DNA from: Octopus sinensis | Lineage: Eukaryota | Assembly (NCBI RefSeq): GCF_006345805.1 | Contig: NC_043013.1 | Span: 13,578,001-13,642,000, forward strand | Direction: 5' to 3' | DNA length: 64,000 nucleotides | Shown: positions 1 to 64,000 of the stretch, piece by piece | Position numbering within the stretch: the first letter of the stretch is position 1 | Layout of the letters: each line of letters opens with the position of its first letter | The notes under the pieces: model-generated | The model's input: only the letters and a program-made list of their open reading frames with translations | Database searches by the model: none | What the model was told of the DNA's origin: nothing | Position numbers and translations under genes: made by a program

Positions 1-280
1 CAAGAAGGAAAGCATTGGTATAAGGAAGGAGTTAGAGTCATCAAAAGACCGATAGAAAAGAATGTCAGTAGAATTCTCTGACGAAATTAGAGAGGAGGCG
101 AGGAACAAGACAAAAGTCACATCGGATTACAAAGGCGCAGTATGGCTATAGATAAGGAGTAATGAAGTGCATCATATTTTAGGGATACTAAACCACTAGG
201 AACCAGACGTGGCTTGAGATGCGTCATTGGGGAGGCTGGTTGGTGGAGCGTCAACCTGTAATATGCGGTTAAACAAATGA

Positions 281-740
281 GATGGCGGCGTGGATTTCCA
301 CCTCGGCATCCGAAACTCGGAGTTTTATCACGGCTACTGAATAATTGTCACATTATATTTACAGATAAATTCCACTATTTACATAATATCAAGGTCTCTT
401 TCATTCTTTTGCAGTCTTACCATTTTTATCAATATATATATATATATAGTAGAAATATGTTACAAAAATAAAATATAAAATACAAGTGGAAATGTAAAGT
501 TAAGATATGAAAAATCAACGAAAATGCACATGGCAAATAATAAAAGGCTATTTATGACAGGTAACGACAAATATATACATTTAGGTTGACTGAGGTAGTA
601 ATACGAGTCATAAAAGTCATTATTATGAGATAATTATAAGATGATAATAAAGTAAGAGATAAAAACGGACCATGGTTTACGCAAAGTCATTCATTGTTTG
701 AAAAAAATATATATATAATGTCAAACTGTACTCTTTCTTT
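281..740 (+). mobile_element. Probable PLE pseudo-LTR fragment starting inside a hammerhead (copy at ~9608-10090)
   Basis: GATGGCG...CGGCATCC-GAAA-CTCGGAGT-T resembles stem II, GAAA and stem III; absent from the unit 3 start, which diverges at 25091. Confidence 0.45.
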
Positions 741-800
741 TTGACTCGAACACCTTCAATTCTCTCTCTCTCTCACTCTCTCTTTATCTCTCTCTCTCTC

Positions 801-831
<31 letters not shown>

Positions 832-843
832 TTGTGTGTGTGT

Positions 844-1140
844 GGAGGCGCAATGGCCCAGTGGTTAGGGCAGTGGACTCGCGGTCGTAGGATCGCGGTT
901 TCGATTCCAGATCGGGCATTGTGAGTGTTTATTGAGCGAAAACACCTATAGCTCCACGAGATTCCAGCAGCGGGTGGTGGCGATCCCTGCTGTACTGTTT
1001 CGCCGCAACTTTCTTCTGTTGGCCTGCTCACTTAGCCAGCGGGGTGGCGTCATTTGAAGGCTAAATCAATGCGAAGCGCATTGTGACCAGCGATGTATAG
1101 CAACATTTGATAGCCTGGTCGGTCACATGATCACGTGATA
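844..1140 (+). mobile_element. tRNA-derived SINE
   Basis: A box TGGCCCAGTGG and B-box-like GTTTCGATTCC, non-tRNA body, flanked by microsatellites. Confidence 0.9.
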
Positions 1141-1494
1141 TATATATATATATCAATTCTAATTTACCCTAATTATACAAAAAAGTCAGTAGCTGGTTCA
1201 ACCATTGCGTAATATAATAGTTATCACTTCTAATATAGAAAACTTATTTTGCTCAATGATTATGTAAAATAGTAAACTAATCTATCACTACAAGAAATTG
1301 AACGCTGCTTCACATATGTGAAAAATAATAATCAACTGTACATTGGTATACTGGAAAATGTATTAAGATATTCATAAGCAAAATTTATAAGGTTACTGTT
1401 AATACAGAGTTTTTGATGAAATTCCAAAACACACATTGGTCATAATTTGTGCAAACAGAAGTAATAGAGAAATAAATGAAAAACATTAAATTAC

Positions 1495-1564
1495 TTGGGA
1501 TTCTTCGTCTCTATGACTGTCTTCTTCAGCCAATGATTCTAAATTCCTCTCAGAAGATAGTGAT
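1495..1564 (-). CDS. Internal exon B1 (phase 2 to 0) of unknown gene: SLSSERNLESLAEEDSHRDEESQ
   Basis: Acceptor ttcattttttgtAG, donor CAA|GTaatt, 70 nt open; identical paralog at 10845 and diverged in-frame paralog at 28927. Confidence 0.75.
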
Positions 1565-2575
1565 CTACAAAAAATGAACCAAGGAGAAAGTTTAAGATTA
1601 GTGAAAGTTGTTTGTCATATGGAGTGTAGTTAACATTCTGGACATTTGAACTTCATCTAAAAGTTAAGAAAAGGAGAAAAGTGATATTGTTGCATGGGTT
1701 GGGAGCAAGAAACAATGGAATATTATTGAAAGACTAATATAGGAGGTGATGAGAAGGATGACCAAGAGGGAGTTAAGGTCAGAATGCGTCAGAGGCTAGA
1801 GGAATGGTCAGGGTCTGGTGAACAAAGGTGGAGAGGAAAGCTAAGAGCATATGAGGAGAAGGTAGAAAGAGTCAGTGAGGAGTATGAATAAATTTATGGA
1901 GTAATATCTATGTGTATTTAGACCTGTTGTGAAATTAGGAATACATTTCAATAAGTAGCTTTGAACAATTTTATTTCAAAAGAGAGGTCAGCAAATCTTG
2001 ACGAAGTGCTCAGACAGTAAAACTCGTCAGTTTGATTTTTATTACAAGCTGCTGAAAATATAGTTCATAGACTTCATTTCACATCAAAAGGTACATTTAC
2101 GCATAAAGTCTGGGGTGTAAATACTCATGTAATTAATATCAAGTCATCAAATTTCTACTATTTTCAAATGGCATTTAATTGGTACAATTTTGATTGTGTT
2201 TTGATATATAGCCTTCTGCCATTTATCTCGGTTTTGAGGGATGTGTGGGTGTGTGAGATCTGATGAACTGTAAAAGACAGTAAATCTGCTTAATTTTATT
2301 CACATCTCTAGAAAAACCTCAAATTTCAACAATTACCATAAGGTATTTTGTTTGACCGTTTTATAATTCTGCTAATCCACTACATTTTCTTCAGATGTAT
2401 ATTAAGACACAAACAAACAGTAATATTAGAAGAGATAAACTGATAGGTTAAACATTTCTGAATTGACTGTATGTATTTGGTGGAGATACTTAGCGTTTAT
2501 GGGGCAAATTTCAAATCTACACTAAATACACGGTGGTAACACACTTTACATTGTTCTTAGTTTGCACGGATTTAC

Positions 2576-2626
2576 CTGAGCATCGCTTTTGTTGGAACCA
2601 AAATGTTTTCGCATTTCCCTTTATAT
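2576..2626 (-). CDS. Possible symmetric exon C1 (phase 2 to 2): YKGKCENILVPTKAML
   Basis: gtttcctgtAG ... CAG|GTaaat, 51 nt, phase fits between exons A and B; no convincing counterpart in the oldest unit. Confidence 0.35.
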
Positions 2627-3061
2627 CTACAGGAAACCCCTTTGTAGTTTCCGCTTCAATGTTTCCTTTTCCTTATCGTTATAACGTCATTTCATTTCTT
2701 CAATACAAAAGGTTCTGACTAATGCTTTAGTTGGAATTAATATCATATATTTATAAATATCTGATAAATATTTTCGAGACTAAATAATAATTTCAAATGT
2801 CCAGAAAATTGATTTTTTTAGAACTGAAGATATATTATCAAATCTAGTTCAAAATGGTTAAAGTCGTCAACAGAAACTATGAAAGAGTGAAGTATAAAAG
2901 AAAAAACAGAAACAAAGAAACAATCAGAGCCAGTAAAATTGCTGGATCTCTCGTAACTTTAAAACAAACATCACACCTACATGGTTACATTACATCAACA
3001 AAGGAAAATACATTACTTCAAATAGAATATAAAATCCAATATCACCATAATACCTATACCA

Positions 3062-3103
<42 letters not shown>

Positions 3104-3111
<8 letters not shown>

Positions 3112-3742
3112 ATATTTCGGAATGGTCATTTTGCCAGTTTAGCCAATAAAAACACACGCACTATATATTTGATGTTACTTTGCTTCAGTGTTATTTATTT
3201 ATTTACATTAAACTTACTTCACATAGAATATAAAATCCAATATCACCATAATACCTATACCAATATACATATAAATATATATATATATTGTTGTATTTCG
3301 GAATGGTCATTTTGACAGTTTAGCCAATAAAAACACACGCACTATATATTTGACGTTACTTTGCTTCAGTGTTATTTATTTATTTACATTAAACTTAATC
3401 TTATTTCGGTCAGAGTTCTTTCGTCACACTCCTGTGACCGCATCAGTGGTCCTTTGCTTTCTTCTTTCTTATTTGCGTGTCTCTCCTTACTAACCGTCAG
3501 CCATTTTGTTTTTCTATTGTATGTGTCTATGTGTATTCATTTGCGCATGCTTATATCTCTATGTGCGTCTATGTTTAGTTAGTGTGTGTGTGTGAATGCC
3601 TGTGATATTTGTATCTTCTGTTTATATGCGTTCGTGTAATTTGTTTTTGTTTATTCTTATTTTGTTCATGTGTTTACATCCACTTATTATTATTATCATT
3701 ACGTATGCTTGTATGTATGTATGTATGTATGTATAACAACAA

Positions 3743-3792
<50 letters not shown>

Positions 3793-4325
3793 ATAATAAT
3801 AATAATAATAGTAATAAAACATTTTAAAACATTTAAAAATTTTAAAAATAAAAACAATCTTATTAATTTTTAAAAAAATTATATAGTTGTTTATTTATAT
3901 TTGTTTATTTATCTGTGTATTTTATTTATTATGTTTTCGGCTTTGTTTATATTGTAACCAGTTTATGGGGATCCTCTACTGTCATATGCTGTGGTGTGTG
4001 CTAGTGTTCCATTCCAGTTTCCTATTCAGGCTAGGTTAATCTTCTATTATGTGTGTAGCTTCCGTAACTTGTCTGATTGTTGCATCTGTTCTATGCGTGG
4101 GCAAGATTTTAACTTCTATGTTGTTGATTGATCCCCCGTGTTCATGCTCGGCATGTTGGTGCAGAATCGATGAGCTTTTACCTTCCTTAAGTTCTCTCCA
4201 ATGTACATTTACCCGCTCTCCTATGCTTCGTGCCGTTTCCCCTAGGTATGTCGTTGTCTTGTTACTGCATCATCCCTCTATACATCTTATACTATAGGCT
4301 ACTATTATCTTAGCCTGAATATTTT
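3104..4325 (-). mobile_element. Penelope-like element 3' part: GIY-YIG endonuclease remnant plus pseudo-LTR
   Basis: Minus translation YLGETARSIGERVNVHW...HQHAEHEH...RQVTEA...LNRKLEW; degenerate hammerhead at 3408-3452. Confidence 0.85.
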
Positions 4326-4440
4326 AAGTTTTATGATTATTAATTTTTATCAATATTAATTATTTACTATTATTCATTTTCATTTTTATTAAATTTCATA
4401 TTTTAACATTTTTGTATACTTTCTTTTATGATTATCTTTT

Positions 4441-4630
4441 AGGCGGCGAACTGGCAGAATCGTTAGCGCGTCGCTTCGTTCGGAGTTCAAATTCCACCGA
4501 GTCGACTTTGCTTTTCATCCTTTTGAGGGTCGATAAATTAAGTACCAGTAAAAACACTGGAGTCGGTGTAACCGACTAGTCTCTTCCCCACAAACTCGAG
4601 ACCTTGTGCCTACAGTAGGAAGGATTATTA
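4441..4630 (+). mobile_element. SINE, second family (copies at 15521-15700 and 57535-57665)
   Basis: GGCGGCGAACTGGCAGAATCGTTAGC...GAGTTCAAATTCC head, GTCGACTTTGC...GATAAATTAAGTACCAG core, (ATT)n tail. Confidence 0.85.
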
Positions 4631-5635
4631 TCATCACCTTATTTTATTATTATTATTATTTTTCTTAAATAAAAATATTAATACACACACACAAATAACA
4701 AAGCATATTTCATCTACTTTGTTGGAGTATCTCAACCGATCAGCATGTAACTTCCTTTCGGCTTTCGAAACCGCAGCTCCAAATCACCGTACGATAACCT
4801 ATCACTAGACCAATGAAATTTTACCTCCGATCAGAACTGGACCCTCAAGAAAATAAACAGACTGACTCGGTAAGAGAATCAAACAACAGGAACGTTTCAT
4901 GACCATTCCCCACAGGCAAGACAACCAGGCAGAATGTCAAACTTGGTCTCCAGAAAGAATAAGAATAAGAATTATAACGAATTAAAAATTATATTCTTTC
5001 ACAGAAAAGATTATAGATACACTGATTCCAAAGCAGTCCGTTACAGGCGAAAAACCCTCTACGCGACGGTAAAAAGACTCACATACAGGATGAAAGAAAC
5101 TCTAACAAAATCCCTTTTGCTTACTCTCTTCTTTCTGTATCTGTTTCTCTCTTAACTCAGTATGATTGAACTTTTGGCGATCCACATCTTTTATATACTT
5201 CGCCCATCATTTTCTGATATTATTGAATTTTGTGAACATTTAATCATTTAAACATATTGATCCACATTTTTTACATTCTTAACCGATCATTTTCTGATAC
5301 TATTGAATTTTGCGAACATTTAATCATTTAAATATGTTTTCTACTTCGCAAACAAAACACGGCCTTGGGACCGAGGAGAGGAGGTAACGCTTAGAAAATG
5401 TCTTGAAGGATGGTGAACATAGCGACAGAAAATTTGCGACTGTTCAGCTACGGGACCAGTGTAAGAAGGAAAGAAAAGGGGATGCTAGCAGTTGGTCACG
5501 CGACAGCAGCAGGCAGAGGAGAAAGACTGCAGGGTGAGAGAACGACAGAGAAAAATAGGGAAGTGATGAAGGGAAAGAAGAAAGGCTGGGAATACAAGAG
5601 AGAGAAGGATTAAGTAGAAAGTCTATAATAAATAA

Positions 5636-5679
<44 letters not shown>

Positions 5680-6164
5680 GTATATGTATATATATTAAGT
5701 ATGTAAGTATGTTTTAAAATGTATGGGCTATTTACGGAGTGCTCATAGAGAGCCTACGCGAAAAAATACAGAGTAGAGAAAATTTAAAACGCAAGTCTTG
5801 GAAAGTCAAACAGATTCCCGAATGCATAAATGAGAAATTTCAATCGAAGTAGTTGGATCATATATATTTATACATATCAACATAAATCATGCATGTACAG
5901 GCGTGAAAATTCCCCAAGGTTATAAAGAATGAAATCAAACATACATCGAAATATAGAAGAAATATGAAAATTTATATAAAAATACTTATCAAATTACATA
6001 TAAATAAATTTACATGTAACGAGTTATACGTGATAAATATAGGAGGTGCAAAGTGGATGAGAGATTGGTACATTCTGTAAGGATCAGATATCGAGATGTG
6101 TAGGTATTTAGTGGGTCTTTCGATATGATGAAGAAAGTTTATCTGGAAATGTCTGTCTACTTAC

Positions 6165-6223
6165 ACATCATCAAAAAATATCGATGCCGAAGTCGGTTGA
6201 ATTTGTGTTTCTATTTTTTCAGG
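6165..6223 (-). CDS. Internal exon A1 (phase 0 to 2): PEKIETQIQPTSASIFFDD(V)
   Basis: Acceptor tttcctcttttctctAG, donor GT|GTAAGT; 59 nt; paralogs are 56 and 53 nt (3n differences). Confidence 0.8.
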
Positions 6224-7135
6224 CTAGAGAAAAGAGGAAAAACAACGTTAATTGTTGAAAGAAACGTTTGGGTTAGTATTTCTAGGTATAGAAAACAAGT
6301 TTTAAGTAAAATATATGTTTGAAGGAGGAGGTATATAAGTAACAGTAGTAAGCAAGAGGCAAAGAATAACCACATCTAAAAGTCTAACAACTACACACGG
6401 ATATAGACACAGAAAAATCCACTTACAGATAAAAGATAAACAGTTTTATTTTCAATTTAATTTTAGAGATTTCAACATGGTTAGCATCATTGAATTCAAA
6501 TGAAGGCCTGAAAACGTATTTACGACTATTTTACTTTTATGAAGTCCAGTATTTATGATATCAGTGCAGATCTTTTTAATATCTTACTAATTTAGGCATA
6601 ATTAAATAAAATCTTTAGGAAAATAATATCATCAGATGCAATATGAAACACAATTTATATATGTATACATGAATTATAAAGTTCACATCCTGAAATCACC
6701 AAAAGACTCCCAAGAGACTAAAATTCAAAGAAGAAAAACATTAAAGACATTAAATAGCTTTAAACGTTATAGAAAGTTTTTTTTAAAATTATGATGAACA
6801 TATAAATATCATTTAATGTAAGTTTATTTAAGCGTGTACATATTAATTCTACATTTTCCCAATTGAAAAAAATTTTATACAATATTTTATATGAAATTTG
6901 TACAACTTTTGCAAGGATTGTGCAGTCTAAACAGGAACTAACTTATCTTTCTCAATTCACCCATGATTGCAGGTGTCTTGCACAAATACTATTCACTTAT
7001 GAACCTTATCCGAACACTTCCTTGCTACACTAGGGTATTAGTTTTAGTGACAAGAACATCTATATTCCCAGAAGATCAACATAGGAATCAACAAAGCGAA
7101 CCTGACTGGAGTACAGCATATATATATATATATAT

Positions 7136-8264
7136 ATATTGGTTTGTCAAGAAAGCTCTAGTGGTGTTTAACCTTTAAATTCAGATACACATATCTCGGC
7201 TCAGACATCATCTTATTTTTTGAAGCATTTCTCACGGAAGTTGACGAAATGCTTGAAAAAGTGGTAGTCGGTAGGAGACAGGTCTAGTGAGTACGGCGGA
7301 TGAGGCAGAGTTTCGTAGCCAATTCATTCAACTTCTGCAGGGTCAGTTGTGCAACGTGCGGCCGAGCGTTGTGGTGGAGAAGAATTGGTCCTTTTCTATT
7401 GACCAATGCTGGCTATTGTTGTCGGAGTTTCTTATGCATTCCATCCATTTACTGACAGTACTTCTCCGCCGTAATGGTTTGGGATCCAAAAAGCTGTGAT
7501 GGATGAGACCGGCCGCAGACCACCAAACAGTCACTAAGACCTTCTTTTGGTGCAACTTTAGCTTCGGGAAGTACCTTAGAGCTTCGTCGTTGTCCAACCA
7601 CTGAGATGAGCGTCGCCGGTCGTCGTAAAGATTCCACTTTTCATCGCAAGTCACAATCCGGTCGAGAAATGTGTTGTTTTTGTTGCGTAAAAGAAGGGTA
7701 GACGACACTTCAAAACAGCGTTTTCTTTCTTTTTTGGTTGTCGTTCAATTCGTGCGGCACCCATTTCTCGAGTATTTTTGTTTTTCCAATCTCTTTCAAG
7801 TGGTTGGAAATTGTCGTTTACGTTACGTCTAATTCAGAAGCAAGCTCTTGAGCAGATGTGTGTGGATTGGTTTTCACTAAGGCTCTTAGTTGATCGTTGT
7901 CAACATCCGATCGCTGACCACTACGCTTATCATCTTCAAGACTCTCATCACCGCTACGAAATCTCTTGAACCACCATTGTGCTGTACGTTCATTAGTGGT
8001 TCCTGTGGAGCCAAACACATCGTTGCTATCGCGAGTTGTTTCAGCAGCTTTTCGGCCTAACTTGAACTGCAATAAGAAAATTATGCGAATTTGCTTTATG
8101 TTCATGTTGTATTCAACGTTCCAGAAAAAATGGCCTAATTATTAAAAAAAAAAAAAGAGTAACACGATTAGATAGAGCGAAAAACAAGCTTTAAAATGTT
8201 ATCTAAAGTCAAAGAAATTTACCGAAAACTAATTTGAAAATACATCATTTCCTGACAACCTAAC
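7136..8264 (-). mobile_element. Mariner transposon, frameshifted transposase
   Basis: FKLGRKAAET...WFKRFRSGDESLED, RIVTCDEKW, LHQKKVLVTVWWSAAG, YSLDLSPTDYHFF; imperfect TIRs; sits in (TA)n. Confidence 0.95.
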
Positions 8265-8313
<49 letters not shown>

Positions 8314-8329
8314 CACACACACACACGTA

Positions 8330-9010
8330 TATTACGTTCACTTTCCAAGTAGCACTGCAACACAATCCCGTTTTCTTTGCTGGACCAGTTCTCCTCCCTG
8401 CTCTATAATTTGCTGTTGCTGTATTAGGATAACAGCTGTGATCAATCTGCATCTTTATTGAACCAATGCCGAGCGAGAGGCTTTCTCTTAAGGACCCAAC
8501 CTCATTTTTTCTGTCACATCCACACTTTCTATGCGAACTGCTGTCGCATAAACTGAGTTAAGATTTCTTTCCCCACCATCGTCATCACCATTATTTTTCA
8601 ACAACTGATTGCTTCAAGTAACTTTCTGTTGGTTGGTTTTGCTATGGGTCATTCTTTACAGCGTTTACTTTTTCGCAGAACACCGCCCGTGGAATGTGTT
8701 GATGTTTCTTTCGTATTTATAATAATTCTTGATGTATAAACGAGAGTCCGTGAAGAAACAGTAATGCGCATTCTCTCCCCGTTTGGCAATTCTTTGCCCC
8801 TACATTTTACTCTTTTCTCCCGCTTCAAAGTAATCACCGAAAACTTCGAGATACGTATTTCCGTCACTATATCCTTGTTGCACATTTGCACAGTCTCAAA
8901 ACCAGCTTTCCTTTTCAGACTCTGCCGTTTGCGAAAAGTTTTAATCAGCCATAAAGAGGTGTTTGAGATGGGGTCCATTCTTTCTCAGCTTATAGTGCCC
9001 ATTGATTTTG
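8330..9010 (-). mobile_element. Old R4/Dong-like non-LTR RT fragments
   Basis: ETVQMCNKDIVTEIRISKFSVITLKREKRVKCRGKELPNGERM; paralog at 24300-24560. Confidence 0.7.
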
Positions 9011-9756
9011 CATAGCGCTACAGAAAGTTCAAACCAACATTCTACATGCTATTACTTATAGTTTAATCTAAAACTATTTTTCACTCATACACACACACAC
9101 ACACACACACTAGTTAGAATGTACTCTTGATGCGTAAAAAAATTAACGTATTCCTTCTTAAATATGGTAAATGTGATCAACCTAAGAGACAGAAAGTTGA
9201 AGCAGAAAGAAACCACAAGCTAGCAGCATATCTAAATATTCAGGAAATATTCAGTATGTGAACTAATAAGAGTTTGGGGAGTGAGATGGGGTGGGCACCC
9301 ACAGTGACTTAGTATTATAAATAATGACAAGAAGGAAAGCATTGGTATAAAGAAGGAGTTAGAGTCATCAAAAGACCGATAGAAAAGGATGTCAGTAGAA
9401 TTCTCTGACGAAATTAGAGAGGAGGCGAGGAACAAGACAAAAGTCACATCGGATTACAAAGGCGCAGTATGGCTATAGATAAGGAGTAATGAAGTGCATC
9501 ATATTTTAGGGATACTAAACCACTAGGGACCAGACGTGGCTTGAGATGCGTCATTGGGGAGGTTGGAAGGTGGAGAGGCAACCTATAATATGCGGTTAAA
9601 CAAATGAGATGGCGGCGTGGATTTCCACCTCGGCATCCGAAACTCGGAGTTTTATCACGGCTACTGAATAATTGTCACATTATATTTACAGATAAATTCC
9701 ACTATTTACATAATATCAAGGTCTCTTTCATTCTTTTGCAGTCTTACCATTTTTAT

Positions 9757-9816
<60 letters not shown>

Positions 9817-10150
9817 GAAATATGTTACAAAATAAAATATAAAATACAAGTGGAAATGTAAAGTTAAGATATGAAAAATCAACGAAAATGCACATGGCAA
9901 ATAATAAAAGGCTATTTATGACAGGTAACGACAAATATATACATTTAGATTGACTGAGGTAGTAATACGAGTCATAAAAGTCATTATTATGAGATAATTA
10001 TAAGATGATAATAAAGTAAGAGATAAAAACGGACCATGGTTTACGCAAAGCCATTCATTGTTTGAAAAAAATATATATATAATGTCAAACTGTACTCTTT
10101 CTTTTTGACTCGAACACCTTCAATTCTCTCTCTCTCTCACTCTCTCTTTA

Positions 10151-10193
<43 letters not shown>

Positions 10194-10194
<1 letters not shown>

Positions 10195-10490
10195 GAGGCG
10201 CAATGGCCCAGTGGTTAGGGCAGTGGACTCGCGGTCGTAGGATCGCGGTTTCGATTCCAGATCGGGCATTGTGAGTGTTTATTGAGCGAAAACACCTATA
10301 GCTCCACGAGATTCCAGCAGCGGGTGGTGGCGATCCCTGCTGTACTGTTTCGCCGCAACTTTCTTCTGTTGGCCTGCTCACTTAGCCAGCGGGGTGGCGT
10401 CATTTGAAGGCTAAATCAATGCGAAGCGCATTGTGACCAGCGATGTATAGCAACATTTGATAGCCTGGTCGGTCACATGATCACGTGATA
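10194..10490 (+). mobile_element. tRNA-derived SINE (duplicate of 844-1140)
   Basis: Identical sequence. Confidence 0.9.
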
Positions 10491-10844
10491 TATATATATA
10501 TATCAATTCTAATTTACCCTAATTATACAAAAAAGTCAGTAGCTGGTTCAACCATTGCGTAATATAATAGTTATCACTTCTAATATAGAAAACTTATTTT
10601 GCTCAATGATTATGTAAAATAGTAAACTAATCTATCACTACAAGAAATTGAACGCTGCTTCACATATGTGAAAAATAATAATCAACTGTACATTGGTATA
10701 CTGGAAAATGTATTAAGATATTCATAAGCAAAATTTATAAGGTTACTGTTAATACAGAGTTTTTGATGAAATTCCAAAACACACATTGGTCATAATTTGT
10801 GCAAACAGAAGTAATAGAGAAATAAATGAAAAACATTAAATTAC

Positions 10845-10914
10845 TTGGGATTCTTCGTCTCTATGACTGTCTTCTTCAGCCAATGATTCTAAATTCCTCT
10901 CAGAAGATAGTGAT
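10845..10914 (-). CDS. Internal exon B2 (phase 2 to 0): SLSSERNLESLAEEDSHRDEESQ
   Basis: Identical to B1 with the same splice sites. Confidence 0.75.
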
Positions 10915-11966
10915 CTACAAAAAATGAACCAAGGAGAAAGTTTAAGATTAGTGAAAGTTGTTTGTCATATGGAGTGTAGTTAACATTCTGGACATTTGAA
11001 CTTCATCTAAAAGTTAAGAAAAGGAGAAAAGTGATATTGTTGCATGGGTTGGGAGCAAGAAACAATGGAATATTATTGAAAGACTAATATAGGAGGTGAT
11101 GAGAAGGATGACCAAGAGGGAGTTAAGGTCAGAATGAGTCAGAATGAGGCTAGAGGAATGGTCAGGGTCTGGTGAACAAAGGTGGAGAGGAAAGCTAAGA
11201 GCATATGAGGAGAAGGTAGAAAGAGTCAGTGAGGAGTATGAATAAATTTATGGAGTAATATCTCTGTGTATTTAGACCTGTTGTGAAATTAGGAATACAT
11301 TTCAATAAGTAGCTTTGAACAATTTTATTTCAAAAGAGAGGTCAGCAAATCTTGACGAAGTGCTCAGACAGTAAAACTCGTCAGTTTGATTTTTATTACA
11401 AGCTGCTGAAAATATAGTTCATAGACTTCATTTCACGTCAAAATGTACATTTACGCATAAAGTCTGGGGTGTAAATACTCATGTAATTAATATCAAGTCA
11501 TCAAATTTCTATAATTTTAAATGGCATTTAATTGGTACAATTTTTATTGTGTTTTGATATATAGCCTTCTGCCATTTATCTCGGTTTTGTGGGATGTGTG
11601 GGTGTGTTAGATATGATGAACTGTAAAAGACAGTAAATCTGCTTAATTCAATTCACATCTCTAGAAAAACTTCTGCTTCAATGTATGATTTCTTACATAA
11701 AATAAAACCTCAAATTTCAACAATTACCATAAGGTATTTTGTTTGACCGTTTTATAATTCTGCTAATCCACTACATTTTCTTCAGATGTATATTAAGACA
11801 CAAACAAACAGTAACATTAGAAGAGATAAACTGATAGGTTAAACATTTCTGAATTGACTGTATGTATTTGGTAGAGATACTTAGCGTTTATGGGGCAAAT
11901 TTCAAAGTTATACTAAATACACGGTAGTAACACACTTTACATTGTTCTTAGTTTGCACGGATTTAC

Positions 11967-12017
11967 TTGAGCATCGCTTTTGTTGGAACCAAAATGTTTT
12001 CGCTTTTCCCTTTATAT
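11967..12017 (-). CDS. Possible exon C2: YKGKSENILVPTKAML
   Basis: attcctgtAG ... CAA|GTaaat, 51 nt. Confidence 0.3.
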
Positions 12018-12452
12018 CTACAGGAATCACCTTTGTAGTTTCCGATTCAATATTTCCTTTTCCTTATCGTTATAACGTCATTTCATTTCTTCAATACAAA
12101 AGGCTCTGACAAATGCCTAAGTTAGAATTAATATCATATATTTATAAATATCTGATACATATCTTCGAGACTAAATAATAATTTCAAATGTCCAGAAAAT
12201 TGATTTTTTTAGAACTGAAGATATATTATCAAATTTAGTTAAAAATGGTCAAAGTCGTCAACAGAAACTATGAAAGAGTGAAGTATAAAAGAAAAAACAG
12301 AAACAAAGAAACAATCAGAGCCACTAAAATTGCTGGATGACTTGTAACTTTAAAGCAAACATCACACCTACATGGTTACATTACATCAACAAAGGAAAAT
12401 ACTTTACTTCAAATAGAATATAAAATCCAATATCACCATAATACCTATACCA

Positions 12453-12494
<42 letters not shown>

Positions 12495-13920
12495 CGGGAA
12501 GCTTTATGAAAATAGACAAAAGACGAAGGCAGGTTTACGGAAATAAACAAAATACGAAGGCAGGTGGAATACAAACAAACAATTGTATTAGTATGGCGCT
12601 CAGGAAATATAAATAAAACAAGTCTTTAACGTTTCGAGCCTACGCTCTTCAACAGAAAGATACACAGAGAAGAAACACAGAAAGAAGGAGAGAAAAAAAA
12701 TGCGTGCAGAGGCTAGCGAATCAACATGGCGATCTGATTTCGGCCAGAAATAATATTGCTTATTTTTCTTTCGAAAATGATTTTTTACTCGATTGCTTGG
12801 AAGTGCTAAGGTGGAAACCGAGATGTATAACTTGGTATAAGAAGAGACAAAAATTGAAATAATCATTTCATATTTATGATTTACATCAACATAATAAATA
12901 CATAACTACATACACAGATATAACATATATTAAATTTAAGGTTAAAGGACGTTGAAACAAGGATTAATAGTTATAAGATACATCGACAGTAGTTAGAAAT
13001 CCTAATTATAGATTTAAAATTTTAGAAGAGTTCCGAAGAAATGATTTATAGAGGTTATTAACATCAATATGAAGCAATTCGACGGCCGTTTTGGGAGTCC
13101 ATTAGTCAGTAGGTATGAATCCTTTCGTTTCACACTGACATGTCCCCTTTACTAGGGATAAAAAAATAGATAATTAATCAAGTTTGAAGACATGTAAGAG
13201 AAAAGAAAAGAAAGGAAGGAAATTTCTGGTTACATTACGTTGGTCGTCGGCTACTCTATCAGATACTGACCACTTTTACGATGATTCACCCTTATATACA
13301 AAAGGAAACTTCTAGTGTAGGATGATGGGTGAAGTTTTAAAAACAATCGATTTTCCAATAAATTCCGAGAATAATCAATTACTAATAGCAGAAATAGCAG
13401 GACTGCCAAATACTTCATTCCTTGTATCTCGTCTTATAGAGTTCCGTGAAAGATGAGTGAAATCTATGGGTTCATGAATGAATGGTATAAGACAATTTAT
13501 TTAATATGCCCGAATTGCAATATTTTAGAATAATGTATGATTCTCTAATGCATAAAGTACATTTGTTACCTATAGCATTATAGGGGAGACCGTTTGCTAG
13601 TATATATGCTCTTATTCCTTAAATTATGTATATATGAGGGTAAAGTAGTAGAATTTTTATATTTAATGTTAGTAAATGAATTTAAATGCGTTCTATAACT
13701 TTTTTTTTAAATACAACAGTACTAACTATATATGTTCCAGTCTGATATTTATCTGATACCACTGTACATCCGTATACTACATTTTTATGGAGACAGAATC
13801 CTTCAAGTGGGCATAAATCGATTTTTCTACAACTAAATATTTTCCCTAATTTATTTTTGCTATTATCTATATATTTTGGAGGGGTGGATTTCCATTATTT
13901 AAGGCTACCTTAAAGAATTT
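12495..13920 (-). mobile_element. Degenerate Penelope-like element with pseudo-LTR
   Basis: Hammerhead-like TCTTT-CTGTTGA-A-GAGC-GTAG-GCTC-GAAA-CGTT-AAAGA at 12623-12660; RT remnant IDVNNLYKSF at ~13045-13075. Confidence 0.7.
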
Positions 13921-13924
13921 TAGT

Positions 13925-14175
13925 TGAGGAAATCAACTCCGGGACTCATTCTCTGTAAGTCTAGTACTTATTCTATAGGTCTATCCGCGAACCGGTAAGT
14001 TACGAGAACGTAAACACACCAACGTCGGTTGTGAGACGATAGTGGAAGGAAAAATACAGACACGAAGACACACACATACACATATACATAATATACGACG
14101 GTCTTCCTTCGGTTTCCCTCTACCAAGTCCACTCACAAGGCTTTGGTCGGTCCGAGGCCTTAGTAGAAGAAATCG
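13925..14175 (-). mobile_element. Composite SINE
   Basis: Shares GTGTTTACG..CGTAACTTA.CGGTTCG..ATAGAATAAGTACTAG body with copies at 35815-35935, 42835-43060 and 51905-52095. Confidence 0.8.
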
Positions 14176-14420
14176 TTTTGCCATCGCGCCCAGCCTGTTA
14201 TATAATGTTGAAAAGCTACAAAAATGGTGAAACACCGATATCCATCATTCCAAAATGGGAATGAGGGTGAGTTATCTCGCCTGTCTATGACTAAGTTGTT
14301 TTAACACCGTCGAAATGAGCGTTATATACTCCATTACACCATTGTAGACAACTGACACTTACCATCATATAAGCTACTGTGAGTTTTCATAATAATAATA
14401 ATAATAATAATAATGATAAT

Positions 14421-15405
14421 ATTGTTATATTTCGGAATGGTCATTTTGCCAGTTTAGCCAATAAAAACACACGCACTATATATTTGGTGTTACTTTGCTT
14501 CAGTGTTATTTATTTTTTATATTAATCTTAATCTTATTTCGGCCAGAGTTCTTTCGTCACACTCCTGTGACCGCAGCAGTGGTCTTTTGTTTTCTTCTTT
14601 CTTATTTGTGTCTCTCGTTACTGACCGTCAGTCATTTTGTATTTCTATTGTATGTGTCTTCATTTGCGCATGCTTATATCTCTATGTGCGTCTATGTTTA
14701 TTTAGTGTGTGTATGTGTGGAGATGCCTGCAATATTTGTATCTTCTGTTTATATACGTTCGTGTAATTTGTTTTTGTTTTATTTATTCTTATTTTGTTCA
14801 TGTGTTTACATCCACATATTATTATTATCATTACGTATGCTTGTATGTATGTATAACAACAATACTAGTAATAATAAAATAATAATAAAACATTTTAAAA
14901 CATTTAAAAATTTAAAAATAAAAAAATAAAAAAAAATCTTTTAAATTTAATAATGAGATTATATAGTTATTTATTTCTATTTGTTTATTTATCTGTGTAT
15001 TTTATTCATTATGTTTTCGGTTTTGTTTATATTGTAACCAGTTTATGGGGATCCTCTACTGTCATATGTGGTGGTGTGTGCTAGCGTTCCATTCCAGTTT
15101 CCTATTCAGGCTAGGTTTATCTTCTATTATGTGTGTAGCTTTCGTAATTTGTCTGATTGTTGCATCTGTTCTATGCGTAGACAAGATTTTAACATCTCTG
15201 TTGTTGATTGATCCTCCGTGTTCCTGCTCGGCGTGTTGGTACAGAATCGATGAGCTTTTACCCTCCTTAAGTTCTCTCCAATGTACATTTACCCGCTCTC
15301 CTATGCTTCGTGCCGTTTCCCCTAGGTATGTCGTTGTCTTGTTACTGCATCATCCCTCTATACATCTTATACTATAGACTACTATTATCTTAGCCTGAAT
15401 ATTTT
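14421..15405 (-). mobile_element. Penelope-like GIY-YIG/pLTR remnant (paralog of 3104-4325)
   Basis: Colinear copy; degenerate hammerhead at 14541-14584. Confidence 0.85.
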
Positions 15406-17225
15406 AAGTTTTATAATTATTAATTTTTATCAATATTAATTATTTACTATTATTCATTTTCATTTTTATTAAATTTCATATTTTAACATTTTTGTATACT
15501 TTCTTTTATTATTATCTTTTAGGCAGAATCGTTAGCGCGTCGCTTCGTTCGGAGTTCAAATTCCACCGAGTCGACTTTGCTTTTCATCCTTTTGAGGGTC
15601 GATAAATTAAGTACCAGTAAAAACACTGGAGTCGGCGTAACCGACTAGTCTCTTCCCTACAAACTCGAGACCTTGTGCCTACAGTAGAAAGGATTATTAT
15701 CATCACCTTATTTTATTATTATTATTATTTTTCTTAAATAAAAATGTTAACAAACACACACAAATAACAAAGCATATTTCATCTACTTTGTTGGAGTATC
15801 TCAACCGATCGGCATGTAACTTCCTTTCGGCTTTCGAAACCGCAACTCCAAATCACCATGCAATAACTTATCACTAGACCAATGAAATTTTACCTCCGAT
15901 CAGAACTGGACCCTCAAGAAAATATACTGACTGACTCGGTAAGAGAATCAAACAACAGGAACGATTCATGACCATTCCCCACAGGCAAGACAACCAGGCA
16001 GAATGTCAAACTTGGTCTCCAGAAAGAATAATAATAAGAATTATAACGAATTAAAAATTATATCCTTTCACAGAAAAGATTATAGATACACTGATTCCAA
16101 AGCAGTCCGTTACAGGCGAAAAACCCTCTACGCGACGGTAAAAAGAATCACACGCAAGATGAAAGAAACTGTAACAAAATCCCTTTTGCTTACTCTCTTC
16201 TTTCTTTATTTGTTTCTCTCATAACTCAGTATGACTGAACTTTTGGCGATCCACATCTTTTATATACTTCGCCCATCATTTTCTGATATTATTGAATTTT
16301 GTGAACATTTAATCATTTAAACATATTGATCCACATTTTTTACATTCTTAACCGATCATTTTCTGATACTATTGAATTTTGTGAACATTTAATCATTTAA
16401 ATATGTTTTCTACTTCGCAAACAAAATAGGGCCTTGGGACCGAGGAGAGGAGGTAACGCTTAGAAAATGTCTTGAAGGATGGTGAACATAGCGACAGAAA
16501 ATTTGCGACTGTTCAGCTACGGGACCAGTGTAAGAAAGGAAGAAAAAGGGGCACTGGCAGTTGGTCACGCGACACAGCAGGCAGAGGAGAAAGATTGCAG
16601 GGTGAGAGAACGACAAAGAAAAATAGGGAAGGGATGAAGGGAAAGAAGAAAGGCTGGGAATACAAGAGAGAGAAGGAGTAAGTAGAAAGTCTATAATAAA
16701 TAAATACCCCCACACATATATGTGTATATCTATATATATTAAGTATGTAAGTATGTTTTAAAATGTACGGGATATTTACGGAGTGCTCATAGAGAGCCTA
16801 CACGAAAAAATACAGAGTAGAGAAAATTTAAAACGCAAGTTTTAGTAAGTCAAACAGATTCCCGAATGCATAAATGAGAAATTTCAATCGAAGTAGTTGA
16901 ATCATATATATTTATACACATCAACATAAATCATGCATGTACAGGCGTGAAAATTCCCTAAGGTTATAAAGAATGAAATCAAACATACATAGAAATATAG
17001 AAGAAATATAAAATATATGTAAAAATACTTATCAAATACATATAAATAAATTTACATGCAACGAGTTATACGTGATAATATAGGAGGTGCAAGTGGATGA
17101 GAGGAGGTGCAAAGTGGATGAGAGATTGGTACATTCTGTAATGATCAGATATCGAGATGTGTAGGTATTTAGCGTGTCTTTCGATATGATGAAGAAAGTT
17201 TATCTGGAAATGTCTGTCTACTTAC

Positions 17226-17281
17226 ATATCAAAAGATGTCGATGCCACAGGCGCTTGAATTTGTGTTTTTATTGTTTCAGG
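17226..17281 (-). CDS. Internal exon A2 (phase 0 to 2): PETIKTQIQAPVASTSFD(I)
   Basis: Same acceptor and GTAAGT donor as A1; in-frame 3-nt indel. Confidence 0.8.
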
Positions 17282-18177
17282 CTAGAGAAAAGAGGAAAAA
17301 CAATGTTAATTGTTGAAAGAAACGTTTGGGTTAGTATTTCTAGGTATAGAAAACAAGTTTTAAGTAAAATATATGTTTGAAGGAGGAGGTATATAAGTAA
17401 CAGTAGTAAGCAAGAGGCAAAGAATAACCACATCTAAAAGTCTAACAACTACACACGGATATAGACACAGAAAAATCCATTTACAGAAAAAAGATAAACA
17501 GTTTTATTTTCAATTTAGTTTTAGAGATTTCAACATGGTTAGCATCATTGAATTCAAATGAAGGTCTGAAATCGTATTTAGAACTATTTTATTTTTATGA
17601 AGTCCAGTATTTATGATGACAGTGCAGATCCTTTTAATATCTTACTAATTTAGGCATAATTAAATAAAATCTTTAGGAAAATAATATCATGAGATGCAAT
17701 ATGAAACGCAAGTTATATATATATATATATAAATGAATTATAAAGTTCACATCCTGAAATCATCAAAAGACTCCCAAGAGACTAAAATTCAAAGAAGAAA
17801 AACGGTAAATACATTAAATAGCTTTAAACGTTATAGAAAGTTTTTTTTTTAAATTATGATGAACATATAAATATCATTTAAAGTAAGTTAATTTAAGCGT
17901 GTACATATTAATTCTACATTTTCCCAATTGAAAAACGGACATATATGGATACAATATTTTACATGAAATTTGTACAACTTTTGCAAGGATTGTGCAATCT
18001 TAACAGGAACTAACTTCTTATATTTCTCAATTCACCCATGATTGCAGGTGTCTTGCACAAATACTATTCGCATATGAACGCTTCCTCGCTACACTAAGGC
18101 ATTAGTTCTTGTGACAAAAGCATCTATATTCTCAGAAGATAACATAGGCATCAACAATGCAAACCTGGCTGAAGAAC

Positions 18178-18252
18178 AGTATATATATACATATATAATA
18201 TATATTTATAAATATATTTATATATATATATATACATTTATATATATTTCTT

Positions 18253-18285
<33 letters not shown>

Positions 18286-18350
18286 TATATTTATATATAT
18301 TATATATATATATTTATTATATATAAAATATTTATATATATATTTATATA

Positions 18351-18390
<40 letters not shown>

Positions 18391-18551
18391 CACACACACA
18401 CATATATATATATATACATACACACACACACATATATATATACATACATATATATATATACATACATATATATAATATACATACATATACATACATATAT
18501 ACATACATACATATATATATATATACATACATATATATATATACATGCATA

Positions 18552-18592
<41 letters not shown>

Positions 18593-18642
18593 ACATACAT
18601 ATATATATACATACATATATATACATATATAAATACATATAC

Positions 18643-18716
<74 letters not shown>

Positions 18717-18731
18717 ATAAATACATATACA

Positions 18732-18772
<41 letters not shown>

Positions 18773-18847
18773 ACATACATATATATATATACATATATAT
18801 ATATACATACATATATATATATACATACATATATATATACATACATA

Positions 18848-18888
<41 letters not shown>

Positions 18889-18961
18889 TGATACATATAT
18901 ATACATATATATATACATACATATATATATACATACATATATATATACTACATATATATCT

Positions 18962-19000
<39 letters not shown>

Positions 19001-19134
19001 TATACATATATACATATATATATACATATATATATACATATTATATATACATATATATATATATACATACATATATATCCATACATATATATACATACAA
19101 TATATATACATATATATATTACATACATATATAT

Positions 19135-19180
<46 letters not shown>

Positions 19181-19209
19181 CAATATATATATATATACAT
19201 ATACATATA

Positions 19210-19243
<34 letters not shown>

Positions 19244-19272
19244 CATATACATATATATATATATACATATAC
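18178..19272. repeat. About 1.1 kb compound (TA)n/(TACA)n microsatellite
   Basis: Seen directly; source of the spurious YI/YM ORFs. Confidence 0.98.
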
Positions 19273-19279
19273 ATTTTTA

Positions 19280-21009
19280 CCACTGCAGATATAGAATCAG
19301 AGGCGGCGACGTTAAATTACATCGATATAAAGGAAGATGATGTAATAAAGGCTATAGATGAAATGAAAATAGACTCAGCTATTGGCCCCGATGGATTCCC
19401 GGCAATCCTCCTAAAAGTATGTAAGAGAGTCTTAGCAAGACCACTGCAGTTCCTCTTTCAGAGCTTCCTTGCAGCTGGCAAACTTCCAAGAAAACTGAAG
19501 GAAGGTAAAATATGCCCTATTCATAAGGAGATAGCAGAGCGGAGGCCAAGAACTACAGACCTATCTCTCTGACCTCACACATCAGCAAGGTCATGGAACG
19601 AATAGTCAGAAGGAACTAATCACCATTCCTTGAAGAAAATGACTTGCTGCCTGACACCCAACATGGTTTCCGACCAGAAGAAGCTGCTTAACTCAGCTCC
19701 TGCAGCACTATGACTGGGTGCTGAAACAACTGCTCAACCACTCAAATGTGAAAGTCATATATCTCGACTTCGCAAAGGCCTTTGAGAAAGTCGATCATGG
19801 AATGATATGTCACAAACTGCGTGATCTTGGCATAGTTGGAAAACTAGGAGAATGGCTTCACAACTTTCTGAAGAATAGGAGTCAGGTGGTAGTAGCCAAT
19901 GGGGCCACTTCCATTAGCACGCAAATAGTGAGCGGTGTTCCACAGGGCACTGTTTTGGGACCACTACTGTTCATAATGGCCCTCTCAGACATGCCCTCAG
20001 CCACGCGGAGAGCCACGATCACAAGTTATGCAGATGATACAAAAGTTTCACAGGAAATACAGAACCCTGAAGACACTAGGCACCTGCAATATGAGCTGGA
20101 CGAAATATACAAGTGGGCTGAAAAAATTGCATGCAGTTCAAAGCTGAAAAGTTTCAAGCTTTATACTATCAGCATGCAAAACTGAATGCAATACCCAAGG
20201 AATACACTGGACCCGGAGGGATTGCAATCTCAGAGGCAGAATCAGTGCGTGACCTGGTTATTCACATGAGTGACTACGCGACCTTTCATGTACATGTTGC
20301 TAAACTGACAATGAAATGCAGACGGCTGGCTGGATGGATTCTTAGAACCTTTAGAACAAGAAACCATGATGGTCCTCTGGAAGACACTTGTCCTAAGTCA
20401 CTTTGACTATTGCTCTCAGCTATGGTCACCATCCAGTGTCAAGTTGATCACAGAACTTGAGGCGATCCAACGAAGCTACACGAAGAAGATAGCCTCTATG
20501 CAGAATGTAAGCTACTGGGAAAGACTCAAGAGATTAAAATTATATTCCCTGGAGCGTAGGCGGGAAAGATATGCCATAATATACATCTGGAAGATCCTGG
20601 AGGGAGGTGTCCTGAACTTTGGCATCGAGAGTTACGCAAACGCCAGAACTGGGCGCCACTGCGTGGTGCCTAGGACTCCAAACTTGCCATCAAGATGTAG
20701 GACAAGATTCTGTGATAGCCTGGGCTTCCGAGGCCCACAGCTCTTCAATATCCTCCCGATGAACCTGAGAGACCTGCATGGGGTGGATACAGATGTCTTA
20801 AAATGGAGCTGGATCTCTTCCTGTCAGTGTCCCAGATGAACCAACTTCACGGCAGGAGGGGCAGATGAGGGCAGTGCATCGACTCTCCATGCACCAAATA
20901 GCAGTTGCTAGAAGCCTCCATGAAGTGAAACCAAGTAGCAACACCAAATGGCGGTGCCCCAGCATGGCCACAGCTCATGAGCTGAAACTGGAATCAATCA
21001 ATCAATCAA
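19280..21009 (+). mobile_element. 5'-truncated CR1-group LINE (RT and 3' end), frameshifted
   Basis: GPDGFP, NYRPISLTS, YLDFAKAFEKV, SGVPQGTVLGPLLF, YADDTK, SLERRRER; (ATCA)n tail. Confidence 0.93.
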
Positions 21010-21417
21010 TAATATATATAGATATACTATATATACATATATTATACATATATATATACATATTCTATAATACATAATATATATAATACATATATATATA
21101 TACATATATATATACATATATATATTATATATACATATATATATATATATATACATATATATATACATATTATACATATATATATATATACATATATATA
21201 TACATATATATACATATATATATATACATATATATATACATAATATATACATAGATATACATATATATATATATACCTATTATATACATATATCTATATA
21301 TATACATTATATATATAATATACATATATATATACATATATATATATATAATATTATATAATATATATATAACTTATATATATATATACATATATATATA
21401 CATCTATATATACATAC

Positions 21418-21473
<56 letters not shown>

Positions 21474-21690
21474 CTATATATATATATATACATATATCTA
21501 TATCATATATATATATACATATATATATATACCTATATATATATATATTATATATATATATTATATATATATATAATATACATATATATATATATATCCA
21601 TATATATATATATACATATATATATATACATATATATACATATATATATATACATACATACATATATAACATATCTATACATACATATAT
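21010..21690. repeat. Compound (TA)n microsatellite
   Basis: Seen directly. Confidence 0.98.
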
Positions 21691-21691
21691 A

Positions 21692-21722
<31 letters not shown>

Positions 21723-21885
21723 TCTTACGAAATATATATAACTGCTTAAGAAGTATTCGGGTCGAACCCAAGACAAAAGATAAGAATTTTAAAATATCTC
21801 AAATTCGGTAATCAACTTGGTTTTACATAGGAATACATAGTTATAAATTCTATTTAAAATGTATGTATATATATATATATATGTA

Positions 21886-21946
<61 letters not shown>

Positions 21947-21959
21947 CTTGCTGCATGTA

Positions 21960-22400
21960 ATCAAGCCCTAAGCATAGCACTCGTGGAAACTCATCTCAGC
22001 CCTAAAATAGAGGATGCAGAAGTACACGTACCAAAATATATCATACTGCGAACAGACAGAAGGGAAAGGAACCATAGAGTTGCTATATACATCCGTAATG
22101 ACCCCAAACCCAAGGTCTTACTGTCATATTCAAATTCAGTACGTGCCATTCTAATTGTATACATAAAGCAACACAATACAGTCATATGCAATACATATTG
22201 CCCACTGGAGGCTCCAAACCACATAGGCAAGTGTGAAGATTGCCTCACAAGAATTAATGAAATCCTCATGCAACTGGAACACCACGTGAACATATTTCTT
22301 ATGCGTGATTTCAACTTCACCAATGTCAAATGGCCCGAAGGCCTCATGCTCTCAGTAATGATTCATTGAAAACAAGCACAGGTGAAGTCCCTGCTCAACC
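21960..22400 (+). mobile_element. CR1-group AP-endonuclease fragment
   Basis: ETHL...LRTDR...VAIYI...MRDFNFTNVKW. Confidence 0.85.
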
Positions 22401-22699
22401 GCTTATTTTTATCTCAAGTTGTCACTGCACTACCGAGCATAGCTCTGAGCACCTTGGGTATGTGCTGCGCTTTGTTGTGGTCCTCTTATTTTCATATTTG
22501 TGCTATTTTCTATGTTTATATTTACTTGTAAGTCCTTGTATTTTTCTTATGCATTTTTTCTTATGCATTTTTTCTGAATACTTTTTATCATACCTACTGT
22601 GATAGGAATTATTTGTTTCTGTTTTTAGATTCGTGTTACCTCTACTTCCAGATTCTTGCATTTTGATAGTTTCTCTATTTATTTTAGAAAAACTTTGTC

Positions 22700-24300
22700 A
22701 TCTGTTGGTATTGATACATCAAGTAGAAAGCATTTTTTTTATTGATGATCTCTAGCAACTATACCCGACCTGATAGCCTTAATTTCTCTACCTGTGTGTA
22801 TTGAGGAAGATTTGGTCTTGTTTTGAAAATAAAAATCCTTTAGTCTCTACTCTGAGTCCTGAGCTTCTCAGCCATTGTTGGGATTTTGCTTTGTATATTT
22901 TGCGTTTAGTTTAACCCAATATTTGCCATGATGGGGCTTTCCTTGCCATCATGTTATCATAATCCGTTGCTGTTCCAGTTTTAGCTTGGATTTCAGTTAT
23001 TTTACATCGTTTGTTTTTTCTTCTTTTTCCTCATACCTGTTAGATACTACGACTCTTTTTGGTTTTGATCGTTTTTTGTGGCTATTTGTAATAGTTTTCC
23101 TTGCGTCTGAAGTAGGTATTTCTGTAGTCCTAGGTGGTTATTTTGTAAAGGTTTTCTAGCTGTATAAGGCATCTACCACCTTCCATACGTTGTATACAAA
23201 ACACTTTAACGTCAGATCTTGGGTGGTGCATCCTAAATTCTGTCACTATTTTTCTTCTTTTCCAGTCTATTTTGATTAGTTCATTTAGCGTCCAGTTAAG
23301 AATATTGTCACGGTAACTGTGACGGCGAGTGTTGATACCTTATTATCTTGTTTTTTGCATTGAGCTCTGTTTTCAGTATTAATCTAACTCGTCTATAGCA
23401 TTCTTTTCTTATCTTCTCTTTCGTTTTTGTTTGTTGTATCTTACCCTGGCCATAATTAGACCCTTCTTCTTTCTGCGACTGTTTTTAGTTATGGCTTTAG
23501 TGATAAGTAGCTGATCTTTACAGCCCTTGCAGCATCCCTTCTGCTCTTCTGGAAGCAAAGGCTATTTTCTTCGATACGCTTACCCATTCGCTGTGATATT
23601 ATTGAAGTAAAGGCTTTGTAAGATGCAGAGAGACAAGTATTCTTTTTGTAATTTCGTGGGTTTGGCGTTTCAGAGGATTTGGGAATTAGGATAGTTTTCC
23701 CTTCCGTGAGCCATTCAGTCATTGTCTCTGGCTTTGCTAGTATATCATTAAATTTCCCAGTCAGCCTTTTATGTTTTCTTGGCAGGTATTTTAACCAGGA
23801 CTTAAGGATCTTGTGCCCAGGTGCCTTCCAGTTGCGTAGGTTTTTCAGTGCCTGGGTGACCTCTTCAGTTGTTATAGGGTCCAGAGTCGTTCAGGTGCTG
23901 TTTTTGTTATTTTAAAAGACATTTTCTGAGGTAGTTCCATCGACGACCATATTTCTTTCCCAAATTCTTCCATTTCTGCTGGTGGTGCTGCATTGATCTC
24001 TAAGTTATTTTTGCCAAGTTCTTGGTAGAATCTTTTGGGGTTAGAGTTGAATTCTTTCTTTTGTTCAGAGAAATGTTGACGGCTTCAGCTGTTCTTTTAA
24101 CTCAGGCCTACCTTGTTCTGCAATTTTGTATTTATTGAGTATTTTTCTTGTTTTCTTGTTAATTAGTAGTGTTGATTGTCTATTACTTTCATTAAGGATT
24201 GACAGATTATTTCTCTTATTTTCATCAAATATGCAGCGACGAATTTGGTCTTCATTTTTTTGTGCAGTATATTGTCCAGCTCCAGGATCCCAAATTACTT
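22700..24300 (-). mobile_element. R4/Dong-clade non-LTR retrotransposon, degenerate
   Basis: NWKAPGHKI, WLTEGKTILIPK...NPRNY...TCL..SYKAFT, GCKDQLLI, RMEGGRCL, WQGKPHHG. Confidence 0.85.
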
Positions 24301-24810
24301 GTACCCATCATCATCCGGGTATTTCATTCTCTCTCCGTTTGGCCCTCCTATAGTCCTACAATTTACTCTTTCCCTCGCTTCAAAATAAGCACCGAAAACT
24401 TCGAGATACCTACTTCCGTCCCTATATCCATGTTGCACTTTGCACAGCCTCAACACCAGCCCCTCCTTTTTAGACTCTGCTGTTTGCGAAAAGTTTTAAA
24501 TCAGCCATGAAGAGGTGTTTGAGACGAGGTCCATTCTTTCTCAGTTTATAGTGCCCATTGATTTTGCATAGGACTACAGAAAGTTTTCAAATCAGTATTC
24601 TACATATTCTTGATGCGTAAAACAATTTCTGTATTGATTCTTAAATATGGTAAGTGTGATCGACCTAAGAGACAGAAAGTTGAAGCAGAAAGAAACCACA
24701 AGCTAGCAGCATATCTAAATATTCAGGAAATATTCAGTATGTGAACTAATAAGAGTTTGGGGAGTGAGATGGGGTGGGCACCCACAGTGACTTAGTATTA
24801 TAAATAATGA

Positions 24811-25090
24811 CAAGAAGGAAAGCATTGGTATAAGGAAGGAGTTAGAGTCATCAAAAGACCGATAGAAAAGAATGTCAGTAGAATTCTGTGACGAAATTAG
24901 AGAGGAGGCGAGGAACAAGACAAGAGTCACATCGGATTACAAAGGCGCAGTATGGCTATAGATAAGGAGTAATGAAGTGCATCATATTTTAGGGATACTA
25001 AACTATCAGGAACCAGACGTGACTTGAGATGCGTCATTGGGGAGGCTGGTAGGTGGAGCGTCAACCTGTAATGTGCGGTCAAACAAATGA
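24811..25090. repeat. Start of third duplication unit (recent homology ends at 25090)
   Basis: Matches 1-280 up to AAACAAATGA. Confidence 0.95.
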
Positions 25091-25194
25091 TTTATCTATC
25101 CACCTAAGGAAATATACACGTGTATATAAGCATATAGGCACGAACACATACATACACAACCCCCCAAAAAGCCCATAATCCCGAACAATATGTA

Positions 25195-25295
<101 letters not shown>

Positions 25296-25296
25296 G

Positions 25297-25449
25297 AATC
25301 AAAGCAGTTTGATTCAAATTCGTTGAGATTTAAGCGCGATGCAAGTCGTTATCCATTTTGAATTTGAACACAAATTCAAAATGGCTGACGACTAGCATCG
25401 CGTTTGAAACTCAAAAGTACCAACGAATTTGAATCAAACTGTTCTGATT
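25297..25449. mobile_element. Palindromic MITE-like fold-back
   Basis: About 70-bp arms AATCA.AGCAGTTTGATTCAAATTCGTTG / CAACGAATTTGAATCAAACTGTTCTGATT. Confidence 0.8.
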
Positions 25450-26107
25450 GATATATGTAACTCCTTTTGTTTGTCCCCTCACTCGTGTATATATATATAT
25501 ATATATATATGGAAACATGCTGCTGAAGACGTTTATACCGATAGAACACCCGGTAAATTTTCTTCATGTAAGTTGAACTAATTCCTTTTATGTTTTTCCC
25601 TGCAAAAAACAGTCCTCTTTTTACGAAACGTTGAAATTCCGATATTATAACATTTCTCTATCGCCCCCGCACCCACTTATAGTGATAATTGTATTTCTCT
25701 CTCACTCTCTCTCTTTCTCTCTCAGTGATATTTTTGTTGCTTGTTTATTTCTCCTAAATAATAGCAACACATTTGTCCATCGTCCCTTGTTGGCGATGCA
25801 CCCATCGAACACAGCTGCTGAGTGATATCCGACAGACTGGACAGGACCACACAGAAGGCCTCCATGACTATGGGAACATGATTTAGTTCAAAAATTGGGG
25901 TCAAAATGGACAAGAATCATGCAATCAAGAAAAAGCTCACTGTGACCAGTCCGTAGCGAAGTATAGCAGCATTTAATAATCTGGTCGATACAGTGGTATA
26001 CTGTATCCCCCTTCTCCCCATTATGAGCATCAACATCATCGTCAAAGTCATCCTGTTCCGGGCTGGAATTGTGCTCCTGTGTGCTTTAGCATGTTTAATA
26101 CATAGAG

Positions 26108-26251
26108 AATACTAAACGAGTTCCCAATGGATACCGTATTTATTACAACGAGTGGCTTGTAAACGTATCTAACGAGCGAAAGCAAGTTAGATACGTTTAC
26201 AAGCCACGAGTTGTAATAAATACGGTATCCATAGGGAATGAGTTTGGTATT
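26108..26251. repeat. Long hairpin with GCGAAAGC apex; likely the end of a DNA transposon
   Basis: About 66-bp near-perfect inverted arms. Confidence 0.8.
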
Positions 26252-27677
26252 TTATTTATTACACACGAATAAACGACCATATTTTATTAATCTACTAATT
26301 AAATTCTTCACATCTTGTTGAAGCGCGCATGAATACAGCTTGATTTCACGTCAGTGACGTCACAATGTGTAACTGTAAAAGATGTCATGCCGCAGGAAGA
26401 TAGTCCGACATTATTGCGCTAAGTTTTCAGGTGAAATGACTGATAACTGATGACTATTTAACATTTTGTTAACATTCAAGTTCACGTTCAAGAAATACAT
26501 AACACAGATTGAATCTTCAATAACTTTAATAATACTCAAGCATGTTTTCGAGTAGCAATGTCAGTCAGAGTAGAGCACAATAGTCCAGGAAAACTTTACA
26601 GTCCTCATTATCTGTGAGACGAGGTCGCTTTGCATCTGAACCAAAGAAGTTCACATTGATTGTTCCCCCAAATATTGGAGCCGAGAAAATGGAGTGCAAT
26701 GAACCAAAGCAAGTGACAGCGTTCCGAGATTGACTCGACGCAATGTTGACGGTGAATGGGAGTTCACTTACACTCGCTGCTGCTGTGTGTGACGGAGGTA
26801 CAAGCGAACCAGGCTGGTCGTTGTTGCTACTACTATAATACCCTTCTAATGCTTAACACCTTTCAACATAATCTGGGTGTAATTTTCATTCCATCAGCAC
26901 AAGTGAGGTTACTATGTTTCTTACAAGATTATAAACACCAAGGTGGAGCAAGTTTAAGAGAGGAGAAGGAGTAGAAAGGAGTAAAGTATGAGAGAAAAGG
27001 GTCGGAGCAGCAGGAGTTTGCTGTTATAAAGGAGTAAGATGACCTTTCGTATTTTAGAAGAGAGGATGGAGGTGATCAGGTGGAGCAGGAGAGTTAAAAA
27101 AAAGATAGGTGTGATAAGGTGTCAGGGTGAACATTGACGGTACGACGTGGGTAGGATGAGTGGGGAGTAGGGGATATCTTTTAATGCAGAACCACAGAAA
27201 ATAAATGGTGATACTGTAAAAAGGAGAAGGAAGAGTGAGAGAGATGACACGCTGCTGGGTAGGATGGAGGAGTGGATGGGGGTGAGAAAGAGGAATGCAC
27301 AGTGTATGGGAAAAGGGAGTGGTGTAGTGGTGGGTGAGGGGAGATAAATTGGAGGTACGGAAGGGTTGGGGAAGGGGCGAGGATTGAAAGTATGGGTGGA
27401 GAGAACAGTAATGAAGGATGAAGGGTGGATAAATTGTGAAATGATTCTGGGTAGAAAAACAGTGGTATGAAAAAAAACTGGTGTTAGGGAGGTGATAGGT
27501 GGTGGTGAGTGTCTTGAAAAGGAGGGAAATTGGGTGAAGCATCCAGTTGTGCATATCGCCAGTCATCTTGATACCATGTAATCTCCTCCATGTTGTCCAA
27601 GATTCTGAGATCAACATTCAGTCTTTTCCATGAAACCGAAAGTCCTGTGATCGGTGAAACACACACACGCGCACACT

Positions 27678-27785
<108 letters not shown>

Positions 27786-27824
27786 TACATCTGTGTGCAT
27801 ATGTGATTGTGTGTATTATGTATG

Positions 27825-27856
<32 letters not shown>

Positions 27857-28169
27857 CACATACATACATACGTCCCCTTTGACTGGCCACTGGTACTTAT
27901 AGTGTCAAATACTTTCGGTATGCAAATTAGAGATCCTTACATAGAGTAACTGCAGCATTTATTGAGTATAGAAACAGTTTGGCTGCTTGTTTCTCTGGAG
28001 ACTGTTAGAATGATGTGGATATCTCTCGTGAGAACGCAACAAGGGTTGAAAATCAATTAAGGTTGTTCATTATCTTTTTTTTCAATCTGTGGAGAAATGC
28101 CTAAAATTTGCCCTGTTTATAATTATACCATATGTTATATATATATACATATATATGACCGCGTATGTA

Positions 28170-28335
28170 CCGTTGGAGATTTTTTTCCCTCCGTCTTCCC
28201 TTCTTTGGATCTTTCCATTTCCTATGGTTTTGACGAAGAGCTCCGCCCGAAACGTTAAACCCTCCTTCTTTCCTGGGCGTCCAATAATACTCTACATGTT
28301 CCACGTCCTCGCGTTGTTGTGTTTTATGTTTATTT
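28170..28335 (+). mobile_element. PLE pseudo-LTR fragment with minimal hammerhead (28226-28261)
   Basis: GGTTT-TGACGA-A-GAGCTCCGCCC-GAAA-CGTT-AAACC; C3 lost. Confidence 0.75.
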
Positions 28336-28926
28336 CATGTATATATATACATACATACATATATAAATCTTTATATATAGATAGATACATACATACATAC
28401 ATACATACACATATACATACATATATACATACATATACACATACATACATACATACATACATTCATACATAAATATATATATATATGGGGAATTTAGAAA
28501 CTGGTTTTACTGGTTTGACATATAATACGATGATTCTTTCCATCTCTAATAATATGATATATAGAAGCTGTTTTTTCTAATATTATTAAAATGAAAACCA
28601 CATCACTGACTGCAACGATATAACAAAATGGAAGCCTGCAATAAATATATAGAATTTAGTAGCTGGATCTACCAAAAAGAGATAAAATAGAGTTCTACCT
28701 ACTGCAAAAATTGCAGATAGCTCTACCAGTCTGAAGAATAATAGCTTGGTCTACCAGAATAAATGATAGCAACCAGTCGTATCAATGTGAGAAAATATAT
28801 GAAATTATTCATAAACAGAATATACAGCGTTCATTTTAAGCAAATCCTTTGATGAAATTCTCAAGAAATAATCCATCACAATTCAGAATAATTCAAGTAT
28901 ATTTTAAGATTAAAAAAAAAGCTTAC

Positions 28927-28975
28927 TTGTTTGGGTTTCTGACCAGATTCCTCAGCCATTTCTTGAAGTTCTAGT
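28927..28975 (-). CDS. Internal exon B3 (phase 2 to 0): LELQEMAEESGQKPKQ
   Basis: Acceptor tttattgatttcgcAG, donor CAA|GTAAGC; 49 nt (21 shorter than B1); flanks weakly homologous to B1 flanks; LQEMAEES aligns to LESLAEED. Confidence 0.75.
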
Positions 28976-29470
28976 CTGCGAAATCAATAAATGGTAAAAT
29001 TCCAGGTCAGTAAAATGAATTGTCATGATGTGTATAAAGATGAATATTTAAGTCTTTATCCTTTAACTGTGAACGTCGAAGAGAAAAGCTGTGTTATTGC
29101 ATGGAAAGAAATTGAGACAATGGAAAAGAAACTCAGCTTTAAGGAATAATATGGCAGGTGAAAAGTTATGCACAGAAAGAATGATTCAGATGGAGATGAA
29201 GGTTGAGAGATAAATAAAGATCAAAGGAAGCTGAGAAATTAAGAGAGAATTCAGAAAGAGGCAATTCCTCAAAGAGAAGCAAGTCGAAATATACCGAAAA
29301 TGGCAGAAAAGGTGGAGAAATTAAACTTAACAGAAGCAATTGATAAACAATAAGAACAGCAGGAATTATACCTTAGAAATTATTCTATTCTCATACACAC
29401 ACACACAAACACACATACAGACACACACACAAGCACACACACACATACACACACACATACATACACACAC

Positions 29471-29563
<93 letters not shown>

Positions 29564-29639
29564 AAAAGAGGTGTTTCCATGCAGCAAAAAGAAATGGGCA
29601 AATTTGTTGTACCTATATATATATAATTAATTAAAAAAA

Positions 29640-31650
29640 GACGAACTAAAAGGACAAGTAAAACAATATCGCGAGGACTTGACACATGCAAATTGTTAAT
29701 AAGACGCTCACAGAATGAAAGAAAGAAAAAGTGTTTTACGTTTCGAGCAAAGGTCTTTTTCAGAAACAGGAGATGGTGTAAAATTCAAGCGAAAAGGAAG
29801 AAAGGGAAAATAAGGCTTGGATGTGGTGAATTTATGCACTAGCTTCCCACAACATTATGATATAAAAGCAATCCTCTTCTGGCTAGAAAAATACCCAGAA
29901 GAGATCCCAGGACGCATCAACCACAGCTTCATAATCCCAGCACTGAAATTTAACCTCCAGAACAACTACTTCATGTCCGATATTGTTTACTATCAAGAAA
30001 AATGTGGAATTGCAGTGGAACCTCGTGCTGCCCCACTGATTGCGAATTTTGTAATCTAGAAATTAAAATATACCAATTATCACAGCAAAAATATGGTACC
30101 TCAAAGGAATTAGACATACGAGCCTTAAGGGAAGTTAACCGAAATACTACACCAAATTTAAATGTACTCCTATACGTCCCCACATATAACTCCAGAAACA
30201 ATGAGGCATTCAACATCATCATCCAGAATTTACCCATTCGGACTGGGGATAAACAATGAACGAAATTTTGGACTCACACAAAATTATCAAAATTTAACCG
30301 GTGCAAGATTATATCCCTTAACAACGGAACCAAAGGTGGAAAATGGGGGTGGCCTAACTGGGGCACATGCTTCCACCTTTTTGGGGTGGGGTACAGAATT
30401 TCACTTCAAACAAGGTGAAATATTTAAGATAAAGTCACATTTCACTTTGCCTCTGAAAACCAAATCTATGTCATTACTTGCTTAGGTTGCCAAAACTACT
30501 ATATAGGACAAACACGAAGAACAACGCTTCAAAAACAACAAATCAGTTTCCCACAGTATAGACAGATACATGTTAGTGAGCACATAGATAGATGTGATAG
30601 GAGTCTTAAACCAAACTTCCTAATTTTCCCTTTTTCTCAATGCTCCCAGAACACCTCAGTGCAGTAAAGACTAAATAAAGAGGCAACTTTCAGTAATAAA
30701 TATCAACCAAAACTTAACATGAACACACAACTTAATACAGGACACTACTAACCTTACTAATACAAGTAATCCCACTAATCCTCAAACTTCTCATATACCA
30801 TTCATACTCTATTAATCATATTAATCTAATTGCATCACTTTCAGAACAGCTTACCTCCCTTGCATACAGATACAGATACAGGTACTATTAGACCCAACAG
30901 CGTTTGGAAATTGGTGTTGATTCAAAGTTAGTGAACAGCGATGTCGAAACCGGTATGACTTTCTATAATGACTCATGGTAAGGATTTTTATACTTCTTAA
31001 TTTTCCCTCAAATCATTTAATTGTATATATATGTATCTTTGTTCTAAGAAAAAGAACCATTACTTTTATGCCTAGTGTGCATTTTCTTTGTTTCTTTTTA
31101 CTTTTTCCTTATATATATATTATTATTATTATTATTATCATCATTATTACTATTTTACCTGCTCTTCTCCCACTGTTCTATCCTATTACTCTGTTATTCT
31201 CTCCTTCACTCTTCCTTGCTCACATGGCTCCCGCGTGACCATTGGACATCTTTCTTATTTTCTCTCCGTTGTAGCTGGAACAAGGAAGACCTGTTCTTGC
31301 TTGTATCATGTCCTAGCTTAATTTACGCGTTCGTCACCACAACCTCGTTTAGGCCTAACAGCCCTTCCTGTTTCTTTTCACTGTCCTGGTTGTGTTACCT
31401 ATTTTGATCCTCCGCAAAATCCCAAATTCTACTTAATTTGCTTTGCGGGAGCAACTGTTTTATCGAATGCGTATATTGTTGTTAAATGCTCGAAATACGA
31501 GAATAGAGAAACAACCAGCAACTGATGACCAGTCGTTCTTCATGTTTGTTTTGTTTTCCATTTGTGTCTTTCGTTGTTCGAAAAAAATAGTTCGTGTTCC
31601 ATGTACACGTGCTTCGTATTTTTGTACACATTTTATGACGTCCTCTGCCC
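29640..31650 (+). mobile_element. Penelope-like element: inverted pLTR, RT and GIY-YIG remnants, 3' region
   Basis: DVVNLCTSFP...QNNYF...YYQEKCGIAV..AAPLIANF; QIYVITCLGCQNYYIGQT...YQPKLN; hammerhead motifs at 29733-29767 (-) and 30924-30962 (+). Confidence 0.9.
30924..30962 (+). ncRNA. Minimal type I hammerhead-like motif, G3:C8 variant
   Basis: AAAGTTA-GTGAACA-GCGATGTC-GAAA-CCGG-TA-TGACTTT. Confidence 0.6.
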
Positions 31651-31686
31651 AGATATGCATATATACATGCATACATACATACATAA

Positions 31687-31736
<50 letters not shown>

Positions 31737-31805
31737 GTATAAATGTAAGTATGTACATATGCGTATGTATATAGGCATATATTATCTATAATATATACAT
31801 ATATA

Positions 31806-31858
<53 letters not shown>

Positions 31859-32059
31859 GTGTGTGCGTGTGTAAATGATCGAAATGTCATACTCACTCCT
31901 TTCAGTGGGCGTCAAGCTATAATACATTTTTGTGTACGTTGTCCCGTTTGTTTTCATTTTTCGTTTTTTAACTTACTATTTTGCGCGCGCGCGCACAGCC
32001 ATATATAGAAATAAACAACAGCTAAAAACGTATATGTATAAGTCACAGAGACTCGCTAA

Positions 32060-33600
32060 TTCTTCATCAGTTTTTCGCTAATACTTTATCAGTTTTCTAA
32101 GCCAAATTCCATGTGTATTTCTTTGGCAAAGGCATGTACGCTCTCTTGTACTGTTTCCAGCTGTTTATCATTTGTAGCGTATAGTTTTAGATCATCCTTA
32201 TACAAGAGTTGGTCGATTGTTTTCCCGTAAAAGTTGTCTCCATATCTAATTCTAGTTAGCACGTCAGATAAAGGTGTCAGTGCCAAGCAGAAAGAGTGGA
32301 AAGATCGTGTCTCCCTGGAATATTACTGTTCTAACGGGGAGGGCTCTCTTTCGATTATTGTCAATACTTTGGTCATAGAATATTATCAAAAGCTTTTCGA
32401 TAATCGATTCCAGTCATACTTGGACCATTCTTCTCTTGTCGGCTGTCTTCAGTTATGGCTTTATTGACAGGTATCTGATGCTTTTGCAGCACCCCTTCTT
32501 CTGTTTCAGAAATAGGTTGTTATCTTCCAGATGTTTGCCCATTCTCTGCAGTAAAGGTTTTGTAAATTGTAGCGAGACAAGTTATCGGTTTGTAATTTTG
32601 TGTGTTTCCCGTTTCAGTGGACTTGGTAATCAGGAAATGTTTCCCTTCCATGGGCCCTTCAAATATTGTCTCAGGCTCTTTTAGTATTTCATCAAATTTC
32701 CTGGGCATCGTTTTCTGTATTCCTGTTTGATATTTCAACCAGAAATTGGAGACCGCGTAGTGCATGGTTGCCGACCTCTTCAGTTGTTATAGGAGTCCAG
32801 ATTTGTAGAGGAGCTGTTTTTGTTACTTTGAAAGACCTTTTCCTAGGTTGTTCTTAGGTTGTTATTTCCATTGATCTCTATTTTATTTTTGCCAAGTTCT
32901 AAGTAGAATCTTTTGAGATTGGAGTAGAACTGTTTGTTTTGTTCAAAGAAACGTTGGCGTATCTCATACTGGCGGATTTTTTGGACTTTGGCGAGGATAT
33001 CTTGTTTTAGCTGTTCTTTTATCCCAGGTATACTTTGTTCTAGAATTTTCTATTTCCATAGTATTTTACTTCTGTTCTTGTTGCTTAGTAGTGTTGATTG
33101 TCTACTAATTTCCTTAAGGACTGACTGATCCTTTCTTTTATTTTATATCTTTTTCTAGATATTCTTTATCCACAGGATTTTTTTTAGGTGGTAATTCTCC
33201 TGTTTGGATGGGTTTGAGAGGGTATCCGGCTTTGATATATTATAGCATTTAACCTGATTATACTGAAGTTTGTTTCTGTGGGTATTAGTTCTGTGACGGC
33301 CAGTTTCCTGTTATTTATTATCAATGTGGCTTTAATATCAATCTTAATTTTGGGGAGCTACAGTCAGTTATCCATACTGAGATCTGAGCCTTTCAATTCT
33401 TTGATTATATTCATTTTTAGAGTATCATAATCATTAGTTTCACCTTCACTCTTTTAAGGTTTTAGATTTGTTTCGCTTTCCTTCCTGTTCATATTTTTTG
33501 TTTGTGGTGTTCTGATTTCGTGCATATAGCTCATCATTATACATTCATACGGCCTGGGTTTGTTGCCTTTCGTTGTTTTCTTCCTTTTCGTTACGTTTGA
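32060..33600 (-). mobile_element. R4/Dong-clade non-LTR fragment
   Basis: NYKPITCLATIYKTFT, EQKKGCCKSI, IFQGDTIF, LLYKDDLKLYA, IHMEFGLEN. Confidence 0.85.
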
Positions 33601-34109
33601 CTTCGTATCTTACACTCCCAGTGCTTATGATATTACTTGACATTGCTGTGTGATCACTATCTACGATTTCCTAACGTACACTAAATCGCAAAAGAAACGC
33701 AATCTTTTTCAAATGTCATTTTATATTCTAAATATATTTCAGTGATGTAAGAGTAAATATTCCAAAACATACTGATTTATGGCTGAGACCCAAATTACAG
33801 GCAGTCTTTAGACTTTCCTGAAACGGGACGCCAAAATGCAGCTGCGTTGAATGTCGTGGGTAGCAGTCGCAAACTATTGAAAAGAAAACCGAAATGCACG
33901 TGCATCTCGTGGAGGTTATGGCTATAAAAATGAACTTGAACAGCATTCCTGCCATTCCAAATTTCTTCGCCTTTGGAGTAGTTCATTTCGTACGCGAGTG
34001 TTGCATTGTTGGATTATTATTGTTGGAACTCCTTCGTGCTTTTTTTTTTGTTAACGCCACATTTGTTTATGTTCTGCGTTTCGCAGGCTTTTTTCAACAT
34101 TATTCATAT

Positions 34110-35745
34110 CTATTATATCAACGTCAATGTCTTTATGTGTGTTCGCGTGTTACTTATATATTCAAAAACCGTTGCACCGATCATAATGAAATTTGGAACA
34201 CAAAATCCAAGCCTAGAGAGAAGAGTAATGCTGAGTGTTTCATACAATTTCATGGACCAAAATTACTGAATGGATCCTTATGATATTTGAAACTTAGATT
34301 CAATGCATAAGGGCGGGTATAATGCAATGTGTGGTTTGAATTTCAGATGGCTTAAAGGGGGCAGAACCCCCCATGAAAATTCATAAATTTTCGATGTTGA
34401 TGAAATTTCAACCATGAGTAATTGACACACATCAAGAAGTATTCTCAAAGATTCCACTTCATATGAGGATTCTAAGACACCATATTGAGGGCCTTAACTC
34501 CCAAATTTTAGTCATTTCTTTTATGATCCAAAATTAGGTCAAAAGTACTGAATGGATCTTTACGAAATTTGGGAATTATATTCTATGCATAAGGTCATAA
34601 CCCCATGACAATTCATATATTTTTGCTGCTGATGAAATTTTAACCACAGATATTAAATACAAATGAAGTAATATTTATAAAATTTCATCTTCTTGCAAGT
34701 TAGAAAGACCCATTAATGGGGACTTAATACCCACAATTTAGTCATTTTATCTAAGCAAAGACGAATACAGTTGTACTCTTGGAAGCTGTAGGGTCACCCG
34801 AGCATAGAAGATGAGCATTATTTGTAATTCAATGATACAACAGTGTAAGAGTTTGCTTTGGCATACACTTAGATTGTGATTTCTGCAATGTGGTGCATAA
34901 ATTGTCAAGAAAATGGGAGGCATCTTTGCTTCCGCTGATTCAGTTGCAAAGTGTTGAGTAAAGTTATTTGATTGCAGACCTCCTTTCAGTCTTTTTAGTA
35001 TCACTGAGTCACACATAGTCCCCAGATAGTAACATTGATTTCAAGGCCTTCCCAGATGAGTGACTGGTTATTCAAAGACATTTATAGATTGTAAATTTAT
35101 TCTATCCAGTTACGTATCAGTACAGTGGTCATTTGCAAACTCCAACTTTCATTTCTCCTTAGCCCTCACGTCACACAGTTGTTAATGTTTATTTCAGTTG
35201 GGTCACGCCCTTTCAATTACTATAGATTCGTAATGCATCTTACGGCTGTAATTCTACATTGGGAGTGGTAACGACTGGAGTAGGGTAGCTGACTGCTTAT
35301 TGTGATGATTCGTCTTTTGGTTTCCTGTAGCTTTGCTCTATTTTACAAACCCAGTGAACATATATTTCCTATTTCAAAGAAATTCAAGCAATAGATATAA
35401 GACCCAAGTTAAAAAGATTCTCAACAATTCAACTTCTCTGCTTGACATTAAGACATCCCCCACCAATAGGGGCCTTAACTCTCACATTTTAGAGTGCTCC
35501 AGGACCTCCATTTTTCAGGAGCAAAATCCTTTTAACAGGTTCTATAAGACAAGAATTTTGGAATATGCGCATAAAAATCATTAGTATGGGATACATGTGT
35601 TACGATTACAATTTTGTTAGGTTGTGTAAAGAGGGAAATAACCCTCATCTGCAATTTTGATGAAATTCGAAACATTACAGAAAATATAACAGAAAAGTCT
35701 AATTCTTCAATTACATGTAACACGGGCAACGTGTATATACACACA
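34110..35745 (+). mobile_element. Degenerate non-autonomous Helitron-like element
   Basis: AAAACCGTTGCACCGATCATAATGAAATTTGG 5' motif, internal direct repeats (34255 / 34538), CACGGGCAACG end remnant. Confidence 0.5.
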
Positions 35746-36023
35746 AAGATAAATTGATAGATACAACTGAGTGCGCAAACAAAAATATGAGACAGCCTAG
35801 TGCTTTTTTATGTTGATAAGCCTGGTACTTATTCTATTAGTTTCTTCTTGTGAAACCAGTAAGTTATGGGGATGTAAATAAACGGACAGCAGTTGTGAAG
35901 CAGTGATGAGGGCGAAACACAGAAACAAAGTCACACACATACACTTACATATGTACATACATATATAAACGATTGATTTCTGTAAGTTTCTGTCTACGAA
36001 ATCCATATATATATATATATATA

Positions 36024-37358
36024 GGGAGAGTTTTCGAAAAAAAACAAAGGACGAAGAGAGGTGGTGTACAAAACAAACAGATGTATTAGTATAACGCTCA
36101 GGAATAGAAAAAGTCTTTTACGTTTCGAGCCTACGTTTCGGATCGATGCTTCACAATAATTACCAACACCATCTTCATCTTGAGTGCCTTGTGATGAGAC
36201 TTCATCTTGACTATCTGATACAGTTAAATTCTGCAACATTTTAAAAGACTTGGACAGAATATCACGCTTACTATGGAGACCAGAGAATCTCATTTCATCA
36301 TCTTCAGAGTTGTGACGCAGTAGTGGGTTCTTCTGTTTCTTACGAGACACTGTAGGTGTAGTAGCTTCTTCTTCATCAGCAGGTTTCTCGGTATCAGTCA
36401 TCCATTGCAATACTTTGAAGGACAGTGGCTGCTTTGATGGATTGCTGCCAGTTAATTTTGTATCGGCAGCTTCCTCAGCACGTCGGGCCTCCTCAGCACG
36501 CTTTGCTGATTCATTTTCTGACTTCAGATTCACGATAATTTATCTTTGGTTTGTCAGGTAACCTGCAGGGATCATATTTCGGCCCACCAGAAATCTTCAT
36601 GTTGTCACCACCAGCAGCAGTAATAAGGCCTCCAGACTGACAAGCTAATTCCTCAGTAGCGGCTTCAGCAGAATACAATCCTAGAGGAGAATTGTACTGG
36701 CCATGAACGAAAGTTCCAGAACCAGCCCCAGGTGTTATAGGGGTAACGGGACTATGAGGTTGCCTAGCATAAGTTGGTGAAATAGGGCTTGCATTGCTAC
36801 TGTGAGGTGAAGGGTAAGACTGCTAATGCTGCTGCTGTGGTTGGGCATAATACTGAGGCTGTGGTGGTGTGTAGGTTGGTACTTGGTGGGCAGCTGCTTC
36901 CTTCTTTGCAGCCTGCACATCTACCTTCGGTCCTTTCCGGGCAGATTGATTGTAATGCTGTCTGATAGTTCTTGGTATTTTGGGTCCCTTAGTAGAATCC
37001 CGAAAAATAGGTCGTGGTAAAGGTGGCAAAGTAACAAAAGGGTGAGCCTCATTTCTCATCATAGTTTAGCGATTTGTATATTCCTTTTTTTTTAAAAAAA
37101 AAAGATATATGAAGTGTGTTGCAATAAGATAAATTAATGCGTTTTGTCGAGAAATAGTGATACGAATCTAAAGCCGTCCGAATGAAATATCACTGCGAGA
37201 AAGAGAAGCGCAATTTTGGACTGATGTCACTGAGGAGAGAAACACAATTTTGATTAACTGACGCTCTTCAAAAACTCTTTCTCTTAATTTTTATACAGAA
37301 AGGGACACAGAAAAAAACAAGGAGAGAAAAATGTGTGTAGTGGCTAACGATCTATCAT
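36024..37358 (-). mobile_element. PLE pseudo-LTR split by an insertion (36024-36135 and 37261-37358)
   Basis: Same family as the intact copy at 12495-12730, broken at GAGCCTACG|CTCTTCAA. Confidence 0.85.
36136..37260 (-). pseudogene. Intronless pseudogene fragment of a ZM-motif (Zasp/PDLIM-like) protein
   Basis: ATG at 37062; FVHGQYNSPLGLYSAE (ZM motif), YRESEVRK, QPLSFKVLQWMTD, SKSFKMLQ; in-frame TAG at 36823-36825, frameshift at ~36512, 3'-truncated. Confidence 0.9.
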
Positions 37359-38375
37359 ATATTAATTTTTTGCGTAATAAGGTAAAAAAACCAAGGCTGC
37401 ATAGATATTAGAGAATTTATAGATAGAAGGTCTTACAGCTGTTTCTAGGATATTAATTAATAATACCCTTCGGATAGCATAATACCACGCTTAAAAACAG
37501 AATAAGATCTGGGATTGATTCATTCGACTAAAACTTTCTCAAGTCGGTGCCCCAGTAAGATCACAGTCTTATGACTGAAATAAGTCAAAGGCAGGAGATA
37601 AAAGATATATCATATCAAGATTTCTCAAAAAATGCATCTTGAAATTCCATTTATTATGGTGGCCATTAAATGTGCATTAAATGTGCATACAAATAGAAAA
37701 GATGTTGCAATTATTATATAGCATAACAGATTGGAGAGTAGTTTTAACTGTTTTATGGAAAGACCTAAGTTCTTTCACTTACATGGAGGTACTACATTAT
37801 GTGTATATTTATGAAAATTAGGCTTCATATAAATTTATTAAGAATTGGTAGATTTTATAACAGAAATGTAGGCATTCTTGCATCGTTCTGTCACAATAAA
37901 ATACGTCAAATGTCATTGAAATGACGTAATATTAAATAGCATTGTAGGTAGAAATTCACTGCCAATTAATAAAATCCGTATATAATTCTTTCACTTGGTG
38001 TAGAGACTTCGTAAAACATTAATCTTATTTTGGTTATTAATGTTCTAAATTTTTCTAGGGTGACTAAGTTACCTGAACTTACAGACTGCTGTACTAAATA
38101 CTTGCCAGATATAATTTCTTTACTGTCGTTTCTCTTTCATTTTACCATCATGGAAAATACTCAATAACATCGCTTTCCTTTTATATAAATTCCAGTAATA
38201 TGGTAGGGTAAATATAGTTTATTCTTTCTTTTATTATTGTTGAAATTGTTCAAATACTAAAGGATAAAAGCAATACTTAAAATTCTCTAAGGATCAGATA
38301 TGAAGAGATTTAGAGGTTTAGTGGTGTCTTTAAATATGATGAGTAAATGTAATATGGAAATGTTTGTCTACTTAC

Positions 38376-38428
38376 CCATTGGCAGAAGATGCCATTGCCA
38401 CCGGCCTTCGTCTTCCACCTCTTCCAAT
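38376..38428 (-). CDS. Internal exon A3 (phase 0 to 2): IGRGGRRRPVAMASSAN(G)
   Basis: Acceptor tattattctctAG, donor GG|GTAAGT; position homologous to A1/A2; 53 nt open. Confidence 0.8.
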
Positions 38429-38858
38429 CTAGAGAATAATACAAACATGGTTAATTGCAGAAAACGTTTTGGAGTTAGAATGATTAGCTGTTAGTAGCAA
38501 GGTTTAAACAATATGCTTATATGAAGGAGGAGGTATATAAGTAACAGTAGTGTGCAAAAGACAAAGAATAACCACATCTAAAAATCCAACTACACACAGA
38601 TATAGACTCAGAAAATATAATGGGAAAAGATATTTTTATTTTCAGTTTAGTTGTAGAAATCTGAACATAGCTATTATTGCTTTCAAATAAAGATATGAAA
38701 TAGTGTTTATAATTATTTTACTTTTATAAGGTTCAGTTTTCATGATATCAGTGAAAATCCCTTAACATATTATTTTAGGCATAATTTAGAAATGTTTAGG
38801 AAAATAAAATCATCAAATGTAATATGAAACACAGTTTATATAAGTATAGATGGATTAT

Positions 38859-39164
38859 TATTTACATTATTTACATTAGTCGGATATGTGTCCTCGTGTT
38901 GTTTATTGTTGCCACAACGTTTCGGCTTATTTACTGTCCAGCCTTCATCAGGTGTTCTAGTGGAATTTTAGACCCAACCTTAAGTTCTCATTCTTAAGGT
39001 ATTTGTTGGTGATGTTACTAAAATTCCACCAGGACACCTGATGAAGGCTGAGAAATAAATCAGCCGAAACGTTTTGATAACAACAAACAAGCTGAGGACA
39101 CATAACCGTCTAATGTAAATAATGTAAATAATGTACAGAATTCTTCGTCTCTGAAAGAGAGAAC
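38859..39164. mobile_element. Fold-back mini-element with two inverted hammerheads and a 16-bp TSD
   Basis: CTGATGA-A-GGCTG..CAGCC-GAAACGTT at 39034-39077 (+) and 38911-38956 (-); AGTATARATGGATTAT at 38843 and 39165; absent from the paralogous intron. Confidence 0.88.
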
Positions 39165-39214
39165 AGTATAAATGGATTATAAAGATCACATCCGGAAATC
39201 ATCAAAAAGCTCCA

Positions 39215-39640
39215 AACAGGCAAAATAGAAGTGATAGTTATTGATAGAAAACAGCATGGAGATGGCTGAATATGATATAGAAGAGTAAGAGAGAAGACAC
39301 TTTGCAGATTGTGAAATAATACAATGAAAGAAGAAAATAGGAGCAACAACTGTTTAAAAGAGTTAGATGGTAAGCATTTCAGACGAAGGCAGGATGTTGC
39401 AGCAGATAAATCGTGATTATGGTTGAATAATGGAGAGCTCAAAGAACAAATAGAAGGCCTCATTGTGGTTGCTCAAATCCAGTCTTTACAAACGAATGTC
39501 ATTAAAGCAAGAATAGACAGAACCATGGAAAGTGTTTAGTACAGAATGTGTAACGAAAATGGCGAGTCAATTCTGCAGATAATAAGTACTGGAGTTCCTT
39601 TTTCACAGAAAGAGTATAAATGCAGGCACGATTACTTCAA
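39215..39640 (+). mobile_element. R4/Dong C-terminal fragment
   Basis: WLNNGELKEQIEGLIVVAQIQSLQTN...YRMCNENGESILQII...EYKCRHD. Confidence 0.8.
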
Positions 39641-41362
39641 AGAGGCTTTGGATTCAGGGGATATCGGCTTTTTACAGAACTTCGCATTCCAGGCCAAGAG
39701 CCATGGCACACCATCGATGTAGGCAGTAAAGCTCATCTCCATCCATCGTCCACCCCAAATAGTTAAGCGAAGTGTCACATCTGCTGTAGTAGAGCGTCAC
39801 GCACCCTTCCAAATTCGCCAAAGGTCGATTTGTGGCCTTGTTGCTGCATTGAGCATCTTCCACCCTTATTCCTTCGATCGCATACTCTAGCTCTTAAAAT
39901 TCAACCTTCGTGCTTAGTGTAGAAGAATAGATCAAGGGCCAGATGTGCTGCCAGAATGTGAGACATGCATTCAAGATGGCGTTGCAATTACACACTAGCA
40001 CTAAAGATCGGGACGTTCCTAGGAAACCCTCGAAAGGCCTGAAGAAATCCTGCTTCCTTTCCACAGTGAAGAACACACAGTTATCAGTCTAAAGGCACCA
40101 CCTTCGCTACTGTTCACATCTACAACCAATAACATAGAGTCCAGGAAGACAAAACGCATATCGAGAATCATGTCTGCCCAGGTCCACGAAAATTGAATGG
40201 ATCTCTAGTCCCAGGTTTTCCCGAAATAATCCTGTCACTTCGCCACCCCACCACCCATTCCAGATTTAATAAGAAATGTGAAGATATTGAATCTGCTACA
40301 AACGGGTGCAAATTTGCGTGTATTCGAATTCCTAGTCTCGCTGATGATTATTACATCCAAACCTAGTAATTTGCGCTCATTAAGCAGGCAATCCCGTAAA
40401 ATAATATTAAGCATTCATAAAGATTGCTACACAAATTTAATTACAACACTGGACGTCAATAATGTGTTTGTGAATGTTTTCCATTCGGTCAGCCATTCAT
40501 TTTGTTTGCAGGTTAACATTGTGTGCATGTTTTCCCTTTACAATAATTCATTATAAATTAATAAATATACTCTAAATTCATTATAAATTAATAAAAACAC
40601 TCTAAATAAACTGAAGAAAAAAGACCAAATAGTGGAAACTCATTATTGCTTCTCTCTTAAATGAATTCATAAAACCTTTTCACATATTTAAAAAGCAAGA
40701 GAATTTCTAGTTCCAAGATACAAAGTTTGAGCAACATAGGAAAGTTGATGCTGATTTAAATATATACTGCATCTGATTTATGAAATTTATAAAGAAAATA
40801 AGAAGACTGGTTGCGAAACCTAGGAATGCTTGATGCATTTTTAAAGTAATGAGATACACCTTCTACTCATGTGAACTAAGTACAAGTTGCAAAGCCACAT
40901 CAAGTGATGAATCCAAATGAACAGCAAATGAAAATTGAGGGATAAAATAGAAAAAACTAGAGACATTTTCTTATTTATCATTTTAAATGATGTATTTAAC
41001 CAAATGATCGTTTATTCGGAAACTGCTTGCTTTTTATCAAAACCTTCCAAAAACTGCTTGCTTCAAATCTCATCACTGACGATATAATCATTCGAATTAT
41101 TAAGTTGAGATCTTTCTGTATGTAAAATGAAGTTATTTAAGCGGCTGATTTCGTAGATGAAATAAATTAATACATAAAAGGGGAGAGAGGGAGAGAGAGA
41201 GAAAAAAAAAGGCAAGCAAAGAATGGGTCAGATATAATTAAAACTGAACAATTAGTAGAAGTCTGTCAGCATGAAATATCCTGAAAGTAGACCTTTTGCA
41301 AAATCTAAAACGTCTGAATGATATGGCTACATATGCTGCCACATTCTTATGAAAGTATTGTA

Positions 41363-41395
<33 letters not shown>

Positions 41396-41904
41396 GTTTT
41401 TTACAATATTGCCGATGTATTATCCTTCACCAAACTTATGTAAAAATGGGCACATGCTCAAACAATGTGAGGGATGCCAAGAAGGGAGCGGGTAGGTGAG
41501 AGAAAGTATGAAAACAATAAGTGCATAAGACACCAACATGAAGACGGAAGTAGTGAGAGGCAGATGTTGTTCAAGGTAAAAAAAAATCATTGATACTATG
41601 ATTTAACATTTACCTGCATTATAATGAGGGTGGAGCGAAATAAAGGCAGTATTCCGAAATTAGTGATCATATTTCTCTAATTCTATATGTATGAAATTCA
41701 GTAACCTGAGGTTCCGCAAAACAAAGGATGCCTGTATAAACGGCGTGAGGTATTTTAAGCACTTATTTGTGTCTATTAACTTACAAGATTAGGAAAGGTA
41801 TTATGTTAGAAAATCAAGCATTTATTATTAGTCGTGACCCTTGGATTAATGGGATTGATATGAAGTTATTGAACCAAAAAACAAAAATTAGCGTGGGTGA
41901 GTCT

Positions 41905-42125
41905 GTGTGATGGCACATGGCCAAGCGGTTAGGGTGCTGCTCCCGTAATCGTCTGTTCGATTTCCAGGCCGGGTGGTGTGTTGGGTTTTTGAGTTAAACG
42001 CTTCATTTCACGTTGTTCTGCAACAACTTGGACATCTCATTTGTGGCACACTAAGCACCTGTACAGGTGATGTCGATTTGATGGAGAAAGTGAGCTAATG
42101 CGCAGCATGAACACGTGATCATAAT
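41905..42125 (+). mobile_element. Degenerate tRNA-SINE
   Basis: TGGCCAAGCGGTTAGGG...GTTCGATTTCCAGGCCGGG. Confidence 0.7.
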
Positions 42126-42229
42126 AAAAAAAAATCATTTGTAGGTTGTTCAGAAAGGAAATACAGAACCGTCATTCTCGAAATCGTGACTATAATTAAA
42201 AAATATTTGAAAGAAATCGTTTTTTGGTT

Positions 42230-42412
42230 TCGTAAAGTATACTAGCCATCTCAATATGGCTAACCACTAAGGGTGGGTGTTACTGTAGCTTTTAGCCCCA
42301 GGAGATCATCGTCTCCAGCTGGCTTTAGGCAGACTTTCTGTGCCCTTTCTGTGCTACAGTAACACCCACCCTTAGTGGTTAGCCATATTAAGATGACTAG
42401 TATACTTTACGA
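42230..42412. mobile_element. Fold-back element with ~60-bp inverted arms
   Basis: TCGTAAAGTATACTAGCCATC...TGTAGC / GCTACAG...TAGTATACTTTACGA. Confidence 0.85.
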
Positions 42413-42834
42413 TGTCGAGCAGTTACTGTTTACATCTCATTCAGAGATTTATTATTGTTTTTTGGTTTTTTATCCAGAAATCTGCTTTCCATTGTTCTCC
42501 AACAAGTATAAATACAAAGCATTGGCGGGGGTCGGTCGTTTTCGCTTCCATAAGTTCTATGCCTATCGCTTTCTAGCAAGCACCTCTTCCTAACAGGCAT
42601 ACATGTTACCAAAGTGGCGAGAGCTTCATCATTGTCATTCTCCCTTTACCACCATTTAACAACCGACTACTACAGACAACCTTTCTATACCTAATCTAAC
42701 GCGGAATTCAAAGGAAAATAAATCTGGCACGCAAGAACTTTCATCACCATGTTGATTCTTATGCTTTATATTACACTGTCTCACGGAGTTTGAACACTCT
42801 AACAGTATCATAACCTGTTACACACACTCATACA

Positions 42835-43060
42835 CACACGTCTTTGTGTCTATGTTTGTCCCCCACCACCACCGCTTGACAACCGGTGCTGATATGTTTA
42901 TGTCCCCGTAAGTTAGCGGTTCGGCTGAAGAGGACGATAGAGTAAGTATCAGGCTTTAAACAATAAGTGCTAGTGCCGCTATATTTGACTAAAAGTTCTT
43001 CAAGGCGGTGCCCCAGCATGGCCTCAGTCTATTTACTGAAGCAAATAAAAAAATAGAAAA
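42835..43060 (+). mobile_element. SINE with CR1-like 3' tail
   Basis: ...AAGGCGGTGCCCCAGCATGGCCTCAGTC; further copy at 51905-52095. Confidence 0.85.
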
Positions 43061-43097
43061 TAAAAGAACAGATAGACAGACAGACAGATAAACTGAC

Positions 43098-43164
<67 letters not shown>

Positions 43165-43165
<1 letters not shown>

Positions 43166-43540
43166 CTTGAGTATCTCATCCTACTCCAGCAGCGTCGTCT
43201 ACGTTGGCTCGGTTACGTGCATCGAATACCGGACGGAAGGATTCGAAAACCTCCTGTACCGGGAATTGGCCACCGACACAAGCGCACGAGAATGACTTCA
43301 TCTTCGGTTCAAGGACGTCTACAAGGGAGTTATGAAGTCGCTTGATCTGGATGTCCTGAGATGAGAGGAGGTCGCAAATGATCGTCCACACTGAAGTAAA
43401 TGTCGAAAAGGCCTCTGGAAGATTTTGTTCTGTGGTATGGCTCGGCAGGTGACCCAGAGCACCATAGCCTGGGTCCAGTAGTCATATAGGCGAGGGGAGG
43501 TGTAACAGAAACTCGCAACCAAAGAAAAACGCACTCGACG
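43165..43540 (+). mobile_element. RTE LINE 3' fragment between (GATA)n tracts
   Basis: LLQQRRLRWLGYVHRIPDGRI...LRFKDVYK. Confidence 0.85.
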
Positions 43541-43595
43541 GATGCCTACTCCTCCTCCCCTTCCACCACCTCCTCCGCCGCCGCCTCCTCTTCCA

Positions 43596-43626
<31 letters not shown>

Positions 43627-43645
43627 TTGTTACCACTACTACTGC

Positions 43646-43735
<90 letters not shown>

Positions 43736-44490
43736 GATAGATAGATAGATAGATAGATAGAGATAGATAGATAGATAGATAGATAGATTTATATTTATAT
43801 ATAATAACAACTGATGGATAAAGGTTCACTACAGCTGTTTGTAATGTGTTTTTATTGAGGAACAGAACTGTAACATCATGCAAAAGAAAAACCCGTTTTC
43901 ATCAGGCGAAATGTGTCAAAATTAACAATTACAGTTTCTCATGAAAATTAACATAGAGGCATGTGACTCGACGATTCCAATGTCGATCATAGTGGGAAAG
44001 GACTGAGATAGTATTAAGCTTATGGTTAGGAGATCGTTTCGTGGCTGGAGAGAGAAAGAAAGAAGAAGAAAAGAGGAATACAGGAGAATAAAGGATGGAA
44101 GGATGAGAGAAAGACTAATGCGAGGGAGAAAAAGAAGATAATGCATTATCCTTCTATCCTTTAAAGCTTATTAATAAAATTATCTTAGTTTTAGTAGAGT
44201 TGAAAGAAGAACAAAGACGCACGCACATTTCGATAGATACCTTATATATTTGTTATATTTCTGTAACTTTTAATAATTTATAACCCTATTACCATTTATA
44301 TTTCATATGTATTGTAGAAAACTCATATATTTCATATTCTACATCACATACCAAATCGTATATTTCTGGAATAAATATGCATGTGTATATGTGTATATCT
44401 CTATCTAGGGTCTGAAGAAGCGCAATAAAACTAAGCACTTCATGGACATGAAACCCAGGGTAACCCCATATAGCAGCCATATCTAACTTA

Positions 44491-44572
<82 letters not shown>

Positions 44573-44591
44573 GAGAGAGAGAGAGTGTGTG

Positions 44592-44765
44592 TGGTTGTAT
44601 ACTGTCAACATAACGTGACAGTCCCGTATGGGAATTACGTCACCGCTGTTTAGCCCTAGGAAGCATCGAACGCTTCCTGTCGGCTTTGACACATTTCCTG
44701 TGTCCTTATATTTGTGAAGGGGAGGCAAGCACCCCCACCAGCCAAGATTCACACCTGAGGACATG
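44592..44765. mobile_element. Structured repeat related to 42230-42350
   Basis: Same order of hairpins and TTTAGCCCYAGGA motif. Confidence 0.55.
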
Positions 44766-44769
44766 GATG

Positions 44770-44803
<34 letters not shown>

Positions 44804-45614
44804 AATACACATACATATGTATATATATATATCTTCTACACTTAATAAAACGTTGAAATAAAATGAATAAATAGAAAGCTTTAAAAACACCTGAAACACG
44901 TAAATATGCCTGTTAGCTTATATACATTAACGCATCACACTAACATATTGAGATATATCCGGCTTTATGTTTCCTCTGTTACAATTGTTATTGCATGTAC
45001 TTAATGTGACCGTAAGTCCATTCTCAAATGCTATTCATAATACATGTTAGTGGTAGCGGTTGAAGTAATATAAGAGGTGTTAGTAATAGCAGTAGTGGTG
45101 ATGGTGGCGGCGATACTCCTTGTTGTTTAGCTCCAGGTTAAACTTAAATCAAGTAGATCTATGATCAAAAGCATCCCAGCTATAATCATCTTTACCCTTT
45201 TTAGGGTCATATCTAACACTATATTATCTACCTGTAATATGTACTTCTTTTTTGTTATATATTGGGTATGATTTGGAAGAAATTTAGCTGCAATTTCTAG
45301 AGTCTCTCTTTTTAGCATGAGTTGTCACTGTAGTTATCATTGTTGTTAGCTCAGATCAAACCTATTTGAATAGAGCCTTGAGCAGAGGCAGTTCAGCCAT
45401 GACCAGCCCATTCTTTATAGAAATAGGAATATTCTTTTACTTTTATCAGTCATAGAACTGTGATCATGCTGGGGTCTCTGCCTCAAAGAGTTTAGGTATT
45501 TGAATTGACTTCAGTGATCATTTTAAAGTCAGATACTTTTCCTGTTGATTTCTCTTGCCAAAGTGCTATTTCATGGAGGCAAAGACAATCCAATACTCAT
45601 TGTCAAGCAGTGAT

Positions 45615-45648
<34 letters not shown>

Positions 45649-45680
45649 TATTCACCCACAGCAATGAGTGAATGATATTC

Positions 45681-45877
45681 TTAACCATTTAGCATTTAAA
45701 CTGGCTGTATCTGGTTGAAATATCCTACATGCTTCATGTTAAAACTGGCAAGGTACGGCCTCTCACACCTGCTCTACAATGTCATTATAAAAATATACAA
45801 TTGCATCAAAATCTCCAAAACAATATTAATAAATAAGCATAATATTTAATAAAATAATTTGAATGCTAAAGGGCTGA
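45681..45877. mobile_element. piggyBac-type MITE
   Basis: TTAA-CCATTTAGCATT ... AATGCTAAAGGG. Confidence 0.75.
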
Positions 45878-46320
45878 AAGACAATTTAGTATAATTAAAC
45901 TTCCCTAAAAGTTCCAAATGAAGCGAGTCTAATTCTAAAAACCAATCTTTAAACATTTTGCATGGAAAAAAATCTTTTGAGGTAAATATATTGATGACTT
46001 GGAGAGAGAATAAGGATGAAATTCGTATTTAAGCATATCTCATTTATTTCAGAAAAAGCAATTAGTATAATTTAATTTTAATGAAGAGGAATCTAATACA
46101 GAATATCATTTCAAAATTGGTACAGTCAGTAAAAAAAAAGTAGAGAAGTAAAAAGTGTTCAGACTTGAGGGTGAACTATAGCTATGCCTTTTTCTCTCTA
46201 TTTATAGACAAGCAGACAGTGAATGATATTTTAAGGTTAATATACTGTTTCACAATCACTTCTATGAACTCTACCTAATTCAGTTTTCTACCAAATTATA
46301 TGTAGTTAAGTTCATTATAT

Positions 46321-46365
<45 letters not shown>

Positions 46366-46644
46366 CAGATGTATACAAAACAATTCAGAAGGATCTGAGT
46401 AAAGTAGTTTTGGGTTCATCATCATCATCATTTAACATCCATGTTCCATGCTGGCATGAGTTGGTCATGGTAATTAGACAGAACATAAGAAGTAGAAAGT
46501 TTACATTCTCAGGTATAATGACACAACAATAGATAATGCACATGTATTAAGAATTTCAAACACTTATATTTTATATATGTACAAATGAATTAATCATATT
46601 AATAACATCTCTCCTTCTTGCGTTATCTCCCACATCACTTTCCC

Positions 46645-47075
46645 AGTTTTCAGAGTTGGCACTATAAATGTAGGCACATTGAAAAGCCGGTCTAGCGAGA
46701 TTGCAGAGGTGCTTGAACAGAGACGTGTTGATGTATGTTGCGTACAAGAGTTAAGATAGAGAGGAGCTTCAGCCAGTCCTCACAGGCAAAGAACATAGGT
46801 ATAAACTGTTTTGGAAAGGTAATAGTGACTGAATAAGGGATGTAGGCATACTTCTTGCAGAAACATAGGTGGATAAGGCCGTAGAGGTAGCGAGGGTGTG
46901 CGACAGAATACTTAAACTCAGGCTAGTCTTGCAGAATGGTATAGCTACAATTATCTCCGCCTATCCCCACAAGCGGGCCTACCAAATGAACAGAATTATC
47001 TCTTTTATGATATTCTTCTGCATGCTACCTCAAAGACGAATGATAATGATCTCATCTTTGTAGCTGGAGATTTTA
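46645..47075 (+). mobile_element. RTE AP-endonuclease N-terminal fragment
   Basis: RVGTINVGTL...RRVDVCCVQE...IISAYP...FVAGDFN. Confidence 0.9.
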
Positions 47076-47595
47076 ATGTTAACGGTTCCTCATGAAGATA
47101 ATATGGACGCCGCACGGGCTCGAAAATTTAACTGTTATGTAAATCTCCTCGAGGAATGTGAAGATGCAGGCTGGAAAGCGGAACATTTTCCAATCGAAGT
47201 TGGACGTAGAGGGTTCGTTGGACACAGTGTGAGACGACTGTTGTTATCGCTAGGCCTAACTCATCATAAAGTTAATACCACCATGACCGATATCCAATCT
47301 ACAGTGGGGAAGGCTAGCCACTGGATTTGGTTAAAAATAGACGATGAGCGATGGCTAAAAGGATATTGAGCTTAATTTGATAACCAGCTGATGTAGCAAG
47401 CGGGGCCTCATATCAGTGAGGGGGTGGGGGCGGTGCGCATTGATTCCGTCGAGAAGTAGGCCCCGAAACGGCGTGCATTCTCTCCTGATGACCCCATACA
47501 CTTGCTGGCTTCCGGTATACGGAGCTTTTGACTGGTAGCACTTGCACGTGCAAGTTGTTTGCAAGACATGTGTGGGTGATTATCACTGTTTGCAT
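47076..47595 (+). mobile_element. Hero-clade (restriction-like endonuclease) non-LTR 3' end with structured 3' UTR
   Basis: LTVPHEDNM...RK...Y...GW...PIEVGRRGF...KASHWIWLK; stop at 47369; followed by (TATG)n. Confidence 0.85.
47394..47507 (+). ncRNA. Candidate non-circularly permuted hammerhead ribozyme
   Basis: CCGUC (47446-50), GAAACGG (47465-71) and UCUC-CUGAUGA (47481-91), with stems I and III in exact register. Confidence 0.65.
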
Positions 47596-47679
47596 ATGTG
47601 TATGTATGTATGTATGTATGTATGTATGTATGTATGTATGTATGTATGTATGTATTATGTATGTATGTATGTTTGTCTG

Positions 47680-49606
47680 CGTATCCCTGAATCGACACCA
47701 AGAAATTCTACGAGGCGCTGAAAGCTGTTTATGGACCGCAGTCCTCCTTTGGATTAACCCCTCTGCTCAGCTCGGATGGAACCTCACTCCTGACTAACAA
47801 GAGGCTGATCCTGGAGAGATCGGTGGAGCATTTCAACATCGTGCTCAACCGACCAGCCCAGATCAACGAGGAAGCCATCTCACGACTCCCCCAGGTGCCG
47901 ACAAACCACGAGCTGGCTGTTCCCCCTCACCAGCCTGTTCTAGTCGATGTGAGACAGGGAACAACTCCCTCAAGATTTCCGGGACGCAACAATCGTCCAC
48001 ATTTATAAGCGGAAATGAGATCGGCAGTCCTGCGACAACCACCGAGGAATCTCCCTCTTGTCCATAGCAGGCAAGATCCTGGCCCGAGTCCTGCTTGACC
48101 GCCTTCTGGAACACTTGGAGCAAGGCCTTCTCCCTGAGAGCCAGTATGGCTTCCGCGCGGGTCGAGGGACCACTGACATGATATTCGCCGCCCGCCAGCT
48201 CCAGGAGAAATGCATGGAGCAGCACCTTGACCTCTGCATGACCTTTGTTGACCTCACTAGGGCTTTCGATACAGTCAGTCGGCAGGGACTCTTGAAGGTC
48301 ATGGGAAAATTTGGTTGCCCCAGCGAATTTATTGCAATTGTCCGCCAGTTCCACGACGGAATAACAGCCAGAGTCCTTGAAGACGGCAGCTCATCTGAAG
48401 CCTTCCACGTGACCAACGGAGTCAGGCAGGGCTGTGTCCTGGCCCCAACACTGTTCAGCATCATGTTCTCGGCAATGCTGTCCGACGCCTTCAGGGACTG
48501 CAAGCCCGGTATCGACATCAAGTACAGGACGGACGGGAAACTTTTCAACTCCAGAAGATTGCAGGCCGTCACAAAGGTAAGGGAGACAGTCGTCAGAGAC
48601 TTTCTCTTTGCTGACGACTGCGCCCTTAACGCAATCGATGAGCAGAAGATGCAGCTCGGGATGGACAGGTTCTCATCAGCCTGTGACAACTTCGGTCTCA
48701 CCATCAGTGCCAAGAAAACCGAAGTGATGTTTCAGCCAGCCCCCGGCAAACAATACCATGAGCCTCAGATAAAGGTGAACGGACGGATCCTACGAGCGGT
48801 GGAAAACTTCACCTACCTGGGCAGTACTCTCTCCTGCAATGCCAACATAGATGCTGAAATCATCAACAGAATCTCCAAGGCAAGCAGCGCGTTTGGGAGA
48901 CCGCGAAAGAAAGTCTGGGAGCGGAGAGGAATCAGCCTCAACACCAAGCTGAAAGTCTACTGGGCAGTCGTGCTTACCACCCTACTATACGGCTGCGAGA
49001 CGTGGACTGCTTACCGAAGGCACGAGCGCCAGATAAACCACTTCCACCTCAGGTCTCTTCGGAACCTCCTTCACATCCGCTGGCAGGACAAAGTCCCAGA
49101 CACGGAAGTTCTGAAGCAGGCAGATCTCCCTAGCACCATCATGATCATGCGCAAGGCCCAGCTGAGATGGGCGGGCCACGTCTCCCGCATGTCCGACACT
49201 CGCATCCCAAAACAGCTCTTCTACGGTGAACTCAGCCAGGGCAAACGCAAAGTCGGAGGGCAGAAGAAGCGCTTCAAGGACAGTCTCAATGTTTCTCTCA
49301 CAGACTTCTCCATCGGCACAGAAACTTGGGAGACATTTGCTGCCGACCGCTCATCCTGGCGCAGCGCAATCACCAAAGGAGCAAAGACAGCCGAGGAGAC
49401 GCGGATTCAGTCAGCAGAACAGAAACGCCAGATGCGGAAAGCCAGAGCCACCTGCACCAATAGCACAGCCCCTACCCACTTCTGCCCCACCTGTGGGAGG
49501 GGCTTCCTTGCCCAGATTGGCCTCACCAGCCACCTCCGGTCTCATAGCAGCAATTCCACCAAATGATGTCAATGGTCATCTTCGAACCCGAAGGACGAAC
49601 ATTATT
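47680..49606 (+). mobile_element. Young 5'-truncated RTE LINE
   Basis: KKFYEALKAVYGP, internal deletion at ~47930, intact RT, short 3' UTR ending in the TATG tract. Confidence 0.95.
48058..49566 (+). CDS. RTE reverse transcriptase, uninterrupted 502-codon C-terminal part (no native start)
   Basis: QYGFRAGRGT, FVDLTRAFD, GVRQGCVLAP, FADD, YLGS, C2H2 finger CPTCGR..LTSHLRSH. Confidence 0.9.
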   Translation: MSIAGKILARVLLDRLLEHLEQGLLPESQYGFRAGRGTTDMIFAARQLQEKCMEQHLDLCMTFVDLTRAFDTVSRQGLLKVMGKFGCPSEFIAIVRQFHDGITARVLEDGSSSEAFHVTNGVRQGCVLAPTLFSIMFSAMLSDAFRDCKPGIDIKYRTDGKLFNSRRLQAVTKVRETVVRDFLFADDCALNAIDEQKMQLGMDRFSSACDNFGLTISAKKTEVMFQPAPGKQYHEPQIKVNGRILRAVENFTYLGSTLSCNANIDAEIINRISKASSAFGRPRKKVWERRGISLNTKLKVYWAVVLTTLLYGCETWTAYRRHERQINHFHLRSLRNLLHIRWQDKVPDTEVLKQADLPSTIMIMRKAQLRWAGHVSRMSDTRIPKQLFYGELSQGKRKVGGQKKRFKDSLNVSLTDFSIGTETWETFAADRSSWRSAITKGAKTAEETRIQSAEQKRQMRKARATCTNSTAPTHFCPTCGRGFLAQIGLTSHLRSHSSNSTK

Positions 49607-51634
49607 ATGTATGAATGTATGTATGAAAATTATTTTGAGATTTTGAAAAAGAACGTCTGAATCCTTCGTTCTTTCACTTTGCAGCTAGCAACCATGGCAG
49701 TTTAATTATATATGCATGAATGCATACATTTATGTATGTATGTATGTATGTATGTATGTATAGGTACGTATGTATGTATTTGTACGTAGGTATTTATGTG
49801 TGTATGTTTGTATGTATATATCTCTGTAACTATATATGCACGTGTGTATGTTTGTGATTTGCTGTCTCTTTTCAATATTGACCGGGCAGCTACATATTAT
49901 CAAGGTTATAAAGAAAAGTTTCTAAATTTAACTGAAAATATGTCCCATGCAATCAGTAACCCCTAAAATGTTTTCAGACTGCTAGGGCTTCACTCTATCT
50001 TTCGCTTATTAATGATTTCCTATCAATGTCTCGTTTTTGGATTTCAAATGCTTTGCCTTCGAATTGCGATGTGATGTGGCGGAGACTTTCATTTAATTAG
50101 AAATATCTGCTAATCAAAACATTGTATACCCTGTGGCTACAGCTTCCAACAATTATAATTCCGTTAATTATCTTTTCCTGTTACTCATCTCTCTAACCCT
50201 CAACAGGCTCGACAGCGATAAAACGTATTTCTGAGCAATATCTTAATAATAATTATCGATGTTAAGTCTGTATGTCAATATTTACGAATACATTTACGCC
50301 TGCACGAACATACACACACGCATATATATGCATGACAAATTCCGATAAACACAAGGCTAGATTGTTCGTTCCAACTTACGTTTCACTATTCTAGTTCTTT
50401 GCGACACTGCATTGGATGTTTCAAGTGGAATGGATTCTTAACAACAACGGATCATCAGGGAACATCTTACTGCATCACGTTATATACGCCTAATGTCTTG
50501 AGTTGGGCAGATAGCATAACAGGGTTTGGGAGGTAAATATATGAATCAGACACACAAACACTCACATACACACACACATACACACACACACACGCACACA
50601 CACACACACACTTACAAACACACACACACACTGAAGCTCATACAAACAAGTATGCAGCGACATTCAATATCCTTATTGTCGCTCGTAATTTACGTACCAT
50701 GCAGTTTTGATTTAGTTCTTTGTATTCCATTTGAGATTCTTGCTCACGTTCTCAATTAATCGATGAATCATGTTCTGCTCTATTTTGAACAAACCTACAC
50801 GTTGTATTATTATTTTTTCTTCCTTATTCAATGAATAATCACAAATATCTTTGTATAGAAATCAACTTCTGTCTGGACAAACGATATTTCAGCAAAGAAG
50901 CATTAAACTATATTCACGATAAGGTACGTAAGGGAATATTAGGGTGTGGATTTAGCTATAAGCATTTAAAATCCTTTTCAATTGAATACTATGATACATT
51001 GGTTGTTAGCTGCAAAGTGAAACAAGGATGACAAATATCATAATAGGTTTGGACATGTAAATATATAAATAAAACACACACACATACAGATACAGGCACG
51101 CACTCACACATGTGCACATTCTCTCACGCATAAATCCACGTTCAGTCTCCTTTATCTCTCTCGGAATTCATGTACAACGCAGATTTATTTAATATGTTTG
51201 TATTCGATTTGAAATGTTTGTTGAAATTCTCATAAATACCCTGCCCTATTTTAAACATACCCAGGCGTTGCCATGTAACATCAACCCTTAGGAACGAGAA
51301 ATGCAGCAACAAAGTCATTAGCAATAAAGTTTAGGTTGAACATATTTTCATAAGTATACACGTACTTGCCGTGATCCCTATCTACCTAACTATATACATG
51401 CACACACGCATATGCATACATACACACATACATGCATACATGCATACATAGATACATACATATTACATGCATTCATACATACATAAATACCTACCTACAT
51501 GCACACATGCATGCATACATACATGCATATATATGTATACACTTTATTTTGTTTGTGCTCGTCTTTGGGTGTCTAAGCGACCTTCTATTTGGGTATATGT
51601 GTATATTTGTATAGATCTATCTTTTTCTCCCTGA

Positions 51635-51675
<41 letters not shown>

Positions 51676-51893
51676 TAGCTGAAGGTGATCCGCTCTACGT
51701 GCGGATAAGTGTGTGGTTGTTACTTTCTGAGTAAAATATTTAAAAATCGAATTAAAATTACACTTCGATCGTTGTATAAAACTGTAGATGAACTGTTTAC
51801 GAAGCATAATCACGTGTTTTCACGAATGTAATAAAGAGATTTGCTCTGATATTCTCATTTAAATATAAATAGGTAAATACGGTAAATACATAT
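51676..51893 (-). mobile_element. Helitron-like 3' end joined to 145 bp identical to 54300-54444
   Basis: Minus strand TCCGC-ACGTAGA-GCGGA hairpin 10 nt before CTAG|T. Confidence 0.6.
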
Positions 51894-53263
51894 GTATGTG
51901 TTTGTGTATATGTTTGCGTGTCTGTGTTTGTCCCCCCAACATCGCTTGACAACCGTAACTTAGCGGTTCGGCAAAAGACCCCGATAGATTAAGTAATAGG
52001 CTTACAAACAATAAGTCCTGGTGTCGATTTGCTCGACTAAAGGCAGTGCTCCAGCATGGCAGCAGTCAAATGACTGAAACAAGTAAGCGAGTAAAAGAGT
52101 AAAATATTTAAAAATAAAATCATGTTAAGAGAAATAGTAAAGACACAAATAAGAAATAAATAAATGAATAAAAAAATAAATAAATAAATACTCTCTAAAA
52201 TATAAAGTAGACGAGAGACAGAAAGTAAGCGTGGTGAGAAGGAAAAAGCACATGAAAGAGGGAGGGGAAGAAAAAGGATTATAAAAAGGGTATCTTTGGA
52301 AATGGTCAGTCTGTGAATTGATTGACAGAGAGCATTAGCAGCTGGAAAATAAATATAAATAGAATTATACCCGAATATATGAATAATAGTAGGGTATGAT
52401 CATACAGGGCAAAAGTACCGGAAGGTATATTTCAATGTTGCAAAAGGACTAAATCGTAACACGTATATATATATATAAAACTGAAATGCATTTTTACCGT
52501 TTGGCTCGCTTTCAATGCCACAACGTCCCGTCCGATTCGCTCTAGAATTTACAGGGCCATGTAGAATGAGGTGACGATGCCTATGGGCTACGTTAGAAAT
52601 CCCTATCTTAAAAGGTGTGGTTGCTAGAAGCCATCTTTCTCACTCACGCTATTTCCTCTATTCTCCTCTTGCTCCCTTCAGCTATAACTTTGACAATGTC
52701 CACTCCTGTTATTTAATGTATTCCCTTCAAATCCCTTTCACTTTTCCTTTATAAGTTCGTCACACGGCGTTCTTTGATCGATCTGCCTGCATTCATAGGG
52801 AGAATTATCATTGCCACCAACAACACACAATCATGAGAACAAATATGAATCAGATATTCATTGCGTTCATTTATATATGTGTGTGTGTGTGTTCGATATA
52901 TAAATATGTATATATAATGTAAATATACAAAGTGTATATATCTGTAGTTATGTATGTTAAACCTTTTAATACTTTTTGATATTTATATATATTTTTAAAC
53001 AAATTATATATATATAATTATTTATATATATTTTTAAACAAATTATAAATTATAAATTATTAAATTATAATTTAATAATTTTTATCTTAAATTTAAATAA
53101 TTTAAATTTTTCAATTTTATATATTTTCTATATAATATTTTTATTTTTATGTTTTTGTTTTTGTCTTTTTGCCTATTTGTGGTTTTATCTCTAATTTAAT
53201 TTATACATATATATATATATATAATTTGTAAATATAATGCGTGCACACACACACACACACACA

Positions 53264-53353
<90 letters not shown>

Positions 53354-53418
53354 ATATGTATATATATAATGTGTGCTTTATGTGGTCCGTCGGTTCAGCT
53401 GAAAATATGCACACCTAT

Positions 53419-54444
53419 GAACCCCTTCGTTACTATATTTCTGACCAAAATACACCCCTTATGTGTTTCAATTAATTTCTAACATAATCATAAATTTAGT
53501 TTGGTTTCATTAAACAACTATAACATTTTTATTTATCAATATTTCAATGTGATTTTTGGAAGATAATTTAATGAAATGTTCTCAAACAATTCTATACTAT
53601 AATTTTTTTCACAAAGTGACTCTAATTGCAGGTAGATACAGGTAAATTCAATAAAATATGAAATTATTAAATTTTTGTTCAAACATCGCTATAGAAAATG
53701 GATTATTAGCTAATATTCAATTGGGTATACAACAAAATTTTACGATAGAATTTGTTATTCTGGGTAACTTTCTGATACCCATAATAATATCTATGGCAAA
53801 ATATTCTTAATTTCATTTAAAATTGTGGGAAACCACTAACTATCCTTTCTTTCGCTTTGTTTACGTTTAGCGTAACGGTTCGTTTCCGCCATAATGATTT
53901 CAAATAGGCTCATTGGAAAAAGTAAAAAGAAATATTCTAAGGCTTTACTCTTCTGGGAAAGTCTGTGGCTTGGTCCAGTTTCTTCAAAAAAATCAAGGAA
54001 AGAAACAGTTTTTCAATTTTCACTCCATTCAGGTGCCAATTCATTTTCTTTATCGCAGTCGGAGCTCTCGGATTCACTGTTTTCACTTTTGGAAAATGAA
54101 ACATCAGATTCATTATCAAATACCACGTGCTGTTTTTTTTTCAGTCATAGAGTTAGATTTATCAAAGTCTTCAGTTGAAAATCCTTCGAATTCTGACTCG
54201 CCGCTTGACATGATGAAATTCGTATCCATTTTAGTCAGAATTACAAATTTTGAAAACACAATAGGAACAAATTTGTGAAAAAAATTCCCAAAATTCACGG
54301 AATTAAAATTACACTTCGATCGTTGTATAAAACTGTAGATGAACTGTTTACGAAGCATAATCACGTGTTTTCACGAATGTAATAAAGAGATTTGCTCTGA
54401 TATTCTCATTTAAATATAAATAGGTAAATACGGTAAATACATAT
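53419..54444 (-). mobile_element. piggyBac remnant with transposase N-terminus (54229 to ~53837, disrupted)
   Basis: Acidic leader SSGESEFEGFS, then ALEYFFLLFPMSLFEIIMAETNRYA; CCC-starting end at ~53421. Confidence 0.8.
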
Positions 54445-55449
54445 TTTGTGGTGTAGTTAGATGAAAAGTTAATAAAAACAATATTGTTTTTAAAATATCG
54501 GAATAGAGTGTCGAAACTACAGGGAGAAACTACAAATTATAGATTTTTAAATGGAATTGATTAACATTCCTAAGAGTTCACAGATAACGAAGCAGCTGTT
54601 ACATCATTTCTGTAAAAGTTCGAAAGCATTTGATCAGGGATCAGAAAATTAGCCAAAGGTTTGAGGATAAACAAAATAATCATAAAACAGATACATACCA
54701 ATGCCAACCTTCGATTCTGTTCATCTAAGCCGAACTGTTCAATGCAAATACTTTTAGTATAATGGTGCGGTCTAAACCTGGCGCCCACACATTAAATAGT
54801 AAAGCGCATTGAAGTATAAAAGAGGTCATACTGATTTTAAAGAAAAGACGGTAAGCTTAAACCGAAAGACAAATCTATTTGTCAGGAGGCCGTGACAGCT
54901 GCAATTTGCCACTTCCTATATGAGATCATACAATGCATTCTAATCGTGACAAAACTTATGAATACACTAATACGACAATTAAAATAGGCGCCTCCCAGAT
55001 TTTATGAAACTTTTTATTTACTGACTCGGTCAAATGAGAAATTTTTTATACATACGTAATCCAATATACATTCATGTAGACATCCATCCGTACATCCATC
55101 CGTACATCGATCCATTCATCCGTTCATATATACATACATACATATATACATACACACATACATGCATACATATATACATGCATACACACATACATAAACA
55201 CATGCTTATATACATAGATACATAAATTTATGGATACATATGCATATATAAATACATGAATGCATACGTATATATATACATACGTACATGCTTATATATA
55301 TACATACATACATGCATACATACAGACATACATGCATAATCTTTTAACCACCAAATGTCTACGTGCATCTCTTGACCAGGTTTGCATATATGAGGCTAAG
55401 ATCATAAGACTTGGAAAGCGGCTCCTTGAGCAGCATTTCTTGTCTGATA

Positions 55450-57240
55450 AGCTTAAATACATATCAAAAAAGCCGCACGACTCTACTACGGTATGTCATC
55501 AGATGAAAAGATGAGCGCATATCAGCAGAAGCCCATGCATGTATATGTGAGTAGGAAGCACTGAGATAATAGTAACATTTGTCATTAAAGCAGTCTATTA
55601 TAGACCAGCAAACAGATTCCTACTTCCCACCTTGATTTGAAGGGTATGCGGTTGCAATCCAGGGATATGAAATATCAACCAAATATACGATGCACAAAAG
55701 AAGAGAGATACATGAAAAGCAGTAATATATGACAACCTATGCAGTTGTTCGAAAATGTCATCACAGTATTAGCTACCGATGAGATATGATGTAGTAGCTA
55801 GGACATTGTATATAACGAGTTCCGTCGGAAGCATAAACCCGAGAACAAAGAATAACCCACGGTATGGTAGACTCCATATCCACTTATAATAAAAAGGAGT
55901 ACAGGTGAAATGCTCCACTGGAAACCTCAATAAATTATAAACATATACCTGGTATAATCATTTGGGATAGAGAAGAGAGACTGTGTATAGTTGTGGAAGT
56001 CAACTCCCCTGCAGATGTTAACATAAAGCCGAAGAGAAGCGAAAGAGAAAATACGCTGAAAAATAAAATGCCTACGCAAAATCTGCAGTTACTCTAATCA
56101 GATTACAAGTTCGTGTTTATACCTGTAATTATTAGGGCACTGGTATATGTAACACAATGCTTAAATACCAATCTTGAGTAATTGGACTTCTCAAACTCAG
56201 AAAGAAGAAAGCTAATTCGAAGACTACAGATCCAAGCGATCAATGGAACTCTAAATATCTTATAAAATTTTCCAGAGGCTTATCATTTAAGTGTATATGA
56301 GTATGTCTAGATATGCAAGTATATGCATTGGAATACATACATAAAACAAAACATACAAATTTGCACATACACAAATATTTGATTTATATTTTTGAAATTC
56401 AAATGAAGAATTGGTTATGGGTTAGAATCCGGCTCCTCTATTGTCAAGAAAGCTTGAAATAAAACTGAATAAAACTGAATACTGGCATACATACATAAAT
56501 AGATATATATGCATACACACATGCTTGCATACATACATACATACATACATACATACATACATACATACATACATACATACATACACAAAAGACACAAATC
56601 TGTACGTATACATATATACATACACACAAACAAATCCTGTTGTTGATGCTAAAATTACAATGAAAGAGCCTTGGATTTTTGTTAGGAAACCGGCCCTTTC
56701 TCTTTTGGCAAGAAATCTTGAAATAAAACTGAATAAGGACATACGTACATTCTCAAAGGCTACAGAGCTGCAGTTTGGCCAGAATAAATGTTGCTACATG
56801 ATTGTGAAATGAGGGAAACTGTAAGCAAGACTAGCAAAATCTCCAACACTGACTTAACGGTTTCCTCTATATCTGATGAGGGATGTTACAGGCACCAAGG
56901 GGTGGAAGAGAACATATCATACAATGACACATGTAACAACAAATCATGTGTCATTAAAGAATGTTATAGTCGAATAAAGAACATTTGGACCCAGAACTCT
57001 GCATTCAGAAAAAAGAAAAACAGTGACTCAAAATGTATTTGCTGTGCCAATACTCATACCAACATTTAGGCTGGTTGGACGCTCGATGAGATCCGAACTA
57101 TTGATGTGAAAACCCCAAACATGCTAACCAGCAGACACAAGTTCCACATCAACAGTGACGTACAACGCCAATACCTAAAACGAAAGCAAGGCAGCAGAGG
57201 TTTAATATCAATCCAGACTGCCTTTCAGTGTCGTATCCCT
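55450..57240 (+). mobile_element. Two R4/Dong fragments (endonuclease plus 3' UTR; second 3' UTR plus RT piece)
   Basis: PGIIIWDREERLCIVVEVNSPAD...IPVIIRAL; LQFGQNKC...YLKRKQGSRGL; repeated CTTGAAATAAAACTGAATAA tail. Confidence 0.8.
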
Positions 57241-58563
57241 TCGGCAACATTATTTAAGTGCCAAGTGTCGACGTGCATCCTCTGAGTCATCAAAGGAGTA
57301 CTTTGGTGATATTTTTGAGCAGCTGCTAATCTTTCGAACGAAATGTTGCGCAGAAACACGGCATAATAAACAATTTCTTGCAGCTTCAAGAGATCACTAT
57401 CTCTTTTGTTTGTTAGGTATTTCATCGCAATTTCATTTTCTTGGATTGCAAACGCATAGTCGTTGTATTGTGATGTGTTGTGGTGGTCAAGATTGCAACA
57501 GATGTTTCATGTCCATAGGATTATCTTCCTTCAGACGGCGAGCTGGCAGAATCGTTAGCACTTCGAGCAAAATGCTTAACGGTATTTCGTCCGTGTCTAC
57601 GCTCTGAGTAGAAAATCCTCTGATGTCGACTTTACCTTTCATGGCTTCATAAAATAAATACCAGTTTAGAATGTTTTTTTATTAAGTCTAGCTGGGTTTT
57701 TTTCGTTGTTTTTATTAGAGATACGTCCCAATCCAGACAATACGAACACTCTCACTACAAATCCCTATAATTAAAATACCGTTAATTATCTTTCTCTCTG
57801 CTGCTCATCTCAGTCATCCTCGACAAGATCGACAGCGATAAAATGTGCTTTTGGACCACATCTTAATAATGTGCTTATGAGTGTGTGTGTGTGTGTGTGT
57901 GTGTATGGTTGTATGCATGTATTTGGTTGTGAGTGCATATATTTATGTATGGATGTAAATATGTGTCTGTATACATGTACGTATTTCTTTTTCTCTTTTT
58001 AAATTGGAGTAACTTAGGCCTGAGCAACTACATTTTTTCTTTATTGCCCTAGTGGCTAAACAAGGACTGGCAAAGGGATAGAGTTGATTACATCAACCCC
58101 AGTGCGTAACTGGTACTTATTTAATCGACTTATTCCTCCTTCAAGTGTTTTATGCTATCCTCCGTCCTCGACCTGATCTTCCATCCCTGATAGGGATATT
58201 GCTACGAGTTTAATGCTCCTTCAAAATCAAGGAGTGATTGCAAACCAATGAACTACTGATGATTATATTGTAGCTGTACTTGCTGCATTATTGTTCAAGC
58301 GTTTGTTAATTAACAGAAATGTCACTGGAGAGTCAAGTTTCCGGAAAACTGTATTTGTGCATTGCGTCTCTGGCAGTTTTATTCTGCAAATTATGCTTGC
58401 TGTAATTTTTAATTGATACTTTTTCTATCTTAATTTGAATTATCCTAGTCTTGAGTAATTGCGATGTAACCAAAGAACATATTGTAATTTAAACTTCTCC
58501 AGGAATATTAATTTAAGCAAAAGGATAGAAAGAAGCAAAAGTTTGCAATTCATTGCACTCCTC

Positions 58564-58643
<80 letters not shown>

Positions 58644-59677
58644 ATATGTATAATAAGAGTAAACAATAGCTTTAATGGTTTTTTAAAAAAACAACAATTA
58701 TTTACTGGTAGATTTCGGCATGTAAATATAACCATTAACGGTGGAACTTCTATAAAAGTTCAATATATATTTTGTATATAAATAAAAAAGGCAGGCAACA
58801 TGTTGCTCAGCCACATACCGAAAAAATTAGAAATAGCAGTCAAAGACTGTTTATTTCTATTTTCTACAAATAAGACTCCACATACGACATTTTTTTACAC
58901 ACAATTTTTTGTACACGATGAAGGGTTTACCAATTGTTGATGTAGCTCCCAAAAAATATATTTGAGCTTCATGTTACCCATATATTCATTAGTGAAATAT
59001 TTCAGTATGTTGGGACTGATAAAGTAGCATGAAGTATCATGAAAGCCTAACTACTCTGTGCCTTCTGCGTGCTGAAAGCAGCCCTCTAAAATGGCATGGC
59101 AATGCTTCTCAATATTTATAATACTGCCACCTGGCGTGTGTGTTTGTGTGTGTGGTTGGCGCATCTGTACAATGCTGTCGTGTTTGGCCCCGATTTTGGA
59201 ATACTGTTAAATAGATATTTCAAGTATTTTAAATGTAATATGCGAATAAATTGGTTTTTGTCACAATTCACAACATCGAAACACACACACACAGACACAC
59301 ACAATAATTTGTATCATAAACCATGAATCCTCGAAATTTTTCTGAATATATCGCTTTTCCATTTGTAATTTATTTTCAAATTTTAATAAAGAACGTATGT
59401 ATCATACTGTCCTGTTTTAAACATTGAAACGAAAATATATAAAAGGAATTTCGAAAAAACTTCAAAAGTAAAGACATTGTTGGGGTTGGGTTAGCAAATA
59501 AATAAAACTATTTTTCCGTGGTTTCTTAATCAGTCTCTTTGCAATTAATATCGGAATAGACTATCAAAAACTAGCCAGAAAAACAATTAGTTATAGATTT
59601 TTAAATGGAATTCTTTGATTAAAACACCAGCAAGTAGAAGTTACTTTATTTCTGCAAAAATATGGGGAATGATTACG

Positions 59678-59947
59678 GAGATGTACTTGCATAGCGAACG
59701 ACTTGATCTGAGATCGTGTGCTGGAACGAAAACAATTGCAGCGTGGAAGTTGTTTATAAGCCATTTAAGAAACACACAAAACCATTAGATTCGCTTCAAC
59801 ATTTAAATTTAATTTGTCAAAATATTTTCATCGCTTTGAGACCGCGACCTGTTCACTGACAAAGCTTCGTTGCTAAAGCGACGAAAATATTTTGACAAAT
59901 TAAATATAAATGTTGAAGTGAATCTAACGGTTTTGTGTGTTTCTTAA
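59678..59947 (-). mobile_element. Fold-back mini-element with G3:C8 hammerhead and a 16-bp TSD
   Basis: Arms 59761-59837 / 59875-59951; ATGGGGAATGATYACG at 59662 and 59948. Confidence 0.88.
59813..59863 (-). ncRNA. Type I hammerhead-like motif, G3:C8 variant
   Basis: TTTGTCA-GTGAACA-G-GTCGC-9nt-GCGAT-GAAA-ATAT-TT-TGACAAA. Confidence 0.65.
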
Positions 59948-60273
59948 ATGGGGAATGATCACGATTTAAAAAACCTTTGATAAGGGATCAGAGCGATCAG
60001 TTACAGCTTGACGATAAACAACAAAGTCATTAAATATGATAAAACAGATTCCACTGCCAACATTTGAAGCAGTCTTTCTAGATTACATGTGAGAGACGCA
60101 ACACATTCTCACATTTATAAACTCAAACAGAATATCTTCTCAATAACAATCAGTCAACATAATATTGCAACATAAATTCGACAAATAAAGTACACGAAAC
60201 GCATTGAAGTGTGACGTAGCCCATACTAAATGAGTAAATTCGGTAAAATGGGCTTTTGTATACATATATGCAC

Positions 60274-60345
<72 letters not shown>

Positions 60346-60363
60346 ATGTATGTATATATAGAC

Positions 60364-60465
<102 letters not shown>

Positions 60466-60466
60466 G

Positions 60467-60544
<78 letters not shown>

Positions 60545-60624
60545 TGAAAACATATACATACGTGCACAAATGTACATACAAATATATTTGCTTATAGCTA
60601 TCCGTCAATGTTAACGACGACATT

Positions 60625-63600
60625 GTCCTCTAGGAGTCTTATCCTACATTTTGTGAGTTGACCGATGTGAAAACAATTTGATCCTGGAATGGCATGTCCT
60701 TGAACGCAGATGACAAGGGAAGCTGCTCATTATGTTGATGGGGAGTCTGAAATGACGTTGAAGTCTCTTTTCCTCAAGTCTCTCACGTCGGATTAGTTCA
60801 AAGTGTGAAGCTCCTTCGTCGCTGAGGGAGCGCCAGATTTGCCGGTTGTGAGCAAAGTATTCAAGTTGTGCCGGTTGAATGTTGCGGGAGTTAAGGACAA
60901 GCTAAAGATGATCCTGGAATCTCATTTTCGGAGGCGTCCAAAGGAGGAGGAGGTGATCCGTCGTAGAACGTCATCGACGATATGTCCATTTTGTGATATG
61001 TCCATTTTACCTAGGTGGTTAAAAGAGTCAACGTTTGACAGAAGTGTGTCGTTTATATATAGTTATGTTGCTGGATGTGTTTTTTTTATTAAGTACGTTT
61101 GCATGATCTCGTTGTGTTTTTTATGTTGATGTTAAGACCCAGACGAATATAGGTTTCATCCATGGCACTTAAGAATCGCTGGAGTGAGGCTGTTTTCTGA
61201 GCAGTGGCAGTGGTAACATTTGCATACCGGAGTTCAAATATCTGTTGATGCTAGAGATTTCGCTTTGAGTCGGTGGGTCTTGAAAATACTGCCATCATAG
61301 CGATAACGGGTTCTTATGCTATCGTCGGTACTCTGTTGGACCTAGGAGAGGAGAGTTACAGCTATGTAGTTGCTGAACAAAACAGGAGTGAGAACGCAAC
61401 CCTGTTTGACTCCCGGTTTAACTCTGAATTGTTCTGAAGACGCTCCACCAAGACAGACTCTGGCTAGCATTCCGTTGTGGAATTTGCGGATGAAAGTTAA
61501 AGCAGTTGGAGGATAGCCACAGTTTCCATAAAATGTCACAATCAACGGTGTCAAAAGCATTCGTCATATCGAAGAAACCAAAATTCATTTTTGTTGTTCT
61601 CTGCATTTTTCGAGAAGTAAGCGTGCACCAAATATCAAATCAATTGTGCTCATATAAACCACATTGAGATTCAGGGATGGTGCGGTCCGACACGAAGATA
61701 AGAAGATGGCGGAGAATAATGCGTGCAAGAATGTTGCAAGACACATCCAGAGGCTTCTGCTGTCACTGCAGTCGGATCGATTGCCTTTTCTTTGTAAATG
61801 CAAATAATGTTGGTATTTATTTTTGTTTGTTTGTTTTTCCAACAGAAAACTAGGAAAGAGTGAAGATATGATGCAAGTTGTGGTCCGCCGTATTTCCAAA
61901 CCTCTCCAGGGATACAGTCTTCGTCAGGAGACTTCTTATTCTTTTGGGAGTGCAGTACCTTCTAGACTTCGTCTTGACTGAGTTCAGCTGCTATTTCTTC
62001 GATGATTTGAAGTTTTGGAAGCTCATCTAAAATCGACGTATCTGTCCATCGTTAAGGTTCTTATTGTTTTCTTTAATTAGAGTAGAGCCGTCAGCGATAC
62101 AGATAGGTGCAATCAGGCAATGCGAAGGACCGAAGTTGTCTTTGAACGGGTCGTAGAGTTCATAAGTTTTCTTTTCTTCAGCGAGTTGTTGGATCTTTTC
62201 GGAGTTGCGGAGCCACCAACCATTCTGTGGGGCCTCAGCCCTAAGGTTATGCTAGTTTGGGACTAAGAAATGAAGATTTGAGAGGTGGGCGTTATGAACA
62301 CGGTTTTTCGCCTGCAAAAGGGGTTGGATAATGTCTGCATTATCCAACCCCTTGAGTTCTTCATGTGGGATTTTCCAATAGTGGGTTCAGAGTGGGTGTG
62401 TCGAATGATGGAGAGCGCAGAGTTCCAGAGTAAATTGAGTTCATTCTGATTCTGTTCGACCTCGATTTCTTCCCTATGTTATTTTCCATATTGCGAGGGA
62501 GTTCTTGTAGAACTGGAAGAACTAGAACAACTGGGCAGACAGTAGCGACGTTTTTTTGTCTTTGGAGCTCAGTTTGTTTTGTTGTGCTGGAAAGACGGGC
62601 CACATTAAGTTTTGGAAACACTTTTGCTTTTTCTGGCCGGAGGGCGGATTTGAAGACATAGGTGCGCGCATCGTATGGGGATCGACCTAACATTCTGCAC
62701 CGCGCTTGTATTTGATGTAGAAGGCATCGTTCTGATCATTTTGACGAACACTCACGTAATTGAGGAGATACCATATCTTGGAGCGAAGGTGTATCCTTCT
62801 CCAAGCTGAGTGTAGAGACTGGTAGGAGGCGTCTTTAGTTTCTTCATTAATGCCTAACATCGGGGCATATACACTGAAGATAGTGGCATGTACTTTGTTA
62901 CTGAGGAGAATTCGAAAGGTCATCTGCCGTTCAATTATATCGGTTGAAATCGAAGAGATGTTCTCCAGTAATGACCAACGGACAGCAAATCCTACACTAT
63001 GAATTCTATTTTTGATTTGAAAAAGTCCTTTCCAGAAGTATATATATCTTTCATCAACTTCAGTGAGAGATCCGTCATCAGAGAATTTTGTTATGGTGAA
63101 TGCATATCCACATTGCACCCTTTCAGTTAAAAGGCGATGAGCGCGGTCCTAAGGTTGGGTCGATCGTGGTCATCACAGTCAATCAAAGTTCGTATATTCC
63201 ATGTAGCGAAAAATGAGAGATTGTGATGGTTTTCTTATTAATCTTCGACCGCAGTATGAGGATGGCTTGCCAGGTGCGGTATTCTAGCTAGGTAAAAAGG
63301 TCTGACATCTTTTAGACTACATTTCCTAAGCCTCTCCTCAACTGAGGCGCTGAGAGTCTTCAAAAGATCCTCCTGGTCACACAGATAGGACACAAATCGG
63401 TGTGCAGTCCCAGAGTCACATCGAGACCACCGTCTTGCCTGCACCACCAAGAAGGTGGGATAAGAGGTGTGAGAACAAAGCTTACGCACGGAGTTGTATA
63501 GGGTGATGGGACGGGCAGTTAGTCCCATTCGCATGCACCTGACTCTTGTTCAGCAGTACTTCGGTGACAAGAGAAATGTCCAAGACGACCAAAAGCTGTC

Positions 63601-63930
63601 AAGAAATTGCAGCTAGTTGCCGGAATCCAGGTTGCTACTCACTTGGGCAAGGTTTTAGGTTGGAGTTTCCATCTCGTAGAAAGATTGCCTCTCAAGGCTA
63701 ATGAGCTCCATCTGCTAACGAACAGAGCTATTTCTGAATGCTCTTTCACCATCTCACAGAAAGGATATCTACGCCCACATCCACCGAAACACAGTTGACC
63801 TTCAGTCGTAACCCTTACCATGAAGAAGTGTTATACCCCGTAATACAGGGCCCTTGCCTGAACTTGGCTGCTACTTTTACAGTACCTGCACCGCGACATG
63901 GAAGCGCTAGGCAAGAATTACCGCCGTATA
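60625..63930 (-). mobile_element. Degenerate near-full-length RTE LINE
   Basis: EN (ATWNIRTL, TIFSVYAPML), RT (DLIFGARLLLEKCREQ, AFDTVD, GVKQGCVLTPVLF) and long 5' UTR. Confidence 0.9.
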
Positions 63931-64000
63931 AATTAGGGAAGATGACCCGAACTACCATCAACAAGGACCTTAGCTATCAGTAGCCAGGTCTCTATCGGAA

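Follow-up and report, generated by a model that had tools for sequence, protein, structure and literature searches.

TRPM channels have a cytoplasmic N-terminal region. The SLOG/MHR1-2 domain (PF18139) of human TRPM2 (PDB 6MIX) is shared with the Octopus sinensis gene described here, and the residues of the TRPM2 ADP-ribose site include Y295, R302 and R358 (accessible text of PMC6759353). The accessible portions of two accounts depict cephalopod TRP channels as few in number and little expanded (PMC13402157; bioRxiv 2021.11.14.466824), and the first of these lists one beta-TRPM for O. sinensis. Molluscan TRPM hotspots have been described as local, lineage-specific expansions on one chromosome, as is also seen in octopus (bioRxiv 2024.05.23.594666); the available parts of that and other work report few octopus TRPs and mention neither multi-SLOG nor pore-less copies. 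We found no published description of the cluster, although subscription papers and supplements might still list these genes.

Two other kinds of system are similar in their pattern of evolution. Micro-exon genes of schistosomes, and venom genes whose exons evolve at an accelerated rate, combine recent lineage-specific duplication with high dN/dS and, like the octopus cluster, have short exons and apparent alternative module use (accessible sections of PMC4350168). Their products are secreted or surface-exposed, whereas the octopus exon encodes part of a tail, predicted to be cytoplasmic, in a protein derived from a channel. The tripwire proteins CARD8 and NLRP1 show recent duplication and localised ω>1 in a disordered N-terminus; selection is focused there, as it probably is in octopus exon A, on the disordered N-terminus of a duplicated gene (available text of PMC10249858). 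The octopus modules differ in being tandem exon copies without homology to these proteins; neither FIIND nor CARD was found by Pfam in the five octopus proteins scanned.

A TRPM2-derived multi-SLOG family

The window, a 64,000 nt stretch of O. sinensis contig NC_043013.1, covers the 5′ modules of a gene that is assigned by sequence similarity to the TRPM (beta-TRPM/TRPM2-like) family, as a descendant of a TRPM2-like gene. The protein of the window's own copy (P0001) matches the SLOG domain PF18139 in four stretches (E 3e-204), and the Pfam scan found no Ion_trans domain in it. An inverted paralogue (P0012) has both TRPM2-like and Ion_trans domains, with TRPM2 as its best match (E 1.6e-142). 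Pore-exon matches were found only at C17 14.39(+), 24.95(+) and 26.13(−) Mb, which is a lower bound, while the cluster contains 12 SLOG first-exon matches in 0.8 Mb and one nearby pore module. In a midpoint-rooted SLOG tree, built without alpha-TRPM or TRPS rows, the 20 Octopus rows fall together in a single clade (100/100) that groups with the canonical octopus TRPM2-like gene (P0021, C17 ~24.87–24.95 Mb).

Compared with TRPM2, the octopus models have up to four SLOG domains and an N-terminus made of an expandable array of exon pairs, and the window's model is pore-less. The loop after the first SLOG strand, which we identify as the ADP-ribose loop from our own reading of the alignment with human TRPM2, is also altered. 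Its TGGAK motif is missing in all 18 derived Octopus rows read and kept in all 13 non-octopus rows, TGGAKNF having become IGGRED or IGERQD in the cluster. The R302 equivalent is mostly kept, and the position equivalent to R358 is occupied by P, K, G or Q in several repeats. NUDT9H (PF25969) was absent from all Octopus proteins among the matches listed.

Structure and splicing of the module array

All module exons lie on the minus strand. The first coding exon probably ends at 41614..41619 (ATG CAG, then a GT donor), as judged from O. vulgaris gene models whose proteins begin with MQI (P0005, P0009); the O. sinensis RefSeq model starts inside A3 and thus lacks it. Exon A3 (38376..38428, phase 0-2, IGRGGRRRPVAMASSANG) is an older, basic-type module, and is followed by exon B′ (28927..28975, phase 2-0, LELQEMAEESGQKPKQ). 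Next come the hypervariable module A2 (17226..17281, phase 0-2, PETIKTQIQAPVASTSFDI), exon B2 (10845..10914, phase 2-0), which encodes the acidic SLSSERNLESLAEEDSHRDEESQ and is identical to B1, the hypervariable module A1 (6165..6223, phase 0-2, PEKIETQIQPTSASIFFDDV) and exon B1 (1495..1564). Exon A0 (~−3381) and the SLOG exons lie beyond the window. The closest downstream SLOG exons carry 1-nt indels and are skipped by the RefSeq model, which appears to end as intron read-through. Within the gene, the A+B module has been tandemly duplicated over 1..18203, giving a patchwork of ages, with matches of 1–3102 to 9328–12493 (95%) and of 3285–7139 to 14419–18203 (91%).

Exon A is both coding and spliced. 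It is included in the RefSeq protein XP_036366249.1 (LOC115221043), contigs of run X2 (RNA label guessed) join it to exon B, and three A variants occur in spliced contigs of this run; among the runs listed as carrying the sequence, none is registered as RNA. One X2 contig (record 11) has no differences over 6173–6223 and then departs from the intron sequence at 6223. As no layout holding both exons in a single stretch was obtained, the A–B junctions rest on loose-end contig letters; a clean exon A junction was not seen in X1 contigs. The reading frame given in the preliminary description is correct; the substitution pattern does not lend it the independent support that had been claimed, because that pattern presumes positive selection.

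The encoded N-terminus is hydrophilic and predicted to be disordered, with FoldIndex below 0 in all windows starting at residues 1–151. Exon A lies in the array of modules there, which belongs to an Octopus-specific family. An alignment-free AlphaFold model of P0005 gave no useful structure (mean pLDDT 35), and the ESM Atlas gave no usable match for the array.

Exon A has changed faster than its introns

A1 (59 nt) and A2 (56 nt) are both bounded by AG|...|GTAAGT and differ by nine substitutions in eight codons and one GAT indel. All substitutions fall at codon positions 1 and 2, and none is synonymous. Our recount reproduced the figures counted earlier by hand, including those for the near flanks, which differ at 4/257 (6224–6480) and 3/120 (6045–6164) positions. 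The reported several-fold excess of exon over intron change is present at a smaller size: the ratio is 3.9 against the wider introns (82/1979, or 4.1%, differing; Fisher p = 6.4e-4), and the 8.7 obtained with the near flanks is inflated because those flanks are unusually conserved. A3 has likewise diverged beyond its flanks, as first described, with 54–61% identity to A1/A2 in the exon and 78–79% in the flanks, which is weaker evidence because A3 is an older, basic-type module.

The 10 genomic copies of exon A together show a minimum of 22 nonsynonymous changes and not one synonymous change (12 at codon position 1, 10 at position 2 and none at position 3), against an intron background of 181/1418 changes. 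About 5.5 nonsynonymous changes are expected at the intron rate (P = 1e-7), and a total of 22 changes is not attained in any of the 1447 overlapping 56-column windows taken from the introns (mean 7.7, maximum 18). When the synonymous rate is tied to that of the introns, the maximum-likelihood ω is 4.7 (LRT p = 9e-11), and ω>1 is still preferred when the exon rate is left free (p = 2e-5). In neutral simulations at 1–4 times the intron rate, at least 20 nonsynonymous changes with no synonymous change arose in at most 2 of 5000 runs. The lack of synonymous changes is by itself not below intron expectation (P ~0.10). Without A1 and A2, the remaining eight copies still show 16 nonsynonymous and no synonymous changes. 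These tests concern 20 codons in one assembly under our own codon model. The main test excluded comparisons of A0-type with A1-type copies, since one flank is of a different age from the other in these comparisons, and dropped copy L011, which equals L009 except for a 1-nt deletion. Four-gamete failures in 17 of 78 pairs indicate homoplasy, and a single intron tree is therefore imperfect.

Other variants of exon A are present in O. vulgaris and O. bimaculoides gene models, and identity to O. bimaculoides is 39–42% in exon A and 77% in SLOG1. The dN of exon A exceeds both the intron (neutral) rate and dS, and a raised mutation rate does not account for it. The copy-wide counts, the ω fit and the simulations back the diversifying selection proposed in the preliminary description, and we consider it highly probable that the copies were diversified by positive selection.

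Acceleration is not seen gene-wide: exon B (ω 0.7), exon B′ (ω 1.45, not significant), exon E of SLOG repeats 3 and 4, and exon F are not accelerated. A second hot exon is the E exon opening SLOG repeat 1, where five copies show 18 nonsynonymous and 2 synonymous changes, nearly all within codons 16–28. Its variant L102 resembles a more distant repeat (L109) and could plausibly be a conversion from it; for variant L100 no donor was found in the assembly, its 24-mer being unique at up to two mismatches. SLOG1 exons F–I (27 nonsynonymous, 8 synonymous) are close to the intron rate; they look to be under relaxation more than constraint, and it may be that some of the copies are in decay.

Possible origin and drivers of the diversification

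Unequal crossover may have produced the multiple copies of the A(0-2)+B(2-0) exon pair, whose phases are compatible, and also those of the 5′ part of the gene, which carries modules and SLOG domains but apparently no pore. Amino-acid changes in exon A, and in the exon with which SLOG repeat 1 opens, would then have been favoured by selection, while short conversions probably shuffled variants among copies. Our best guess is that the short predicted-disordered motif acts as bait, or as a decoy, that is contacted by a parasite or pathogen protein which itself changes. Given selection, a host–parasite driver appears to us an even bet; the full reading of exon A as a SLOG-family N-terminal module diversified as bait or decoy against a foreign protein falls a little short of that. 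The usual view of molluscan TRPMs, as channels for sensory or thermal signals, counts against it. More speculative, and on balance improbable, is the idea that TRPM2 was rebuilt as an immune-type sensor, with one channel of about five tandem SLOG domains whose pockets are remodelled, many pore-less duplicates, and on each of these proteins an expandable, alternatively spliced array of bait peptides (exon A) diversifying in an arms race with parasite or pathogen effectors; if true, animals would possess, in an ion channel, a counterpart to tripwire and integrated-decoy receptors.

Selection could instead have an internal driver, which we regard as the less likely but most serious alternative. 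Paralogues and splice forms would tune a sensory or thermal TRPM, or pore-less dominant-negative subunits, through a Ser/Thr/Pro-rich regulatory motif governing phosphorylation, trafficking or subunit choice. Consistent with this, S/T/P residues are often gained or lost at the variable residues, the A/B modules also occur on full channel models (P0008/P0012; P0018), RefSeq isoform X4 omits them, and heat stress has been linked to molluscan TRPM expansions (accessible part of bioRxiv 2024.05.23.594666). Exons B and B′ in the same tail, however, are not accelerated. Regulatory linkers usually drift and do not exceed the neutral rate, unlike the ~4.7-fold excess over neutral on many branches seen here.

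Non-adaptive causes seem improbable. Exon A might be a mutation or conversion hotspot with synonymous constraint from splice enhancers, or introns might have been homogenised by conversion around older exon differences. Conversion in the array is evident from the identity of B1 and B2 over 401 nt, the mosaic A0-type copies, the four-gamete failures and L102. A neutral hotspot of 2–4 times the rate was nevertheless rejected, as 3.4 times predicts about seven synonymous changes (P(S=0) = 0.0002), and CpG decay was rejected too, with CpGs at exon positions 29 and 41 only and one CpG transition in 22 changes. A short conversion tract, raised earlier as a possible source of the A1 differences, is not supported, as no donor was found in the assembly: allowing one mismatch, the 19-mer of A1 occurs nowhere else in the genome, and the same holds for the L100 24-mer at its own threshold.

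Slightly less credible still is reproductive or other intragenomic conflict, in which a germline- or sperm-expressed channel family would evolve under sexual selection. Rapid duplication and ω>1 are typical of reproductive genes; a predicted cytoplasmic region is not a gamete-surface ligand. The analogies drawn earlier, with venom and with gamete-surface genes, do not hold because the exon lies in the N-terminal region, cytoplasmic in TRPM channels, of a TRPM/SLOG protein. A venom or secreted toxin gene, for all that exon-faster-than-intron evolution is known in venom genes (in the accessible accounts), is very hard to reconcile with this family membership and a hydrophilic N-terminus, as is an assembly artefact or the once-suspected consensus error with the recurrence of the A1 and A2 letters in contigs of other runs (X6 and X8 for A2).

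The 12 SLOG first-exon matches, beside the single nearby pore module found, together with sharply localised positive selection, point to an overlooked, fast-evolving TRPM2-derived system. The variable residues of exon A (codons ~3–5, 9–17 and 20) and codons 16–28 of the SLOG1 exon are those named for a partner search. A nearly constant Gln at exon A codon 9 precedes the codons that vary most.

Gene structure and splicing of exon A

Exon A is a spliced, repeated exon of a TRPM2-derived gene. Downstream exons, located beyond the window (C17 13,578,001-13,642,000), code for PF18139, the SLOG (MHR1/2) domain found in TRPM channels, and the use of one of them as a query retrieved the RefSeq protein XP_036366249.1 (O. 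sinensis LOC115221043). Its N-terminus agrees at every letter with the terminal part of A3 and with B' (28927-28975), A2, B2 (10845-10914), A1, B1 (1495-1564) and A0, which confirms the reading frame previously proposed for exon A. Since exon A has phase 0-2 and its partner exon B phase 2-0, duplication of the A+B pair preserves the reading frame. FoldIndex is below 0 in every window starting at residues 1-151 of the N-terminus. The model contains four SLOG domains and no pore; its inverted paralogue (XP_036366250-254) combines modules of this kind with a pore, and the same architecture is found in O. vulgaris and O. bimaculoides models. The SLOG exons closest to the window (L030-L031, ~33 and 37 kb past its left end, with an assembly gap just beyond) carry two 1-nt indels, both in homopolymer runs, which may reflect assembly error or decay/pseudogenisation. 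The RefSeq model bypasses these exons, uses a copy ~90 kb further, and appears to end in intron read-through.

Contigs from 4 of 24 listed sequencing runs were compared at window positions 5900-6900. Run X2, guessed to be RNA, has three contigs confined to exon A. On the 5' side their loose ends match the end of exon B, and on the 3' side they continue into the first letters of exon B or B', which demonstrates splicing at the predicted exon A borders. One contig matches A1 (0 differences across 6173-6223), while the remaining two fit the paralogous loci L004 and L005 in their listed letters and difference counts. The letters of A2 are present in contigs of X6, possibly the assembly's own source, and of X8, from another study. 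Consensus error, an alternative raised in the preliminary description, was therefore rejected as the cause of the A1/A2 differences.

Divergence of exon A within the window

A1 (6165-6223) and A2 (17226-17281) are minus-strand exons bounded by canonical splice sites. Their alignment of 56 bases contains 9 substitutions, spread over eight codons, and one codon indel separates them further. Every substitution is nonsynonymous and falls at codon position 1 or 2. The flank counts first reported, 4/257 and 3/120, were reproduced exactly, and these flanks are conserved above the level of the whole unit: over a wider span, the introns differ at 82 of 1979 aligned bases (4.1%). Measured against these 1979 bases, the exon still evolves faster (ratio 3.9, Fisher p = 6.4e-4); the original claim stands, though its fold excess was inflated by the choice of unusually conserved flanks. 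For A3 (38376-38428), identity to A1/A2 is 54-61% in the exon versus 78-79% in its flanks, but A3 belongs to an older module class.

Selection across exon A copies

Exons that outpace their introns are an already known pattern. A search of the 2.72-Gb genome gave 26 matches, 15 of them close copies (90-100%), and the main test used ten. Four A0-type copies were excluded because their upstream intron, unlike the downstream one, has been homogenised with the A1 class, and L011 because it duplicates L009 with a 1-nt deletion. Over 20 codons, a tree-free minimum count gave 22 nonsynonymous (N) and 0 synonymous (S) changes, compared with 5.5 N and 2.0 S expected from the introns (181 changes in 1418 columns; P(N>=22) = 1e-7). 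When branch lengths and mutation spectrum were taken from the introns as fixed values, a codon model gave ω = 4.7 (LRT p = 9e-11), with ω ~5 whichever single flank was used for calibration. Without A1 and A2, the pair that had drawn attention, 16 N and 0 S remained in eight copies (P = 9e-6).

A raised exon rate fits these data less well. ω>1 remained favoured when the exon rate was left free (p = 2e-5). With the intron rate multiplied by 1, 2, 3, 3.4 or 4, sets of 5000 simulations produced N>=20 with S=0 at most twice. None of 1447 overlapping intron windows reached 22 changes. Zero synonymous changes would not be unusual at the unscaled intron rate (P about 0.10). The A0 group by itself (11 N, 2 S) also exceeds its intron rate, and there ω>1 and a raised rate are inseparable (p = 0.11). 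Failure of the four-gamete test at 17 of 78 informative site pairs points to recurrent exon A variants or to their exchange among copies by conversion. For the previously suggested conversion tract from a distant paralogue, no donor for A1 was found in the assembly at <=1 mismatch in 19 nt.

In exon A, then, amino-acid changes run ~4-5 times faster than intron changes, and silent changes are absent. The diversifying selection proposed earlier is supported by these counts, and positive selection, helped by duplication and conversion, is likely.

Control exons and a second hotspot

Seven copies of exon B, with no indel, gave 5 N and 1 S (ω 0.7), and seven copies of B' gave 8 N and 1 S (ω 1.45, not significant). 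Exon E has 1 N apiece in SLOG repeats 3 and 4. In SLOG repeat 1, which it opens, exon E is a second hotspot (L098-L102, five copies, ~22 kb outside the window on its left side), with 18 N, 2 S and ω about 5-7, nearly all changes lying within codons 16-28. Two of its copies have ~12/84 exon differences versus 2/796 flanking differences, and the exon-versus-intron contrast exceeds that in exon A. One variant looks like the sequence of a more distant repeat (L102 against L109) and could have arisen by conversion; for another (L100), no donor was found in the assembly at <=2 mismatches in 24 nt. The following SLOG1 exons F-I (27 N, 8 S) evolve at approximately the intron rate and look relaxed.

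The TRPM-derived family and possible drivers

TRPM hotspots are known from bivalves and gastropods (bioRxiv 2024.05.23.594666), and cephalopod surveys report few TRPs (PMC13402157, bioRxiv 2021.11.14.466824). The accessible portions of PMC13143021 and PMC7306681 make no mention of multi-SLOG forms, and we found no published description of this TRPM-derived cluster in open-access main texts. Tandem multi-SLOG genes of TRPM origin, for the most part annotated without a pore, are represented by C17 13.06-13.85 Mb and by the models P0001 (the window's gene), P0004, P0010, P0016 and P0020. One SLOG exon has 17 genome matches, 12 of them within this C17 interval; pore exons match at least three loci, and none of those matched lies downstream on the strand of the window's gene. 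A tree built from 36 SLOG domains groups 20 Octopus rows in a single clade (100/100), adjoining the canonical octopus TRPM2-like gene. The motif TGGAK[N/D]F is kept in 13/13 non-octopus rows and three canonical rows, and in 0/18 Octopus-clade rows with a readable motif. The ADP-ribose site of human TRPM2 comprises Y295, R302, R358 and a loop (PMC6759353); in several repeats the alignment places P, K, G or Q at the position corresponding to R358.

Because the start of O. bimaculoides P0020 is 60% identical to the tail of P0004's last SLOG unit, P0010 and P0020 could be two pieces of a single gene encoding a channel with five SLOG units, the 5' part of which may have been re-duplicated in the sinensis/vulgaris lineage. 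An older paralogue (L058-L067, C17 about 26.17-26.21 Mb) is a full channel (O. vulgaris P0018); its N-terminus also has short exon pairs in series (phase 0-2/2-0), and its A-like exon is identical to that of the O. vulgaris model.

The exon A signal is real and well supported, in a new form of a known family, and the drivers that follow are candidates. Given selection, there is roughly an even chance that the exon A motif would form a contact site for some changing protein of foreign origin, by analogy with the disordered tripwires of CARD8 and NLRP1 (PMC10249858), although the exon A gene lies outside that family. The main rival is that these are sensory channels tuned by paralogue-specific regulatory change. 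A venom gene, the analogy initially drawn, is excluded by the TRPM/SLOG family and predicted topology.

Other elements and loci

Further A+B module arrays occur at C17 12.75-12.80 Mb (five A copies at 12.75-12.79 Mb) and 8.81-8.84 Mb; the SLOG exon genome search gave no match near either, and they are possibly 5'-only gene fragments. Several unplaced contigs (L009/L011, L054/L055, L016/L017, L012/L013), near-identical mutually or to C17 copies, are likely haplotigs or redundant assembly. The intron after A3 contains a processed pseudogene of a PDLIM/ZASP-like gene (35994-37065, minus strand; DUF4749 motif, one stop and one frameshift), which is not present in the inverted paralogue; the parent gene, which has several exons, maps to C3 (about 138.69-138.74 Mb). 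Intronic ORF remnants at 7343-8138, 19147-20839 and 48019-49566 are presumably Mariner-type transposase and LINE reverse-transcriptase.
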